A stretch of DNA of 63,637 nucleotides, the filler included, from Licmophora abbreviata (lineage: Eukaryota), in the NCBI GenBank assembly GCA_900291995.1. It is 20 parts of 20 records of this genome, joined end to end, with 100 filler letters (N's around TTAATTAATTAA, not from the genome) between each part and the next. Parts side by side here need not be neighbours in the genome. Positions count along the whole stretch, not along the records: positions 15,168 to 20,279 come from OLMU01006335.1; 19 more parts are not named here. One strand, 5' to 3'. Made by a program: the position numbers and the translations under genes. Positions 1-63,637 of this stretch are shown one piece after another. The notes under the pieces were generated by a model. That model did no database searches. It was not told the DNA's origin and saw only the letters and a program-made list of their open reading frames with translations. How positions within the stretch are numbered: the first letter of the stretch is position 1; the number at the start of each line of letters is the position of its first letter.

Positions 1-3000
1 CTCAAAGATTAGTTTATTCTCCTAAACTGTTCGTACGAACTTTAACGACGCCGAGTCCTCCATGATAGGACAGGCGCGTCGTGCCGGATAGCTCCAGCAG
101 ATCCTCCATTGGTACCTCACTGACGTTCCGTCAAGATTATGACGTGGTCTCCTCCGAGCGGGTGAGAATCACCCTGGGGAGCTCCTATCAGTAGGTGGTC
201 ACCTCCTTTCTCCGTCCCCTTGTAACCACGAGTGTAGGGCCCTTTGTAGCACCCTGGTTTCCGAGAGCTCTGCCTCCTCGAACGCCTCTCGTGCCAACCT
301 AATTGCCGCCAGCCACGTCCGCTTCTCCTGGCCTGGCATGCCCTCGACAGTTTCCTTTCCTCGGAGCAGAAAGTGTTTATCCCGAGGGTATAAGTGCTCC
401 GTTCCTAGCTCAAATTGCGTGTGTATGGCTTCCTGTATCTCCGCTGCCTCTGCCAGCTTAAGGCCATGCTTGTCCCTTTTGTGTACGATTCCGTTTCGAT
501 GTACCCACATTTGGTGAGTTGCTGTCAGTAAGTGCGTCACCAGGCCTGTCGTCCATCGCTTCATGGAGTGCTTGGACTGTTTCTCACAGTAGAAGTCCCT
601 TTGGATTGCCCGCCATTTCCGAGATACTTTGCCCTCCAACAGATTTCGCCATCCGATGCGGTCTTGCTTGGCGGCAGCTTCTTTGATCTCCGCCGGCATG
701 TCGTGGCAGGTATCTACAAACCGTGTGTCGCCGTGTCGGGCCGTGATCGTCCTCACTATACACTGCCTTATCCCTGGATGCGTGTCCGCCCCGGCTAACC
801 AGGCGTCCAGCCCCTCCACAGCTCGCTGCCAGGCCGACTCCGCTCTGTCATCTGGGCAGCGTAAGATGTGTAGGGTGTCTTCACGTTCCGCGTGGCATAG
901 CGGGCAATGGTGTGTCTCCCATTGTCCCCAACGTTCCATCATACTACCGGTCGCGCAGAATCCACTGATGAATTTGGTCGCCCAAAGTCGAAACAGCGGT
1001 GCGAACGCCTCGAAGGCGTCGCCTGCCGCTTCCCAGTCAATTGTGTCGAAGGCGGTTGCCGGTAGCCGTCCTTTTTCCGCCAGGTGGTCGCGTAGCTTCC
1101 TGCCCCATACTTCGTGTTTGATTAACGAATCCGGGGAGGTGGTGGCTTTGACCCCTTGAACCCAGCAGCTCCATCCTTCATGGCTAATGTTCTGTGGGAC
1201 AGGTACCGGCTGGAGGAAAGAGAAAGAGTGTTGTAGGTATGACTTTGCCGTGGAGTCCATCATGACGTTGAGTTGCGAGAGGCGTGGAAGAGATTCGTAG
1301 CGCTGCAGGTCATCCTGATGCCCGTAGACGTGTTGAAGCTCGATGCTGATCGGGATCTGGTCTTTCAACTGCCGGATCGCCCGGATCAAGTCGACGTGCT
1401 GGGTGCGTATCCCCACTTTCAGCCAGTCCCCATTGGAGTAGTTGACTCCGGCTTTGTTGTCACAGCCCACCGTAATGCCTCCTTGGGTGAGTTCGAAGAA
1501 TTGGCATGCCGCCTTCAGTCCCAGAAGTAAACTATGGATCCCCTGCAATTCAGATCGGTATGCGTTGACCTCGTGTGTTTGCCCTGAGGTACGACATGCC
1601 CCCCTGAACTTGGTTTCGGATCCCTCCGATTCGATGATCCAGGCCGCTGTACCCAGGCTCTCGCTGAGGAGCGGCATATACGAGCCGTCGCACGCCCCTC
1701 TCGCCGTTCCCCGGGCGAGAGCTTCGACTAGTGGGTCCCAGTTCGCCGGAAAGCTGCTGACCTGCAGTGGCCAGGTGTCGTCCCAGGAATCTATGAGCTG
1801 GCGAACTGAAGCAATCACGGGAGGAGTCGGGAGTCGGAGTGGCGCTGCACCTTCCAACACTACCTGGTGAAGGTTCGTCCCCGCCTTGACCGTCGCATAA
1901 TGGAGGGTCCCAGGAGGGTTGCCGGTAAGGGCGCCGATACGAGTAAAGGAGGTTGTCCGTAGTGCCTGGCTGTGTGTGGGAGCGTATTCCAACCACGCTC
2001 CATACTTCTGCAGGTACAGCCTTCGGTCTTCTGGGGCGTAAAACCAGTCCCATGACTTGTGTGGCTCGGCCACCCAACTGCCCAGAGAACTAAATTCCGG
2101 CAGGCGCATCGATTCTGAGGAAATCCTCCGTAGGACCCTCCGCCAGGTACGAATGTCAGAGGGACTTGGCATTTCTCTCGGCCAGTCCCATCTGCTTGGT
2201 CTCTGGAGATCCGCTTGTCGCAAGAGGATCGCTGCTGGGGAGAGGCGTGTGCCATCCCCCGTGGTTACATCTGCCAGTGTCATCGCCTCTCAAAACAACC
2301 GGCAGCGATTAAAGGATTGCAGTTCACGCGGAGTGAATCCTTGTGTGTCCATTGCCAATTCCATCAGGAAAGCGTCGCCCGTGCGTTGTCGGGTCGGTAA
2401 GGTCTGAAGTCCGATTAAGCGGATATCGTTGTCGGACAAAAATTTCCACAAACATTTTATCCAGCAATCGGTGAGTAAGAAGCCCCACGAGTCAAACGGT
2501 GCCAGCAAGAGCGGGCTGCCAATACCCACTTCCAGCTGCGCCTGCTCCAGAGAGGCTCTAAAGAGGTCTCCAGTTAAGGTGGGGATGACTCCGTGTGTCA
2601 GAACCACTTTAATGTGTTCGATGGCCTGCTCTGTGTGGGGATGGGGAAGATCCAGTCCTTGGAGACTGAAAGGGGCATGTCGGAGGTAGAGAGGGAAGGA
2701 CCTGCATAGGCCCAGTTTGCCCAGGATGCTTTTGTAGAGGGGTTTCATGATGCTGTGTGCTTGCTTCTCAGACAGGGTCGTTGCCGGGAGGGGGTATCTT
2801 AGGGAAGCCCATATCGTCGACCTTAGTCCTTGCCACGCCACTCCTCTTGGTAGCCATGCGTCCTGTAGCGCCTCGGCCCATCTTGTAGCTCTGTTTGTCA
2901 GCGTCTCCGTTTGCTGTTGCATGTTACCGTCCCAGGCTTGATCGACCCCGACTACCGTGATAGCCTCCTGTACCCCGACTCTCCGTATCTCCCCTATGTC

Positions 3001-4242
3001 TCCTTCCGGGTTCGGCACTGTCAGGACTGTCTCCTCCGGTGCATCCGCGTATCGCCACACCCCATCCCTCCAGTCAAACGCAATCAAACACCACGAGCAT
3101 TTCTCTGGTTTGAGTGCTCCACGGGACGCCCTCAGTACGCCGTGCCACGTGGATACCGCTGCCTGCATTCGTTCCACCACCACGTCCGGGGGCTCCAGGG
3201 GGTGTCGTGCGACTGTGATCAGATCCGTATCGTCCACGAACAGGAACCCGACGAAGGAGATCAGCGCGTTCGAGAGAGCGCTGCTGAGTTCCGTGGTGTG
3301 ACCCTGCGATCGTAAGGCTTGTATCAGGACAACACTTACTGCCATCCATACCGCTGGACCCCCTCCATTACCTTGGCATGCGCCTTGGAATGGGATTGTG
3401 CGTCTGCCGCCGTAAAAGGACTCCGAGTCACCGAATGCTGTCCGCAAGTAAAACTTCATGAGTTGTAGGGTCATGAGCATGGTCACTACCGTATGCGCTT
3501 CCACCCCCCAGCGCTGGCAGCATAGCGAGGCAGCGGTGTGTGTGATCCTGTCGTAGCATGTCTGGGCGTCCACAGAGGCGCATGCAGCGTTCCTGCGTTT
3601 TTGTCGAAAGAGATCCGCGGCGAAACGACGATTGAGAGCGACTTCAATCGCCTGGTGGTTTTTCCGGCTTCCGTATGCCTCCGCTGGAAGCAGCTGCCAA
3701 TCCTCCGCCCATGTCATCATCCTGCTCCCGAAAATGGCTTTGTTGAAGAAGTTGAAATCCGCTTCCATGAGGAGAATCGCACGTAGTTTGTCGACTCTGA
3801 TCACCCCCTCCGATTTCTCCAACATAACCGATAGTCCGGCCTGCCAGCGGGGAAAACTATGGCCCGTGTGGCTAGCAATGTCCGTAAATAGGGCGTGAAT
3901 CTCGCTGATAAAATCGTTTCTGGCCGCGGGTTTCCAGTGACCAAAGTGTAGGCCGGAGATCGAGGATGACGTCTTCTCCCGTGCCTTTCGCCAGTACGCC
4001 TGGAAGTCTTGCCTCGTGATGTCCGCGCTGACTCCCTCATCTCCTCTTGGCACGGGCCGTTTCATGCCTTCGATGAACATTCTGGTGAACTGGTCAGTCC
4101 CTGGAGGACAGGTAAATTGTCCCTCTAGAATCTGTTGGGCCGCCGCCGAGATTCCCAAGAAGCCTAGTCGGTCGCGGAGAGGGTTCTGCATGAGAGGTGT
4201 TTGCTCCGTCAGACGGAACCGATGTACATTGTTGGCCATGAT
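1..4242 (-). mobile_element. Non-LTR retrotransposon (LINE) 3' part with RT, RNase H and C-terminal Zn motif; resembles diatom Ambal-type elements
   Basis: RT motifs KLRAILLMEADFN, DAQTCYDRI, FQGACQGNGGGP and FVDDTDL; RNase H motifs CDGS, RSELQG, GCDN, HVYGHQD and NVMMD; CPLC-x7-H-x3-C. The Ambal assignment comes from recalled family features, not from a search. Confidence 0.85.
199..4239 (-). pseudogene. LINE ORF2 (RT-RNase H), 5'-truncated, with one in-frame TGA
   Basis: ORFs 2290..4239 and 199..2283 share a frame and are separated only by TGA at 2292-2290 (CRLF*EAMTLAD). Confidence 0.8.
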
Positions 4243-4342
4243 NNNNNNNNNNNNNNNNNNNNNNNNNNNNNNNNNNNNNNNNNNNNTTAATTAATTAANN
4301 NNNNNNNNNNNNNNNNNNNNNNNNNNNNNNNNNNNNNNNNNN
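4243..4342. other. Artificial contig-joining spacer (first of 19)
   Basis: N-run, TTAATTAATTAA, N-run, 100 nt in total, with stops in all frames. The same spacer starts near 9699, 15068, 20280, 22672, 24290, 25622, 30658, 35654, 37633, 39727, 41050, 43194, 47943, 52608, 56267, 58294, 59829 and 62126. Confidence 0.99.
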
Positions 4343-4376
4343 AAGTGCTTCAACGGCAGCACCGATCTTCCAAACC

Positions 4377-6416
4377 ATGGAAGTACCCGTGCCGCCGCTG
4401 GTGAATCCGGGAGCGGTCCCGCTCTCGGATTACACGGCTTTCTACAACGACGATTCTAAGGATCACGCGGGAGGAGATTACGCTGGGATGATGGGAACGT
4501 TCTTGGTTCCCATGCACGGCGCGCCACCTCCCCTCACGATAGCCACAGCGGTCTATCAGTCCGCAACGGTCGATCCGCAGGCGTTCTTGCTGTTGGTCAC
4601 AGAGCCCGGTCACCTTGAAGGCCGGGTCATGGTTTTCCATCGGCTACAGCGTTTCGACCCTCAGTTGGGTAGGGAAACACCGTTCGACGGGCAAGGATTT
4701 GCGTTTGTGGGAGATGTGGTACGCGGCCAAGCGCCGCCGACGGTAGTCTGGGAAGCGACGAACTTCCATCAAGTGAATGGTGGGGGCGTGCGGGTTCCCA
4801 CCAGGGCAACCATCGACCAGGAACTTGCCGATCCCGGCCTTACCGTGTTCGACCCACCGGATCCTGATGACGCAGCTACGGACGTTGTCCGGGTGCGCAA
4901 CTCGGTACTGTTACCGTTCCGTTACGTGAAGTTCCTGCTTCCTGGGCCACTCACTCCGAGGGAAGCGTGGGAACAAGTCGCTGCCGTCATCGTCAACGAC
5001 GGCAACGAAGAGGTGTGCAAGCCAGTGTTGGACTGGCTTCGGGTAGCGTTGGTCCGGGATCATGGGGCTCAGGCCTCGCGCTTGGGCCGGGCGTTGCCTA
5101 CGGTGCCTCTAGCCCTGCCGGCGTTGACCGAGAGGCGTTGGGATCTCGTCACCAGGGATCTCCCAGCGCTCGGTACAGGTGCCACGCTGGCCGCAGGTAA
5201 TGCTATCGCGGCGGGCTTGAACAGTCTTGTGGCTGACAATCGAGCCAGCCGTCAAGCCGACCTAGCCACGCGCTTAGCCGACAGCGTAAAGACCCCGACG
5301 AAATACTTCGGGGCCGTAGGAGTCGCCAAGTTACTTCGGGTCTGCCAGGTGGCAGACGAGGCGAGCCTCCCGGCGGTCTGGAAGGATCTAGCGAGGTCTC
5401 CCAAGAAGCAGGACATTCTAGTCCTGCAGCAAGCCTTTAACGCGATGGCTCAAGACCAGCTGGGCTTACCGGGAAGCGACGTGCCGATCACCCCGGACAT
5501 CACCTCCAAGATCCGAAACCTGGCTTTCGAGATGACAAACGAGGAGGACCTGTCCACGGGACTGCACTGTTTCACGTTCGGTTACCAGAACGCGGTAGAG
5601 CGAGCGGCTGCATACGAGTTGGTGGAACGCTACCAACTGATGCAGCAGGGCCAAGGCGCACCTAGCTTAGCCGAAGCGGCATCGTTCAACCACTCGGCGG
5701 TGAGTGGGAAGTTACCGCAGACGCTCACGGAGAGCAGCATTTGCTTCACGAATACGCGGGTCGCCTTACACGTGTTACTCTCGAGCACGCATCCGTTGGT
5801 ACTGGCCTACGATCAGTTTTGGCGGGCGTGGGGTTCCAGTCAGGCACACCTACTAAACGTCCGGACGCGCCACCCGGGCATGCTACCGGCTCTGACGGTG
5901 CGTTGGGTGCAGCTACGGCTGTCTCTTTGGTTCGCCCAGCAGGCGACAGCCAACGCGGCAGTGGCGGCACCGGATTTTGTCCGTCTGCTCCACGATATTC
6001 GGCTCCAGACAGCGTGGGAACCTACGTTGCCGGGCCGTTTCTACGAGAACCCACCTGCCCAGGCTCCACTGGGGGGGCCAGCCGCCGCGCCATCGCCAGC
6101 CGGGAACCCACCGGCCCCTGGTCCGGCCGCCGGTGAGCCGCGATCTCACCCGGTGCGCAACACCGCCATGAACCCGGTCTTCGCTCCGTTTGGAGCGCTG
6201 CCAGTGCGAATCCTGGAGGTGCTGTCTAGGGCAGGATCGGGGAACCGACCACCTCGGAACGCGAATGGTTCCGAGGCATGCCTGTCCTACCACGTGAAGG
6301 GCATCTGCAACTCAGACTGCCGCCGACGCGACGACCACCGGGCGTACAGCGAGGCGGAGGACACAGCGCTGCTGGAGTGGTGTCGGCAGCACTACACCGA
6401 ACCACCTAGCAGCTAG
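4377..6416 (+). CDS. Gag-like protein with C-terminal CCCH-type zinc finger
   Basis: 679 aa ATG-initiated ORF with CLSYHVKGICNSDCRRRDDH near the C-terminus; strongly conserved with 43296..44451. Confidence 0.8.
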   Translation: MEVPVPPLVNPGAVPLSDYTAFYNDDSKDHAGGDYAGMMGTFLVPMHGAPPPLTIATAVYQSATVDPQAFLLLVTEPGHLEGRVMVFHRLQRFDPQLGRETPFDGQGFAFVGDVVRGQAPPTVVWEATNFHQVNGGGVRVPTRATIDQELADPGLTVFDPPDPDDAATDVVRVRNSVLLPFRYVKFLLPGPLTPREAWEQVAAVIVNDGNEEVCKPVLDWLRVALVRDHGAQASRLGRALPTVPLALPALTERRWDLVTRDLPALGTGATLAAGNAIAAGLNSLVADNRASRQADLATRLADSVKTPTKYFGAVGVAKLLRVCQVADEASLPAVWKDLARSPKKQDILVLQQAFNAMAQDQLGLPGSDVPITPDITSKIRNLAFEMTNEEDLSTGLHCFTFGYQNAVERAAAYELVERYQLMQQGQGAPSLAEAASFNHSAVSGKLPQTLTESSICFTNTRVALHVLLSSTHPLVLAYDQFWRAWGSSQAHLLNVRTRHPGMLPALTVRWVQLRLSLWFAQQATANAAVAAPDFVRLLHDIRLQTAWEPTLPGRFYENPPAQAPLGGPAAAPSPAGNPPAPGPAAGEPRSHPVRNTAMNPVFAPFGALPVRILEVLSRAGSGNRPPRNANGSEACLSYHVKGICNSDCRRRDDHRAYSEAEDTALLEWCRQHYTEPPSS

Positions 6417-6479
6417 GATGGAGGCGGGGGGGGACTGCGTGTATTTACGCAGTCCCCTCTGACGCCGCCCCCTGCATCC
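6414..6479 (+). promoter_or_regulatory. UAG plus stem-loop, candidate gag-pol readthrough signal (copy 1)
   Basis: TAG at 6414-6416; 11-bp stem 6430-6440 with 6447-6457; outer pairings GGCGG/CCGCC and GGATG/CATCC; pol is in the gag frame. Confidence 0.7.
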
Positions 6480-8870
6480 GCTCGACCAGCACCGCCGACG
6501 ACAACCACGACGACGACACGAAAACGAAAACACGTATCGGTGCAACAGCGATCTCAGGAGGCCACGGAACAGACTAACCCACTACGTAAGTACATGTTGA
6601 GAGACTCTCTTTTATTAGCTAGGCATGGCTGGCGATCCTTCGTCAATCAACGCCGCGGGCCAGGTGATTTTGGCGCCCTCAACATCGTCCATCCAGCCAA
6701 GCACCTTCTCCAACACCTTTCCAAGGCCGGGGCACCTGTCCTGTTTACAACGCCGCCCTGGGATCCACACCGAATCCACGCAGCCGCTATACGCGGCCCC
6801 CACAAGTCGGCCCTAGATCACGCCGATTTCCTACGACACGAAATGGCGGACATGATCCTCCGCAACCAATGGGTGGTCCTACCGTACGACACGGTTAAGG
6901 GACTACCGGGACTCCGACTCAGTCCGATCGGCGTCGTACCACAGCGGGACCGCCGCCCCCGTACGATAGTCGACTACACGTTCCATGGCGTGAACGACGA
7001 GACTCTGCGCCTCGCCCCATCCGAAGCCATGCGCTTCGGACAAGCATTCCAACGTCTCCTTGTGGCGATTGTCAATGCCGACCCCCGCCACGGGCCCGTG
7101 CACCTGTGCAAAATCGACATTGCCGACGGGTTCTATCGGGTTAAACTACGTACAGAAGACATTCCGAAGCTGGGGGTCAGCTTCCCCTCCGAGGTCGCTG
7201 GCCAGCACATCGTCGCGTTCCCACTCGTACTTCCTATGGGCTGGGTCAGCAGCCCTCCCTACTTCTGCGCGGCCACCGAGACGGTCGCTGATGTTACCAA
7301 CCTCCGAATCGAACGGGGTCACCGGCCGCCATCCCACCGGCTCGACCGGCTCGCCGAGACGGCCGCGCCCAAAGCACCGGACACTACATCACGACGCGGC
7401 ATCAACCATACAGCAGTTCCGCTAGATCCGAGTGCACCGCTACCTACGGAACACCGACGCCGCCCCCTCGGCCTGTTCGAAGTATATATCGACGATTTCT
7501 GCGGGTTGGCACAAGGCGGCCGGAAGCGCCGGCGCCGCCTCCGCCGCACCCTGTTCCATGTCCTCGATGAAGTATTCCGGCCACTGACGCACGACGACCC
7601 ACCGACCAGACAGGAACCCATCTCGGTCAAGAAACTTCGGAAAGGAGACGGCGACTGGGCCACCCGAAAAGTGCTGCTCGGATGGCTCGTTGACACTGTC
7701 GCCGGCACCCTCGAGCTTCCCCAACACCGCATCGACCGTCTCCACACTCTCCTGGACTCCGTGCCTCCCCACCAGCAGCGTGTCTCGCTGCGCAAATGGC
7801 ATCAGCTCCTGGGCGAACTCCGCTCCATGGCCTTAGCCATCCCTGGCGCCAGAGGTCTATTCAGTCACCTCCAAGCGGCGCTACGAGAACCCAGCGCCGG
7901 GCGCATCCGGGTTTCCAGCCATGTCCACGCCACATTAGACGATTTTCGGTGGCTGGCGCGAAGCCTGGAGACCCGACCGACGCGGTTACGGGAGCTTGTC
8001 GCCACGCCACCAACCATTCACGGTACGACCGACGCTAGCGGTGCAGGCCAAGGCGGGGTCATTCTCCCTCCGCCCAGACACGTACCCCGGCGTCACTCCC
8101 ATCACCCAGACGCGCCCCTGGTGTGGCGCGCACCCTTTCCCTCCGACATCCAGGCCAATCTCGTGTCCTACGACAACCCTCAGGGTACCATCACCAACTC
8201 CGACCTCGAGCTCACGGCGACTGTCATCCAACATGATATCCTCGCACAACACTTCGACACGCGGGAGCGCACCGTGCATACCGGCACGGACAACACGCCC
8301 GCCTTTTTCTGGCAGCGCCGAGGATCCACCTCCACCAACACTGCCGCGGCGTACCTCCTTCGTCTTCAAGCTCTCCACCAGCGATACCACCGCTATGTAC
8401 CGACTCACTCCTACTTGCCGGGAGTGCTCAATGCCATGGCGGATGATGCCTCCCGCCTGTGGCACCTTGACGACACTGCGTTGCTCACACACTTTGATTC
8501 CCTGTATCCCCAGCGCCTGCCGTGGCAACTCTGCCAGCCCTCGTCCGCGATGCTTTCTGCCGCGACCTCCGCGCTGCGAAAGCGGCGGCCCGTGCCGGAA
8601 TCGTTTCTTCTCGCGCCAACTCAGCCGATTCACACTGGCGCACATGGACCCACTTTTGCCAGTCCCTCCACCTGGATCCTACCCTCAAGGAAATCGAAGA
8701 TCCATCTGCCATCCTCCAAGTCTACATGCAACGCTACCGCACCGGCCAAATTGCTCCCCGTCACCAGCCTGTCAGAGCTCGAACGGTGGAGGACTCACTC
8801 CGTGCCGTCGGCCAAGCCTTTGCGACCATGGGGGCCGACGACCCACGCCTCAACACTTTCGGGAAAATAG
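6417..8870 (+). CDS. Reverse transcriptase plus RNase H (pol) of the YR retrotransposon
   Basis: RT motifs KIDIADGFY, LPMGWVSSP, YIDDF and LLGW; RNase H motifs TDASG, DLEL, TDNT and NAMADDASR. The frame is open from directly after the gag TAG. Confidence 0.9.
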   Translation, partial: DGGGGGLRVFTQSPLTPPPASARPAPPTTTTTTTRKRKHVSVQQRSQEATEQTNPLRKYMLRDSLLLARHGWRSFVNQRRGPGDFGALNIVHPAKHLLQHLSKAGAPVLFTTPPWDPHRIHAAAIRGPHKSALDHADFLRHEMADMILRNQWVVLPYDTVKGLPGLRLSPIGVVPQRDRRPRTIVDYTFHGVNDETLRLAPSEAMRFGQAFQRLLVAIVNADPRHGPVHLCKIDIADGFYRVKLRTEDIPKLGVSFPSEVAGQHIVAFPLVLPMGWVSSPPYFCAATETVADVTNLRIERGHRPPSHRLDRLAETAAPKAPDTTSRRGINHTAVPLDPSAPLPTEHRRRPLGLFEVYIDDFCGLAQGGRKRRRRLRRTLFHVLDEVFRPLTHDDPPTRQEPISVKKLRKGDGDWATRKVLLGWLVDTVAGTLELPQHRIDRLHTLLDSVPPHQQRVSLRKWHQLLGELRSMALAIPGARGLFSHLQAALREPSAGRIRVSSHVHATLDDFRWLARSLETRPTRLRELVATPPTIHGTTDASGAGQGGVILPPPRHVPRRHSHHPDAPLVWRAPFPSDIQANLVSYDNPQGTITNSDLELTATVIQHDILAQHFDTRERTVHTGTDNTPAFFWQRRGSTSTNTAAAYLLRLQALHQRYHRYVPTHSYLPGVLNAMADDASRLWHLDDTALLTHFDSLYPQRLPWQLCQPSSAMLSAATSALRKRRPVPESFLLAPTQPIHTGAHGPTFASPSTWILPSRKSKIHLPSSKSTCNATAPAKLLPVTSLSELERWRTHSVPSAKPLRPWGPTTHASTLSGK

Positions 8871-9673
8871 ACTTCCGTATCCAACGCCAACTCGCTGGAT
8901 ACAAACGGCAGGACCCGCCGCCTGACCGGGTCAAACCGATCCCGCTTCAAATCGTTCGGCACGTCCTCCAAGTCGCCTTCTCCGACAACAACTCTATCGG
9001 CAACCAAGCGATCGCAGACATGATCGTTCTTGCCTTCTTCTTCCTTCTTCGACCCGGCGAGTACACCGGCAAGCCCTCCGACACGACTCCTTTCAAGCTA
9101 CAGGACGTTCAACTCTACATCGGCCAACGGCGCTACCTCGCGACAACCATCCCTCTTGCCGATCTGCCCCGGGCCACCTTTGCTACGCTCACGTTCACCA
9201 ACCAAAAGAACGGTGTCCGCAACGAGGTCATCGGGCTGGGCCGCAGCGGCGAACCGCTGCTTTGCCCAGTCTTGGCTCTCACTCGACGTATCGAGCACCT
9301 CCGCCGTTCCACGGCTTCTCCCGACACACCGCTGGCCACTTATTACGAAATAGGCCACGCCCAACCGGTCGCCCCCAAGGACATCACCGCCGCCCTCCGC
9401 ATCAGCACTGCCATCGTTGGTCCCACCGTCGGCTTCCTTCCCGGCGACATCACCGCGCGCTCCCTGCGCGCAGGCGGCGCTATGGCACTGCTATGCGCCG
9501 ACGTCGATTCTGACCGCATTCGACTCATCGGCCGCTGGCGCAGTGACGAAATGCTCCGCTACCTACACGTACAAGCCGAACCCCTCATGCGTCACTTCGC
9601 CCGCCGCATGCTCCAAGGCGGTGACTTCACACTCCTTCCAAATCAGACAGTCCCTATCCATCCTGTCACTTAA
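8522..9673 (+). CDS. Tyrosine recombinase
   Basis: FFFLLRPGEY (Arg), QKN (Lys), ARSLRAGGA and IGRWRSDEMLRYL (Trp, Tyr); overlaps pol by 349 nt; start codon uncertain (GTG). Confidence 0.9.
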   Translation: MATLPALVRDAFCRDLRAAKAAARAGIVSSRANSADSHWRTWTHFCQSLHLDPTLKEIEDPSAILQVYMQRYRTGQIAPRHQPVRARTVEDSLRAVGQAFATMGADDPRLNTFGKIDFRIQRQLAGYKRQDPPPDRVKPIPLQIVRHVLQVAFSDNNSIGNQAIADMIVLAFFFLLRPGEYTGKPSDTTPFKLQDVQLYIGQRRYLATTIPLADLPRATFATLTFTNQKNGVRNEVIGLGRSGEPLLCPVLALTRRIEHLRRSTASPDTPLATYYEIGHAQPVAPKDITAALRISTAIVGPTVGFLPGDITARSLRAGGAMALLCADVDSDRIRLIGRWRSDEMLRYLHVQAEPLMRHFARRMLQGGDFTLLPNQTVPIHPVT

Positions 9674-9817
9674 CTACAACAAAAACAAAAAACAAAATNN
9701 NNNNNNNNNNNNNNNNNNNNNNNNNNNNNNNNNNNNNNNNNNTTAATTAATTAANNNNNNNNNNNNNNNNNNNNNNNNNNNNNNNNNNNNNNNNNNNNAT
9801 TTCCTCAACAAAGCAAG

Positions 9818-12800
9818 ATGGCTGACGACCCAGGAGGGGGCGCAGCCACCACAGGTGCGACAGGCGGAAACTCTCGCCGTCCAGGACGCAACCGTAACAG
9901 TTCCAATCGCCGCGGCAATCGAAACTCTTCGTCAATCGCGATAAAGGGCAAGACTGAAGCAATCAGTCAGCATGTGTACGACATCTCACCGAAGTACCGC
10001 AACACGTTCAACCGCACGACGGTCGAAATCGCCGGGTACATCGCCCGAACATTGCCAGGTGGTGGTGAGTTCCTCGATGCCATGAAACCAGACAATCTCG
10101 GTTTTCTTCCGCTCGATGACCCTCCATACCCTGAGAGCGGCGACCCAATGTCACTCGAAATCTGGAAACTCAGCATCAAGTCAGTTTTCAACAGACGGGA
10201 GAAACGCGCAGAATCCATGAAGCAAGCATTTGCCATCGTCCTTGGACAAGTATCCGAGGCACTGCAGGACCGTCTTGAAGCCGACGAATCGTTCGCATCA
10301 ATCCAGACATCATGTGATCTCATCGAACTTCTGACGTTGATCCGCCGCTGCATGCAAACTGGGTCAAGCAAAACCCAAGACATGCAAGCCCTACAAGAAG
10401 CTCAGGAGCGTCTCACTCTCTTCAAGCAGAGTCCCACTATGACGAATGCACGATTCCTCCAAAACTTCAACGATCTGGTACAGACATGTGAGCTCTATGG
10501 TATGTCTTTTGGGATTGAATCGTGGGAAGCCTTCCTTAACGTCGATCAATCAAGCGCCTCTGAGGCACAGATCGCCACTGCAAAAGAGAACGCACGAGAC
10601 AGCCACCTCGCCACACTTTTCCTACGGAAGTCTGATGACGGCCGGTACAAGGGTCTCAAGGCGGATATCCAGAATGCTTTCACACGCGGTTCCGATGAAT
10701 ATCCCAAGTCCATCACAGCAGCCTACGACTACCTTGTGAATTATGTCCCACCTCCTTATTATGGTGTGTCACACGACGAGCAACACGGTATGACTTTCGT
10801 CACGGACGAACAATCCGACACTCAGTCCGACCGTGGAGGACGTGGTGGTCGGGGCCGAGGACGTGGCTCTGGTCGAGGACGAGGGCGTGGAAGGAGCGGT
10901 AACCGCGGTCGACAAGATAGCACCCCGGGAACTGAAGAATCAGCCGCACATGTTGCAGATCAGCCGGACGAGACCCAGGATTCAGGCGACCAGACAACCC
11001 CAGCAGGCAATGATACTGTAGGAAACGATAATCTAGATCAGGATGATCAGTACGTTGACTACTGTAATCTAGCCAGGGCCGAGTCCTATCTCCAGTCTGC
11101 AGGACTCCCTAAACGTTGGCTCCTCCTTGACAGCTGTTCGTCCGCAACCATCATCTCTAATCCAAGTCTCCTTTCCAACATTCGAAAGTCAGAGACATCT
11201 CTCCCAGTCCGATCGCTCGGTGGACTTATTCACCTTGAGCACATTGCCGACTTTGGTGATTTCCCTGAACCAGTATGGTACCACCCGAATGGTATCGCCA
11301 ATATTCTATCCCTTTCGGACGTGTCAAAGCACTTTCGCGTTACCATGGATACCAACGAGTTCAACGGCCTCATCATCCACATCAACAGCGACACATTCCG
11401 CGTGTTTTCCAACTCTGCCAAGAACCTCTACCGGATTGACCTGAGTACAATGACAAACAGTGATGCCAGCCACTTTTGGGCTCCCACCATCGCTGCGGTC
11501 TCCCATCTGGAGACCGTCGAGGACATCAAGAAACTGTACCCTCGACGCCTATATGAACGGGCCATCCGTGCCCGCAAATTCCAAAACATCATCATGCGAC
11601 CGGGATCTCGCCAAATGAAGGACATTATCATCCCCCATATGCAGAACTGCCCCGTCACTAAAGCAGACATTGATGCTGCTGAGCACCTTTTCGGCCCCAA
11701 TCTTGGTGCCCTTCTTGGCCGTACCACTCGAACTACACCGGACCATGTTATTAATAATGTTGATCCGGTGCCCACCAACATCCTTCGAGTGCATCGTAAT
11801 CTCACGCTACTTATTGACATCATGTTCGTCAACAAGCTCCCTTTCTTTGTGACCATCTCCCGTCACCTCAAGTTTGGCACCATCGAGCCCCTCGACAATC
11901 GCCAGATTCCAACCATCGTGGCCAAGCTTCGCGCTGTTGTCAAACTCTACAATCAACGAGGCTTTAACATTAATGGCATATATGCTGACCACGAATTCGA
12001 GCCCCTGCGTGCTTCCTTTCCCCAGCTGAACACCGCAGCAGCCAATGAACATGTCCCCGAGATTGAACGCTTCATTCGCACGATTAAAGAGCGTACCCGG
12101 GCTGCCTACAACATGTTGCCCTACAAACACGTTCCCCGTCTCATGCTCCTTCACCTAGTTCGCAACGCCGTGTTCTGGCTTAACGCCTTCCCTCGCCAAG
12201 ACGGAATCTCCTCAGTCCATTCGCCCCGGTATATTCTAACTGGCCGCCATCTTGACTACAACAAACATGCCATCATTGAGTTTGGCGCTTACGTTCAAAC
12301 ACATGAAGAACACGACAACAGCATGGATCGACGCACGATGGGTGCCATTTGTCTTGGCCCCACTGGGAATGTTCAAGGTGGACATTGGTTCATGTCACTC
12401 ACATCCGGCTCGCGAGTCATTCGTTACCGCTGGACTCCCCTGCCCATGCCTACAGATGTCATCGTTCGCGTCTCTAACATGGGCCAGGCTCAAGGAATGC
12501 CCTCCACCGTCACATATTCAGATCGTGTCGGGCGGGAGCTCAGGAACAACCTCAACGAGATTGCCGACGATGCCTCACTTGACGACTCGACCTATGTCGA
12601 CGATGACATGTCCATCGCTTCCAGTGACTCTTCCCATCACAGCGACGACCAAAGTGCCACCGATGACAACAGCGCCGATGATGACGACAGCAGTGCCGGT
12701 GACGAAGACAGCAGCGATGATGATTACGACAGTGACGACGATCGCCCACCTGCAGGACTCCAACCCATGCTTGACGACCCTCTTGAGGCCCCTGTAGCGC

Positions 12801-15067
12801 CTCCTCATACCACAATCGGCACCGACACTCGTGTTGGCCCTCCCGAGGCCACAGGAGTGAATAACGTCTCACTGCCAAGAACAGGAGTGGACAATAATGG
12901 CCCAGTCGGAACAACAGGAGTGGAAGCATATCGCCCATTCGGAACAACAGGAGTGGAGGCAGATCGCCCAGTCGGAACAACAGGAGTGGAGGACCCTTTC
13001 GAAACCAACAAAACAGATGAGAGCACCGAGTATGACCAGGATGAGGTCTTTCCCAACAATGACGCCCCTGAGTATGACAATGAATTGGACAATATGAATG
13101 AGCAGGATGCAGCACATGTACCACTGGATACAACAGGAGTGGACATACCGGCAGCAAGAGGAGTTGAGACGCCCAATATCACCACCGATATCACCACCGA
13201 ATGGGAACGTTTCCAATCGGCAGTGCGACGAGGTGAAGACGCAGCAAATGACGACACCGAGCTTCCAAAACGCATCAGAAAACCAAAGACACTCGACAGC
13301 TTCCTCGCGACATTCTTCAACCGACCAGAATATGCCGTCGTCCCGGAGGAATGTTTCATCGCAGCAATCGCTCCCCATGCCGAAGAACTAATGAATTTCC
13401 TCACAGAACAAATGAATGCTAAAAAAGGACTGAAAGTATTCGGTGAGCGAGGTGTCAAGGCACTCAATACGGAACTGAAACAACTACTCACTCGGAAGGT
13501 AATGTTCCCAGTTGCAGCACAGTCGCTATCATATGAGGAGCGCATTGCTGCACTCAAATACCTCATGTTTCTCAAAGAAAAGCGATCAGGACAGCTAAAA
13601 GGTCGGGGGTGCGCAGACGGTCGAAAACAGAGAATCTACAAGACCAAAGAGGAGACATACGCTCCAACCGTCTCAACGGAAGCCGTGATTCTAACGTCCA
13701 TGATCGACGCAAGGGAAGGCCGGGATATTGCCATCGTTGACATCCCTGGAGCCTTTATGCAAGCCGACATTGACGAGATTGTACACGTGAAGCTCGAAGG
13801 AGACCTCGTCGATCTCATTGTCCGCCTGGACCCATCATATCAGGCATACATTACATACGAAGGAAAGAAACAGAACAGACGAAAGGTGATCTATACAAAG
13901 CTTACAAAGGCATTGTACGGAACAATGCAAGCCGCCTACCTTTTCTGGAAGAAGCTATCGTCATTCCTTGTCGAAAAGCTCGGATTCAAAATCAACCCAT
14001 ATGATTCATGTGTGGCAAACAAGACAGTAAATGGGAAACAGTGCACCATATGTTGGCACGTCGACGACCTAAAAATTTCACATGCATACTCGTCATGTGT
14101 CACCGGCATCATCAATGCTCTTCAAAAAGAGTTTGGAAAAGAAGCACCACTCACTGTGAAACGGGGAAAAGTATTCGATGACTACCTTGGAATGCATGTC
14201 GACTTCTCACAGACAGGAAAAGTCATCTTCCGAATGGAAGAGTACATCAATCAAGTAGTGACAGAGACTCCCGATGCGCTCATGCGAGGACCATGTTCGA
14301 CACCCGCCGGAAATCATTTGTTCCAAACAAACAAGAATGCAGTTCTTCTGAATGAAAAAGACAAGGAGCTATTCCATCACCTCACTGCAAAACTCCTCTA
14401 CCTATCGAAGCGAACACGACCAGACATCCAAACGGCAATCTCTTTCCTATGCACAAGAGTACAAGAACCAGACGAAGACGACCTGAAGAAGCTTGGGAGA
14501 TGCATCCGATACCTCTCAACTACCCGTACTCTCCCACTTACTCTTGAGTTTGATGGATCGGGAATCATTCGATGGTGGGTAGATGCCTCCTTCGCTGTAC
14601 ATCCCAACATGCGTAGCCACACTGGAGCGACCATGTCAATGGGAAAAGGAAGCCCGTTCTCTCTCTCCAGTAAACAGAAGCTCAACACTCGAAGCTCAAC
14701 AGAAGCCGAACTCGTAGGAGTGAATGATGCAATGGGACTCATCCTCTGGACGCGTAAATTCCTGGAAGCTCAAGGTCTAACAGTCATTGACAATATCATC
14801 CATCAAGACAACCAAAGCACGATGCTCCTCGCGAACAATGGGCGTCGATCAAGTTCCAAGCAAACGCGTCATATTGAAATCCGGTACTACTTCATCACCG
14901 ACAACATTCTGCGAAAACAATGCCGTGTTGATTATTGCCCAACCGAAGAAATGCGGGGTGATTTTTTCACCAAACCCCTACAAGGTAAATTATTCCTCAA
15001 ACATCGTGATGCTGTGTTAAACCTTTCCACTGGGCCATTGGTCGACGATACAGCACCGCAGGAGTGT
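9818..15067 (+). CDS. Copia Gag-Pol polyprotein, uninterrupted
   Basis: Protease LLDSCS; integrase IDIMF, ADHEF and EIER; RT DIPGAF, KALYG and HVDDL; RNase H VDASF, EAEL, QDNQS and GDFFTKPL. Confidence 0.92.
12851..13141 (+). repeat. Six ACAGGAGTG copies (TGV peptide), three within a 33-nt tandem repeat; putative central PPTs
   Basis: Copies start at 12851, 12881, 12914, 12947, 12980 and 13133 and match CAGGAGTG at the element's 3' end (15059-15066). Confidence 0.8.
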
Positions 15068-15214
15068 NNNNNNNNNNNNNNNNNNNNNNNNNNNNNNNNN
15101 NNNNNNNNNNNTTAATTAATTAANNNNNNNNNNNNNNNNNNNNNNNNNNNNNNNNNNNNNNNNNNNNATTATTTCAATAGAAACGAAAACCCAAAGCGTC
15201 GCTCGCTCAACCGA

Positions 15215-15562
15215 ATGGCAAAGACGAAGGATCCCGTTACAGAACTCATTGAACAGCTCGAGCAGCTCCGAGTCCAAGAGGGTGTCCTTCTACGCCGACT
15301 GGCAGCAGCCCGTAACGCCGAAACCCGACCTCCCGTGACATCGCCTGTCAACCTTTCCGCCCGTACCGGCGTCGAGTCTTTTCGCATTGGCGACACAGTA
15401 CGTGTGACCAACGAAGTGAAGTATCCTTTGTTCGGACGCACGGTTACGGAGCGGGACAGAGTGGGAACAGTCACCAAAGTCACGCCGAAGCGAGTACACC
15501 TGCGTACGATCAGCGGCGTGAACACGAACCGTGCCCCACAGAACCTCGTCCACCATGACTAG
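15215..15562 (+). CDS. Accessory ORF0: N-terminal coiled coil plus SH3/KOW-like beta domain
   Basis: 115 aa; homologous to 30241..30606 (FRIGDxVRxTN, GxVTxxTxxRxHLRTxxGxNTxRAPxNLV). The fold is inferred from the pattern only. Confidence 0.75.
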   Translation: MAKTKDPVTELIEQLEQLRVQEGVLLRRLAAARNAETRPPVTSPVNLSARTGVESFRIGDTVRVTNEVKYPLFGRTVTERDRVGTVTKVTPKRVHLRTISGVNTNRAPQNLVHHD

Positions 15563-18500
15563 CAATGATGCAGCTCAAGCGGGTGCCGCAGCCGGTGAGG
15601 CCGCCGGCACGGAGAGCGGAGTCCAGCAGACAGGTGGAGGCGGAGCGAACAACCAATCTCAGCGATCCAGCCGAAATGGACGCAACAAGTCGCGCTTCAT
15701 CCGTGGATCAGGAACAGAGAAGAAGAAAACAACTTTCAAAGGAAACACCGACGGAATGAATGCCCATGTTTTCCAAACATTCCAGGAGTCCGGAGACCCC
15801 CAACAGTTTGTCAAGACACTTGAGGCCCTCGCTGAGTATTCAGCCAAGAACCAAAAGCATGCAGGAGACCTGGCCACACTTTTCAAAACTCTTGAAGCCC
15901 CCACGATCCCTTTACCTGAAGAATTGTCAGAAGAAGAAGCAGAGAGCCGTTTGAAACTGGCCCTATGGCAGAAGGAGGTCGACGGTTATTACACGAGGAA
16001 AGGACACCTTGCCGGCAACCTCAAAGGCCTCCATGCCGTGACGTGGGGCCAGTGTAGCGAGGCCATGAAGGCCAAGGTCATGACCCTAGACGGGTACAGC
16101 GAAAGTGACGACACCAGTGACGTCTCCTGGCTCCTCAAGTCCATCCGTGGTGTTACCTACGGATTCGAGGGACAGAGATACATCTTCCTTGCGTTTGATG
16201 ATGCACTAACTGATTTCTATTCCTATCAACAGGCTCAGGATGAGTCTCTCTCGGATTACCTGCAGACTTTCAGGACAAAACTCGACATTTTGAAACATTA
16301 CGGCGGCGGCGACTCTATGGGCCAAGAGACGGCACTATTGAAGGCAGTACGGGATGGCCACCCTCGTTTGAGCCAAAGCGCCGCCTCTGCGTTTGCGAGC
16401 AATCGTGCTCAAGCCATTGCTTTCCTCAAGCGGGCCGATAGGCGTCGTTATGGCAGCCTCTTAGCAGATCTCGAGAATCAGTACTCGCGTGGCAACGACC
16501 AGTACCCTACCGATCTTTCTGGCGCCTACAGCCTCCTCGTTGGATACAAGGCTCCCCTTTCAGTCAAAGCCAAGGACAAAACCAGCGGCAACAACGGCAA
16601 CAAGGAGCGAAAGAACGACGCCACCGGTTCCAGCACTGAGATCGGCATGACATTTGCGCAGGCGGCAGCACTCGTGGCCGGCGACAACGGTATCACACAC
16701 CCGTGTATCAAATGCTACCGATGCAACTCACCCGGTCACTACGCCAACCACTGTCCCACTCCCAACACAGACAATGCTGGGGTGCAGCTCCTGCAAGCCG
16801 ATGCCACCTCGACGCCAACCTCGTCTTCCCCCTCCCAGAAACTTGATACCAGCGATGCAAATGACGCTTCCAACTTCTCGTTTGCCCAGGCCCGTCTCCA
16901 CGAAATTCCCGCTCCTTGGATTCTTCTTGACAGTCAGTCCACTGTCTCCATCTTCCGGAACCGAAACTATCTACACAACATCCGTCCTGCGAGCCGCCCC
17001 ATGAAAGTGTACACCAACGGTGGTACACAGGAGTCGCACCTCATTGGCGACGTGACCAATTTCGGCCCAGTGTGGTACAATCCTGATTCGCTCGCCAACA
17101 TCCTTTCCCTTGCTGAAGTCCGCAAGTTGTGTCGCGTTACCATGGACACCTCCGTTGAGCCCGCCCTCTGTGTCCACCGCCGCGACGGCTCCATCCTCAA
17201 GTTCCAAGAGTATGTGACCGGGTTGTATTTCCATGACGCTTCTAACAAAAATAGCTCCACCGTTACCCCGTACTCATTTCTGTCGACAGTAGCCGCCGAG
17301 AAAGCGCGTTTTACTCCCCGCGAAATTGCAGGAGCGGAAGCAGCTATGGTGTTGTACCGAAAAATCGGTCGTCCATCACAAAAAACGTTTCAGGAAATTC
17401 TACAGAAGAACCTCATCATAAATTGCCCCGTCACAGCCCAGGATGCCAAGCGTGCCCTAACCATCTACGGCCCGGATGTGGCAACTTTAAAAGGAAAGAC
17501 CACGAAGGGACCGTCTACACACGTTCCAAGCATCACCGTTTCCCCGCTTCCAGACGACATCCTACAGCGTCACGGTGACGTCACCATTTGCGGTGACATT
17601 TTCTACGTACAAGGAATCCCGTTTTTTCACACCATCTCAAGGAAGATTCAATTTCGAACGGTCGCAACTCTAAAGAACAGACAGCAAGCCACTCTTCTCC
17701 GTGAATCCAAGGCAATCATTGATCATTATCAGGCAAGAGGTTTCAATGTGACGAATTTTCACACGGACGGAGAATTTGAGTGTATCCGACACGACATTCT
17801 ACCCGCGATCCTAAACGTCACCGCTGCGGATGACCACGTCGGCGAAGTAGAGCGATCCATACGAACAATCAAGGAGCGCACCCGGTCCACCATTCATGGA
17901 TTGCCGTACAGACGCCTCCCCGTTTTGATGATCAAGGAAATCGTTAGGCATGCCGTGAAGAATTTGAACCTTTTTCCCGCCAAAAATGGAGTGTCGGCAA
18001 TTTTGAGTCCGCGAGCGATTGTGACAGGCTTCGCCAACCCCGACTACAACAAGCTGCAACTTGAGTTCGGTTCGTATGTTCAAGTTTTCGAGGATAACAA
18101 TCCCTCCCCAGGTACAAACTCCACTGCCACGCGAATGACCGGCGCCATATCCCTCAATCCCACGGGGAATGAGCAAGGCGACTACTACTTCATGTCACTG
18201 ACCACCGGAGCGCGTCTCAGTAGGCGACAGTGGACTCTGTTACCTATCACCACAGAGGTGATCAAAGCTGTGGAAGACATGGCCGCTGCGCAAGGACAGC
18301 CGCGGATTCACGGTGGCACGATGAAATACGAATGGCGGCCCAACATTGTGGTCGAAGACGCTGATGACGACGACGATGATGATCCCGATGATCCCGACAG
18401 TGACGATGAGATCACAGAAAACGAAATCGACGACGATAACGGTGACCCTATTTTCCTAAGTGACGGCCCCCCCACTGATGAGCTCGACGTTGACGACGAG

Positions 18501-20279
18501 GAAGCGATGGAGGAGAACACAGAGCAAGCCGAAGGAGCGCAGGAGATCGTCGACGATGATGAACACCCGAACGCAGATGAGGCGGTAGCGGCACACGCGG
18601 AAGACGCAGACGAGACGCAGGGAGATCCCGCGGACACGGCCGGTGACGAACAACATGGATACAACCTTCGAAATGACAGGACTCGGAGTTACCAACATCG
18701 GTACTCTCACCAGCTAGACGAAGGAGCGGGAACGGAACCCGAAACCACCGGCGTGCAGCTCCTCCAGAATGCGATTCACGAGCTGCCATCCGACCCACAA
18801 CCCCTCCGCTCACACGTTTTCGGCCAAGTGTTCACCCAGATGACGGCGAAGGCCGGTATCAAAAAGCACGGAAAGACCGCGGTTGACGCCCTATTCAAAG
18901 AATTTGCCCAGTTAGACGACAAGAATGTTTTCGAAGCAATGGATGCTACGAAGCTGTCAACCGACGAGAAGAAAGGCGCATTGAGAGCGGTGAATTTGAT
19001 AAAGGAGAAGCGTTCTGGGAAGCTGAAGGGCCGCACGTGTGCCGATGGCCGTCCACAACGTAACTTGTACACACGAGCAGAGACGACGTCCCCCACTATA
19101 TCGACGGACGCATTGATGATTTCGCTCATGATCGACGGTTTGGAACGCTGAGACGTGGCCACAGCCGACGTCGTCGGGGCGTACCTACATGCCGAGATGG
19201 ATGACTTTGTGTTGATGCGACTGACCGGAGAGGCCGTCGGTATCATTTGCGACGTGAACCCGAAGTACATTCCTTTTGTCACCATGGAGAACGGAAAAAG
19301 GACATTATACGTGCGGTTGCTCAAGGCGCTGTATGGTTGCGTGAAATCGGCTCTCTTGTGGTACGACCTTTTCGTGAACACTTTGAAGGATCGCGGTTTT
19401 GTAATCAACCCCTATGATCCGTGTGTGGCGAATTGCACGATAAATGGTAAGCAATGCACCATTGGCTGGTATGTGGATGATAATAAGATTTCGCATGTTG
19501 ACCCCGCCGTCGTGACCGAGATCATTGAATTGATCGAATCACGTTTTGGAAAGATGACGGTCACTCGCGGCAAACAGCACACGTTCCTAGGCATGGACAT
19601 CACGCTTAATGACGACGCCACTGTCACCATCTCGATGAAAGACTACATCCGTGAGGCTATCACAGATTTTGGCGAGGATGTGTCAAGAGCGGTCGCAACA
19701 CCTGCAGGCAAAGACCTGTTTGAAGTCGACACTGGCGCAGAACCCCTTGAAAAGTCCAGGAGCGAACTTTTTCACAGCATCGTGGCAAAGCTGTTGTATG
19801 TGTCCCAGCGAGGACGAAATGACATTTCCCCGACGATCGCTTTTCTGTGTACTCGCGTGTCGTGCAGCACGTATCAGGACTGGAAGAAATTGAAGCGACT
19901 TCTACAATATCTCAACGACACCATCAGTATGGCGTGTACGATCGGAGCAGACAACCTGTCGAGCCTGATGACCTGGGTGGATGCGTCATACGCCGTACAT
20001 GCCGATATGAAGAGTCACACTGGCGGTGCTTTATCGCTTGGTCGCGGGGCGATTATGTGTAAATCTACGAAGCAGAAACTGAACACAAAGAGCTCGACCG
20101 AAGCGGAGATTGTTGGCGCCAGCGATTACCTGCCGAACACGATTTGGGCCCGGATGTTTTTGGAATCCCAGGGCTACCAGATCCAACAGAACGTTTTCGC
20201 TCAGGACAACCAGAGTGCAATGCGTTTGGCCATGAATGGACGTTCCTCCGCGGGTCAGAAATCCCGTCACATCGATATA
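15555..20279 (+). pseudogene. Copia Gag-Pol with one premature TGA in RT
   Basis: ATG at 15555; TGA at 19149-19151 replaces the Arg of E-x-RDVATAD seen in sister elements; the frame continues afterwards. Confidence 0.85.
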
Positions 20280-20410
20280 NNNNNNNNNNNNNNNNNNNNN
20301 NNNNNNNNNNNNNNNNNNNNNNNTTAATTAATTAANNNNNNNNNNNNNNNNNNNNNNNNNNNNNNNNNNNNNNNNNNNNATGTACGTAATGAAGCCTGGA
20401 CACTTCATCC

Positions 20411-22671
20411 TCAATGATGACCACCTTGCTGCCCCAAGGCGTTCTCCAACTCATCGACAAGCTTCTGGGCCGTCTCGGGCAACGCCACAACACCCGATGC
20501 AGAAATATCGTTAAAATTCGTCTTGAACATCCACTGCAAGCAAAGCAAAGGAAGAATACATCAACGATGAGTAAGCTATAACTGGACCAGGCCAACAAAA
20601 AGACCGTGTTCGAGCGTACGGTATGACATACCTGATAGGCCAAGACCTTGAGTCCATCTTGAATGAACCAGAAGATTAAGCAATATATCCACACAAAAGC
20701 AAAGACACCCGTATCGTTTCGAAGGCCTTCCGTGAGAATGCCATCCGGTTCCGAAGTGGGCCAAAGGATGGAGAGAAGCGAAGATACGACAAGCGCGAGA
20801 GCACCTCCCAGCAAAAGAATGGGAGCAGGTTTGATCTTCCAAAAGAAGTGACGTCCCGTGCGGGCACTGAACAGAGTCAAAAAGTCCGACACTGATACTT
20901 TCAGGTAGATCGCCGTCGTGATTTGACCGTACTGCACTCCGTCCATTCCCAGCCCCATAAGAAAACCATCCGGATTCCAGCTGTCGAGCAAAAAGTAGAG
21001 CAACAAGAGTGAACTGAAGCAGGAGACGGCACCAAGAACCGAGCTGACTAGAAAAAGAACAGGCAGATTCCAGCGGTTGGGTGTAGGACTTGGCTCGGCA
21101 TAGTCGTAGGCGATGGTAATCAAAGTGCCATCATTCAAGAGAGTGATGAGCATCAGCATGATTACGGGCATGTGAAAGAATTCAGGCCACTCAAAGTCTT
21201 CATCCAAGTCATCCGGCTGGTCGTAGTCAACCGGATGAAAGGCAAAGATAGCAATGAAGAAGAAGAATAGCAGCTGAAGTGTCGCGGCGATTCGGTACGT
21301 GATAAAGTTGCTCATACGCTGAAAGATCTCCCGAGCAATAACAATACCGTGTATGATGGTCCCGAGTCCCTCTTGAGTCAACACAATATCCGCAGCAGCA
21401 CGAGCGGCATCCGTAGCTCCGGCAACAGCGATACCAATGTCGGCTCTCTTTAGAGCAGGCGCGTCATTCACACCTGGAATAATGCATAATGAGGAGATGT
21501 TGTTAGAAAAAGCAAACAATAGAGAGATCGAGCCAGCGGAATGGTGACCCCCCACGTACCGTCTCCAGTCATACCAACCGTCTGTCGCAAAGAGCAAAGC
21601 AATGTGGTATTAGCATTTGTAGAGTAGCAATCGATGTCATACCCGCACAGTTCAACTTACGTAGTTCATCTCTCGCAGGCACTCAACAATCAGGTACTTG
21701 TGTTCGGGGTAGACTTGGGCAAAGCCGTCAGCGACTAGACAAAGATCGCCATAATCCTTGCTGAGATTGACGGGCTTTGCGTTTGTCTCGGGATCGAGCG
21801 TGGGCAGCTTTTCCGCCGTGAAGATCTTGTCTCCTATCTCCAGCTGTAACGCTGTATTCCGAGCAATGAGCAAGTGGTCGCCGGTAATCATCTTGACCTT
21901 GACGCCATAGCTCAGAGCTTCTTTGATAGTTTGCTTGGTGTCGGGTCTCGGAGGATCCAAAAAGGTCAATAGCCCAATTATCTGCCAAACACCAGTGTCC
22001 ATATCAGAGCGAGCGACTGCCAGCGACCGAACACCCCTCTCACCAAGCCGAGCCACGTCGCGCTCAATAGTTTCGCGAACATCGGAGGCCGAGGGAGGCA
22101 GCAAACCTAAAATAACGTGCGGAGCTCCCTTGGACGTCTTGAAGGTCACGCCTGTTTCCTTGTTTCGAACAGTTCCTTCCGTCCGCTTGATCTGCGGGTC
22201 AAACGGAAGGTACTCAAGCTGTTCATATGGCTCCAAGAGCGACATGTTGACGGCACCAAGCGTCAGTCGGTCCAGTGCATCACGAGGAGGCTCTTTCCAC
22301 TTGGCGGCCATGGCGGCAAGCACGAGAACCGACTCTTGGTTCTCGCCTTCGCAATAAATGGGTGTGTCGTCTTGGAGCATCATCTTGTTCAACGTAAGAG
22401 TTCCGGTCTTGTCGGAGCAAAGAATAGACATGCCAGCCAGATCTTCAATGGCGGAGAGCTTTGCGACGATGGCGCCGTGCTTAACCAGCTTCTTGGACCC
22501 GATTGCCAAGGTTGTGGTAGTGACGATTTCAATAGCAAGAGGAATGCTTGCAACTAAGAGCACAATCGTAAAGGAGAGGGCTTCTTTCACATCGACTCCT
22601 TTGGCGAGTAGGTACGTCAAGTTTATGATACAAAGCACAAGCGACAAGCTCACGAGGACAAACATGATTGT
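20411..22671 (-). CDS. P-type (P3A) plasma-membrane H+-ATPase, central and C-terminal exons
   Basis: CSDKTGTLT, KGAP, DPPRPD, MITGD and spliced MTGDGVNDAPALK; GT-AG introns 21582-21660, 21474-21559 and 20534-20631; stop at 20413-20411. Confidence 0.93.
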
Positions 22672-22771
22672 NNNNNNNNNNNNNNNNNNNNNNNNNNNNN
22701 NNNNNNNNNNNNNNNTTAATTAATTAANNNNNNNNNNNNNNNNNNNNNNNNNNNNNNNNNNNNNNNNNNNN

Positions 22772-23885
22772 GCGTTCATGCGTATTCTGGAGCAAGCTTG
22801 CCGTCTTTCCAAAGAAGGTATCGGCACCTGTAAACTCAACCGTCGCCTGGAAAAGACAAAAAAGTGCATGTCAGTCCAACCAAAAACCCACGACAGGCGG
22901 AACTCGTCTCGCTGTCGCTCGTTAGACTCACCTCGACCTCACCGCGCACGACCGTTGATCCCATCTTGCAAGAATCCCCCTGATAAAAGGTCACGGGCAA
23001 TGACTCTCCTGTCAAGGCCGCCTGATCCACATCAATTTCCGAGTGGTTGACTCGACAATCGGCCGGAATGGCCGACCCGCTGGCCAACAAGACAGTATCA
23101 CCGGGCACCAACAAAGCCGCATCCATATTCTGCCATTTACCATCTCGCTTGCATGTTGCCGTCGGCTTGAGACTTGACTTGAGCGCCGCAATAGCATTGC
23201 CGGCCTTGGTAGTTTCGTAAAAGCTAATGAATGCGTTGGTGAACTGAATGACAAGAAGAATGGCCATGTCCAGGTAGTTGGAAATACCTAGCTCGATAAT
23301 GACAGCAATCCAAATCATCACGGGCATGGGAGCTACAAACAAGAGACGCAAAAAGACGAGCCACAGGGGGTCTGCCTTTTCCGGCAGTTCGTTACGACCG
23401 TACTGCTCGAGGCGCAGTTCAGCTTCTTTCGAAGAGAGACCTTTGAGGTTATACTCAAACTTTTCAAAGTCTTCCTTTTCTTCGAGAATATCCTGAAAGT
23501 CTTTTTCCGTAATGCTGCCACTTTCACGTCGTTCACTTGCCGTACCGTAGATGCCGACATGGTCTGCGAATCTCAGATCGTCCTGCCGGAGAATGGTTGC
23601 TTGGGAGAACTTTGTCAAAACATCCGAAGAACTTTTCTGGCGGCGACGATGGTGATGGTCGTAGGGAAGGTACTTGGTCAGGACCATGTCGGAAATATCA
23701 GAGACTGCCTTTCCCCGTTGGCGACCTCGTGTTTCGTTTCCGACCATACCGGTGATATCGGAAGCAACCTTTCCTCGGGGGAGCTCCACCTGGTGAAGCG
23801 AAGAAGCAATCGTGTCGAGGGCTTCTTCCTCGTCGACATCCTCGACATCATCTTGATTCTTGGGCGGCGGATCGTTGAAGCTCAT
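22772..23885 (-). CDS. P3A H+-ATPase N-terminal exons, probably the same gene as 20411..22671
   Basis: GLSSKEA-YGRNEL, LVPGD, IPADC and DQAALTGES; removing intron 22847-22931 restores GEVEATVEFTGADTFFGKTA. Confidence 0.9.
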
Positions 23886-24177
23886 GGTGCTAGAAGAGAG
23901 ACCTCAAAGAGAAGATTGTAATAGAGAAGTCTGTTGTGGAAATCGATCGAAGCATGCATACACGCAGATTGTGAGAGTACTCGTAGTGTTCTCATCCTGA
24001 GGCCATTCAAAGGCGAAGCCAGGCCATTGCGAGCTCGCAAATAATGGTCTCAGGGACTCTTTGCAAAATTTCGGAGTTATGTATTTTGGCCAAACTCTCT
24101 GTTCAAAATAGTCGATTTTTGGACTGTTTTCCATTCGTGGAATCGCCAGCAGTTTTTTGGCGATGATTGGCGATCAA

Positions 24178-24289
24178 CGGAAAATCGGAAACCGAGATCG
24201 GAATCGGAAAAAGAGACCCGGAAATCGGAGACCGAAATCGGAAATCGGAAAAACGAACCCGGAAATCGGAAACCGAGATCGGAAATCGG
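24178..24289. repeat. Degenerate tandem repeat of an approximately 7-nt unit (CGGAAAT-like)
   Basis: Repeated GGAAATC, GGAAACC and GAGATC units run to the contig edge, upstream of the ATPase. Confidence 0.85.
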
Positions 24290-24914
24290 NNNNNNNNNNN
24301 NNNNNNNNNNNNNNNNNNNNNNNNNNNNNNNNNTTAATTAATTAANNNNNNNNNNNNNNNNNNNNNNNNNNNNNNNNNNNNNNNNNNNNCCCCAGAGAAT
24401 TGCACAGCCACGACTTGACAAACCAGTAAGGAACCCTTCCGTCGTCATCCGACAGGGCTACCGGTATGCTCACGTTCTAGTGCTCTATCGCATGTCACGC
24501 GGAGGCAAGAAACCCGTCGTCGTGCCTCACGTCCTCTTGAGCAGTTCTTATGTGAAAATCTCCGAAAATCTCCTCTTTCAAGAATCCCTTCATGTAATGT
24601 TTGAGAAACGATGTAAGTAACTTAGCCGAAGCGACATATTGTAAATATCTTTAAAACGTGCCTTAGATCTTTGTGATAGCACGGAACGTCTTACCACGCG
24701 CAGAACGCCGAACGACAGAAACAAAATCCTACTAGAGTTCGTACTCGTACGTTTTCTCACATCTTTTTTTCTTTCAAAGATCCAAATCTAAATCTGAAGT
24801 TGAAGGGTATCAGAGCGTACTCGTACCGGTAGTACGTGTATCGTATCTAGCTAGAAGCTCCTGAAGAAGTCATCCCGACATAAAGTCATCTCAGACTCTC
24901 TTTCTTAGAGTGCC

Positions 24915-25607
24915 ATGAAGCTCTTCATTCCCTTTGTGTATCTTGTGTCGTCGCTCACGACTGTTGCTGCCGCTCGCGAGTTGCAGGCCACATGTGTGGC
25001 TGACACGGCCGCCCAAGGTGCCGCCAACCCGACTTTGGCGGGTTATCGGACGACCTACAACGACATTATAATTTCAAACATTGAAACTCTCTGCCTTGAC
25101 GACAATGGCGAGCTTGATGCTTGTCTTGCTACCGCCGGTACACCTACGCTTGACGGGTCTGGCCTTGTGGACAAATTCTATACGGAATGCGTGGCGGTAG
25201 GCGGATCCGGCTGGACGTACGATGTAACTTTTGAATGTGGGCACACCGAAGTTCAAGAATACGACAAACTCTTCTTTTGTATGGACGGCGACTGTGACTC
25301 GACTGGAGCTTCCGAGATTGCCGCGACGCTCAACGGCATTCTCGGTGCCCCCTTTGACGCGGCCGGATATACCTGCGATTATACGCAAAGCAACCTCGAG
25401 GCTTTCGGGTTGCGGCCCGCATGTGTTGCTGACACGGCCGCCCAAGGTGCGGCCAACCCGGACATGGCGGCAGATAGGACGACCTACAACAATTTCATTA
25501 CTGGGTCCATTGAAGCCAACTGCTTTACTGCAAATGGCGAGCTTGATGCTTGTCTTGCTACCGCCGACACACCTACGAGGGTTAGGGTTAGGGTTAGGGT
25601 TAGGTAG
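24915..25607 (+). CDS. Secreted Cys-rich protein with a 143-aa internal repeat, truncated
   Basis: Signal-like MKLFIPFVYLVSSLTTVAAA; CVADTAAQGAANP...NGELDACLATA recurs with a 429-nt period (24991 and 25420); the second unit runs into telomere repeats. Confidence 0.7.
   Translation: MKLFIPFVYLVSSLTTVAAARELQATCVADTAAQGAANPTLAGYRTTYNDIIISNIETLCLDDNGELDACLATAGTPTLDGSGLVDKFYTECVAVGGSGWTYDVTFECGHTEVQEYDKLFFCMDGDCDSTGASEIAATLNGILGAPFDAAGYTCDYTQSNLEAFGLRPACVADTAAQGAANPDMAADRTTYNNFITGSIEANCFTANGELDACLATADTPTRVRVRVRVR
25578..25604 (+). repeat. Telomeric (TTAGGG)n tract, about 4.5 units
   Basis: AGGG TTAGGG TTAGGG TTAGGG TTAGG. Confidence 0.9.
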
Positions 25608-25721
25608 CTCGCGCTAATACCNNNNNNNNNNNNNNNNNNNNNNNNNNNNNNNNNNNNNNNNNNNNTTAATTAATTAANNNNNNNNNNNNNNNNNNNNNNN
25701 NNNNNNNNNNNNNNNNNNNNN

Positions 25722-28700
25722 TTTACACATGACTGCGCCCCGGCCCAACGACAATGCACCGCCTGTGTGGCTGCGCATGTCGAAATGTACGGCATACGCC
25801 GCATCCACCCAGGTTCGCAACACTCCGAGGTCATCAGCCCCAATGGTACGCACATCGTCAATCGTTCCCTTCACATATTGCAAAACCCGCTTCAGTTTCG
25901 ACCAATCCTGTGTTGTGCTGCATGACACCCGCGTCGTGAGGAACGCCACTGCTGTAAGCAAATCGGGACGTCCCCGCTGTGAGACATAAAGTAACTTCGC
26001 CACCACGCTATGAAAAACTTCCGCATCCTTCTGACCAAGTGGGGTGGCGCTCTTGTCAACCGCGAATAGTCCTTTGGCTCCTGGTGTGGTCGCAGTCCGA
26101 GCCACCGGCTCCCCAAAATCGTGTAGCGCTTCGACCAAGTACTCCTGCATGCCGATTGTAACAGTCCGGTCATCGTTGAACGTAATGTCCATCCCTAGGA
26201 ACGTGTGCTTCCGTCCTCTGGTCACCGACATTTTCCCGAATTTGGACTCGATGTCGTCTATAATTCCTGTCACCACGTCCGGGTCCACGTGTGAAATCTT
26301 GTTGTCGTCGACGAACCAGCCGACGGTGCACTGCTTTCCATTGATGTCACAGTTTGCCACGCACGGGTCGTATGGGTTCAACACAAACCCTCGCTCCTTT
26401 AGAGTGCTAGAGAACAACTCATACCATAGTAGTGCGGATTTCACGCATCCGTACAGTGCCTTCAGCAACTGTACATACAGCGTGTCCCTCCCATTCTCAA
26501 CTGTGACGAATTCCTTGTACTTGGGGTCAACCGACTGCAGTATGTTCACTGCTTCCCCTGTCAACTTCAACACGACGAAATCGTCCATGTCTGCGTGCAA
26601 GTACGCTCCTTCAACGTCGGCAGTTGCCACGTCTCTACCTTCGTGTGCATCGATCATCAGGGACAACATGAGGGCGTCATTCGAGATGGTGGGGGATGTT
26701 GTCTCTGCGCGCGCGTAGAGTGTCTTCTGCGGTCTACCATCTGCGCACGTCCTCCCTTTCAGGGTCCCATTCCTCTTTTCCTTGATCAGATTGATTGCTC
26801 GTAGCGCCTTTGTTCGCTCCTCTCTACTCAGGCTCGCCGCTGAAACTGGCTTGAAAACGCCTTTGTCGTTCAATTGGGCGAACTCCTTGAACATCGCGTC
26901 GATGGCTGCCTGCCCATGTTTCCGTATCCCTGCTGTCGCGGTCATCTGCGTCATCATGTGCCCACACACATAACGATGCACTGCTTCACTGTCCTCGTCA
27001 AGGTCATTGAAAGCTTCCTGCAGCAACTGTACCCCGGTCTCGTAACTGTGCCGGTCGCTCGATGCATCCATTTGGTTCGCAAGACGGTGGTTGTAGTTTC
27101 GCTCCCTGTTCGGCCGCAGATTGTAGTGACCCACTTCCGGGTTCCCTCCATCAGGGGCGTGGTCATCCACGACTGGTGCTACCGCCTCAGCCCCACCCGC
27201 TCCTTGATCTAAACCGGGTGCAATGTCTTCCTGATCCACTTCGTCGTTCGCTCCTTGGTTCAAACCGAACTCGAGGGCGCCCATAGCCATATTCGCTCCT
27301 TCTTCTTCGCCGGGTTCAGCAGCCGCTTCCGGTCCCTCGATTTGGACTGCGACGTCGTCCTCAAGCATCTCGATCTCTACTGGGTACTCCTCGTCGCCGG
27401 TCCCGTGTATCAGTGCCTCCCCCTCGACCGTGCCTCCATCGAAACCGTCTGGTGCGTCGTCTGCAGTTTCCACTATGGGGAGTCCTGGTTGCCACTCGAA
27501 CGCGAGGGACGATCCCACTATCAGTGGCTGTCCCTGCGCTTCGGCCAGTTGTTCTACCCGCTCGATCACATCCGTCGTGATCGGTAGTTCGGTCCACTTG
27601 TTTCGCGTAAGCCTCGCACCGGTGGTGAGTGACATGAAGTGGTAGCTTCCCTGACTGTTCCCTGTTGGATTTAGTGCGATCGCTCCTGTCATTCGAGTGG
27701 CCGTGGTGTTCGTTGGGTAGTTCTCTTCAAAAACCTGCGCGTAAGCACCGAATTCCAGTTTGAGGTTGTTGAAATCCGGGTTTGCGCTTCCTGCGACTAT
27801 CGCCCGGGGACTCATTGTATCCGACACTCCGTCTTTCGGCGGGAAAAGATTTAGGGACGTGTTCGCGTCCTCCACGATGCCCCTGATCATGATTCCTGGT
27901 AGTCTCTTGTACGGTAGCCCGTGTACCGTGCACCTGACCCGTTCCTTCACCGTCCTGATGGAGCGCTCTACCTCTCCGACGTGTGTGTCTGCTGCTGTGA
28001 TGTTCATGGTAGTCGGCAGGACCTCCGCACGTAAACACTCGAACTCTCCATCGGTGTGCAGGTCGGGGATCTCGAAGCCTCGCGCCTGGTAAAGGTCCAT
28101 CACCGCCCGCGTATGTTTCAGTAAGGTCGCCTTCTGTCTGTTCGGGATCTGTGCCACTGTCCGGAATTTAATCTTCCTTGATACTGTATGGAAGAAAGGC
28201 AGTCCCTGTACGTAGAAAAGGTCCATGCATAACGTGACCTGCTTGTGGTGCTCCAAAATGGGTGCTGGTAGTAGTGTCGGGATGGTGGTTGGGGCGTGCG
28301 TCGGCCTCCCCCGAGTCGTCTTTCCTTTTAGTGTCGCCACATCCGGTCCGTATATGGCGAGTGCCCGCTTCGCGTCGGCCACCGTGACTGGGCAATTGTT
28401 GATCATGTTCCCGATTAATGCTTTCTCGAATGTCTCCTGGGACGGCCGCCCTAGCTTCCGGTACAGTGCTCGTGCCTTATCCGCTCCTGAAATTTCGGCG
28501 TTGGTGAAGATCGACTGGTTTGTGGCTACGGATTGTAGAAAACTGTAGGGGGAAACGGTCAAGTTAGAAGTTAAATCCGCCGTGTCGTGAAAGTAGAGGC
28601 CGCTCGTGTACTCCCTGAAAGCCATGATCGTCCCGTTTCGTCGATGAACATGGAGAGCCGCGTCGACCGCTGTGTCCATGGTCACCCGGCACTGCTTCCG

Positions 28701-30248
28701 CACAGCTGCCAACGAAAGGATGTTGGCGAGTGAGTCCGGGTTGTACCATACAGGGCCAAAATTTGGGAGATCACCGATCTCCGTGGACACCTGAGTCCCG
28801 CCGTTCGTGAACACCTTGAGGTGTTGTTTGCTGGGACGGATATTGCGCAGCAACTCCCTGCTGCGGAAAACGGACACCGTGGATTGGGAGTCAAGTAACA
28901 CCCACGAATGTGGGATGAGGGTGTTACCACTCTGCGCAAAAAAGAACGCCGGTTCTCCTCCCGTCCCGTCACCGCCCGATTGAGTGTCCTCCCCTCCTGT
29001 GCTCCCATGCGCCGCCTGCAATAGCTGCACACCACTTGCCGCTTCACGGCCGGTGGAGGCAGTCTCTCCGGGATCGGTCCCCGATCCGCCGGTGCCGGTG
29101 CCGCCCTCAGTTCCACTGGGGCACTTATCCGAGTAGTGACCTGTCTTGCCACATGTGAAACACGTCACGCCGTTTCGCTTTAGGACGCCGTCCGTGCCGG
29201 CGACTCCGCCAGCCTGCGCGAAGGTCATCCCGATGACATCCCGGGGCCGGTGAGTTTGTCCCTGCCGCTGTGGGGTCGCCGACTTCCACATCACCAAGTA
29301 GTTGTAAGCCGCGGGGAGGTCCTTGGGGTACTGGCCATTTTCGCGTGAGTGTTGGTTCTCCAGCTCGGTCCAAAGTGCCCTGTACCTGGTCGGGTCGGCA
29401 CGCTTCAAGAACGCGATTGCCAGCGCCTGATCGCGCGACGCCTTGAGGACTGCGTCCTCCTCCATGGGGGCCCCCGGCTGGGACATGATGTTCGTGAGCA
29501 AGGCCGGATCGTGGCCGAAAGAGCCACCGTAGTACTCCAGGACCTCGACCTTCGACTTGAAGTTCTGGAAGTACGTCGCGTTCGTTTCGTGGGGCCCCTG
29601 GAGGTAGGAGTAAAGCGCAGTTTTAGCTTCGTCAATCCCGACGAAGATGTACCGCTGACTCTCAAAGTTACTTGTGATCCCGCGGATCTCCTTAAGAAGC
29701 CAACTCAAATCCTGTGTTGCGTTTCCTGCCTCGTAGCCTCCGGTCCCCATCAGCTTCGAGCGCATCGCTTCACTGCACTGTCCCCAGGCAATGGCATACA
29801 TTGCCTTCATGTTACTGTCCAACTGATCGACCCTGCGGCAGTACGAGGCAACGGCCTTCTCGAAGATGAGGACTTTCAGTCGATTCGTCTCCGTCTCGGG
29901 CAGGTCCGCTGGTTCCGCTATCGTCGGCTTTTCAAGGTTCGCGAAGAAACCCGCAATGTCGCCCGGGAAGTCCTGCTCCTTTGCCGAGTACTCCTTGAGC
30001 ATGTCGATTGTCCGCTGGAACTGTTGGGGATCCGTCTGTTCGCCGAATACCTGGAACACGTGCCCGTTCATCTTCTCCGTGCTTCCCTTGAAAGTCGCAG
30101 CCGGCGTCACCGACCCGGTGCCTCTGTTTCGACCACCGTATCCACTACGTCCACCTCCTCGGCGGGGGGCTCCCCGCCCCCCTCGGCCGCCCCGGCCTTC
30201 ACTTGTTCGACCCGTGCCAGCGGTGTCCGTGGTGTTCGACTCACTCAT
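25722..30248 (-). CDS. Copia Gag-Pol polyprotein, open to the contig edge
   Basis: CFTCGKTGHYSDKC, LDSQS, integrase MDLF, TDGEF and EVER, RT DVEGAY, KALYG and FVDDN, RNase H WVDAAY. Confidence 0.92.
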
Positions 30249-30606
30249 GGGTTCGCACTAGATTGTGTGGTGCCCTGCTGGTGTTGTTTCCACGGTCAGT
30301 CCTGAGGTGGATGCGTTGTGCAGTGATACGAGTCACCACTCCGTTTGCGTCGCTCGGGTTTGCCGACGGTACGCCGAGAGATGTCCGGACGCGATTGGTG
30401 ATCCGCACTCGGTCGCCAATCCTGAAAGCGCTCACGCCTTCTGCCGTCCTCGGTCGTGTTCCTGTCCCTGGTGTCCCACCAGTTCCGATGTTTCTACCTT
30501 GATCCTCTCCGATCTCCCTCACTCGAACGATTTGTCGGATGATCCTTGACTCCTCCAGACGAAGAACTTCTAGTTGTTTGAGCAGATCGTCGATTTCGTT
30601 CGTCAT
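30241..30606 (-). CDS. Accessory ORF0 homolog
   Basis: 121 aa, homologous to 15215..15562; overlaps the gag ATG by 8 nt (ATGAGTGA). Confidence 0.75.
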   Translation of the reverse strand: MTNEIDDLLKQLEVLRLEESRIIRQIVRVREIGEDQGRNIGTGGTPGTGTRPRTAEGVSAFRIGDRVRITNRVRTSLGVPSANPSDANGVVTRITAQRIHLRTDRGNNTSRAPHNLVRTHE

Positions 30607-30757
30607 GTATCGTCAGAGAAATGACGGGGTAAAATGAATCCTTTTCGCTTGAAATAANNNNNNNNNNNNNNNNNNNNNNNNNNNNNNNNNNNNNNNNNNN
30701 NTTAATTAATTAANNNNNNNNNNNNNNNNNNNNNNNNNNNNNNNNNNNNNNNNNNNN

Positions 30758-33700
30758 CGCTTATAAGCGGTGATCGCATAACGGTACCAGATGACATCCT
30801 CAACGACTGGATACGAGAAGACATACCTCATCAAGCTCAAGAGTGAAACTCGAGAAGAATGGGAGGTCTTCAAGAAGCTAGTGAAAGTGCGCGGACAAGC
30901 CAAGGGATTTTGGTGGGTCCTAACCAAGAAGAACGATAGTCTACTTGCGCAAGACAAGCACTTCATTCAAGATAGTGTCGTAATGAAGCACGACACGACC
31001 AAGGAGCCTAATGAATGGGTCAAGGCGACGGACATTGAGACGGCAGCCTGCAAGAGTGATGCGGCCGCGCGAAACTTCCTCAATATCTGCCTTCAGAACG
31101 ACCATCCAAGTTTGCTCAACGAGATCTCTGAACAGGGAGAGACAGCCTATGATTGGTGGTCTTACCTTGAGAAGAAGTTTGAAACGAGGGATCCTGTGAA
31201 CAGATTCCTGGAGCTAGACGAAGAAGTGTCGAAGCTAGAGCCCGACGATTGGGACGACGGCTACAAGTTCGTTACGAAGTTTGAGCAACTGAACTCTTCT
31301 ATCAAGCTTATCGACGAATCCAATGCACGGAACAAGACTCAAAAGAAACTCTGGCTGTTCCAGAGGATCGCTGTTGCTCCCAAGGGCGAGGTCAATGCTT
31401 GGTCCCCATTTGTAATGAAGTATCGAGCCGACGGTGTGCTCGACACCACAACCTGGGACGACTTCAAGCACGCATTTGCACGACACTGGGAGGACAATGG
31501 GAATCCAAATGGTGGCACCAAGTCTAAGGACAAGGCACTCATTACGTGTTTCAACTGCGGCAAGCCAGGACACAAGTCAAATGAGTGCCGTAGCGGCAAG
31601 AAGCAGCACAAGAGTCAGTCGAATACCAACACCAGCAATGTCAAAGCAACGAAGGATGCGTCCAACGTGACTTGCTTCCAATGTCGTGAAGTTGGACACT
31701 TTGCTTGGCAGTGCCCCCAGAAGAAACGCAACGGAGGGAAAACTGATGAAAAGGACATCGTGGCTCTGATAGCCATTCAAGATGAATGCCATGGTGTTCC
31801 TGACAGCTTCTTCGACGACTTCCAATACGACGGGATGGAAAGCGACGATTCCGACGACGCTCTCGAGTTAGACAGTGACACCTTCAGTCCAACTACCTTC
31901 GACGAAATGTTCAAACAAAGCGAGACCAGCAGCGACTGCAATGATACGGATCTCGACGATGAAGATAGCTTGTGTGATGACATGCCTGATCTTGTAACCC
32001 CAACGTGGTGGGAAAGCGACAGTGAGAGTGAGAGTGACGATGATGATGACGACCTCGATGACGTTACCTCTCCTTACGGTGCTCCGACGTGGTGGAGCGA
32101 TACCGACGATGACTCCGATGACGCCGACGAAGACGACGCCATCGACAATGAATCAGCTCGACGATACGAGCTGAGCAAGCGCCTGGTGCACATGTTAGTG
32201 AACCATGTCAACGATAACTTGCACACGAAAGCGAATGATAACGCGTACCTTCTTGACTCTGGAGCCAATGTGCACTGCACCTTTGACGCGGAAGGGATGC
32301 AAAATTTGAAGACAACGAATGGTTCAGTTACAGTTGGAGATAGCCGAAAAGTCAGCACGACCAAGCTTGGAGACTTACCTCTCACGACTTTCGACGGCAC
32401 GAAGATTCTTCTGCGCGACACTCGAGTCATCGACGGTTTTCATCGGAACATCATCAGTCTCACGCGACTCTTGGACAACGGATGCAAAGTTTCAAGCGCT
32501 TGTCATCAACGGATAATTGTCGAGTGTGGAAATGAAACGAAGCTTCACTTCCTACGATCAGACGGCGATGATCTGTACTACCTCTCTGCTGAAAGGACCG
32601 ACTCAAATGCTCAAGTCAACGTGATGAACTCCACTGCCCAACGCCCGAGGCAGTTTGATATCAATGCGGCACACGAACTGCTCAACCACCCCGGAGAGAA
32701 TGCACTGCGAGCAACGGCAAAGGCATTTGGCTGGAAGCTCATTGGGACACTGCGAACCTGCGAAGCATGCGCGCACGGCAAAGGACGGAAAGCTGATACA
32801 AACAAGACGACTTCGGTCAAAGCGACACGTCCAGGAGAGAGGCTATTCCTTGATACGACAGGTCCCTTTGCCGAGTCACTGGGAAAGAACCGATATCATG
32901 CGCAGTTAGTTGACCAGTACACCGGACGCAAGTTTCCCATCTTCATGAAGAAGAAGAGCCTACTCACGGAGCCGGTCTTATCTCATCTTGAACGACTCCA
33001 TGCAAAAGGATTTCCCTGCAAGTTCCTGCGACTCGACAACGCTGGTGAGCACAACAAGATTGATGCTTATTGCAGGACGCACGGAGTTACCCTGGAATAC
33101 ACGGCACCTGGGACACCACAGTACAATGGCGTCGTCGAACGATCTTTTGCGACGGACAAGAGTCGAGCAACGGCCTGCCTCTCAGCAAGTGGAATAGACG
33201 ACGAACTGCGAAAGCTTGTCTGGGCTCATGCACTAGAAGACTCGACGATGGTGGCAAATCTCATGCCTCGAGACAGCTTTGCCAACGCCTACGAGCCCTT
33301 CAAGGAGAAACCGCCTGTTCGCCCCGAGCACCTGATCCCATGGGGCACGATAGGCCACATGACCATTCACCCTAAGCCCAAGACGTTCTCCAACCGGACG
33401 GAGCGAGTCATGCGCGTTGGCTACGCAGCCGACCATCCAAGCGACACATACAAGGTCCTGAAGCTCTCCAACAACGAGGTTGTAGTCACTCGCGACGTTC
33501 GCTGGGAAAAGACATGGCACCAGACTGAGCAGCCCGACGATATTATCCGCATCACAAACGAAGCTGAGCTCCCGGTCAACACCAATGCACACATCATTCC
33601 CATCGACGATGATGCGAACGAGGATACAACGAAAACCACACCAGCACGCGCCCCAGCCAATGATCCTCCACCCGAGCCTGCTCCTGCCCACGACACCCCC

Positions 33701-35653
33701 GGCCCTGCTCCTGCTGCCGCGATTCCGCCAGCGACGACTATCATCAGCGACCAATCGGGGAGGGAGCAACGTCTGGCCCGAGAAATGCGACGATTGGACG
33801 CCTCCTACAATCCCGCTCTCACGGAATCTGCAACCACTACTGGACGGCAGACGAGACAAACGACACATACAGCAGCTCCAACAACCGGAATGGGACAGCA
33901 AGATGTCAACTTCGATGAAGCAGAAGGTCCCAACATGATTGAGAACGACGACGCTGCGGTCCACAATGTGTCTGTTAATAGCGACCCGGGCGACCCTGGA
34001 TCGACGAAACAAGCAATGAAGTCTGTGGACTGGCCAAAATGGAAAGAAGGAATGTTTAGTGAGTATGACAACTTTCTTAAACGAGATGCTTGGAAATTCG
34101 TTCCGAGGCCAAAAGGGAGAAAAGTCCTACGCACCAAGAATGTCTACAAGACAAAGCTTCATGCCGTAACGAAAGCGACAAGGCACAAAGTCAGGAACTG
34201 CATCCTCGGATACGAACAGATTCCAGGATTGGATTACACTGAGTCCTTCGCTCCGGTTGCTGCGGATCAATCTGTCCGTACATTTATCGCCGGTGCACTG
34301 TACGCTGCAGAGCACTCCATCAAGACGAGCGAGGACCCGTGGGTTGATTGTCAAGCTTTGGATGTGGAAGCGGCCTTTCTGAACGCGAAGCTCGAGGAAG
34401 AAGTCTATGCCGAGCTGCCCGAGTTTTTCGCCGAGTACTGCGAGTCGAGAGGACTCAACGTTCCTGAAGACGACACTGTGATCCTTCTCGTGATGGGACA
34501 ATACGGACTCGTCCAAGTTGCGAGAGGTTGGGTAAAGAGATTCACCGCGATCTTGACTGACGAGTTTGTTGGTCTGAAGCAGTGCAAGAGTGACCCATGT
34601 CTCTTTGTGAAACACGACGAAGCAAACAATCCGGTGTTGATGGTACTCACGTACATTGATGATGCAATCTATGCGGGACGCGCAAGTGAAGTGAGACGCT
34701 TGAAAGAATGGATTCGAGAGCACGTCACGATCACGGATATTGGCGCGCTCGATACTCACTTGGGCGTAGACTACGAGCTCAAGACCGACGAGCGCGGACG
34801 ATTTTACGAATGCTCCATGTCAAAGTACATGGACGGCACTATTTCCGAGTATGAGGCTCACACTCAGCGTACTACGAGAGACTTCAAGACGCCTGCGGCA
34901 CCTAGCAGCAACCTTCTGAGGAATGATTCCGAAGATGCGACGGTTGTTGATCAATCCGGATACCGAAAGTTTGTCGGCAAGTTGTTGTTCGCCATCAAGA
35001 AAGCGATACCGGATTGCTCGAATGCGATTCGAGAGCTGTCAATGCATCTTGAGAGTCCAGGCCATGACCATTGGAAAGCTTTATCGCGATTGATGGGCTA
35101 TTTGAAGCACCGTTATCGGCCTTTGAAGATACGAGCACCAAAGAATTTGAGAGTCGAATCGTATGTCGACTCAGACTGGGCCACCGACAGGAATGACAGG
35201 AAGAGCACGACCAGCTACCTCACGACAGTCGGAGGCAACAGTCTAGTCAATTGGCAATCGAAGAAGCAAGCGACTGTGAGTCTTTCTTCGACGGAAGCGG
35301 AGACCTACGCGGCGTCACATGCAGCACAGGACATCATGTTCGAAGTGAATTTGATCGGAGAGTTGTTTGGGATTGAGAGAGTTCCAAGGCCAAGTCTGCT
35401 TCACTGTGACAACATGGGTGCTATTTTTCTGGCCAAGAATCTTTCCGTGGGACAGCGCACGAAGCACATTGACCTGAGGACGCGATTCATTACTGACCTA
35501 GTCGAAAACAAAGATTTGGACATTCAGCACGTGCGGAGCGAAGAGAATCCAGCTGATGTTACATCCAAGAACTGCAAGGAGGTCATCCACATTAAGCACG
35601 CTCAGAGCATCTATGATGGAACATTAGATTGTCCGAGCGGGGAGGGTGTCGCA
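30758..35653 (+). mobile_element. Ty1/Copia LTR retrotransposon internal region, canonical-type lineage
   Basis: Single ORF; 3' purine tract GAGCGGGGAGGG followed by TGT; GGTACCAG just before the ATG weakly resembles a PBS. Confidence 0.92.
30791..35653 (+). CDS. Copia Gag-Pol with two CCHC knuckles, uninterrupted
   Basis: CFNCGKPGHKSNEC, CFQCREVGHFAWQC, LDSGA, HHCC (HELLNH..CEAC), RLDNAGE, NGVVER, DVEAAFL, YIDD, DSDWA and NPAD. Confidence 0.93.
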
Positions 35654-35753
35654 NNNNNNNNNNNNNNNNNNNNNNNNNNNNNNNNNNNNNNNNNNNNTTA
35701 ATTAATTAANNNNNNNNNNNNNNNNNNNNNNNNNNNNNNNNNNNNNNNNNNNN

Positions 35754-35948
35754 CGGTGCTCCTCCAAGACTGCCTAATTCTTCGTCGTTGCTGACGAGAC
35801 TACTCGTGGCCGTTGTAGTACTAGTTTCTGCAGCGAGCTCGTAGTCACCGAAGACAATCGTGTTGGACGCATTCCACTTCTTCGGTCTGCTCGACTCCAA
35901 GAACGGATCCGACATGGCTTCGTCAAAGGCAGATTCATACACAAGCAT
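35754..35948 (-). CDS. Possible 5' end of a hypothetical gene divergent from NAA20
   Basis: ATG at 35948 (MLVYESAFD) is open to the contig edge; no family recognised. Confidence 0.3.
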
Positions 35949-36221
35949 GATGAGCGATCGTACTGTAGATATGAATGTGACTGTCGATGAGGCGCCAACA
36001 ATGCGATGTGTCGAAATGATGATGCGCGTTGTGTGTGTTGCGCTTGTTCTCTTCTCTTTCGGAAGAGAGAGATGCGCGACAAAAATGGCGCGCCAAAGAT
36101 ACCTTTTTCGCGCGATCGAAACGCGCGACAAATGGAATGGGGAATCTCTGAAAAAGTGCACAATCCAAAATTCGAAACATCGAAATGTTTCACACAAAAC
36201 CCACCATCACCCACTGCGACC

Positions 36222-36841
36222 ATGACGACGTTGCGGCGCTTTACGATGGACGACTTGTTGAAATTCAACAATGTTAACCTCGATGTCTTGACGGAAACCT
36301 ACAATATGGCCTTTTATATGGATTACATGAGCCGATGGCCAGAATCCATTACAGGTGAGACGACGAAGCTGACTGACTCCCGCATGTCCCTAGTCGGCTG
36401 TCTATAATACTGACTCGGGCCTCATTGCATCTCTTTTCTCTTCAAGTCGCTGAATCTTCCAATGGTAAAATTATGGGATACATGATAGGAAAGGCCGAAG
36501 GGGAGGGAAAATTGTGGCATGGGCATGTCTCGGCTGTAACGGTAGCACCCGAGTACCGAAGACTCGGACTCGCCAAGACGCTCATGGACGATCTCGAACA
36601 CACGTGTGTCAACACCTACAACGCCTACTTTGTAGACTTGTTTGTGCGAAAGTCCAATAGACTGGCGATTGAAATGTATGAAAAGTTCGGTTACACAACC
36701 TATCGACGAGTACTGCAATACTATTCGGGGGAGGATCCAGAAGATGCACTGGATATGCGAAAGGCGCTTCCGAGAGACCGAAACAAAGAAAGTGTCGTGC
36801 CATTGGATCATCCAATACTGCCGGAGGAGCTGGAGTGGTAA
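36222..36841 (+). CDS. NAA20: N-terminal acetyltransferase B catalytic subunit
   Basis: MTTLRRF, NNVNLDVLTETY, WHGHVSAVTVAPEYRRLGLA, FVDLFVRKSN and EDALDMRK; GT-AG intron 36355-36446. Confidence 0.95.
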
Positions 36842-36950
36842 TACAAGGATGGATCGATAAGAAAAGGAATTATGTAGTTCTATTGACGAGTTCAACCTTG
36901 GATTACCATTGGTTTTATGACGTCGCCACAAATGCAATCCGTGACTCTGG

Positions 36951-37632
36951 CTACGCTTGGTCCTCAGCTTGCTGGGCATTCTCATCGTCCTCGTCTTCAC
37001 TTTCCACTTCCTCACCGACACTCAGACTGACACACCCAGCCTTGAACTCCAGTTCGACACTCTTTCCTTCCGCCGTTTGTTTGGAAGCGTTGTGCAAGTC
37101 CTCCATGTGCGCTCCATACTCGATCGTTACCAAACGATTGCAAATGACGACTTCGTCCGAACCAGCCGGGTCGGCCGCGCAAGGTTGAATTTCAACAACA
37201 GGTGATGTGACTGTATCGGCCTTAGATGGATCCGATAACTTCCATTCAAACGGAGGCGGAGGCTGTGGTGGAGTGCTCGACTCGCCTTCTCCGGCCTTCT
37301 TCCCAGTAGTTGTTGCACTTGACGAACTGCCGCCCCTGCGTACCTCAAGACTTTCCAGAATATCGTCGTCCAACAATTCCGCATCAAGAGGGCAGTGATT
37401 GAGCCATATATTGACGAGAAACGTAACTCGCTGTTCTGGCTCCGGCGTGTGCTCCAGTCTGGGTCTCTTCGGGGTCGGCTCTTTTATACTCGCATCACCG
37501 TCGTTGCCCGGGAAGAACAGCGCAGGCGCGCCATGAAGCAGCCTTCCGTCAAATGCTACATGCTTCCCAAATTTTGGTCCCGACAACCATGCCTTGTCGA
37601 TCTTCCCATTCAGCGATTGCTTGTCGATATCC
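36951..37632 (-). CDS. C-terminal part of a 2OG-Fe(II) oxygenase-like hypothetical protein
   Basis: FDGRLLHG (distal His) followed by RVTFLVNIW (Arg strand); 5'-truncated. Confidence 0.55.
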
Positions 37633-37732
37633 NNNNNNNNNNNNNNNNNNNNNNNNNNNNNNNNNNNNNNNNNNNNTTAATTAATTAANNNNNNNNNNNN
37701 NNNNNNNNNNNNNNNNNNNNNNNNNNNNNNNN

Positions 37733-39715
37733 GGGAACTTCAAAGTTTCGCGTTCGCTGTAGGTCACGCACGAAACACTTGGCGGATCTCCAATGGTAGA
37801 GAGGCACGTGAGTACACAAAAAGAACATTCGTCCTGTAGCTCCATTCAATTCCGCCAATGACTTGTGGAGAGAAGCGTGCATAGATGCATGGTGCGCCGA
37901 TCCATTGGACCGGAGACGAATATCAAGACATTCGCGGATGAGCGAAATGGAGAAGTCGTCGAGGAACTGGCACCGGTCAACGACGAAGCAGCCACGATAG
38001 CCAGCACCAATAGCCTTGTTTACAAGGAGAATGCACTCGTCGTGCGCGCGGCTCCATCGTTTGTTTACCAAGTGCTCCATCACCGTTTCTGATACCTTGC
38101 GTACGCCTTCGTTCTGATAATGCGAGAACCACGTTGCAATGGTTCGAGCCAGCTGCAAGTGTCCCGCGGCGTGATCGCACGTGTGCAGCACGGGCACGAC
38201 GGACGTGAGACCAGCAGCACGCTGGTACACGGCTTTCTTTCCAGCAAAGGGAGGACCTGTTAACAAAATGACGCCTCGTGTCTCAGAACCTTGTAGAATG
38301 TTGGTAACCTTCTCGACTGTAGTACGATGGACGTCTGCCAACGCCAGTGTCTCGAGAATCATGGTAGCACTCGACTTCGTCGAATGAGCGAGTGTAAACA
38401 CGGAGACAGGTTCCGCGGTACCCTTGAGATAGACTTCGCTTCGAGCCTTGCACATCCGAAATGCCGCCGATGAGTTGCAAAAGACGGATTTGTCAATAGC
38501 CACTTCTAGGTCGTCGTTCAAGGCGAACTGCATAAGCCGAGCGGCACGAACTACGGCAGCACCCGTGATGTCCCACCGACATGACACAGAAGCCGAACCC
38601 GTCACGCCGCAGAAGGAAGACCCCATGGCCACACCCACCGCACAGCCAACTTGTTTGGAGATGAGCTCGCTGCAAATGTCCAGGGCGAGCACGGTAGCTT
38701 CTGGCACGGACTCGTACAAGTTGATTGCAGCCACGACATGCACGCCCTTGTCGTCATCAATGATTTGAATGATCGGACAACGATACGTGTCAAGAATGCC
38801 TTGGATTTCCATCAGCCAGTTCACAGGGTTACCGCTAGACGTCTGGGCAATGAACAGAACACAGAGATTTCTCATTTGGGCAATCTGTGTTGGTGCTTGT
38901 CCACTGTGGGTGAGCAACTTCAAGACGCCTGGATGAATAAAATCTTCTTCGACAGCCTGAAGTCGTGCTCCTTCGCGATCACGAATCAACTTATCAATGT
39001 GGTCCCCGACACGCTCGTCTAGCTCGTCCGTGCACTCGAACGTCTCCATGATTCGCGCGGTGGACCGAGGCCTGGCGCGTCGATATGTTCCATACGCTCC
39101 GAGATAGTCCATCACTTGTTTGGACACGCAGACTTCTCCAGCCTTGGCCATTTCTACCAGGTCCCCGATTTCCTGCATCGGTTCCCCGCCTACCGCATGG
39201 TACAAGCGTTGCATGTGCAAATTCGTAGGCGCGACAAATATCTCGGTATCCAACTCGCCGCAGCAAAGTCCACAGTGAATCTGAAAGGCCAAATCAGTGC
39301 CCTCCACCGGATGACGCCCCGCCTGAGTCTGCATGGCCATGACGCACTGTGCAGCGCAAAACACACTCATGATCAAGTCTTCCTCTTTGTCACTGCCCGC
39401 CTCCCAAACAATCACGACGGCGTCGCCTGCAAATTTGACGACATCACCTCCATATCCCTTGGCAATCTTCAGTAGTTTATCCAAGTACGCATTGACAACG
39501 CTACTCAGGAGACTGGCCCCCCGATGCGCAAGCGTCGACGTGATTTTGGAGTAGCTACTGAGATCGACAAAGAGGGCTGCCGCCTTGCCGCTCCAACTCT
39601 GAAACGAAATATCACTCTCGCTCCTTCTTTTGGCCAAGCATCGGAAGCAGAGATCACTGACGAACGGACGAATCAAGGTTTGCCAGTCTAACGATCCCCT
39701 TCGAATCGATCGCAT
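37733..39715 (-). CDS. Class III nucleotidyl cyclase with two cyclase domains and a P-loop NTPase domain (soluble adenylyl cyclase-like), partial
   Basis: LFVDLSSYS, GGDVVKFAGDA, IHCGL, DDKG, WDITGAAVVRAARLM and LLTGPPFAGKK. Confidence 0.85.
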
Positions 39716-39826
39716 CGGCGTAATCANNNNNNNNNNNNNNNNNNNNNNNNNNNNNNNNNNNNNNNNNNNNTTAATTAATTAANNNNNNNNNNNNNNNNNN
39801 NNNNNNNNNNNNNNNNNNNNNNNNNN

Positions 39827-40917
39827 GGGGCATCATACACCACGTGCAGGGCATTGCCGCTTTTTCCTTGCACGATCGTCACGTTGGTATCCGGACTCTT
39901 TTCCTTTGCTAGTCCGGTAAGAATTGCTTCAACGGTCAGAGTATGCTGTTCTCCGTCGTTATTGGTCCATGTCATCTCCGAGGTCTTATCCTGCACTCCC
40001 ACGATACGAATTGCTTGTTTCGTACTCAACAGTTTGTTCTGATGGTAGAACACGATTTGTTCCATCTCGTTCGAAATATCGTTCCGTGGGATGAAGCCGA
40101 TACTATCTTTCGTTTGCATGGGGAGGCTGTCGCTAAGTTGCTGGCGTAGGTAAGTCGCGTGTTCGGGACGGCAATAGATCGTGAATGCGCGGGTCTTGTG
40201 ATCCTGTCCCAACCGCGCTCCGAATGTTTCCACTGCAATTTCAAATGGAGCTAATTTGCTTCCGTCCTTTTGTTCCTCCTGGTATTTGTCGTGAATCTTT
40301 TGGTGTAGTTCTTTCTCGGATCCGGACCAATCTGGGTGAACGCCGTAAATCCAGCCGGCCATCGTTGTAGTGATCATTTTGGTGCTCTTTGCCATTTTTA
40401 GCATCGTTTGGTTTTGTTGAAGCAGTTCTAGAAACTTTGTTGGCGTTCCGTTGTTCCATTTCAACTGTCCTAGTGTCTTGGTGAATCGTCCCCGGAAGAT
40501 AGCAGTGCCCAAGTGTACTCGTTGCTGGGATCGGGTGGCTTCTCTGGTCTCAACGGTCAAGTACTTTGTCAGCTGTAGTTTATCCATCTGTTGCAGGTTC
40601 GGTTTCGTGGTAATCTCGGCCGTTTGTTGGTCATGTTCATCGATTGGTAGTAGTGTCATCGTCGGATCAACTTGCCATAGGCTGGCGATCAAGGCTATGG
40701 TCGAAAGATTGTAGCACTGCCTGGGCGAATGATACTCAACGCGTAGAGTCATCACCGTGCTGCGTTTCATGACATTGGCCGATTTTGGTGTCTGGTTGAT
40801 CAAACTCTGGGGAGCTTCTCCCCACATGCCTTCCTGGGGTTGGTAACTTCCTGGAGCTTGTAACCAGGGTGGGGGCTTGCTCGCGTTGGCCATAACCGCA
40901 GCGGAGGAGAACGTCAT
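39827..40917 (-). CDS. Hypothetical protein, possibly a LINE ORF1, 3'-truncated
   Basis: Long intronless ORF with weak motif similarity to 58799..59828 (GW-hydrophobic motif followed by R/K-A-x-x-I). Confidence 0.4.
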
Positions 40918-41149
40918 GGTGGACGACGACTTGCGCAACTTTCCTCGTAGGTACCTACGTGGATTTATTACTAAAGAGCTTTGACCAATTCCGTATATTT
41001 CTACACGAAATTGTATGATCATCGTAACTAGAGACCCTGGACTTCTGTTNNNNNNNNNNNNNNNNNNNNNNNNNNNNNNNNNNNNNNNNNNNNTTAATTA
41101 ATTAANNNNNNNNNNNNNNNNNNNNNNNNNNNNNNNNNNNNNNNNNNNN

Positions 41150-43193
41150 GAAGCCAATGAACCAATCCCGATTCAACTCACAGAGGATGAGAAAACGGAA
41201 AAGAATAACGCATGGAAAGCCCACCGAGACAGAGAGACCAAGCTCATCGCTCACCGAGGAAAAGCATACTCAGTTATCCTCGGGCAGTGCACACAGATGC
41301 TGCAAGACAAGATGAAGCAAGACACGGATTGGGCAACAGTCAGTACGTCGTACGAGAATCCTTTGTTACTCTATCGCCTAATTGAGAAGACGATACTTGG
41401 ACAGACTGAGGACCAGTACCCGTTCGCGACAGTTTACGATCAGGAGATGGCGTTATACGCATTTCGCCAAGAAGCGATGACTAATGCGCAGTGGTATGAA
41501 AGATTCAATACCAAAGTGGACGTGGCCAATGCTATCGGCGTAACCCGACAGCATAAGGTGCTACTGGAGTATGTGTCACAAGAGACCTACACTTCGAGTT
41601 TTACAGCACTTACTGACGCCCAGAAGCGAACCGTTCGTAGCGACGCAGAGGAACGTTACCTCGCATACGCTTTCCTACGACAGAGTGGGAAGCAACATGC
41701 AACATTGAAGACCGATCTCCAGAATGACTTCACTACAGGAGACAATCGGTACCCCAGGGATCGGCAACAGACGCTCCACCTACTTGACAAGTACTCCAAG
41801 GCATCGACGTACAAACCGGTGCAGACAGAAGGATCATCATTTGCTCAGAAAGGCAAACAGGACAAGCGTGGTGGAAAATCCAACAATAAGAAAGGTAGTC
41901 AAGACGACTACGACAAGGCATACTGGAAGGACCGTGAATGCTACAAGTGTGGTCAGAAGGGCCACCCAGCATCCCATTGCCAGAAGGACGACGACGACTC
42001 GAAGTCTACTGGCAGTAAGGCAGATAGCATCAAGAAGCTATCTAAGGACATGAAAAGCATGAGGAAGAAGTTTTCAACAGTCAACGCACAGTTGAAACAG
42101 GTTCGTGAGAATGACTCCGACCTGTCTGAATCCGAAGACGAAGGTGAAGAAGCATCTCACTTTCAGGTCGGAGCGGAAACTACAAGCAACTTCCAGTTCA
42201 CCCAGATGGAACAGAGCTTCCAACCTTGTATTGCAGAGCTCTTTGAACAATCTAGTAAGCCGAAAGAATTGGATCTGAAAGAGATCATTCTACTTGATAG
42301 TCAATCCACGATGGATTTGATATGCAACCCAGCGCTAGTCGACAGAGTCTACAAGTCCAAGCAGAGCATGCGTCTAAGAAGTAACGGTGGATCCATGGCA
42401 GTCACAAGGAAGGCCAGGATCTCCGGATACAACCAGGAAGTGTGGTTCAGCAGCAGAGCCATCACCAATATCATCGCATTGAAGAATATCACGAAGCAGT
42501 ACCGCGTTACCTACGACAGCAACGATGGAATGTTCGTCGTTCACCGAGAATCGGCAGGTAAGCCGAACATGCAATTTAGAATGCACCCCAGTGGACTGCA
42601 CTACTTCGATCCAAGAGACGAGACCTTTATGTTCGTCACGACCGTGAGCGATAACAAAAAGAACTTCACTCAACGCCAGATCCAGAAGGCAGAAATAGCC
42701 AGGAACCTATACGCCAAGCTGAGCTACCCTTCGATGAAAGACTTCAAGTGGGTTGTTCGAAGCAACCAGATTAAGGACTGCCCGGTGACGGTCCAGGACA
42801 TTGAAGTGGCGACGAAAATATACGGCAAGGACATTGCCGCTTTGAAAGGAAAAACCACCAGGCGTAAGCCTATGCCGGTGGCAAGGGATCTAGTCAAGAT
42901 TCCTAAGGAGTTCATGAAGCTTCACAAGGAAGTGTTCATGACAGCCGATCTGTTCTTCGTCAACAAGATCGCATTCTTTTTGACACTAAGTCGTGTCATT
43001 TACTTCACGGCTGTGAATCACCTACCCGACAGGAAAGTCGAGTCAATCTTCAAGGCGTTCAAGGAGATTTACATGTACTATCTTCACCGTGGATTCCGAA
43101 TCGTCGCGGTGCACGCAGATGGCGAATTTGAGCCTCTCAAGATTCCAATTGAGACGCTACCCGGAGGACCACGAGTCAACCTGCCTCCAAGAG
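41150..43193 (+). mobile_element. Copia (CoDi-like) gag-PR-IN fragment, open across the whole contig
   Basis: ILGQC, CYKCGQKGHPASHC, LLDSQST, DCPVT, ADLFFV and HADGEF. Confidence 0.9.
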
Positions 43194-43295
43194 NNNNNNN
43201 NNNNNNNNNNNNNNNNNNNNNNNNNNNNNNNNNNNNNTTAATTAATTAANNNNNNNNNNNNNNNNNNNNNNNNNNNNNNNNNNNNNNNNNNNNAC

Positions 43296-44451
43296 TTGGC
43301 CCGTCGCCAGGCGGATGGGGTGAAGACGCCCACCAAGTACTTCGGATCGGTGGGAGTGGCGAAGCTGTTGCGCATCTGTCAGGTGGCAGACGAAGCAGCC
43401 TTGCCCTCCCTGTGGAGGGACTTAGCCAACTCGCCGAAGAAACAGGACATGCTGGTCCTTCAGCAGGCTTTCAACGCTGCCGCCCAACATGAACTAAACC
43501 TTCCGGGAAGTGACGTCCCGATCACTCCTGACATCATGACGAAAGTCCGGAACCTGTCATTCGAGATGACAAACGACGATGATCTCTCGACGGGCATCCA
43601 CTGTTTCACGTTCGGATACCAGAATGCCGTGGAGCGGGCCGCAGCCTATGAGACCATTGAGCGATACCAGCTCATGCAACAAGGGGCGGGGGCACCGAGT
43701 CTAGCCGAGGCGGCATCCTTCAACCAATCTGCAGTCAGTGGGAAGCTCCCACAGACGCTTACAGAGGCCACAATCTGCTTCACCAACACCCGGGTAGCCT
43801 TTCATGTGCTCCTGGCCAGTGAGCACCCTGTGGTACAGGCATACGACCGGTTTTGGCATGCCTGGGGAGCGAGCCAGGCGCACCTACTGAACGTGCGCAC
43901 ACGCAACCCAGGTATGCTTCCGGCGTTAGCCGTACGCTGGGTCCAGCTACGGCTGTCCTTGTGGTTCGCTCAGCAAGCCACCACCAACGCAGCGGTGGCG
44001 GCCCCTGACCTCGTTCGATTGCTGTCACGACATCCGTCTCCAGGCCCCCTGGGAGCCCACGCTTCCGGGGAATTTCTACGAGGTGCCAGCTCCGGCACCA
44101 GCGGGTACCCCGGCAGCGCCCGCGACGGGCGGCGGGAGCCGGAATCCGGCCGGGGCCGCGAACACCGGTGAGCCCCAGCGGCAGCAGCCGGTGCGGAATC
44201 CCAGTATGAATCCCGCGTTCCAACCGTCTGCAGAACAGCCACTCCGTATCATCGAGGTACTCGGTCGAGCGGGCTCGGGTAATCGGCCCCCACGCACGAG
44301 CACCGGCGAGACCTGCCTCTCTTACCACGTGAAAGGGATTTGCAACTCGGATTGCCGGCGCCGGGACGACCATCGGGTCCACACCGAGGCGGAGGATGCA
44401 GCACTCTTGGAGTGGTGCCAGCGCTGGTATGTGCCGGCAACCTCCAACTAG
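43296..44451 (+). pseudogene. Gag-like ORF with a +1 frameshift near 44025
   Basis: An extra T in CTG-T-CAC-GAC breaks the LLHDIRLQ seen in copy 1; the CCCH finger follows in the shifted frame. Confidence 0.8.
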
Positions 44452-44514
44452 GATGGAGGCGGGGGAGGGTTGCGCATATTCGCGCAGTCCACCCTGACGC
44501 CGCCCCCTGCATCC
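44449..44514 (+). promoter_or_regulatory. UAG plus stem-loop, candidate readthrough signal (copy 2)
   Basis: Stem 44467-44475 with 44482-44490, carrying compensatory and wobble changes relative to copy 1. Confidence 0.7.
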
Positions 44515-46869
44515 GCTCTGCCACCACTCGAACGTACACGAAAACGAACACACCACGAATCGATGAAACAGGGCCCTCAGGAGGCTGGTATTAACAATTT
44601 ACGTAAGTACATTTTGCAAGATACGCGTCGTCTAGCTAGGATGGGTTGGAGGTCATTGGTCAAGCAACGGCGGGGACAAGGCGATTTCGGCAACCTCGAG
44701 ATCAACCACCCTGCCAAACACCTTCTTCAGTACCTATCTACAACAGGCGCACCGGTCTTGTTCACCACGCCCCCCTGGGCGCCACATCGAATACACGCAG
44801 CTGCGATACGCGGCCCCCATCAGTCGGCCATGGAGCACGAGGAATTTCTTCGTGGAGAAATGGTCGACATGATTCTCCGTAACCAGTGGGTGGTGCTCCC
44901 GTATGATGCGGTAAAAACACTACCCGGGCTACGTCTGAGTCCAATCGGCGTCGTACCTCAACGGGACCGCCGTCCCCGTACGATCGTCGACTACACATTC
45001 CACGGTGTCAACGACGACACTGTGCGACTTGCCCCGGCCGAGGCCATGCGCTTCGGGCAGGCCTTCCAACGACTCCTTGTGGATATTGTCAATGCTGACC
45101 CACGGCATGGGCCAGTACATCTATGCAAGATTGACATCGCAGATGGGTTTTATCGGATTAACCTACGCGCCGACGATATCCCCAAGCTCGGAGTTTCCTT
45201 TCCATCCGAGATCGCGGGCGAACACTTGGTGGCATTTCCACTCGTCCTGCCCATGGGGTGGGTCAGTTCTCCGCCTTTCTTTTGTGCCGCCACCGAAACC
45301 GTCGCTGACGTGACCAATCACCTCATTGACCGCGGTCATCGACCGCTACCACATCCTTTGGACCGGCTGGCTGATTCCGAGCCACAGCCAGAGGCGGCCC
45401 AAGCACACAAACAACCGAACCACTTGACGGCCGTCCGACTTCCATCGGGTCCCACGTCGATTCCAGAACGCCGTCGCCGCCCACTCGGCCGCTTCGAAGT
45501 TTATATTGACGACTTCTGTGGTGTAGCCCAAGGTGGCCGAAAACGCCGCCGCAAGATCCGGCGTACCTTGTTCCACACCTTGGACCAAGTCTTCCGACCG
45601 GTCTCCGGTGGCGACCCGCCGTCACGACAAGAGCCAATCTCAATCAAGAAGCTTCGAAAGGGTGACGGCCACTGGGCCACGCGGAAAATCATGCTCGGGT
45701 GGCTCATCGATACTGTTGCAGGCACTGTGGAACTTCCCGCCCACCGAGTCGATCGCCTCTGGGAGCTCCTGAACTCCGTTCCCGAGCACCAACAGCGAGT
45801 CTCCGTGCAAAAGTGGCAACAACTGCTGGGCGAGCTCCGATCCATGGCTCTGGCCATTCCCGGGGCGCGCGGCATTTTTAGTCACCTACAGGACGCCCTC
45901 AATCGTCACCTCAAGGGACGCATTCGCGTCTCCAGCCACGTCCGGGCCACTCTCCGAGATTTTCGTTGGCTGGCCTCAAGTCTTGAAGCTCGCCCAACTC
46001 GCCTCCGGGAGCTGGTAGCCACACCGCCTGTGCTCCATGGTACGACAGACGCCAGCGGACACGGACAAGGAGGCATCATCTTTCCGCCGTCGGCCGATGT
46101 ACCACGCCGGCATCCAATGCATCCCGACACCCCACTGGTGTGGCGCTCCCCCTTTCCAGCCGGCATCACCAACAAGCTGGTCACCTACGACAACCCCACC
46201 GGTAGCCTCACCAACTCTGACCTTGAGCTGTCAGCTACCATCCTCCAACACGATCTCTTGGCGCACTTGTTTGACGTACGCGAGCGTACGGTCCACACTG
46301 GCACCGACAATACGCCGGCGTACTTCTGGCATCGCCGGGGATCCATCTCTACCAACGCTTCCGCCGCGTACCTCCTGCGCCTCCAAGCCTTGCACCAACG
46401 TTTCCACCGGTACATTCCTACGCACTCCTACCTCCCAGGGGTGCTTAATTCCATGGCCGATGACGCCTCCCGACTGTGGCACCTCTCTGACAACCAGTTG
46501 CTCACCCATTTTGACGCTCATTATCCACAGCGCCTTCCGTGGCAGCTTTGCCAACCCCAGTCCTCGATGCTTTCCGCGTTGACCTCCGCGCTGCTCAAGC
46601 AGCGGCCCGATCCGGCATCGTTCCTTCACGAGCCAACGCCAGCGACGCCCACTGGCGCACGTGGAGCTCCTTCTGCCAAACCCTCCACCTGGATCCTTCC
46701 CTCGCGGAGATCGAAGATCCAACTACCATCTTACAAGTCTACATGCAACGATACCGGACCGGACAGATTGCGCCCCGTCACCAGCCTGTCCGATCTCGTA
46801 CAGTGGAAGACTCCATCCGCTCCATTGGTCAAGCCTTCGCGTCCGTGGGGGCCCAAGACCCCCGCCTGA
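44452..46869 (+). CDS. RT plus RNase H (pol), copy 2
   Basis: KIDIADGFY, LPMGW, YIDDF, TDASG and ADDASR; in frame with the gag C-terminus. Confidence 0.9.
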   Translation, partial: DGGGGGLRIFAQSTLTPPPASALPPLERTRKRTHHESMKQGPQEAGINNLRKYILQDTRRLARMGWRSLVKQRRGQGDFGNLEINHPAKHLLQYLSTTGAPVLFTTPPWAPHRIHAAAIRGPHQSAMEHEEFLRGEMVDMILRNQWVVLPYDAVKTLPGLRLSPIGVVPQRDRRPRTIVDYTFHGVNDDTVRLAPAEAMRFGQAFQRLLVDIVNADPRHGPVHLCKIDIADGFYRINLRADDIPKLGVSFPSEIAGEHLVAFPLVLPMGWVSSPPFFCAATETVADVTNHLIDRGHRPLPHPLDRLADSEPQPEAAQAHKQPNHLTAVRLPSGPTSIPERRRRPLGRFEVYIDDFCGVAQGGRKRRRKIRRTLFHTLDQVFRPVSGGDPPSRQEPISIKKLRKGDGHWATRKIMLGWLIDTVAGTVELPAHRVDRLWELLNSVPEHQQRVSVQKWQQLLGELRSMALAIPGARGIFSHLQDALNRHLKGRIRVSSHVRATLRDFRWLASSLEARPTRLRELVATPPVLHGTTDASGHGQGGIIFPPSADVPRRHPMHPDTPLVWRSPFPAGITNKLVTYDNPTGSLTNSDLELSATILQHDLLAHLFDVRERTVHTGTDNTPAYFWHRRGSISTNASAAYLLRLQALHQRFHRYIPTHSYLPGVLNSMADDASRLWHLSDNQLLTHFDAHYPQRLPWQLCQPQSSMLSALTSALLKQRPDPASFLHEPTPATPTGARGAPSAKPSTWILPSRRSKIQLPSYKSTCNDTGPDRLRPVTSLSDLVQWKTPSAPLVKPSRPWGPKTPA

Positions 46870-47690
46870 ACTCCTTCGGCCACATCGACTTTCGCCTGCA
46901 ACGACAACTCGCGGGCTACAAGCGACAAGACCCACCACCCGACAGAGTCAAGCCGATTCCAATTCAGATCGTCCGCCACGTTTTGGACGTTGCCTTCATC
47001 AATGGCAACTTCCCAAGCAACCAAGCAACCGCCGACATGATCGTGCTGGCCTTCTTCTTCCTCCTGCGCCCCGGCGAATACACCGGTGCCCCGTCCAACA
47101 CGACGCCTTTCCAACTCCAGGACGTCCAGCTGTGGATCGGACGCCAACGATACCTCGCCCAATCCATCCCCGTCCAAGATCTGCCGCGCGTCACCTTCGT
47201 CACCCTCACGTTCACCACCCAGAAGAACGGTGTTCGGAACGAAGTCATCGGCCTCGGCCGCAGCGGTGAACCTCTCTTGTGCCCTGTGCTTGCTCTTACG
47301 CGTCGCATTACTCATCTTCGACACGCAGGAGCACCACTCGACACCCCACTGGCGACCTACTACGAAGCCGGTCGCCGCCATCCGGTCAAGCCCAAGGACA
47401 TCACCATCGCTCTCCGTACCAGCACCGCCATTTTGGGGCCCACCGTAGGATTCCTCCCTACTGACATCACCGCGCGCTCCCTGCGCGCAGGGGGCGCCAT
47501 GGCTCTACTATGTGCAGACGTCGATACTAGCCGCATCCGGCTCATCGGCCGCTGGCGCAGTGATGAGATGCTCCGTTACCTTCACGTCCAAGCCGAACCA
47601 CTCATGCGGGACTTTGCCCGCCCCATGCTCCAGGGCGGCACCTTTAACTTACTCCCTAACCAGACAGTCCCTATCACGCCTGTCCTTTAA
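46539..47690 (+). CDS. Tyrosine recombinase, copy 2
   Basis: 383 aa, same length and catalytic motifs as 8522..9673; overlaps pol by 331 nt. Confidence 0.9.
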   Translation: MAALPTPVLDAFRVDLRAAQAAARSGIVPSRANASDAHWRTWSSFCQTLHLDPSLAEIEDPTTILQVYMQRYRTGQIAPRHQPVRSRTVEDSIRSIGQAFASVGAQDPRLNSFGHIDFRLQRQLAGYKRQDPPPDRVKPIPIQIVRHVLDVAFINGNFPSNQATADMIVLAFFFLLRPGEYTGAPSNTTPFQLQDVQLWIGRQRYLAQSIPVQDLPRVTFVTLTFTTQKNGVRNEVIGLGRSGEPLLCPVLALTRRITHLRHAGAPLDTPLATYYEAGRRHPVKPKDITIALRTSTAILGPTVGFLPTDITARSLRAGGAMALLCADVDTSRIRLIGRWRSDEMLRYLHVQAEPLMRDFARPMLQGGTFNLLPNQTVPITPVL

Positions 47691-48318
47691 CTACCAAAAA
47701 AAAAAAAATCTCCCGCTGCTAGCGACCAGCGCTGCAGCACCCTCCCTCCCGACAACACTGGCCAACATCCAGTATGTGGTGCAGCTACCTGGCACTACGG
47801 TCAGGTAGCTAGGTGGTGGCGCACACGCCATCGTAAATCTCCGATTACCACCATGTACCTAGTTCCTATCAAGAGGTGAATCCAGTGGCGCGCGTACCGC
47901 GCATACTGAACCACACCGACAACTAGGCCAAGCGAGGGAACANNNNNNNNNNNNNNNNNNNNNNNNNNNNNNNNNNNNNNNNNNNNTTAATTAATTAANN
48001 NNNNNNNNNNNNNNNNNNNNNNNNNNNNNNNNNNNNNNNNNNTGCGTGACTGTCAAACGCTAGCGTTACAAACCGGAGACAGAAGATCCAACTACACACG
48101 GTGCCGTCGCTTCCGTCTCCATTGCTCTTTGCAAAGTAGCGAGTCTGTACGGATCACGATAGCAAGCAACAGAGGAAAGCTCTGCCTGCCGCTTGACTAG
48201 AGAGAGAAGACTCTCTAGAGCCCTACCAGTACTGTATCATACCAGTAGACTACTTCAAGCGAAACCTCGCTTGTCCCCGTCTGTCACCCGTCACATCACA
48301 GCACCACCACGTTTGCCC

Positions 48319-50178
48319 ATGTCGAGCACTCTTGCCGACGCCCAAGTCGAAATTATGGCCCACGAGGCTGAAATTATGCTCCCTGGATCCTTCGTAGTGC
48401 TTCAGGGCACCATGGGCGATGGCATGGCCAACACCATCGACACTGCTCCCGTAGTACCGGTAGTAGTACCCGTCATGAGTCCAGAGGCTTCCCAGGAGAC
48501 AGACTCCGAAGAAGAATTCATGCATGTGCAGGCTCACGAGTCACAACAAGAGTCCTCGCATGGCGAAGAACAAGCTTCGGGTCGACAAAGGACAGTCTTG
48601 GGAGACAGCGGATCTCTCGTGTCACAGTCCGTGATGGCACCCGCGACACCTCCCTCCATGGCGACAGTCTTGCATCGAAACCTCCTCGGTCTTCCCGACG
48701 AATCTTTCATTGTCGTATCAGACGACAGTAACACTAGCAACCAAATTCCGCAACGACAACTCACGCCAACCGAACAAGAAGCGATATATCCTGGCAGACC
48801 CAACGCCGACAAGACGAACTGCGACACCGCCATGATTGGTTGATCTCGCTGGATGAGTATAGCACCGAAAAGAAGGAAGAACAGGAACAAGAAGAATGGT
48901 GGCACGAGGAAGGACGACTGGTCGTGCTGGGACAGGTCCCTCAACGTCACGGGGTATCCGTGGAACGGACGGTCCTCACCACCTTGTCTCCTGGAAGTAC
49001 CGTCGTGGGAACAAAGCTCGTCTGTCTTGATAGCCGAACGCTCAGCCTGGTTCGAACGAGACGCCATCCCAGAGATGGGTTGCTGCAGTTACTTCAGCTC
49101 GAGTCGCCTCTTCACGGATATATCGTGCTCAGTCGCAACGGGCACTTGTTCGTCGCACCAGGTCTGCCCTCTCTCTACACGGACCCCCAGGTCTGGATAT
49201 GGCGTGTCACCTGCGCTGCAGGAGCCTATGTCCGACAAGGTCTCGAGCTCAATACAAAGCACGTAGCGACAATACCCTATGGGATGCTCTTGCGAGTCAC
49301 GCGCAAAACAATCAACTCGGAGGGACTCGTGCGCTTGCGGATCCACTGCAAGGAAGGGGTGGAGGGGTGGATCTCGGAGTTTCTCAATCCGAAGTCGGGA
49401 CAGCGTGGGCCTATTGCACAGCCGGTACCCTTTCCAGTTCCTTGCTTGTATCGAGTGAAACTGCCCGAGGGTGCCATCTTGAGGAGTGGGTTGGAGCTCT
49501 CGTCTTTGGAGATTGGGAATGCACCCGTCGGAGCTGTGTTGAATGTCGTTGGACGAGCCTTTTCGGAACACCCCGAGGATCAGTGCATTGAGCGGTTGAA
49601 ACTCGCGGGGAATGGAGGGTGGGTCAGTGTGCGACTCAACAAGCCTCGACCTGATGACGAGCTCGTGGTGGAGCAAGTGGGAATAGACGGGACGTTTGAT
49701 CCGGATGCACCCGGGTTGTTCCATTTGGATGCGCAAAAGCGAGTTTTGGAGCAAGTTGCGGCTTCGGAAGCGTCACCCGAACAAGCAGAGATGGCGGTGG
49801 ACGAAGACGATGGATTAAGATTGATACCTTCCACGCATCAGCAGCGATGTAGTGTGGTGTCTCGAAGTGGTTTAGTACCTCCCGAAACAAGGGCGAATGC
49901 GAAACGACGAGCCGAAGAAAAGTGTTTGGTTTGCTTGACGGAAGAACGAAATTCTACAATCGTGCACGGAGAAACCGGGCACATCGCCTGCTGCCTGATG
50001 TGTGCACGAATACTTCGTGCGCGAGGGGACAGGGTAAGCAAGGATTGGAGAAAAGGTGGGATATGTGCAATCAATCACAACGCGCGTCTGACGACGAGAA
50101 CCATTGTTTTGTGTTTCATTATAGTGTCCCGTGTGTCGGTTGCCTATTGACTCCGTGATTCAGCAATTCTGGGCTTGA
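48319..50178 (+). CDS. RING-finger protein with an MDM2-type C2H2C4 RING and SH3-like repeats; apparent frameshift near 48787
   Basis: Splicing intron 50034-50124 gives CLVC..IVHGETGHIACCLMC..CPVCRLPI. Repeats of the form VRxGLELxxxxxxxxPxG..GWxS. The two upstream ORFs join if 2 nt are removed from ATATAT at 48784-48789. Confidence 0.75.
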
Positions 50179-50250
50179 TGATGTTCCGGAGGGAGTTGCT
50201 TGTTCTGAGCAGAAGGCTTGAACACATCAGGTCGCGGCTTGCAACGAGCA

Positions 50251-50285
50251 CAGTGCAGTACAGTACAGTGCAGTACAGTGCAGTA
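50251..50285. repeat. (CAGTR)7 pentamer microsatellite between convergent genes
   Basis: cagtg cagta cagta cagtg cagta cagtg cagta. Confidence 0.85.
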
Positions 50286-50311
50286 GTAGCTTTATGGTCT
50301 CTAGTAGGGCA

Positions 50312-51022
50312 TCATAAGGAATCGTCTTGTTGTGGAATGTCCTTCTTGTGTAGAATGATGCTCAAGATGATACTCCAGAAGAAGAAGACGACATTGATAA
50401 ACAATACCCGCAAGGGCGGAGGACAGAAGGCCATGTTGATGAGCTGAGCTGGAATGAATAGCTTCCAGTTTGCAATCATAGTGGACAGATAATCGTGTTT
50501 GAGCTGCAGTCTTAGATCATTCCAGCCCTTGCCTTCCAAGAGTCCCACAAAGACAAAGATGAAGAGGGTGACTACCGGAGCTTGGATGCCTTGATCAATG
50601 AAGAGTTTGAAGAAGGTCCGTCGTGTCCACGGTTGCGGTGTCGGCGGAAGCGTCTCGTCTAGTACGTGATAGTAGTAATGGACAAAGGGGGTACCCAAGA
50701 GCCCCAGCAGTCCAAAGCGGGCCATGCGAAGTACATCCAGCGCGTGATTCGATGTAGTAGCTCGACACAGTTCGACGGCTTGTCCCAGTGCGTCGGCGGC
50801 AGCCAAGATGACGAATGCGGTGAGACTCTTGACCACAATTGGATTTCGTTCCAGCGCCGACACGTAGGAATCCCAGCAATCGACCACGACGACGAAGAAC
50901 CTCTTGTCTCTTGTCGTTTCTTCGTCATGATCATTGTTCGAAGACAGCATCAGCAATGCAGTCCTCTCTGTGGCTACTATTCTACGCGTACTTGCAGCAG
51001 TGTCGCTGTTGTTGTTGCTCAT
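50312..51022 (-). CDS. Mpv17/PMP22 family membrane protein, intronless
   Basis: PIVVKSLT, D..GQ, R.ARF, KLFIDQ, ANWKLFIPAQLIN and PPPLRVLFINVV. Confidence 0.88.
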   Translation of the reverse strand: MSNNNSDTAASTRRIVATERTALLMLSSNNDHDEETTRDKRFFVVVVDCWDSYVSALERNPIVVKSLTAFVILAAADALGQAVELCRATTSNHALDVLRMARFGLLGLLGTPFVHYYYHVLDETLPPTPQPWTRRTFFKLFIDQGIQAPVVTLFIFVFVGLLEGKGWNDLRLQLKHDYLSTMIANWKLFIPAQLINMAFCPPPLRVLFINVVFFFWSIILSIILHKKDIPQQDDSL

Positions 51023-51489
51023 CGTGGCGGAGTACAGGACAGGACAGGACAGGACAGTCCTAAACTTTGGTAGGATAGGATGCTCTTGGTCGATGGTGAT
51101 GTCGTTCTAGTCTCTAGATCCATCCACGGCGGCGTTACGGGTACAGTATGATATGGTTTGTGGGCAGCACTACGAAATACGAGTATGGTCATGAGAAACG
51201 GTTTGTTGTTTGTACACATTCAACATTGCGTTTTGCGTTTTGCAGCAATGGCGCACGCGCGGTACGCAGTTTGAAATGGCGCGCCCAAGTGACGTCATCG
51301 ACGTCTTTTGTGTTTTGTGTTTTGTTTGTTTGGGACCTCCAAGAAACTGTGCAGTTTGAAGGAGCCATGGGATGACGACAGCGCGGCTCTCTGTGAACAA
51401 CTCTGCATGCTGGAGTGTTACTCCTCGTAGTATAGTGCGGTACTGTATATGTACGAGTACACACCATTCGATGAGGTGATCTCGAAACG

Positions 51490-52397
51490 ATGGTGGGCGA
51501 ATCTGCTACTACAAGTACGCTCGTCGGAGGAGTACTGGACCTCGCCGAAAAGGGCAGTGTCGGGACACTGCCACAGAACACGGAAAAGACTCCTCTCCTG
51601 GCCGTCTTTCAAAATGACCAGGAGTCCTCCTACACGTCCTCTCTGAAAAATGACGACGACGACGACGATGGACTCTCGCTGGGGTCCTTCGATCGCGACT
51701 TTGACAGTGATCTTGTCACCGACTCTACTAGAAGCTTTGTCAGTCTCCAACGCTCCTTGTCTGGCGCTTGGGACTCCTACAATGTCGCCTTGGATCGACG
51801 CCCACTCATTGTCAAGAGCATCACAGCAGCCATCTTACTTGGACTGGGTGATGTCTGTGGACAAGTGCTTCAGGTCGACACCAGCAAGAGCCCCGCCGCC
51901 GCGACGCTCGATTGGATGCGCACGGCTCGCTTCGCTCTATTGGGCCTGCTTCTACAGGCCCCGCTGTCGCACTATTACTACCAATGGCTCGATCGCGTCC
52001 TGCCTCCCGTGCCCAAACCCTTTCTCAGACTGTCATTCTACATCAAACTAGCAGTGGATCAACTGGTGCAGGCACCAATATTCCTGCTCCTCCTATTTTG
52101 CTTCCTCGGAACACTCGAGGGATTGACGCCGGTCGAAATCAAAGACCAGTTGCAGGAAGACTATGTCAACACCTTGATTGCCAATTGTAAGTTGTACTTG
52201 CGTGTGTGCAATGCAAGTTTGGGTGAAACGAAATGAAATGAAACGACTCATCCTCTATTGTTATATAATTAGGGAAACTCTGGCTGCCGGCACAGACGAT
52301 CAACATTGCATTTTGTCCCCCGCACTTGAGAGTCCTCTTTCTCAATGTCATCTTCTTTGTCTGGTCCATTGTTCTGTCGCTCCTGTTGAATGGGTGA
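51490..52397 (+). CDS. Mpv17/PMP22 family membrane protein with one intron
   Basis: PLIVKSIT, GDVCGQ and KLAVDQ; intron 52187-52272 restores ANWKLWLPAQTIN and LRVLFLNV; TGA at 52395-52397. Confidence 0.88.
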
Positions 52398-52707
52398 TGC
52401 AAGAGTGAGAGAGAAAAAAAACAATATACAGAATCTTGAGAAGAGATCAGACTGAAAAAGGAGACCCTGTTGAGAGAGACATTACGATTCATGCAGGTAC
52501 ATGGCGAGCAGGGGCAGATATTTGTGGGAACGAAAAAGAAGATTCGGAGAGGACGGGACAGCAATACGAAGCAACAGGAACCTTCACGCGACAGCAGCTG
52601 AAGACGCNNNNNNNNNNNNNNNNNNNNNNNNNNNNNNNNNNNNNNNNNNNNTTAATTAATTAANNNNNNNNNNNNNNNNNNNNNNNNNNNNNNNNNNNNN
52701 NNNNNNN

Positions 52708-55700
52708 CGTTGGGGTTCCTGGGAGAACAATGCCGTTGGTGGCAATGCGGATGGATCGTGTGACAGAAATAACAAAAGCAGGGACAGCCGAGATCGAAGG
52801 AGCACGGTAACCGAGGCCACCAAGGTTGGAAGGGAGAATGGCTAGGTGACAGGCGTGGGGAGGCAACGCTTCAGTGGTATCAGCGATGCGTGCAAGGAAG
52901 GAGTGAAGAATGTCAGTAGTGCGGTTAACAAATGGGGATCGCCAGGAAAACAGCGTAGCATGAAGGTCTTGGGCAGAGGCAGGAGGTAGCAGAGTGGGTG
53001 GCGATGGTAGTAAAGGCAAGCAAGCGTTATGGTAGACATCCGTTGCAAGAAGGTGATTGATCTTGGTTTGTAGGCATAGTCGGTAAACAGTAGTCTGCGT
53101 TTGGAGGTCAGGAAGTGTGCGGAGAAGATTGTTGACGTAATGGAGTAATTCATCCGCCTTGTCTTGAAGGAATTGGTTGGCAAAAGAAAGACTACCAATT
53201 GGATGGCCGAGTAGTCGTAGTCCGTCAGTTATTTCCGCAGACGGCGATAAGAGAGCTGTGGCTTGTTGTAAGGCATCGGAAGTAGCGGGAGGACAGAGCA
53301 TATGGGAGCATGGGGAGGTGCCGTTGATACTGGAAAGGAATTTGGTCTTGGTGCGATTAAGACGGACACCGTGAGGCGCCCCAAGCTCATCGAATCGTCG
53401 GAGAAAGAAAGGGAGGTCTATCGTGGGGAGTAAAGCCATAGTATCATCTAAATATTGAAGAGAAGTGTTGGGCGCGTCGGAGGCGGTAGCGGTAGATAGG
53501 CGAGTGGGCGACCGTTGAAGGGATCGATGACGTAGTTCAGTGTGGAGCGGGCGGAGAACCATGAATAAAACCAAGGAAGCATAGAAAGGAGCCATAGGGT
53601 CGCCTTGAGCAAAGCCTTCTGGCTGGGTGAAGGAAGCCCATGAATTGGTGGTGTCTCGATACCAACAGATGTTGTGTTCGGCGTAAACAAGGTCGAAGAA
53701 AGGGATAAGGAAGGGAAAGTTGGAGAGAAGCATGTCCCGACAGGAATCCCGAGAACAGGCATTAAACATGTTTGTGATGTCTAGCGCTAAAAGCGTAGAA
53801 GAAGAAGGAGTAGCTGCAATGTCGTCGGAGGGAGACATGACTTCGGAGATGAAAGTGTGAGCAGCATGAATGATGGTGTCCATACCACCAGGGATGCCAA
53901 TCCCTAGTTGACCTTCTGTAATAAGAAGGCTAGCGAATTGTTCTCCATAAATGTGCATGAGCAAGGCCCCCAAAACACGACGGTAACTGGTGCCGGCACC
54001 AATAGGACGGAGCTTGGAGAGGTCGGAGGGGTCCTTGTGTAGTGCAAGAAAGTAGTTGCTGCGGAGGATAGTGGAAGCAAGTGCGGGAACAGAACCGGCA
54101 AAGATAGCTTGGGCAATGGCAACAAAGCTAGCCACATAAGGGTAGGTGGGTGGGTCACCTGGATTTAGAGGAGGGACAGAATGAAGGACCATATCACGTA
54201 AAACGTCAGTGTAGTCACCGTAGGGGCCAGCGGCGGAGCCGCGTTTCAACTTGCGACAAGCGGTAAGCAAGGAATGGTGTGATATATCAATGGGAGGAGA
54301 AGAAGAAGCGGAGGCCCGAGATTGAGAGCGAGTGGTAGGACCATCGGAGGGAGTGGTGTGTTGCCGGGGGTACCTTGGTGGATACAGAGGAGAGATGAGA
54401 TCCAACGTTTCCGGTGTAAGGGAGGCAACCGGTAGGGTGGAGTTGATGCGGGAAGCGCAAGCGGAAAAATTGTCTAAGTCCGCTGCAGCTTGGGCGTGTC
54501 GATTCGAGGTGGGACTGTATTCATCGGTGGAGAGAAGCTGGGAGTCAATAGTATCAGCATTGCGGCGATGGCGTGGGGAAGGGGGCTCAAGGGCGTACAG
54601 GTCGTTGTACAATTCTCGTATGTTACCCGTCGCAAACAGCTTGAGGCGGGCGGAAACGGTCTTATCGGGAGAACGGGTGGAGGAGTGTCCTGGATGAAGG
54701 ATGAGGGACTGAAAGAGAAAAAGAAGAACAAAAGGGAGGTCGGAAGAACGTTGAAAGGTCGGAGTGCGTAGTGCGGATGGGGGGGGGTGGGTCCATTGGA
54801 GGGATGGTGTCGGCACATGCTTGGTGAAGTGTAGAAAGGGTGGAGAAGAGTGCACGTTGGGTTGCCCGGGACAGGGAGTAGTAAAGATTACTACGGATAT
54901 TCGGTGGAGTAGGGGGGTGAACTGCTGTATGAGCGTGAAGCCAGGCAAAAGCGGCGTGCCATGCACCAGAAGGAGCATCAGGGAAATGCTGGGTGAAGAC
55001 GTCGGACGTAGTGAAAGAACGGGAGTGGGAATGAACAGATCGTTGGTGGTTGCGTAGGCCGGAGGGGTGTAAATAGATTGTATTAGGATCGAAGTTAAAC
55101 GGATTGTTGCATTGGTGACAGAAAGATAGAGGACAGGTATTGGACTGTGGCAAGGAGTCAGGATGTTGCCGGGAATGGGTGGTACGTAGGTGTGAACGTA
55201 GTAACTTGAGGCACTCGGTGCGTTGCGGTTTTGGTGTAGGGGCGGAGCGAGTGTCGGGTGTTGTCCATCGACAAGTAGGAAAGGGACAGCACAAGACATT
55301 GACCGGGGAAGGCAAAGGAGTCATGTTGCATTCGCTGCCGACCTCGGGACCGATGAGGCCGGAGGCGGTTGCTGGGAAGGGGTCGTTACGCTAGCGACGT
55401 CACTGAGAAACGACGCAACATCGTTCAAAGCAAAGTGAGAGGCAACAGTAGAATGCTGAGCAAGGCCTACCAGGAGCTGGGAGGTTTCGGCAATGTCGGG
55501 GTCAGGGGAAACGGAAGCGGTAGGATAGAGGGCATCGACAAATCGTTGTAGGTGTTCAAACGGAAACAGGTGCGCGGTGGATGGGCTGGTGGCAGTGTGC
55601 GCCAGAGTTCGGAACCATTTGAGATGTCGTGGGTTATCGCAGCGAGATTGTAGACGTCCCAAGATGGCTTGGTCGCGTAAGGGGATATGATTGCCGCGTA

Positions 55701-56266
55701 GGGAGACCGGTAAGAGAGATTCAGGCGACAACCGATGTGCCGTGGTTTCTTGGGTGAATTGACTTGGTGGGAGGGGGCTGTCAGTAGGGGGGGAGCCGTA
55801 GGTGTAGGGGGAATCGGAGCTGGGGCCAAGCAAATCGGCGGAAGTGTCGTCAGCGGAAGAAGAAATGTCGTCGTCGGGATCGCTGTTAGATTCATTGTCC
55901 GGGTTGGTGTCTTCCACGGTCATGTCAACTGTCATGGGAGACGAGGGGGGAGGCGCATCCGGCATGTGAGTGTCAGATAGGGGGACAGGGAGAGGTATAC
56001 CTTGGCTGGCACGTGCCAAGGATGACAAACGGGGAGGAGAAGAAACGGGAGGTGCTGGGACAGGGGCTGGAGTTGTTGGTACGCTGGTAGCGTGAGCGAG
56101 AGGAGGCGGTATGGTAGGGGATGCGTTCGAGAGCGGAGAGACACTGGTACTGGGAGGGACGGTGATGCGTTGGTCGTGATGGTGAAGCCATTTACAGAAT
56201 GGGCAGGTGAAAGGGAGGGGAGCAGTGGCATAGCATCCTGGGTAGCAAGAGCAAGCAGGACGGGGA
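52708..56266 (-). mobile_element. Non-LTR retrotransposon fragment, CRE/RLE-group-like, with C2H2 zinc fingers and RT
   Basis: CPFPTC..H..H and CHQC..H..H; LRPIGAG, LDITNMFN, GFAQGDP, YLDD, LLGHPIG and LPSNLGGLG; frameshift at the G9 run 54779-54787. The endonuclease is not in the contig. Confidence 0.8.
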
Positions 56267-56366
56267 NNNNNNNNNNNNNNNNNNNNNNNNNNNNNNNNNN
56301 NNNNNNNNNNTTAATTAATTAANNNNNNNNNNNNNNNNNNNNNNNNNNNNNNNNNNNNNNNNNNNN

Positions 56367-58293
56367 CCTAAATCACGCCAGTGAGTCGTACCAGTCTCCT
56401 GGTCAATTTCCAATGCGCGCTTCACCGTCTTTGGTACTTCCAGTCCAAACTTGCGTGTGGTTTTCCAATAGCGAGTCTTTGCTCTTTTGATCAATCGCTC
56501 ACGTTTTCTCAACGTTCGCGGTACCCACCAGCAAAATGCGGGCTCCTTGTCGATCCCACTACTGACCGCGTACTCCGCCGCGGCTACCGGGTGACCATGC
56601 TTGGCTTCTCGAAGAGGTATCCAGCTCGTCAATCCGTTCTTCCATTTGTACAGAAGGTCCCAACCCTTCGATGTCTGTACTGGAATGCCAGTGTCTCCAT
56701 CCGAGTACGCTTCTGGTGTTTTGCGATGGCCGACTATCTCATGGAATAAGAGATGGTGGGTGCCTTCCTCGTCACACTGTGAGAAAATATTCTCTGCGAT
56801 GATGTTGGCTGTATATTCAGCTTCCGTGCCGTCGTCAAACTTGACTTCATATAGACTCGTATCGAATCTAGGGTTTCCATGCGACTGTCCGATTGGTGTT
56901 CCGTCGGCAGTCCTTTTTCTGCCAACCACCGTTCCAGTCTGGACGTCCCCATTGGCCTTGGCCATAGCCAATTCAGCGCCGACGTACTTGTCGAACAAAC
57001 AATCATCGTCTTCAGGCCTCGCTTCCTCAATCATATCACCATACTCCTCGTCTGTCGGAATCGTACCGCCGACAGTCGCTGGCTCGTCTGAACCATCAGT
57101 AAAATCTTCTAAGAAGAAATTCGCTGGGTCCCCATCAGGGTTATCTGGGCTGCGAAAGTTCTTGTCATCAAGTCGCTCTCGCACTGCGCTTTCGAAATCC
57201 TCGTAGCGCTTCTTTATTTCCGGCTTGAGCATATCTTCTCGAGTAACGTGCTGGACTGAGGTTCTCACGAGGATCTTGCCGGATTGTGTAAGTATCCAAT
57301 AACACAAATCACTGCCATAGTTGTGGGCAACACCTAGCCATCGTCCAAGCTTCCGGTTGTCTTCGTTGATGTCAGGCTTTTCTTTATCCCAGTACCACAC
57401 CAAATCATAAAACTCGAAGTCCAACCACTTGGCGATATTGGGACTGTTTCCGTATATGTACTCAAATGATGTACGTCCTGTATCTTTTCGTCTGTCCTAA
57501 TCATGATCTCGGACATCCATACTAGCGCGTAGTCCCAAAGTCGACTCGGAACATTCCGCTTGCTCATAATGAGCTTCCATCGACGCTTGAGTTCGCCGAT
57601 TTCGTGTTCTGCTGCGTAGTTTTGGTTATGACGCCCTGGCTCAATAACCTTGTGCTTGATTCGATGTCGTCGGATCAATCTTTGAAAATCAGTATTCCGA
57701 CCGACCATCTCCGGAGCTCCATCTGAAGTCATAATCTCGGGGACACCGACCTCGTCAATGAAGGTCTGTAATGAGTGTGCCAGTTCCTCGCCATTATGCG
57801 ACGCCATTGGTACTGCGAAGGTAAATTCTCCGTCAGTAAATACCTGCGCATGCAAGTTCTGACCTAGTGATTTGAATCTCGACTTTAACGTATCGGTCCA
57901 GAACTTCTTGTTGATCCTGCGCTTCTTCAGGTACAGATGATCCACTCGATATCTCCTTGTAAGTGGCGCTGTTCCGCGTCGTACACCATCCTGCCTAGTG
58001 CACTTCAGAGTCTTTCGGGCTGATTCTAAACCAATGCCCCATTTCCGAGCAAGGTCTTCAGCTGATACGGCAGCATGCCGTGTTGACGATCCTAGTTCTG
58101 AAGCTAGCCTGCTTCCTGACGCTGTCACTTTGACGGTTTTCACTGCGGCTTCTGTAAATGCACGCTCTGAGAAAACTGATGAAATTGATACAAGAGCATC
58201 ATCGGACTCGGAGTGGAAGATTGGTGTATAAGTTGCGTCACTTGCCTGGACTGACCGCAGATGTAATGACTGCATCACGTTAATCGCCTCCTC
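56367..58293 (-). mobile_element. Copia-type LTR retrotransposon fragment: integrase plus chromodomain-like linker, frameshifted
   Basis: Integrase WTDT, TSDGAPE, AEHEI, LWDYA and GRWLGVA; KGWDLLYKWKNGLTSWIPL; 1-nt deletion near 57491. Copia placement is from recalled similarity to diatom elements, as RT is not in the contig. Confidence 0.75.
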
Positions 58294-58798
58294 CNNNNNN
58301 NNNNNNNNNNNNNNNNNNNNNNNNNNNNNNNNNNNNNNTTAATTAATTAANNNNNNNNNNNNNNNNNNNNNNNNNNNNNNNNNNNNNNNNNNNNTTGAAG
58401 CAGTCCTCAGATAGTCTTTGAACTATGCGAAGCGTTACCCCTATATAAAATTATCAATATGTAGAACGCCTACTGAGCCCTACGCACCACCATCACCGAT
58501 CGACCCCCTTTCGTCCCGCCAAGAGAACGGAAGCCGTAGATACCTGTCACCCTTTGATTAAAGCTTCAACAGACACCTAAGAGATACTGGACCGGCACAG
58601 GTTCAAACTCCCCGACCAAACCCACCCACATCGCCATAAACTCTCAGTCAACTCAGCGCCCACAGCCGACAGCCATCGTAGCCACAGAACACGTTCCCGG
58701 TAGAGCCCAGTAGAAACCTACAGAAAAACCAGAAACAAAACTTGGCGCGGCCTCAGGCCATTGCGGCCCCATACAGGCGACACCGGTCTCTTCCCAGC

Positions 58799-59828
58799 AT
58801 GACAATCTTACAGGCACTCAAAGCCAAGGACGCGGCCCCGCAAAAGCGTGGAACGGGTCCCTCTGCGAAAGAGAAGATGCGAGAGGCGGCGAAGAAACGG
58901 CAGAAGGCCTCGGCTCTGGTGATGTTAGCGACGGAAACGAAGGCGACCACGGACCCACCGGTGATGACAGCGGCACCGAACCCACAACCGGGCACGGCCA
59001 CACCCACGGCTCCAACGTACGCCAACGTGGTGTCGGAAACCAAAATGTCGGAAACTGAACTCGGAGAAGAAGGCAGCGTGGCTACCGCAGTCGCCACGAA
59101 CGGAACAAAGCGTCTCGCCCAAGTCTTTGCCGCGGACCTGCAACGTAAGAACACGGTGTTCTATGACCTTAGCCTACGTGGAGAAAAGGAAGCAAATGGA
59201 GTGCTGGCGGTGTCGAAGGCCCTCAAGACGTGGTTCCGAGCGATGCAGGAACTAGACGATTCTTTCTTCGTCTACACCTTTGACCAGCAGGACCCATCTG
59301 AGAAGGACGCATGGACGAAACCCAACGCATTGCCTCAGGTGATCACAAAGATGCAAAAGTACGTTTCCAACCTACGTGCCAAAACGGACGGTAGCGTTCA
59401 GTACCTATCGGTCCGAATCGGCTTCGACGATGATGAGGACAACTTCCGAGCCAATCTCCGTGACTGCCTGGAGTCGTCACAAATGAAGATGTTCAGGAAG
59501 TCCCTCCAAACGGCGTTTACGGTCTCCTATGGGTGGCTGCTACTGGCCCCACAGTTCCTGGACTGCGAATACTGGAGAGAATTCTTTGAGGGGCAGATCA
59601 ACAAACTAACCAAACTGGAGCGCTGCCTCCCGTCGCTGCGGGAGGAGGAAAAGATCAAACTGGGTCTACGAAGCTCCTTCATTTGGGATGGAACGACGAA
59701 GGCCATGAGAGAGAAGGGAGCCGGCAACAGCAAGTCCAAGAAGGGCACCAAAGCAATCCACATCGAATTTAAAAGGGGACAGGAGAAGGAAGGAGCCCGG
59801 AAACTACGCATGGTGTTGAAGTCGGGAC
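58799..59828 (+). CDS. Hypothetical basic protein, possibly a LINE ORF1, 3'-truncated
   Basis: Long intronless ORF preceded by a C/A-rich leader and TATATAAAA at 58442; no certain domain. Confidence 0.45.
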
Positions 59829-59928
59829 NNNNNNNNNNNNNNNNNNNNNNNNNNNNNNNNNNNNNNNNNNNNTTAATTAATTAANNNNNNNNNNNNNNNN
59901 NNNNNNNNNNNNNNNNNNNNNNNNNNNN

Positions 59929-62125
59929 AGGAACGCGATCGTGGGGGCGATGTCACCGCGTCCTCGCTGTGACACATACAGCAGTTTCGCCACGATGCTG
60001 TGGAAACGGTCGCTCCTGTCGCTATCGAGGCGGGGGGCATCATCATCAATCTCGAAAAGGTCTTTCGCTGCCGGTGTCGCCGCTGGTCGTGAGACATCCT
60101 CACGGAAATCATCAATCGCCTCTCTCAGGTAGTCTTTCATGATAATTGTAACGCTAGCGTCGTCATTCAATGTGATGTCCATTCCAAGGAAAGAGTGTTG
60201 TTTTCCACGAGTCACTGTCATTTTTCCAAACTTGCTCTCGATCAACGCGATGATCTCGGACACCACTGCTGGTTCGACGTGGGAAATTTTGTTGTCATCC
60301 ACGTACCAGCCGATGGTGCACTGTTTCCCATTGATCATACAGTTGGCAACACATGGGTCGTAGGGGTTGATGACAAAACCACGGTCCTTCAGCGTGGTAC
60401 AAACAGGTCGTACCAAAGGAGGGCTGACTTGACGCATCCGTAGAGGGCCTTTAGTAGGCGCACGTACAGCACTCGTCGTCCATTTTCGGTCGTGACAAAC
60501 GGCTTGTACTTCGGATTTACATCACATATGATGTCCACCGCGTCTCCAGTCAACCGCATTAGTACAAAATCTTCCATGTCGGCGTGTAAGTACGCCCCAA
60601 CCACATCGGCGGTGGCCACGTCTCTCTTCTCCAGCCCGTCGATCATGAGCGAAATCATGAGAGCGTCAGTGGATATCGTGGGTGATGTGGTTTCCGCACG
60701 TGAGTATATACTGCGTTGTGGGCGTCCGTCGGCACAAGTGCGACCCTTGAGCTGCCCGGAACGCTTCTCCTTAATCAAATTCACGGCTCGGAGCGCTCCT
60801 TGCTTCTCCTCGGTAGTCAGTACTGTCGGATCCATTGCTTCGAAAACTCCCTTGTCGTCAAGCTGGGCGAACTCCTTGAGGAGCGCATCTACTGCCTTTT
60901 GACCATGTTTTTTTATACCCGCTTTCGCTGTCATCTGTGTAAAGACCTGTCCGAAAACATGGGTCCGCAGAGATTTCGGGTTGCTGGGAAGCTCATGGAT
61001 GGCCTGTTGCAGGAGCTGTACACCACTGTTTTCAAGGATTCCGTCGCCCGCTGGTTCTGCGTTAATTTCTCGGTCGTATCGGTGGTCGTAGCTGCGTGTG
61101 CGGTCCCCCCTGAGGTTGTAATCATGTCCAACCTCGTTCGTCGGTCCGGCTTCGTCCTCAATTTCGACTGGGTTCTCCTCCGCCACGAGTGCTTCGTCAA
61201 TGTCTTCTTCATCCAGCTCTGGGGCCTCATCGCCTCCGTCATCACTTTCGTCGTCAATACTGTCGTGGTCATAATCGGGGGGAGGGGCATCGAACGTCAC
61301 CGGCTCGTTATCATCGTTGTCTTCTTGGTCACTGTCGTCATCATAGACATCGGCGGGGTCGACCTCCTCCTCGTCCGTGTCGTCGCCATCCTCAATGGTG
61401 ATGTCTGGACGCCACTCAAATTTCATAGTCCCGCCTTGAATGCGTGGTTGACCCTGGTTTGCTGCCATTGTCTCTACCATTCGGATCACCTCTGAGGTGA
61501 TGGGGAGTACCGTCCACTGGTGCCGACTCAATCTAGCTCCAGTAGTGAGCGACATAAAGTGGTAGTCACCCTGATCGTTTCCGGTAGGATTAAGGGCGAT
61601 CGCACCTGTCATGCGCGTGGCGGTCGAGTTGCTTCCTGGGGAGGGGTTGTTGTCTTCAAAAACTTGCACATACGACCCAAACTCTAGCTTCATCTTGTTG
61701 TAATCCGGATTTGCTAAACCGGTAACAATCGAGCGTGGGCTGAGTGTCGCGGACACACCACTTTTCACAGGGAACAGATTCAGGTTCTTGACGGCATGCT
61801 TGACAATCTCTTTGATGAGGAGAACGGGGAGACGCCTGTATGGTAGACCATGTATGGTGGAACGAGTGCGCTCCTTGATTGTTCGGATGGAGCGTTCCAC
61901 TTCGCCTACATGATCGTCGGCCGCAGTCACATTGAGAGTCGTGGGCAGGATATCGTTCCTAATGCATTCAAATTCTCCGTCGGAATGGAAGCCTGTTACT
62001 CGGAAACCCCGTGTCTGATAATGATTGATGATTGCTTGTGTTTCTCGAAGCAAAGTGGCTCGCTGTCTGTTCGGCAGAGTTGCAACGGTGCGAAATTGGA
62101 TCTTTCGGGAGATGGTATGGAAAAA
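59929..62125 (-). mobile_element. Copia IN-RT fragment, close relative of 15168..20279, frameshifted
   Basis: Near-identical peptide blocks (DDHVGEVERSIRTIKERTR, KALYGCVKSALLWY, YVDDN); 1-nt deletion near 60398. Confidence 0.9.
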
Positions 62126-62225
62126 NNNNNNNNNNNNNNNNNNNNNNNNNNNNNNNNNNNNNNNNNNNNTTAATTAATTAANNNNNNNNNNNNNNNNNNN
62201 NNNNNNNNNNNNNNNNNNNNNNNNN

Positions 62226-63637
62226 GGGTCCGACCACATGCTGGCTACCGGTTCGTACGCCCAATTGTCTTCAGCGTCGGCCTGCTGATACGATCCACAT
62301 TCCAGGACGTCTAGCCAGGGGGCCATCGGGCTGGGCGCTAGCGGGTTATGAAGAGAAGCTAGGCGTGTGTCCGCCCCGTCCACTCGCTTGTGGAGGATCA
62401 GTGTTGAGGGGATCTTCTCCATTCGTGCCGCCGATTCTTTGCGTCGCTTGCCTTTCCGTCCCATGCCTTGCAAGAATGGGAGCTTCTGCAGATAGTAAGA
62501 GCCAGGGTTGGCTGGCTCAATCACTCTGTACGGACCTTTTGCTTTGAAGACTAGTTTGGCAGAGACTCCTTCCGCCGATTGTGACTTGACTTGTCTCCGT
62601 ACTATGACCAGGTCGCCAGGTTCGAAGAGTCGCTGCTGGATGCCGTCATTGCGCATCTCTCTGTGGCGCTGTCGCCGCTCGCTGGTCAGGATCTGGAACA
62701 GCTGACGCTGCTTGTACAGGAGGGGGGAAGCAGCTTCACAGTAGTCGAGAGCGTCCTGCGGCTGTGAGTTTCCAACTGACGTGTTGGAACTAAGGTCGAT
62801 GGGGAAAGGGAACTCTCGTCCCATCGCGACGACGGATCTCTGTAAGTCGGTGCCATCGACGGGGCCTGCATTCCAAGCGTACAGTGCAAACAGGACTCCT
62901 TGCATCCAGAGGTTCAGGGAGCCTGTGTCAGCGCTGTTGATGGTTTCCACTTTATTCAGGTACCGGTGGAATCTTTCGTTTCGAAGTGCCTTGTGGTTCT
63001 CCCTGGACACCGAGAGCACAGGGACCAGTAGGAGTTCGAAGAGCTTTCGGAACACTGATTCGAAAAGGCTGTCCGCGTCGACGATGATGAGCCGTGGTAG
63101 GCCGTTCGGTATGAAGAAGCTGCTGAAGGCAAGCATTGCCACTGAGGTTGAGTTGACCTCGCTACCTAGGAACGCTGCGTTGGCGAAGCTCGTCATACAA
63201 TCGACGCAGGTTAGAACTTTGCGCTTGCCATCTTTGGAGGGGATTTCGCCTGGTGTCCATAGATCCAGGAAGACGACGTCGAACGGCACATCGCATGGCG
63301 TGGCATGAAGCAGCTGCTGGGCCTCGTGGGAAGTCGCGTTGGAGACACGGCAGTGGGCACAGCTCGAGACGCCTTGGCTTGTGTCTCTAGACATGAGGGG
63401 CCACCAGAACCGTGCAGTGATCCGGTTGAAGGTGCGCCGTATCGTGCTGTGTCCGCCGAAGGGTGACACATGGCAGCAAGAGAAAACGACTCGCCGCAGA
63501 CTGGGAGGTACAACTTTTGTACGCAGGAAGCGAATACTGTCGCGAGCGGTTTGGTCGTAGTGGTACACGATGCCGTCTTCCACTTCGAGCTTGTTTGACT
63601 TCCACTCCTCGTAGTATTGCTTTTCAATGAAGTCTGC
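62226..63637 (-). mobile_element. Ty3/Gypsy integrase fragment
   Basis: H-x6-H, RFWWP and CAHC zinc domain; PFDVVFLD, PRLIIVDAD and NER catalytic core; GDLVIVR..KGPYRV (GPY/F) module. Confidence 0.88.

Follow-up and report, generated by a model that had tools for sequence, protein, structure and literature searches.

Readthrough of a stop codon is one known route to Gag-Pol in retrotransposons, and Gao and co-workers (RNA, 2003) reportedly surveyed LTR retrotransposons whose gag and pol are separated by an in-frame stop, a survey not of tyrosine-recombinase elements. To our knowledge, it is not known how the ratio of structural protein to enzyme is controlled in tyrosine-recombinase retroelements. 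In Moloney murine leukaemia virus, the gag-pol junction is passed by readthrough of a UAG codon with a downstream pseudoknot (PMC4178896; PMC13517186). Ngaro and DIRS papers, in the parts available to us, describe ORF order and overlaps only, and the Ngaro descriptions in those parts contain no leaky stop (PMC3783388, PMC6681497, PMC3266345). A literature search found no published description of a readthrough arrangement for tyrosine-recombinase retroelements. LTR/Ngaro repeats have been reported from diatom genomes, according to the accessible part of one preprint (bioRxiv 10.64898/2026.04.27.720831). Here we describe an Ngaro-like family in which a single in-frame stop separates ORF1 from pol, and we propose that this stop is probably subject to programmed readthrough, yielding a fusion of ORF1 to the reverse transcriptase/RNase H.

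The window that we analyzed is a stretch of 63,637 nt from Licmophora abbreviata (GCA_900291995.1), a concatenation of 20 short contigs with linkers. It holds two copies of the element, each on a separate contig, copy 1 being on the part from OLMU01006333.1 (4,343-9,698); the copies are 72.1% identical over a 4.4 kb alignment. The first-pass annotation had reported that in both copies pol lies in the gag frame with one amber codon between them and that the peptide after the stop is conserved. Both observations hold: ORF1, TAG and pol of copy 1 share one frame, which is open over 4344-6413 and 6417-8867, the corresponding extents in copy 2 are 43930-44448 and 44452-46866, and the post-stop peptide is conserved as described, with the first in-frame ATG after the stop at different places (6594 in copy 1, 44563 in copy 2). 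Because the two copies sit on separate short contigs, gag of copy 2 is missing its 5' part, and because its gag is also frameshifted, only copy 1 has an intact set of all three ORFs (Table 1).

Table 1. Features of the two element copies, in positions of the window
Feature	Positions	Strand	Remarks
ORF1, gag-like by position only	4377-6413	+	679 codons; conserved Cys/His-rich motif at C-terminus
In-frame TAG between ORF1 and pol, candidate readthrough codon	6414-6416	+	same position is TGA, TAG or TAA in 66 mapped loci
Spacer, stop to hairpin	6417-6422	+	6 nt
Linker, stop to first conserved pol motif	6417-6581	+	55 codons; holds hairpin and basic patch (RKRK)
pol ORF	6417-8867	+	817 codons; reverse transcriptase with YIDD, RNase H-like TDAS / E / D motifs
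Hairpin, GGCG/CGCC-closed	6423-6466	+	small asymmetric loop (3' side UGA), 15-bp main helix; -34.6 kcal/mol; z -7.7; covariance-model matches start at 6414
CATCC, potential partner of GGATG 6416-6420 (candidate outer pairing)	6475-6479	+	identical in copies 1 and 2
Candidate intron	6586-8513	+	1928 nt; GTAAGT donor inside first pol motif, CCCCAG acceptor 16 nt into ORF3 frame
ORF3, tyrosine recombinase	8498-9670	+	391 open codons; -1 frame relative to pol, 370 nt overlap with pol
Copy 2 gag frameshift relative to copy 1	44020-44024	+	frame change between tblastn segments
Copy 2 in-frame TAG	44449-44451	+
Copy 2 pol ORF	44452-46866	+	805 codons
Copy 2 hairpin	44458-44501	+	z -3.4; covariance-model matches start at 44449
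Copy 2 ORF3, tyrosine recombinase	46515-47687	+

The element is Ngaro-like: it encodes a reverse transcriptase, RNase H-like motifs and a tyrosine recombinase, with no methyltransferase match. RVT_1 was detected in 22 of the 31 family members, with a best E of 8.1e-6; copy 1 itself scores below the curated cut-off (20.3 against 29.6 bits). The RNase H assignment is made on the TDAS / E / D motifs in the translation, with no Pfam or PDB sequence match to that domain, and a PDB sequence profile search with pol gave no match. ORF3 has no Pfam or PDB sequence profile match either; its AlphaFold2 model (mean pLDDT 81) gives Cre recombinase as the best Foldseek hit (E 1e-7, TM 0.5-0.6) among 38 PDB chains at E <= 0.001, and its sequence carries the motifs LRPGE, RSLR and GRW...Y. 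One recombinase protein is transcript-derived. ORF1 matches no Pfam family and no PDB sequence. Homologues of 650-779 codons occupy the same position in 25 loci, and the best cluster in an Atlas search, a hypothetical protein with a diatom record, is a lead only (score 0.83). Pfam families for methyltransferase, protease and DDE integrase were absent from pol, ORF1 and ORF3, and this absence of a match is weak evidence. Loci L033, L040 and L064 revealed neither split direct repeats (A1 ... B1 A2 B2) nor terminal repeats in direct or inverted orientation; the contigs of the window end within 34 nt of the ORFs, and four loci contain tandem or wrap-around copies. The earlier description as a DIRS-order Gag-RT-RH element needs correcting in that the element is Ngaro-like and the name gag is positional.

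More than 1200 relatives of pol are present in protein databases at E <= 1e-5; when viral contigs were scanned with the pol alignment of the two copies, no relative turned up. A search of sequencing runs for the element listed no RNA run, the only match being a marine metagenome DNA run (0.13 of words). We compared 80 loci, comprising 78 metagenome loci and the two copies; the pol ORF runs off the contig in 14 of them, and the stop could be mapped in 66. A match to the C-terminal part of gag was detected in 56 of these 66 loci. In all 56 it is in the pol frame, ends 0-25 codons before the stop and is separated from pol by that single stop. In locus L048 the gag match is in a frame other than that of pol, and in six further mapped loci the upstream ORF is in frame and extends over 600 codons or more. 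Since the loci all belong to one family, this architecture is one ancestral trait that has been kept and does not represent 56 independent events.

The identity of the stop has been less stable than its presence. Among the 56 loci it is TGA in 40, TAG in 15 and TAA in one, and on the pol tree (47 rows) it switched at least six times, never to a sense codon. TGA is followed by A in 21 loci, C in nine, T in six and G in four, and TAG always by G. The UAG readthrough originally suggested is therefore borne out as regards a single conserved in-frame stop and not as regards specificity for UAG, given that TGA is commonest and TAA also occurs. Could the stop be simply an inactivating mutation inherited by dead copies, with a hairpin downstream by chance? 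Decay is indeed common, since ORF1 is shortened in 8 of 34 loci (upstream ORF ending inside the contig), among them the frameshifted copy 2, and many copies have thus decayed. Nevertheless, a stop is present in 66 of 66 mapped loci at 41-61% pol identity to copy 1, its turnover has always been from stop to stop, most long loci keep ORF1, pol and ORF3 otherwise intact, and the hairpin described below covaries, so that we find this explanation scarcely credible.

The sequence immediately downstream of the stop folds into a hairpin in both copies. The folding energy is -43.1 kcal/mol in copy 1 (72 nt; z -4.7), a value that none of 200 shuffles reached, and -35.6 kcal/mol in copy 2 (z -2.5), which 5 of 200 shuffles reached. 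The inner stem differs between the copies by one double change from U-A to C-G and by two changes to G-U wobble pairs, as previously noted, and the blocks said to be identical are real and slightly longer than was reported, 18 nt (6413-6430) and 25 nt (6459-6483). By length they rank 5th and 2nd among the identical runs of the 4.4 kb alignment, and of its 4372 windows of 66 columns, the one that begins with the TAG comes 67th, at 86.4% identity. An outer GGAUG/CAUCC pairing that would reach the G of UAG did not appear in the other loci inspected. The covarying stem-loop that had been proposed is retained as a GGC/GCC-closed hairpin 6 nt past the stop, the outer pairing not being part of the conserved core. 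A further ORF of 14 codons, out of frame with pol, begins with an ATG at 6418, runs to the conserved TGA and occurs in both copies; we rejected it as a candidate because the spacers of the other loci inspected mostly lack an ATG.

Across the family, the hairpin begins exactly 6 nt past the stop and is closed by GGC/GCC, whereas it measures anywhere from 23 to 119 nt and has an inner sequence that varies by subfamily with complementarity kept. All 52 non-redundant loci have G at positions +10 and +11, and 50 of them have C at +12, the other two having T; GGC makes up only 35% of glycine codons in pol, yet it occupies +10 to +12 in 50 of the 52 loci, with GGT in the other two. The length of the hairpin is 2 mod 3 in 49 of 52. 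The 52 hairpins have a mean composition-matched z-score of -3.08, and 156 control windows one of -0.15 (Mann-Whitney p 2e-21); six hairpins have z above -1.3, one of which, in L016, is positive. These scores were used in place of a crude score (energy + 0.33 kcal per nt) that rated long AT-rich hairpins poorly and gave a mixed outcome: compared with every other GGC...GCC site of its locus, the true site came first in 8 of 50 loci and fell within the top 10% in 27 of 50. With hairpin ends set by hand, a choice that favours pairing, the two arms of a locus pair at -12.1 kcal/mol as against -6.9 for swapped arms (0 of 10000 permutations as low). The closing helix is short, at 3-4 bp, and the apical loops are not conserved. 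A fourth base pair forms in 43 of 52 loci where 19.7 are expected and uses G-C, U-A, C-G and A-U. In a MAFFT alignment not fitted to structure, covariation is 0.214 compared with 0.096 in shuffles (0 of 500 as high), and RNAalifold recovered the base helix unaided. In appearance the element is a stem-loop, plain or extended, and nothing that we saw suggests a pseudoknot of the MuLV type.

Two covariance models, R1 and R2, run against both strands of 493,519 nt, gave 46 and 37 matches, respectively, every one on the plus strand. Each match begins at a stop, either one of those mapped or that of a further copy, the sole exception being cut off by the start of contig L037, and together the models cover 61 of the 66 mapped stops, including loci outside the training set. 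An Rfam search of 4343-9698 gave no match. Packaging, dimerisation, ORF1-protein binding and reverse-transcription signals are common in retroelement RNAs, and we have so far found no conserved RNA element other than this hairpin, so that it could be such a signal placed at the junction, with readthrough basal and independent of it. However, a signal unrelated to decoding need not hold a 6-nt distance across subfamilies whose hairpins span 23-119 nt, and a pol that is in frame and has no start of its own would still require the stop to be passed. We regard this possibility as quite unlikely.

The linker that runs from the stop to the first conserved pol motif evolves like coding sequence. It contains no further in-frame stop in 4640 codons, as against 5.0% stops in the other two frames, and substitutions at codon positions 1, 2 and 3 number 136, 116 and 217 (11 disjoint pairs). 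Gene callers split ORF1 from pol and start the pol proteins at an ATG in this linker, which is what would be expected if pol were translated alone, through reinitiation after ORF1 or from an AUG or non-AUG start in the linker, with the hairpin aiding initiation or serving some other end. An in-frame ATG is indeed available in 29 of 53 non-redundant loci. Its position is not conserved, though, varying from 6 to 209 codons past the stop, and the remaining 24 loci have none before the conserved pol domain. Furthermore, separate initiation would not demand that pol keep the frame of ORF1, that it open exactly at the ORF1 stop, or that a hairpin be fixed 6 nt downstream. Separate initiation of pol therefore appears unlikely to us.

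Based on these comparisons, namely the kept frame, the single stop, the lack of extra stops and the covarying hairpin at a fixed distance, programmed readthrough is the interpretation that we favor, as the sequence comparisons support it. We infer from them that readthrough occurs and that the hairpin stimulates it, and the residue inserted and the efficiency would likewise be matters of inference. Most ribosomes translating ORF1 would terminate at the single in-frame stop, and a minority would decode it as an amino acid and go on. These ribosomes would cross a linker of ~30-180 codons into the reverse transcriptase/RNase H and so produce an ORF1-Pol fusion, as in gammaretroviruses. With the stop in the A site, the hairpin would be placed at the mRNA entry channel, where it would probably act as the stimulator.

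The RNA of this family may also be spliced, because conserved splice-site-like signals flank the reverse transcriptase/RNase H region: an AG|GTRNGT donor in the first pol motif, and a pyrimidine tract with CAG at the start of the recombinase frame. One might suppose on these grounds that splicing removes the stop from the pol mRNA and that no recoding takes place. Such an account is very improbable, since the sequences read contain no conserved GT...AG pair bracketing the stop, homology in ORF1 reaches to 0-25 codons from it, and the sequence after it is stop-free with lengths that preserve the frame. Removal of the candidate intron, which would measure ~1.9-2.2 kb, instead puts the post-stop linker in frame with the recombinase. 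Combined with readthrough, this raises the tentative and rather doubtful possibility that one leaky stop with its hairpin governs two enzymes, unspliced RNA giving ORF1 and ORF1-RT/RNase H and spliced RNA giving ORF1 and ORF1-recombinase. We know of no description of such a shared-stop logic, joining spliced and unspliced RNA, for any retroelement.

If the readthrough proposal is correct, a tyrosine-recombinase retroelement order would have arrived at a retrovirus-like solution, probably of separate origin, and the hairpins would represent a compact, very variable class of stimulator that works with all three stop codons. Diatoms are ecologically dominant algae with genetic tools, and the element would offer a natural recoding signal for them. 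For annotation, ORF1 and pol, which gene callers now split, would have to be joined across the stop.

Several features are held in common with known readthrough systems, as far as the available parts of the cited accounts describe them. As in gammaretroviruses, gag and pol share one frame and are separated by a single stop that is followed by a purine-rich spacer and, close downstream, structured RNA (PMC4178896; PMC13517186), and the expected product is a minor Gag-Pol fusion. In contrast to gammaretroviruses, the structure here is a stem-loop with an asymmetric internal loop and no pseudoknot in evidence, the spacer has 6 nt instead of 8, the stop is mostly UGA, and the element has a tyrosine recombinase, no protease or integrase match and a diatom-type algal host. 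In the portions of PMC13517186 that we could consult, the best-studied readthrough cases have spacers of at least 8 nt, longer than the one here, and the classic leaky hexanucleotides listed differ from the post-stop contexts of this family. The structure nevertheless starts at +10, and its main helix at ~+15, inside the range of +9 to +16 at which known stimulators begin according to the same portions (PMC13517186). A long coding-region stem-loop in that range, in which two conserved flanks pair over a variable middle, is shared with the alphaviruses and coltiviruses VEEV, SINV and CTFV (PMC13517186). In those viruses UGA is followed by CGG or CUA (PMC13517186, in part), whereas the base after the stop varies here, and the invariant GGC/GCC closing helix and the length of 23-119 nt likewise set this family apart from them. 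Finally, comparison with Ngaro elements, within the limits of the partial descriptions at hand, reveals a difference in ORF layout: pol and the recombinase overlap by ~320-660 nt, whereas Ngaro elements are usually without ORF overlaps (PMC3266345). Split direct repeats were not found in the three loci named above. The family has in common with Ngaro the order of ORF1, reverse transcriptase with RNase H-like motifs, and recombinase, together with the lack of a methyltransferase match (PMC3783388, PMC6681497, PMC3266345).

The window, 63,637 bases in all, is a concatenation of 20 contigs (each 1.2-5.4 kb) with N44-TTAATTAATTAA-N44 linkers between them and is not one genomic stretch, and ORFs that seem to cross these linkers (e.g., 9818-15115) are partly artefacts. 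Two of its retroelement copies, copy 1 and copy 2, are 72-73% identical across 4.4 kb. As the first-pass annotation had claimed, in both copies a TAG separates gag from an in-frame pol, with the frames open on both sides, and is followed by a conserved peptide. The identical nucleotide blocks that it reported were recovered as well, one of 18 nt (6413-6430) and one of 25 nt (6459-6483), which are the fifth and second longest identical runs of the whole copy 1-copy 2 alignment, and the compensatory inner-stem substitutions match its description. Indels between the copies in the stretch from the stop to the first pol motif total 18 nt, and thus the frame is kept from stop to pol; the position of the first in-frame ATG after the stop differs between them. 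The gag of copy 2 is frameshifted relative to copy 1 near 44020-44024, which indicates that copy 2 is a decayed copy or contains an assembly error. Other retroelements are present within the window, namely a 649-codon ORF on the minus strand at 2290-4239 (RVT_1 match, E 8.9e-7) and a long Copia-type polyprotein on the plus strand at 9818-15067 (RVT_2, E 1.5e-16). A short run of TTAGGG-type telomere-like repeats lies at ~25590-25605, near the end of contig 24390-25621.

Features of the two copies (window coordinates) and positions of double junctions in metagenome contigs (contig coordinates)
Feature	Coordinates	Remarks
Copy 1	4343-9698	occupies whole contig
Copy 1 ORF1	4344-6413	open frame; ATG 4377; 679 codons
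Copy 1 stop	6414-6416	TAG
Copy 1 pol frame	6417-8867	open, continues ORF1 frame
Copy 1 splice-like signal sites	6582-6596 and 8484-8524	homologous sites in L001-L078
Copy 1 candidate intron	6586-8513	
Copy 1 ORF3	8498-9670	-1 frame of pol; overlap with pol 370 nt
Copy 2	43294-47942	occupies whole contig; contig start truncates 5' part of gag
Copy 2 stop	44449-44451	TAG; frame open both upstream and downstream
L023 double junction	2556, 8322	
L025 double junction	509, 6966	
L037 double junction	start, 6029	
L078 double junction	927, 6784	

The pol gene encodes a reverse transcriptase. Its Pfam domain, RVT_1, is matched by 22 of 31 family members and weakly by copy 1, and the translation shows a YIDD motif together with RNase H-like motifs. 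Pfam and PDB sequence searches returned nothing for RNase H, which is therefore a putative domain assigned from its motifs. ORF3 was not recognized by sequence methods (Pfam; PDB sequence profile). An AlphaFold2 model of ORF3, built from 12 of 67 family members (L001 was dropped, as its stretch contains a stop), has a mean pLDDT of 81 and finds its best PDB matches in Cre recombinase (E 1e-7, TM 0.5-0.6), which, on this predicted fold, makes the element a tyrosine-recombinase retroelement. Its gene order agrees with that of Ngaro elements as given in sections of the published descriptions (PMC3783388, PMC6681497, PMC3266345). The -1 arrangement of ORF3 and pol is common to nearly all 67 loci with an ORF3 match, with overlaps of ~320-660 nt (8498-8870 in copy 1, 46515-46869 in copy 2). 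In both copies ORF3 has no ATG ahead of its conserved N-terminus, the first Met being codon 76. Of 40 loci scanned across just the opening few dozen bases of the ORF3 frame, only three contain a slippery heptamer in phase. The ORFs of the element matched no methyltransferase, protease, or integrase family, and no terminal repeats were definable when direct and inverted repeats were sought in L033, L040, and L064; a 93-nt unit is repeated three times in tandem directly 3' of the recombinase ORF in L064 (9305-9582). ORF1 has no recognizable relative in Pfam, PDB, or Atlas searches, and the label "gag" thus refers to its position. A conserved Cys/His motif (C-x3-H-x4-C-x3-C-x5-H ... W-C; 6279-6338 and homologous sites) lies in the C-terminus of ORF1, ~25-45 codons upstream of the stop, and may bind zinc.

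Among 8000 scored candidates, 1209 are related to the pol protein at E <= 1e-5, nearly all of these being unnamed metagenome proteins; the diatom Mayamaea pseudoterrestris is the single named match among the best 120. Using an alignment of copies 1 and 2 with 29 of the 120 listed homologs, picked for long coverage, a metagenome scan confirmed 292 relatives, of which the best 80 represent 78 distinct loci (L001-L078) with 41-61% identity to copy 1. Of these loci and the two copies, 80 in all, 14 are uninformative because the pol frame runs off the contig, and in the remaining 66 the first upstream in-frame stop could be mapped. The common frame of gag and pol extends to the homologs: 56 mapped loci have a tblastn match to the copy-1 gag C-terminus, and in every one it lies in the pol frame and ends 0-25 codons upstream of the stop. 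Among the other ten, two, whose upstream ORFs measure 786 and 658 codons, have same-frame gag matches that end earlier, four more have no detectable gag match and an in-frame upstream ORF of 600-791 codons, three are truncated by the contig end, and one (L048) has its gag match in a different frame from pol. The upstream ORF terminates within the contig in 34 of the 56 loci, with 689-752 codons in 26 and a shortened length in eight, which are decayed copies. Four metagenome contigs contain two junction copies each, 5.8-6.5 kb apart; the two copies, where checked, are near-identical (L023 and L078); L037 wraps around. Such contigs point to tandem arrays, or to circular forms that were assembled, in which the unit is ~6 kb and includes only ~400 nt of non-coding sequence.

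A stop is present in all of the 56 loci, but it is not always UAG (TGA 40, TAG 15, TAA 1). TAG is always followed by G, and TGA by A in 21 loci, C in 9, T in 6, and G in 4. A FastTree phylogeny of pol, with 47 non-redundant rows, requires at least six changes in the identity of the stop (at least four of them forced by well-supported branches), and none of these rows has a sense codon at the position. Since all three stop codons occur at the junction, codon reassignment is ruled out. Counting from the first base of the stop as +1, the last ORF1 codon is biased as well: 40 of 52 loci have G at -3, and nearly all have A or C at both -2 and -1.

By codon statistics, the linker, which runs from the stop to the first conserved motif of pol, behaves as coding sequence. 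After loci at least 90% identical over 110 nt post-stop were collapsed, 53 loci remained, and their 4640 linker codons include no further in-frame stop, compared with 5.0% stops in the other two frames; the median per-locus chance of an open linker is 0.02. In 11 disjoint pairs of related loci, differences by codon position 1/2/3 number 136/116/217 when codons are paired by a guiding protein alignment, which helps a coding-like result slightly; this third-position bias has the coding direction but is weaker than that of gag or pol. The explanation that the loci are dead copies is weak. An in-frame ATG before the conserved pol domain is absent in 24 of the 53 loci, and synthesis of pol by independent initiation or reinitiation is likewise a weak alternative to readthrough. 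Both copies have a 14-codon ORF in another frame (6418-6462 and 44453-44497), running from an ATG inside the spacer to the conserved TGA of the hairpin's 3' loop; it is probably incidental, since most of the spacers inspected in other loci lack an ATG. The linker is otherwise variable and Pro-rich, with a basic patch in most members (RKRK, KRQR, KRPR, and similar; e.g., 6516-6530) that could be a nuclear localisation signal.

Inspection of the 100 nt downstream of every stop revealed a common layout: six bases that vary come first, followed by GGC, a hairpin that differs between loci, a short loop on the 3' side (UGA, UGU, or UAA in most), a closing strand N-GCC, and, as a rule, ACC. The hairpin set consists of 52 non-redundant loci; L009, where AGG replaces GGC, was omitted and has a strong hairpin too, one base farther downstream. 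All 52 have G at +10 and +11, and +12 is C in 50 and T, still able to pair as a G-U wobble, in two; the GGC share of Gly codons in pol is only 35%. The hairpins are 23-119 nt long, and in 49 of the 52 the length is 2 mod 3. Sequence similarity among the inner helices is low (5' arms, mean pairwise identity 0.34), yet complementarity persists: duplexes of a locus's own arms average -12.1 kcal/mol versus -6.9 for arms swapped between loci, a native mean reached by none of 10,000 permutations. A fourth base pair is present in 43 of 52 loci, against 19.7 expected under independence of the two sides (G-C 20, U-A 11, C-G 6, A-U 4, G-U 2). On the 3' side this pair falls on the second position of a codon, so the amino acid there (Ser/Thr, Lys, Arg, or Met) follows the RNA pairing and not the reverse. 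Composition-matched z scores average -3.08, with 36 of 52 below -2, versus -0.15 in 156 same-locus control windows (Mann-Whitney p 2e-21); six hairpins are weak, with z above -1.3, and that of L016 among them is positive.

Hairpin ends were set by hand, which favours pairing somewhat, and further tests independent of the ends were added. Of the 29 short hairpins, 27 (all but L016 and L073) were aligned with MAFFT without fitting to structure. In this alignment paired cells amount to 78.5% versus 68.6% shuffled, and covariation is 0.214, which none of 500 shuffles reached, versus 0.096 shuffled; when the 3' partners are shifted by one column, pairing falls to ~51%. On this alignment RNAalifold, the check proposed earlier, predicts a 4-bp base helix; applied to a long set of 14, made up of 13 of the 23 long hairpins and L067, it returns that helix and five more pairs, with both-side changes in four of the nine pairs. 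R1, a covariance model built from the 27 short hairpins, was searched against both strands of the window and the 78 loci, 493,519 nt in total. At E <= 1 it has 46 matches, every one on the plus strand, of which 44 begin exactly at a mapped stop and two at stops of second, tandem copies; 19 of the 46 lie outside the training stretches and include long hairpins, with ends that coincide with the manual ones. The second model, R2, was trained on the long set of 14 and has 37 matches, of which 34 lie at mapped stops and three at further copies. Together the models cover 61 of the 66 mapped stops (L009, L010, L016, L039, and L073 were missed), and neither has a match away from such stops in the 493,519 nt searched on both strands. 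In the model-fitted alignment, which is biased towards structure, pairing is 83.0% versus 71.2% shuffled and covariation 0.316 versus 0.130. That the hairpin is a packaging or binding signal located at the junction by chance is, given its fixed 6-nt distance from the stop, a weak proposal. The pattern, not visible from two copies, defines a new RNA element in a large diatom-type retroelement family.

A second set of signals flanks RT/RNase H. The first conserved pol motif, L-[G/S/R]-[K/E/T]-[Y/F/L/C], is encoded by (C/T)TA GGT RNG Txx and so contains AG|GTRNGT. In the 48 of 53 loci where it was located from the peptide alone, bases ignored, all 41 Gly codons are GGT (background share 0.23), all 24 Glu codons GAG (0.47), all 18 Lys codons AAG (0.57), and all six Thr codons ACG (0.19), and the following codon begins with T in 47 of 48; this donor-like site is maintained through synonymous codon choice. 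A conserved pyrimidine tract and then CAG follow 16-76 nt after the ORF3 frame opens (up to 310 nt in three loci). At this acceptor-like site all 30 loci with Gln use CAG (background 0.46) and all five with Lys use AAG, and CTCAC or CTAAC lies ~25-30 nt upstream. These signals look like 5' and 3' splice sites. The candidate intron measures 1883-2159 nt in the 34 loci with both ends found and is 2 mod 3 in all 34, an agreement that represents one inherited one-in-three coincidence and is not independent across loci; its removal would thus fuse the post-stop linker in frame to the recombinase. Instead of such a spliced fusion, the recombinase may have its own start: many ORF3 homologs start with Met where copy 1 has GTG 8522, and one transcriptome-derived ORF marked complete (n=1) starts at that position. 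Splicing and an own recombinase start could both be true together. Splicing out of the stop itself is a weak account of how pol is reached.

Pol shares the ORF1 frame, lacks a conserved start, and opens exactly at the ORF1 stop, with a covarying hairpin 6 nt behind, which together form the signature of programmed readthrough. We therefore consider the interpretation of the first-pass annotation, readthrough with a downstream structure, to be supported and to extend from two copies to the large diatom-type family, and programmed readthrough of the stop with a 3' stimulator is, in our judgment, quite likely. Ribosomes would pass the ORF1 stop in frame into pol, with the hairpin acting as the stimulator. 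Our search of the full-text literature found no description of gag-pol readthrough in tyrosine-recombinase retroelements; the founding Ngaro/DIRS papers and the 2015 Poulter and Butler review lay outside this search and may mention it. Sections of the papers on these elements describe only ORF order, overlaps, and frameshifted recombinase ORFs (PMC8547959, PMC3783388, PMC6681497, PMC3266345, PMC7192593, PMC2806351, PMC8226300; two preprints). The hairpin would represent a further form of a known kind of recoding signal, in an element class for which we found no published description of one. In the sections of a 2026 review that cover known readthrough stimulators, these begin at +9 to +16 (+12 in MoMLV, VEEV, and CTFV, +16 in SINV, and +9 or +13 in CHIKV; PMC13517186). 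Here, the closing helix begins at +10 and the main helix at ~+15, a placement at which the ribosome would encounter the structure when the stop moves into the A site.

Follow-up and report, generated by a model that had tools for sequence, protein, structure and literature searches.

ORF0, a conserved small gene directly upstream of gag in Copia retrotransposons from Licmophora abbreviata

The textbook Copia element has two genes (gag-pol). The aORFs of LTR retrotransposons are extra ORFs beside gag-pol that are conserved across the copies of a family, as is ORF0, the gene described here. According to a review (PMC7264820), most plant aORFs described are situated between pol and the 3' LTR and read either in sense (env-like) or in antisense, whereas ORF0 is located 5' of gag in sense orientation, encodes a non-membrane protein of about 115 aa, and is found in hundreds of diverged clusters. 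A rice Retrosat2 gene also named 'ORF0' is presented in its source as a gene of unknown function, reported in no other organism (PMC3485330).

The P2 proteins of badnaviruses and tungroviruses and the P3 proteins of caulimoviruses resemble ORF0 in their small size and in being encoded right before the capsid-protease-RT ORF of a reverse-transcribing element. According to the account in PMC10885806, the genes for P2 and other virion-associated proteins directly precede the polyprotein ORF; P2 combines a conserved self-interacting coiled coil with a nucleic-acid-binding C-terminal part (123 aa in total in SCBV), and P2 proteins share little sequence similarity among themselves. CaMV P3 is reported on the virion surface (PMC5670102), and the upstream ORFs of badnaviruses and tungroviruses are described as internally AUG-free, the polyprotein being reached by leaky scanning (PMC5902531). 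There are also clear differences: P2 binds nucleic acid through a short tail rich in proline and lysine, whereas ORF0 is predicted to have a folded SH3/KOW-like barrel, and P2 and P3 are encoded by plant viruses that have long leaders and use ribosome shunting, while the leader of the Copia retrotransposons encoding ORF0 is short and ATG-free. Neither a caulimovirid protein nor a sequence or fold link to P2 or P3 was found among the best 50 BFVD matches to ORF0, and the analogy is therefore probably functional only.

ORF1p of LINE-1 and other non-LTR retrotransposons is likewise encoded by the first cistron, in this case of a bicistronic RNA, and consists of a coiled-coil oligomerization module, which forms a trimer, followed by a basic nucleic-acid-binding domain. 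It is an RNA-binding protein (PMC3894237). ORF1p has an RRM plus a CTD, replaces Gag, and shows no sequence similarity to ORF0; since both elements described below also encode a complete Gag, CCHC knuckle included, ORF0 is an addition, unlike ORF1p. Finally, the KOW domains of Spt5 and NusG and the ribosomal proteins eL14 and bL19 have a GD-x-V-x-I ... G-x-V pattern in common with ORF0, and the modelled SH3-like five-stranded barrel of ORF0 superposes on the Spt5/NusG KOW. ORF0 differs from the KOW proteins by an insertion of 12-15 residues between strands 1 and 2, and by the lack of an NGN domain or ribosomal context.

ORF0 genes, their host elements and their family

The window, i.e., the whole stretch of DNA analysed (63,637 nucleotides from assembly GCA_900291995.1, spacers included), comprises 20 short contigs of 1.2 to 5.4 kb each, linked by N44-TTAATTAATTAA-N44 spacers. 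As these are joined contigs and not one locus, the two ORF0-bearing elements lie on separate contigs. Both ORFs claimed in the preliminary description were recovered with identical coordinates and lengths (Table 1), together with the quoted helices ELIEQLEQLRVQE and DLLKQLEVLRLEE and the motif FRIGDxVRxTN ... NTxRAPxNLV, found in both proteins. The latter, ORF0-1 and ORF0-2, are homologous (37% identity, ~110 residues aligned, BLASTP E 1e-21). In tblastn searches of the whole window with both proteins they matched each other reciprocally (E 8e-18 and 3e-17), and no further copies were found, all other matches having E>0.6. As to the claim that ORF0 is missing from the elements at 9799 and 30758, their contigs begin 19 and 33 nt 5' of the gag ATG, respectively, which leaves no room for ORF0, and its absence is established only for those 19 and 33 nt.

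Table 1. Coordinates of ORF0, its predicted domains and the adjacent features in the window
Feature	Position	Strand	Description
Leader of element 1	15168..15214	+	47 nt, contig start to ORF0 ATG; ATG-free
ORF0 of element 1 (ORF0-1)	15215..15562	+	115 aa; ATG context AACCGAATGG, C at -3
ORF0-1 helix, residues 7-37	15233..15325	+	Long, amphipathic; predicted antiparallel dimer interface
ORF0-1 barrel, residues 56-113	15380..15553	+	Basic, five-stranded, SH3/KOW-like (predicted)
Element 1 overlap ATGACTAG	15555..15562	+	8 nt; gag start codon and ORF0 stop codon
gag-pol of element 1	15555..20279	+	Copia; CCHC knuckle, RVT_2; runs off contig end
gag-pol of element 2	25722..30248	-	Copia; CCHC knuckle, RVT_2; frame open to contig end
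Element 2 overlap ATGAGTGA (- strand reading)	30241..30248	-	8 nt; gag start codon and ORF0 stop codon
ORF0 of element 2 (ORF0-2)	30241..30606	-	121 aa; ATG context CGATACATGA
ORF0-2 barrel, residues 61-117	30256..30426	-	Aligned to ORF0-1 residues 56-112
Leader of element 2	30607..30657	-	51 nt; ATG-free

Both host elements were assigned to Ty1/Copia from gag-pol, the LTRs being outside the contigs: RVT_2 was matched in both (E 8.4e-11 in element 1 and 6.9e-15 in element 2), a CCHC Gag knuckle (zf-CCHC) occurs upstream of it, and the region between aligns to Copia polyproteins. Their gag-pol products share 51.5% identity across 1195 aa, so the two elements are diverged from each other. In element 1, a stop at 19149-19151 breaks the gag-pol frame, which continues in another frame from 19152. 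The upstream leaders aligned too poorly to define an LTR end or a primer-binding site.

ORF0 is located directly 5' of Copia gag in all five lineages with DNA (elements 1 and 2, L001, L002 and L003-L006), a sample that covers 5 lineages out of hundreds of clusters and includes three lineages from metagenome contigs. In both window elements, the ORF0 stop lies 8 nt inside the gag-pol ORF (stop-to-start distance -8; gag starts at 15555 and 30248), with a frame offset of +1 from ORF0 to gag; the distances are +24, -4 and +11 nt, and the frame offsets 0, +2 and +2, in L001, L002 and L003-L006, respectively. As the frame offsets vary and stops intervene within the 11-nt gap (L003-5) and the 24-nt gap (L001), ORF0 is not the N-terminus of Gag joined by frameshift or read-through, and tblastn of the window revealed no similarity between ORF0 and gag. 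The ORF0 proteins of element 1 and L002 are 57% identical and the N-terminal regions of their gag 27%; for elements 1 and 2 the respective values are 41% for ORF0 and 48% for the gag regions.

A profile built from three ORF0 sequences and searched against 1.84 billion protein-cluster representatives matched 742 clusters at E<=1e-3, of which 197 reached E<=1e-10 and 3 reached E<=1e-30; a single-sequence word-index search yielded one relative. The full helix-plus-barrel layout, matched by the profile from end to end, was present in 212 of the 233 proteins retrieved (median length 118 aa, range 97-189). No retrieved protein had a name or a Pfam family (the Pfam scan covered 77 members), the protein atlas returned only unnamed clusters (0.81-0.83, below its reliability mark), and no longer fused forms were found, which is weak evidence by the search tool's own rating. 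No description of ORF0 was found in the literature; 'ORF1' upstream of the polyprotein in diatom CoDi elements (Maumus et al. 2009) could be ORF0, or a separate gag.

Locus scans of metagenome, viral-contig and prokaryote-genome sets were performed with an alignment of seven ORF0 sequences. Three loci from the viral-contig and prokaryote-genome scans (L008, L009 and L010) gave partial barrel-like matches only and were set aside as small-barrel resemblance; the same applies to L007 from the metagenome scan, a bacterial rplS ('FRVGDTVRV') that is not a family member. A marine metagenome DNA contig spans positions 15254-15625 with 2 differences, one of them synonymous in ORF0 (15379 T>G, Ser55); the run may be the window's own source, and the contig is therefore not independent support. 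Contigs near-identical to parts of ORF0 also occur in one sequencing run, presumed to be of RNA, whose type is not on record, and they say nothing on expression.

The ORF0 genes of L003 and L005 differ by 10 synonymous changes and 1 nonsynonymous change (omega 0.03), those of L004 and L005 by 8 and 1 (omega 0.04), and those of L003 and L004 by 2 and 0. In all 18 deep pairs, pS was 0.69-0.81, i.e., saturated, and pN was 0.24-0.47. The amino-acid sequence of ORF0 is under purifying selection. Thus, the core proposal of the preliminary description, an undescribed, selected accessory protein separate from Gag, was supported on each side: dN/dS is far below 1 (omega about 0.03 between close copies); instead of frequent stops, the homologs are intact and numerous; no conserved frameshift joins ORF0 to Gag; and no Pfam family, source name or paper dealing with ORF0 was found.

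Predicted fold, charge and self-association

The AlphaFold2 model of ORF0, based on 77 sequences (pLDDT 85), contains a helix at residues 7-37, where pLDDT is about 95, and strands at 61-113. The predicted fold is a long helix followed by a linker and a basic SH3/KOW-like barrel, and the SH3/KOW-like assignment initially made from the sequence is borne out by this model and by its structural matches to Spt5 KOW. The latter were the best ones (Z 7.6 in two cases, one with an rmsd of 1.4 A over 48 residues at 25% identity, the other with 1.8 A over 53 residues), followed by NusG KOW, Tudor and PWWP domains at Z 6-7.3; chromo-barrel and SAWADEE readers were also matched, all listed classes being within Z 6-7.6. 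These matches cover the barrel only, and Z values below 8 are in the range called common by the tool and are common for small barrels; the barrel fold that ORF0 is predicted to share with KOW domains does not establish its function.

Pfam KOW (PF00467) stayed below its gathering score (13.6 bits for ORF0-1 against the cutoff of 22.3) and matched 4 of the 77 members at E<=1 (best E 0.0052). SH3_15, the Mind bomb REP repeat (PF18346), was weakly matched in 11 of the 77 (best E 3.2e-4); the REP structure compared with the ORF0 model gave Z 6.3, hhalign of ORF0 against a 9-repeat protein (P0061) gave a probability of 13% and E 0.002, and SH3_15 repeat proteins were reached by the ORF0 profile only via many weak stretches (17 in P0002). 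The best match of the profile among PDB sequences had E 0.09, with weak matches to eL14 and bL19 at E 0.09-0.6. A Foldseek search of the first, shallow ORF0 model against PDB gave no match at E<=0.001, and the single match at E<=0.001 in BFVD was an unnamed phage protein.

The barrel is strongly basic. The mean net charge of the barrel is +6.4, and 129 of the 130 members in which the barrel start could be located by motif have a positive value; the median pI is about 11. Conserved residues of the ORF0-1 barrel are G59, D60, R61, N66, D81, R82, R93, T98, G101, R106 and N110; the conserved basic positions are R61, R82, K88, R93 and R106 (the last in 77/77), and the conserved surface is composed of Arg, Asn, Thr and Asp.

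The conserved core of the helix in ORF0-1 is formed by L11, I12, L15, L18, E22 and L29. Homodimer prediction gave a score of 0.32, compared to 0.00 for the best control and exactly at the mark, which is reached by 21/30 proteins solved as same-chain pairs and 0/23 solved as single chains, and in eukaryotes by 17/29, with only 1/7 among those without an older solved relative. The runs, made without an alignment, concur in at least 83% of contacts with a partner pLDDT of at least 73, and such a prediction cannot tell a dimer from a trimer or tetramer. The predicted interface involves helix 7-36 in antiparallel arrangement (contacts 12-29, 18-25 and 22-22). The models thus suggest that ORF0 may oligomerize through its helix.

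Translation of gag downstream of ORF0

ATG triplets are nearly absent from ORF0. In element 1 there is none in any frame from the ORF0 ATG up to the gag ATG, and ORF0-2 has no internal ATG in any frame; altogether, the interval from the ORF0 ATG to the gag ATG is devoid of ATG in any frame in four of the five lineages (337, 355, 320 and 350 nt). Mononucleotide shuffling predicts 3.7 ATG for element 1 and 4.4 for element 2 (P(0) 0.02 and 0.0065), and gag-pol contains 5.6-6.2 ATG per 340 nt. Over the whole family, internal Met accounts for 30 of 25,964 residues (0.12%), and 193 of the 218 members have none. Synonymous recoding with the protein fixed gives an expectation of only 0.9-2.0 out-of-frame ATGs per ORF0 (P 0.08-0.78); the out-of-frame depletion is therefore not significant alone, and the AUG signal rests mainly on the absent Met codons. 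The exception, L001, has 3 ATGs in or after ORF0 and A at -3 of the ORF0 AUG; its gag is truncated after 93 aa, and L001 may therefore be a decayed copy.

The position -3 of the ORF0 AUG is occupied by C, T, C, C and A in the five lineages, i.e., by a pyrimidine in four of them, and three lineages lack both R at -3 and G at +4. The ORF0-2 context is weak, with T at -3 and A at +4. At the gag AUG, -3 is a purine in four of five lineages (A in element 1, TCCACCATGA; C in element 2), and +4 is G in none of the five.

Leaky scanning through long ORFs without internal AUGs is described as established for RTBV and badnaviruses (PMC5902531). The nearly AUG-free ORF0 and its weak start context point to leaky scanning to gag, and we infer that gag may be reached in this way past ORF0, similar to passage over ORFs I and II of badnaviruses and tungroviruses. 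In the full-length element RNA, ORF0 would be the first cistron and its AUG would be met first by scanning ribosomes, only some of which would initiate there, because its context is weak. The remaining ribosomes would cross the AUG-free ORF0 and start at the gag AUG, not more than 25 nt from the ORF0 stop, and leaky scanning would set the ratio of ORF0 to Gag-Pol.

Alternatively, the same gene and protein could be present, with gag produced by coupled termination-reinitiation after ORF0, which we consider unlikely, albeit worth serious attention. Restart at an adjacent AUG after termination occurs in caliciviruses, in hypovirus CHV1 (UAAUG) and in some non-LTR retrotransposons. The ORF0 stop and the gag AUG are at most 25 nt apart in 5/5 lineages, with an overlap in elements 1 and 2 and L002 (ATGACTAG, ATGAGTGA and, in L002, ATGA), and this tight spacing fits termination-reinitiation equally well. 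On the other hand, this mechanism needs neither an AUG-free upstream ORF nor a weak upstream start, and ORF0 has both. TGGGA, an 18S-complementary pentamer which we take to be TURBS motif 1, occurs in the 130 nt preceding the gag AUG in just 2/5 lineages, a weak test with a motif from animal viruses. Termination-reinitiation after long ORFs is documented in caliciviruses and non-LTR retrotransposons (PMC5902531; PMC2699510), and it could also act together with leaky scanning.

Candidate functions and significance of ORF0

Taken together, ORF0 is a genuine, element-encoded accessory gene of a Copia clade, as its presence, conservation, location, predicted fold class, charge and AUG depletion show. 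It is rather likely to be translated as a leaky-scanned first cistron, with an oligomeric nucleic-acid binder similar to P2/VAP as its product. In the protein of ~115 aa, a flexible linker would join a self-associating N-terminal amphipathic helix to a very basic SH3/KOW-like barrel; the protein would most likely bind nucleic acid (the RNA or cDNA of the element) and/or decorate the Gag particle. Among the functions proposed earlier, that of a basic nucleic-acid binder fits best.

Several other readings were considered. First, in a broader and decidedly unlikely extension, this Copia lineage of marine protists would have independently evolved, or would share by descent or exchange, the pararetrovirus strategy of a small coiled-coil nucleic-acid binder encoded by an AUG-free, leaky-scanned first cistron. 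ORF0 would move between Copia lineages, the argument being the above identities of ORF0 and gag between element 1 and L002 and between elements 1 and 2, and the family would represent a widespread, so far unnamed class of retrotransposon 'virion-associated' proteins. In a bolder version, the KOW-like barrel would engage the host ribosome or Pol II, and not the element's own nucleic acid.

Second, ORF0 could bind chromatin or the transcription machinery, the barrel reading histone marks or mimicking the KOW contacts of Spt5/NusG, and thereby direct integration, anchor the element or oppose silencing. The structural matches noted above include Tudor, PWWP, chromo-barrel, SAWADEE and Spt5/NusG KOW domains, and reader domains have been repeatedly acquired by stramenopile retroelements, e.g., a chromodomain reported in the CoDi-A integrase (PMC2774666) and a Tudor domain in an Ectocarpus Gypsy integrase (PMC12477816). 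However, known reader domains of transposable elements are fused to integrase and do not form a separate first cistron, the Pfam KOW scores are below the cutoff, and the conserved surface of the very basic barrel consists of Arg, Asn, Thr and Asp. Moreover, positions 56, 95 and 105 are the only ones that are at least 60% aromatic among the 77 members; of these, position 56 resembles a residue of the core, and both window copies carry N or S in place of W105. A conserved aromatic cage is missing, and a methyl-lysine reader therefore fits ORF0 poorly. We hold binding to chromatin or the transcription machinery to be quite improbable.

Third, ORF0 could be a self-restriction or dosage factor that hinders Gag assembly or throttles Gag-Pol translation, controlling copy number like Ty1 p22/p18. 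As the first cistron, ORF0 necessarily draws ribosomes from gag; a small protein of its own is reported to restrict Ty1 (PMC4551931); and the related element at 9799 is without ORF0, within the 19 nt 5' of the gag ATG on its contig, so that the gene may be dispensable for transposition. However, a pure throttle needs no conserved protein, whereas the omega of ORF0 is about 0.03 and its predicted fold is conserved in hundreds of clusters, and Ty1 p22 is a fragment of Gag, to which ORF0 has no similarity; this role is very improbable. Finally, purifying selection on the amino-acid sequence and the intact homologs of conserved length and architecture led us to reject both a peptide-independent regulatory uORF and a chance ORF, while a captured host fragment is excluded by the breadth of the family and its constant position.

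ORF0 is a third Copia gene, located 5' of gag, whereas additional ORFs have so far been found mostly 3' of pol, in plants, and its hundreds of diverged relatives appear in databases merely as short hypothetical proteins. If ORF0 encodes a particle-associated, leaky-scanned nucleic-acid binder, it would represent a new accessory function in the retrotransposition cycle of abundant elements of marine protists, and a natural eukaryotic case of long-ORF leaky scanning beyond plant pararetroviruses. The ORF0 profile of about 110 positions could then serve as a simple marker when fragmented metagenomes and algal genomes are annotated for this Copia clade.

ORF0 in the Copia elements of the window

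Our analysis revealed that ORF0, the small accessory gene proposed in the preliminary description to precede gag in two divergent Copia elements, is real and had been read essentially correctly. It occupies 15215..15562(+) in element 1 (115 aa) and 30241..30606(-) in element 2 (121 aa). The two proteins are homologous (37% identity over ~110 aligned residues, E 1e-21), and tblastn of both against the whole window returned this reciprocal pair only. In both elements, the ORF0 stop lies 8 nt inside the start of the long Copia gag-pol ORF, which is in frame +1 relative to ORF0; the gag-pol products are 51.5% identical over 1195 aa. The pol of element 1 is broken by a stop (19149-19151) followed by another frame (region 19149-19196), with ORF0 intact, and element 2 reads straight through at this point (…IDAHEGRDVATADVEGAYLHADMDDF…); element 1 may be a damaged copy or reflect an assembly error.

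The contigs start only 47 and 51 nt upstream of ORF0 in elements 1 and 2. The elements at 9799 and 30758, described earlier as lacking ORF0, indeed have none on their contigs, but these open 19 and 33 nt before the gag ATG, so the statement is confirmed as far as the contigs reach. The inner LTR edge is probably where the assembly breaks. Similar words, ATTATTTCAA, TTATTTCAA and ATTTCCTCAACA, open three Copia contigs (15168-15180, 30645-30657(-) and 9799-9815, respectively), and the metagenomic locus L005 has a related word, TTATTCCTCAGCTCAACA, ~60 nt before ORF0.

The window comprises 20 short contigs (each 1.2 to 5.4 kb, GC 0.49 to 0.62) with spacers of the form N44-TTAATTAATTAA-N44 (e.g., 15068-15167 and 30658-30757). 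The contigs being separate, features on different ones have no physical linkage, and ORFs reading into X residues are spacer artefacts. These sequences are rich in diverse retrotransposons: besides the Copia elements, fragments of other retroelements carry RVT_1, rve integrase core and Integrase_H2C2 (Gypsy-like) domains. Host genes lie on other contigs, among them one for a plant/fungal/protist-type plasma-membrane H+-ATPase (AHA2 being its best PDB relative, E 2e-35), consecutive parts of which are split over two contigs. A GGAAATCGGA-like tandem repeat closes contig 22772-24289. Near the end of contig 24390-25621, (GGGTTA)4, a telomere-type TTAGGG repeat, occurs at 25578-25604 and is followed by 17 unrelated bases; ORF 24915-25607 runs into it, translated as RVRVRV.

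Location of features in the window, in related loci and in the ORF0 protein
Feature	Location	Strand	Remark
RVT_2 Copia element	9799-15067
RVT_2 Copia element (element 1)	15168-20279
RVT_2 Copia element (element 2)	25722-30657
RVT_2 Copia element	30758-35653
RVT_1 reverse transcriptase fragment	2293-4242	-	other retroelement
Integrase fragment	57337-58293	-	other retroelement
Integrase fragment	62228-63637	-	other retroelement
ORF0/gag overlap, element 1	15555-15562	+	ATGACTAG
ORF0/gag overlap, element 2	30248-30241	-	ATGAGTGA
H+-ATPase parts	20380-22671 and 22772-24289		Cation_ATPase_N and E1-E2 ATPase on one contig; C-terminal membrane part (closest AHA2) on the other
pol stop to ORF0 ATG	L004:340-499
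pol stop to ORF0 ATG	L005:976-1134
pol stop to ORF0 ATG	L006:1308-1465
ORF0 helix	residues 7-37		AlphaFold2, pLDDT about 95
ORF0 linker	residues 38-51		AlphaFold2, low confidence
ORF0 five-stranded barrel	residues 56-113		AlphaFold2, pLDDT 81-95

Occurrence and conservation of ORF0 next to gag

A scan of JGI metagenome contigs yielded six true relatives, which belong to three lineages (L001; L002; L003-L006). Public sequencing runs with stretches of the element carry marine or coral-reef metagenome labels; together with the make-up of the window, this points to a marine, non-animal eukaryote, in fragmented assembly, as the source. In every eukaryotic locus of the scan, ORF0 is directly followed by gag, the N-terminal region of which aligns with gag of the window elements. 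The junction is a 4-nt overlap (ATGA) in L002, an 11-nt gap in L003-L005 and a 24-nt gap in L001. As gag is in frame +1 relative to ORF0 in the window, in frame +2 in L002-L005 and in frame 0 in L001, the possibility that ORF0 is the N-terminus of Gag, joined by a conserved frameshift, is ruled out; a separate search for longer proteins fusing ORF0 and gag also gave none, which is weak evidence. In L004-L006, a Copia pol ends just ~158 nt before ORF0, with no ATG in between; this spacing reflects either a very short LTR (plus primer site) or contigs crossing a collapsed LTR, tandem copies or circles. Upstream of ORF0, L001 and L002 have only ~100 nt in common. The scan also returned L007:8034-8402, matched through the peptide pattern FRVGDTVRV: it encodes the bacterial ribosomal protein bL19 (rplS), downstream of a trmD-like gene, an SH3-like protein with the same opening strand motif as ORF0.

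The dN/dS ratio is not near 1: L003 and L005 differ in ORF0 by 10 synonymous and one nonsynonymous substitutions (omega 0.03), L004 and L005 by eight and one (omega 0.04), and L003 and L004 by two and none. In all 18 deep pairs, synonymous differences are saturated (pS 0.69-0.81), with pN of 0.24-0.47. Conservation of ORF0 equals or exceeds that of the first 200 aa of gag (39-64% vs. 27-50% identity), and ORF0 is very probably a genuine gene under selection. The similarity ranks of ORF0 and gag disagree (elements 1 and 2, L002 and L003; five lineages in all). ORF0 of element 1 is closest to those of L001 and L002 (55-57%; L002 57%), whereas in gag these two show only 27% identity to element 1; between elements 1 and 2, the values are 41% for ORF0 and 48% for the gag region. 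Judging from these alignments, the mismatch could mean that the ORF0 module has been exchanged between Copia lineages or that rates are very unequal.

The ORF0 protein family and its predicted structure

A word-index search with the element 1 protein identified a single relative (P0001, 52% identity). A three-sequence profile, searched against 1.84 billion representatives, matched 742 proteins at E<=1e-3, 197 at E<=1e-10 and three at E<=1e-30; among the 150 of the 742 that were listed, 145 are at most 200 aa long and 132 match over the full length of the profile. Full-length matches were obtained for 212 of the 233 proteins retrieved (median 118 aa, range 97-189). A second word-index search, with a 77-sequence alignment, gave 92 proteins, most on contigs of 0.5-6 kb, none with a precomputed Pfam domain and all unnamed or annotated as "hypothetical protein". 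Pfam hmmscan of all 77 aligned members gave no family above the cutoff; the commonest matches below it were to small-barrel families (MS_channel_2nd in 17 members, NHase_beta_C in 12, SH3_15 in 11, ProQ C-terminal-like in 10 and KOW in 4). The few long profile matches (P0002, P0029, P0034 and P0061) are SH3_15 (Mind bomb REP) proteins with 6 to 17 tandem repeats, which match the barrel profile through many weak stretches only (hhalign probability 13% for one such protein); one also has a TRIM coiled-coil. At most, a fold class is shared; the barrel may derive distantly from such proteins, or may share just the GD-x-V-R-V motif with them.

AlphaFold2 with the 77-sequence alignment (mean pLDDT 85) predicted a helix, a linker and a barrel. 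The SH3/KOW-like domain of the preliminary description was recovered, as a structural search against representatives groups it with the SH3-like small barrels: Spt5 KOW2-3 (Z 7.6, rmsd 1.4 A over 48), DSIF KOW6-7 (Z 7.6), NusG KOW (Z 7.0-7.1), PHF19/TDRD3/SMN Tudor (Z 6.2-7.2), PWWP (Z 7.0), UBE2O SH3 (Z 6.8-7.1) and Mind bomb REP (Z 6.3), Z below 8 being common, so that these matches give the fold class and nothing more. Conserved residues across the 77 members comprise the helix core (L11, I12, L15, L18, E22, L29) and, in the barrel, G59 D60 R61 V62 I64 T65 N66, D81 R82, V86 T87, R93 V94, T98, G101, T104, R106 (77/77) and N110. Aromatic residues predominate at just three positions of the barrel, and both window copies lack W105; a methyl-lysine cage therefore seems unlikely. 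The barrel is strongly basic (mean net charge +6.4, median pI about 11), being positive in 129 of 130 members in which a motif marked its start; the N-terminal part of the protein has a mean charge of -1.45. Homodimer prediction scored 0.32 (best control 0.00), a mark reached by 21 of 30 solved one-chain pairs and by none of 23 solved single chains, and, in eukaryotes, by 17 of 29, though by just one of the seven lacking an older solved relative. The runs agreed in at least 83% of contacts (partner pLDDT at least 73), with an antiparallel interface along helix 7-36. The model supports self-association, the oligomer number not being fixed by prediction.

Translation of gag and the possible role of ORF0

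Between the ATG of ORF0 and that of gag, no ATG occurs in any frame in elements 1 (337 nt) and 2 (355 nt), L002 (320 nt) or L003-L005 (350 nt), and the leaders upstream of ORF0 also lack it. Shuffling gives 3.7 and 4.4 expected ATGs for ORF0 of elements 1 and 2 (P of zero 0.02 and 0.0065), and the adjoining gag-pol has 5.6-6.2 per 340 nt. With the protein fixed, synonymous recoding predicts only 0.9-2.0 out-of-frame ATGs in ORF0, so the depletion at the DNA level comes mostly from missing Met codons; in 218 family members, internal Met accounts for 30 of 25,964 residues (0.12%) and is absent from 193. L001, whose gag is truncated after 93 aa, breaks the rule and looks like a decayed copy. Position -3 is a pyrimidine for the ORF0 AUG in four of five lineages, three of which lack both favourable positions there, and a purine for the gag AUG in four of five.

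An AUG-free ORF behind a weak start is the pattern of RTBV and badnaviruses, where ORFs I and II have these features and the polyprotein ORF is consequently reached by leaky scanning (PMC5902531). We infer, with good support, that gag is probably reached in the same manner, by ribosomes that would pass the weak ORF0 AUG. Termination-reinitiation after ORF0 would also fit the tight spacing between the ORF0 stop and the gag start (-8, -8, -4, +11 and +24 nt), but it leaves the AUG depletion unexplained, and TGGGA, the sole motif checked and one that we take to serve termination-reinitiation, is present in two of five lineages.

Full-text literature searches turned up no account of a conserved coiled-coil/SH3-like ORF lying 5' of Copia gag; a table on diatom elements in Maumus et al. 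may already contain it. Additional ORFs described in plant elements lie mostly between pol and the 3' LTR (PMC7264820), bdelloid ORF3s are downstream of pol (PMC5408684), a Tudor domain fused to a Gypsy integrase in Ectocarpus is reported to be the first such domain known from a TE (PMC12477816), and CoDi-A elements carry a chromodomain on the integrase (PMC2774666). By analogy, the closest functional counterpart of ORF0 would be badnavirus/tungrovirus P2; the virion-associated protein P3 of CaMV, described as located on the particle surface, is a similar case (PMC5670102). No sequence or fold link of ORF0 to P2 or CaMV P3 was found among the top 50 BFVD matches, so ORF0 would resemble P2/VAP in action at most and is not classed with them. 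The data establish that ORF0 exists and is conserved, where it lies, its fold class, its charge and its depletion in AUG. On balance, we favour ORF0 as the gene of an accessory protein expressed as the first cistron, with gag translated mainly by leaky scanning; its likeliest function, put forward tentatively, may be nucleic-acid or particle binding.
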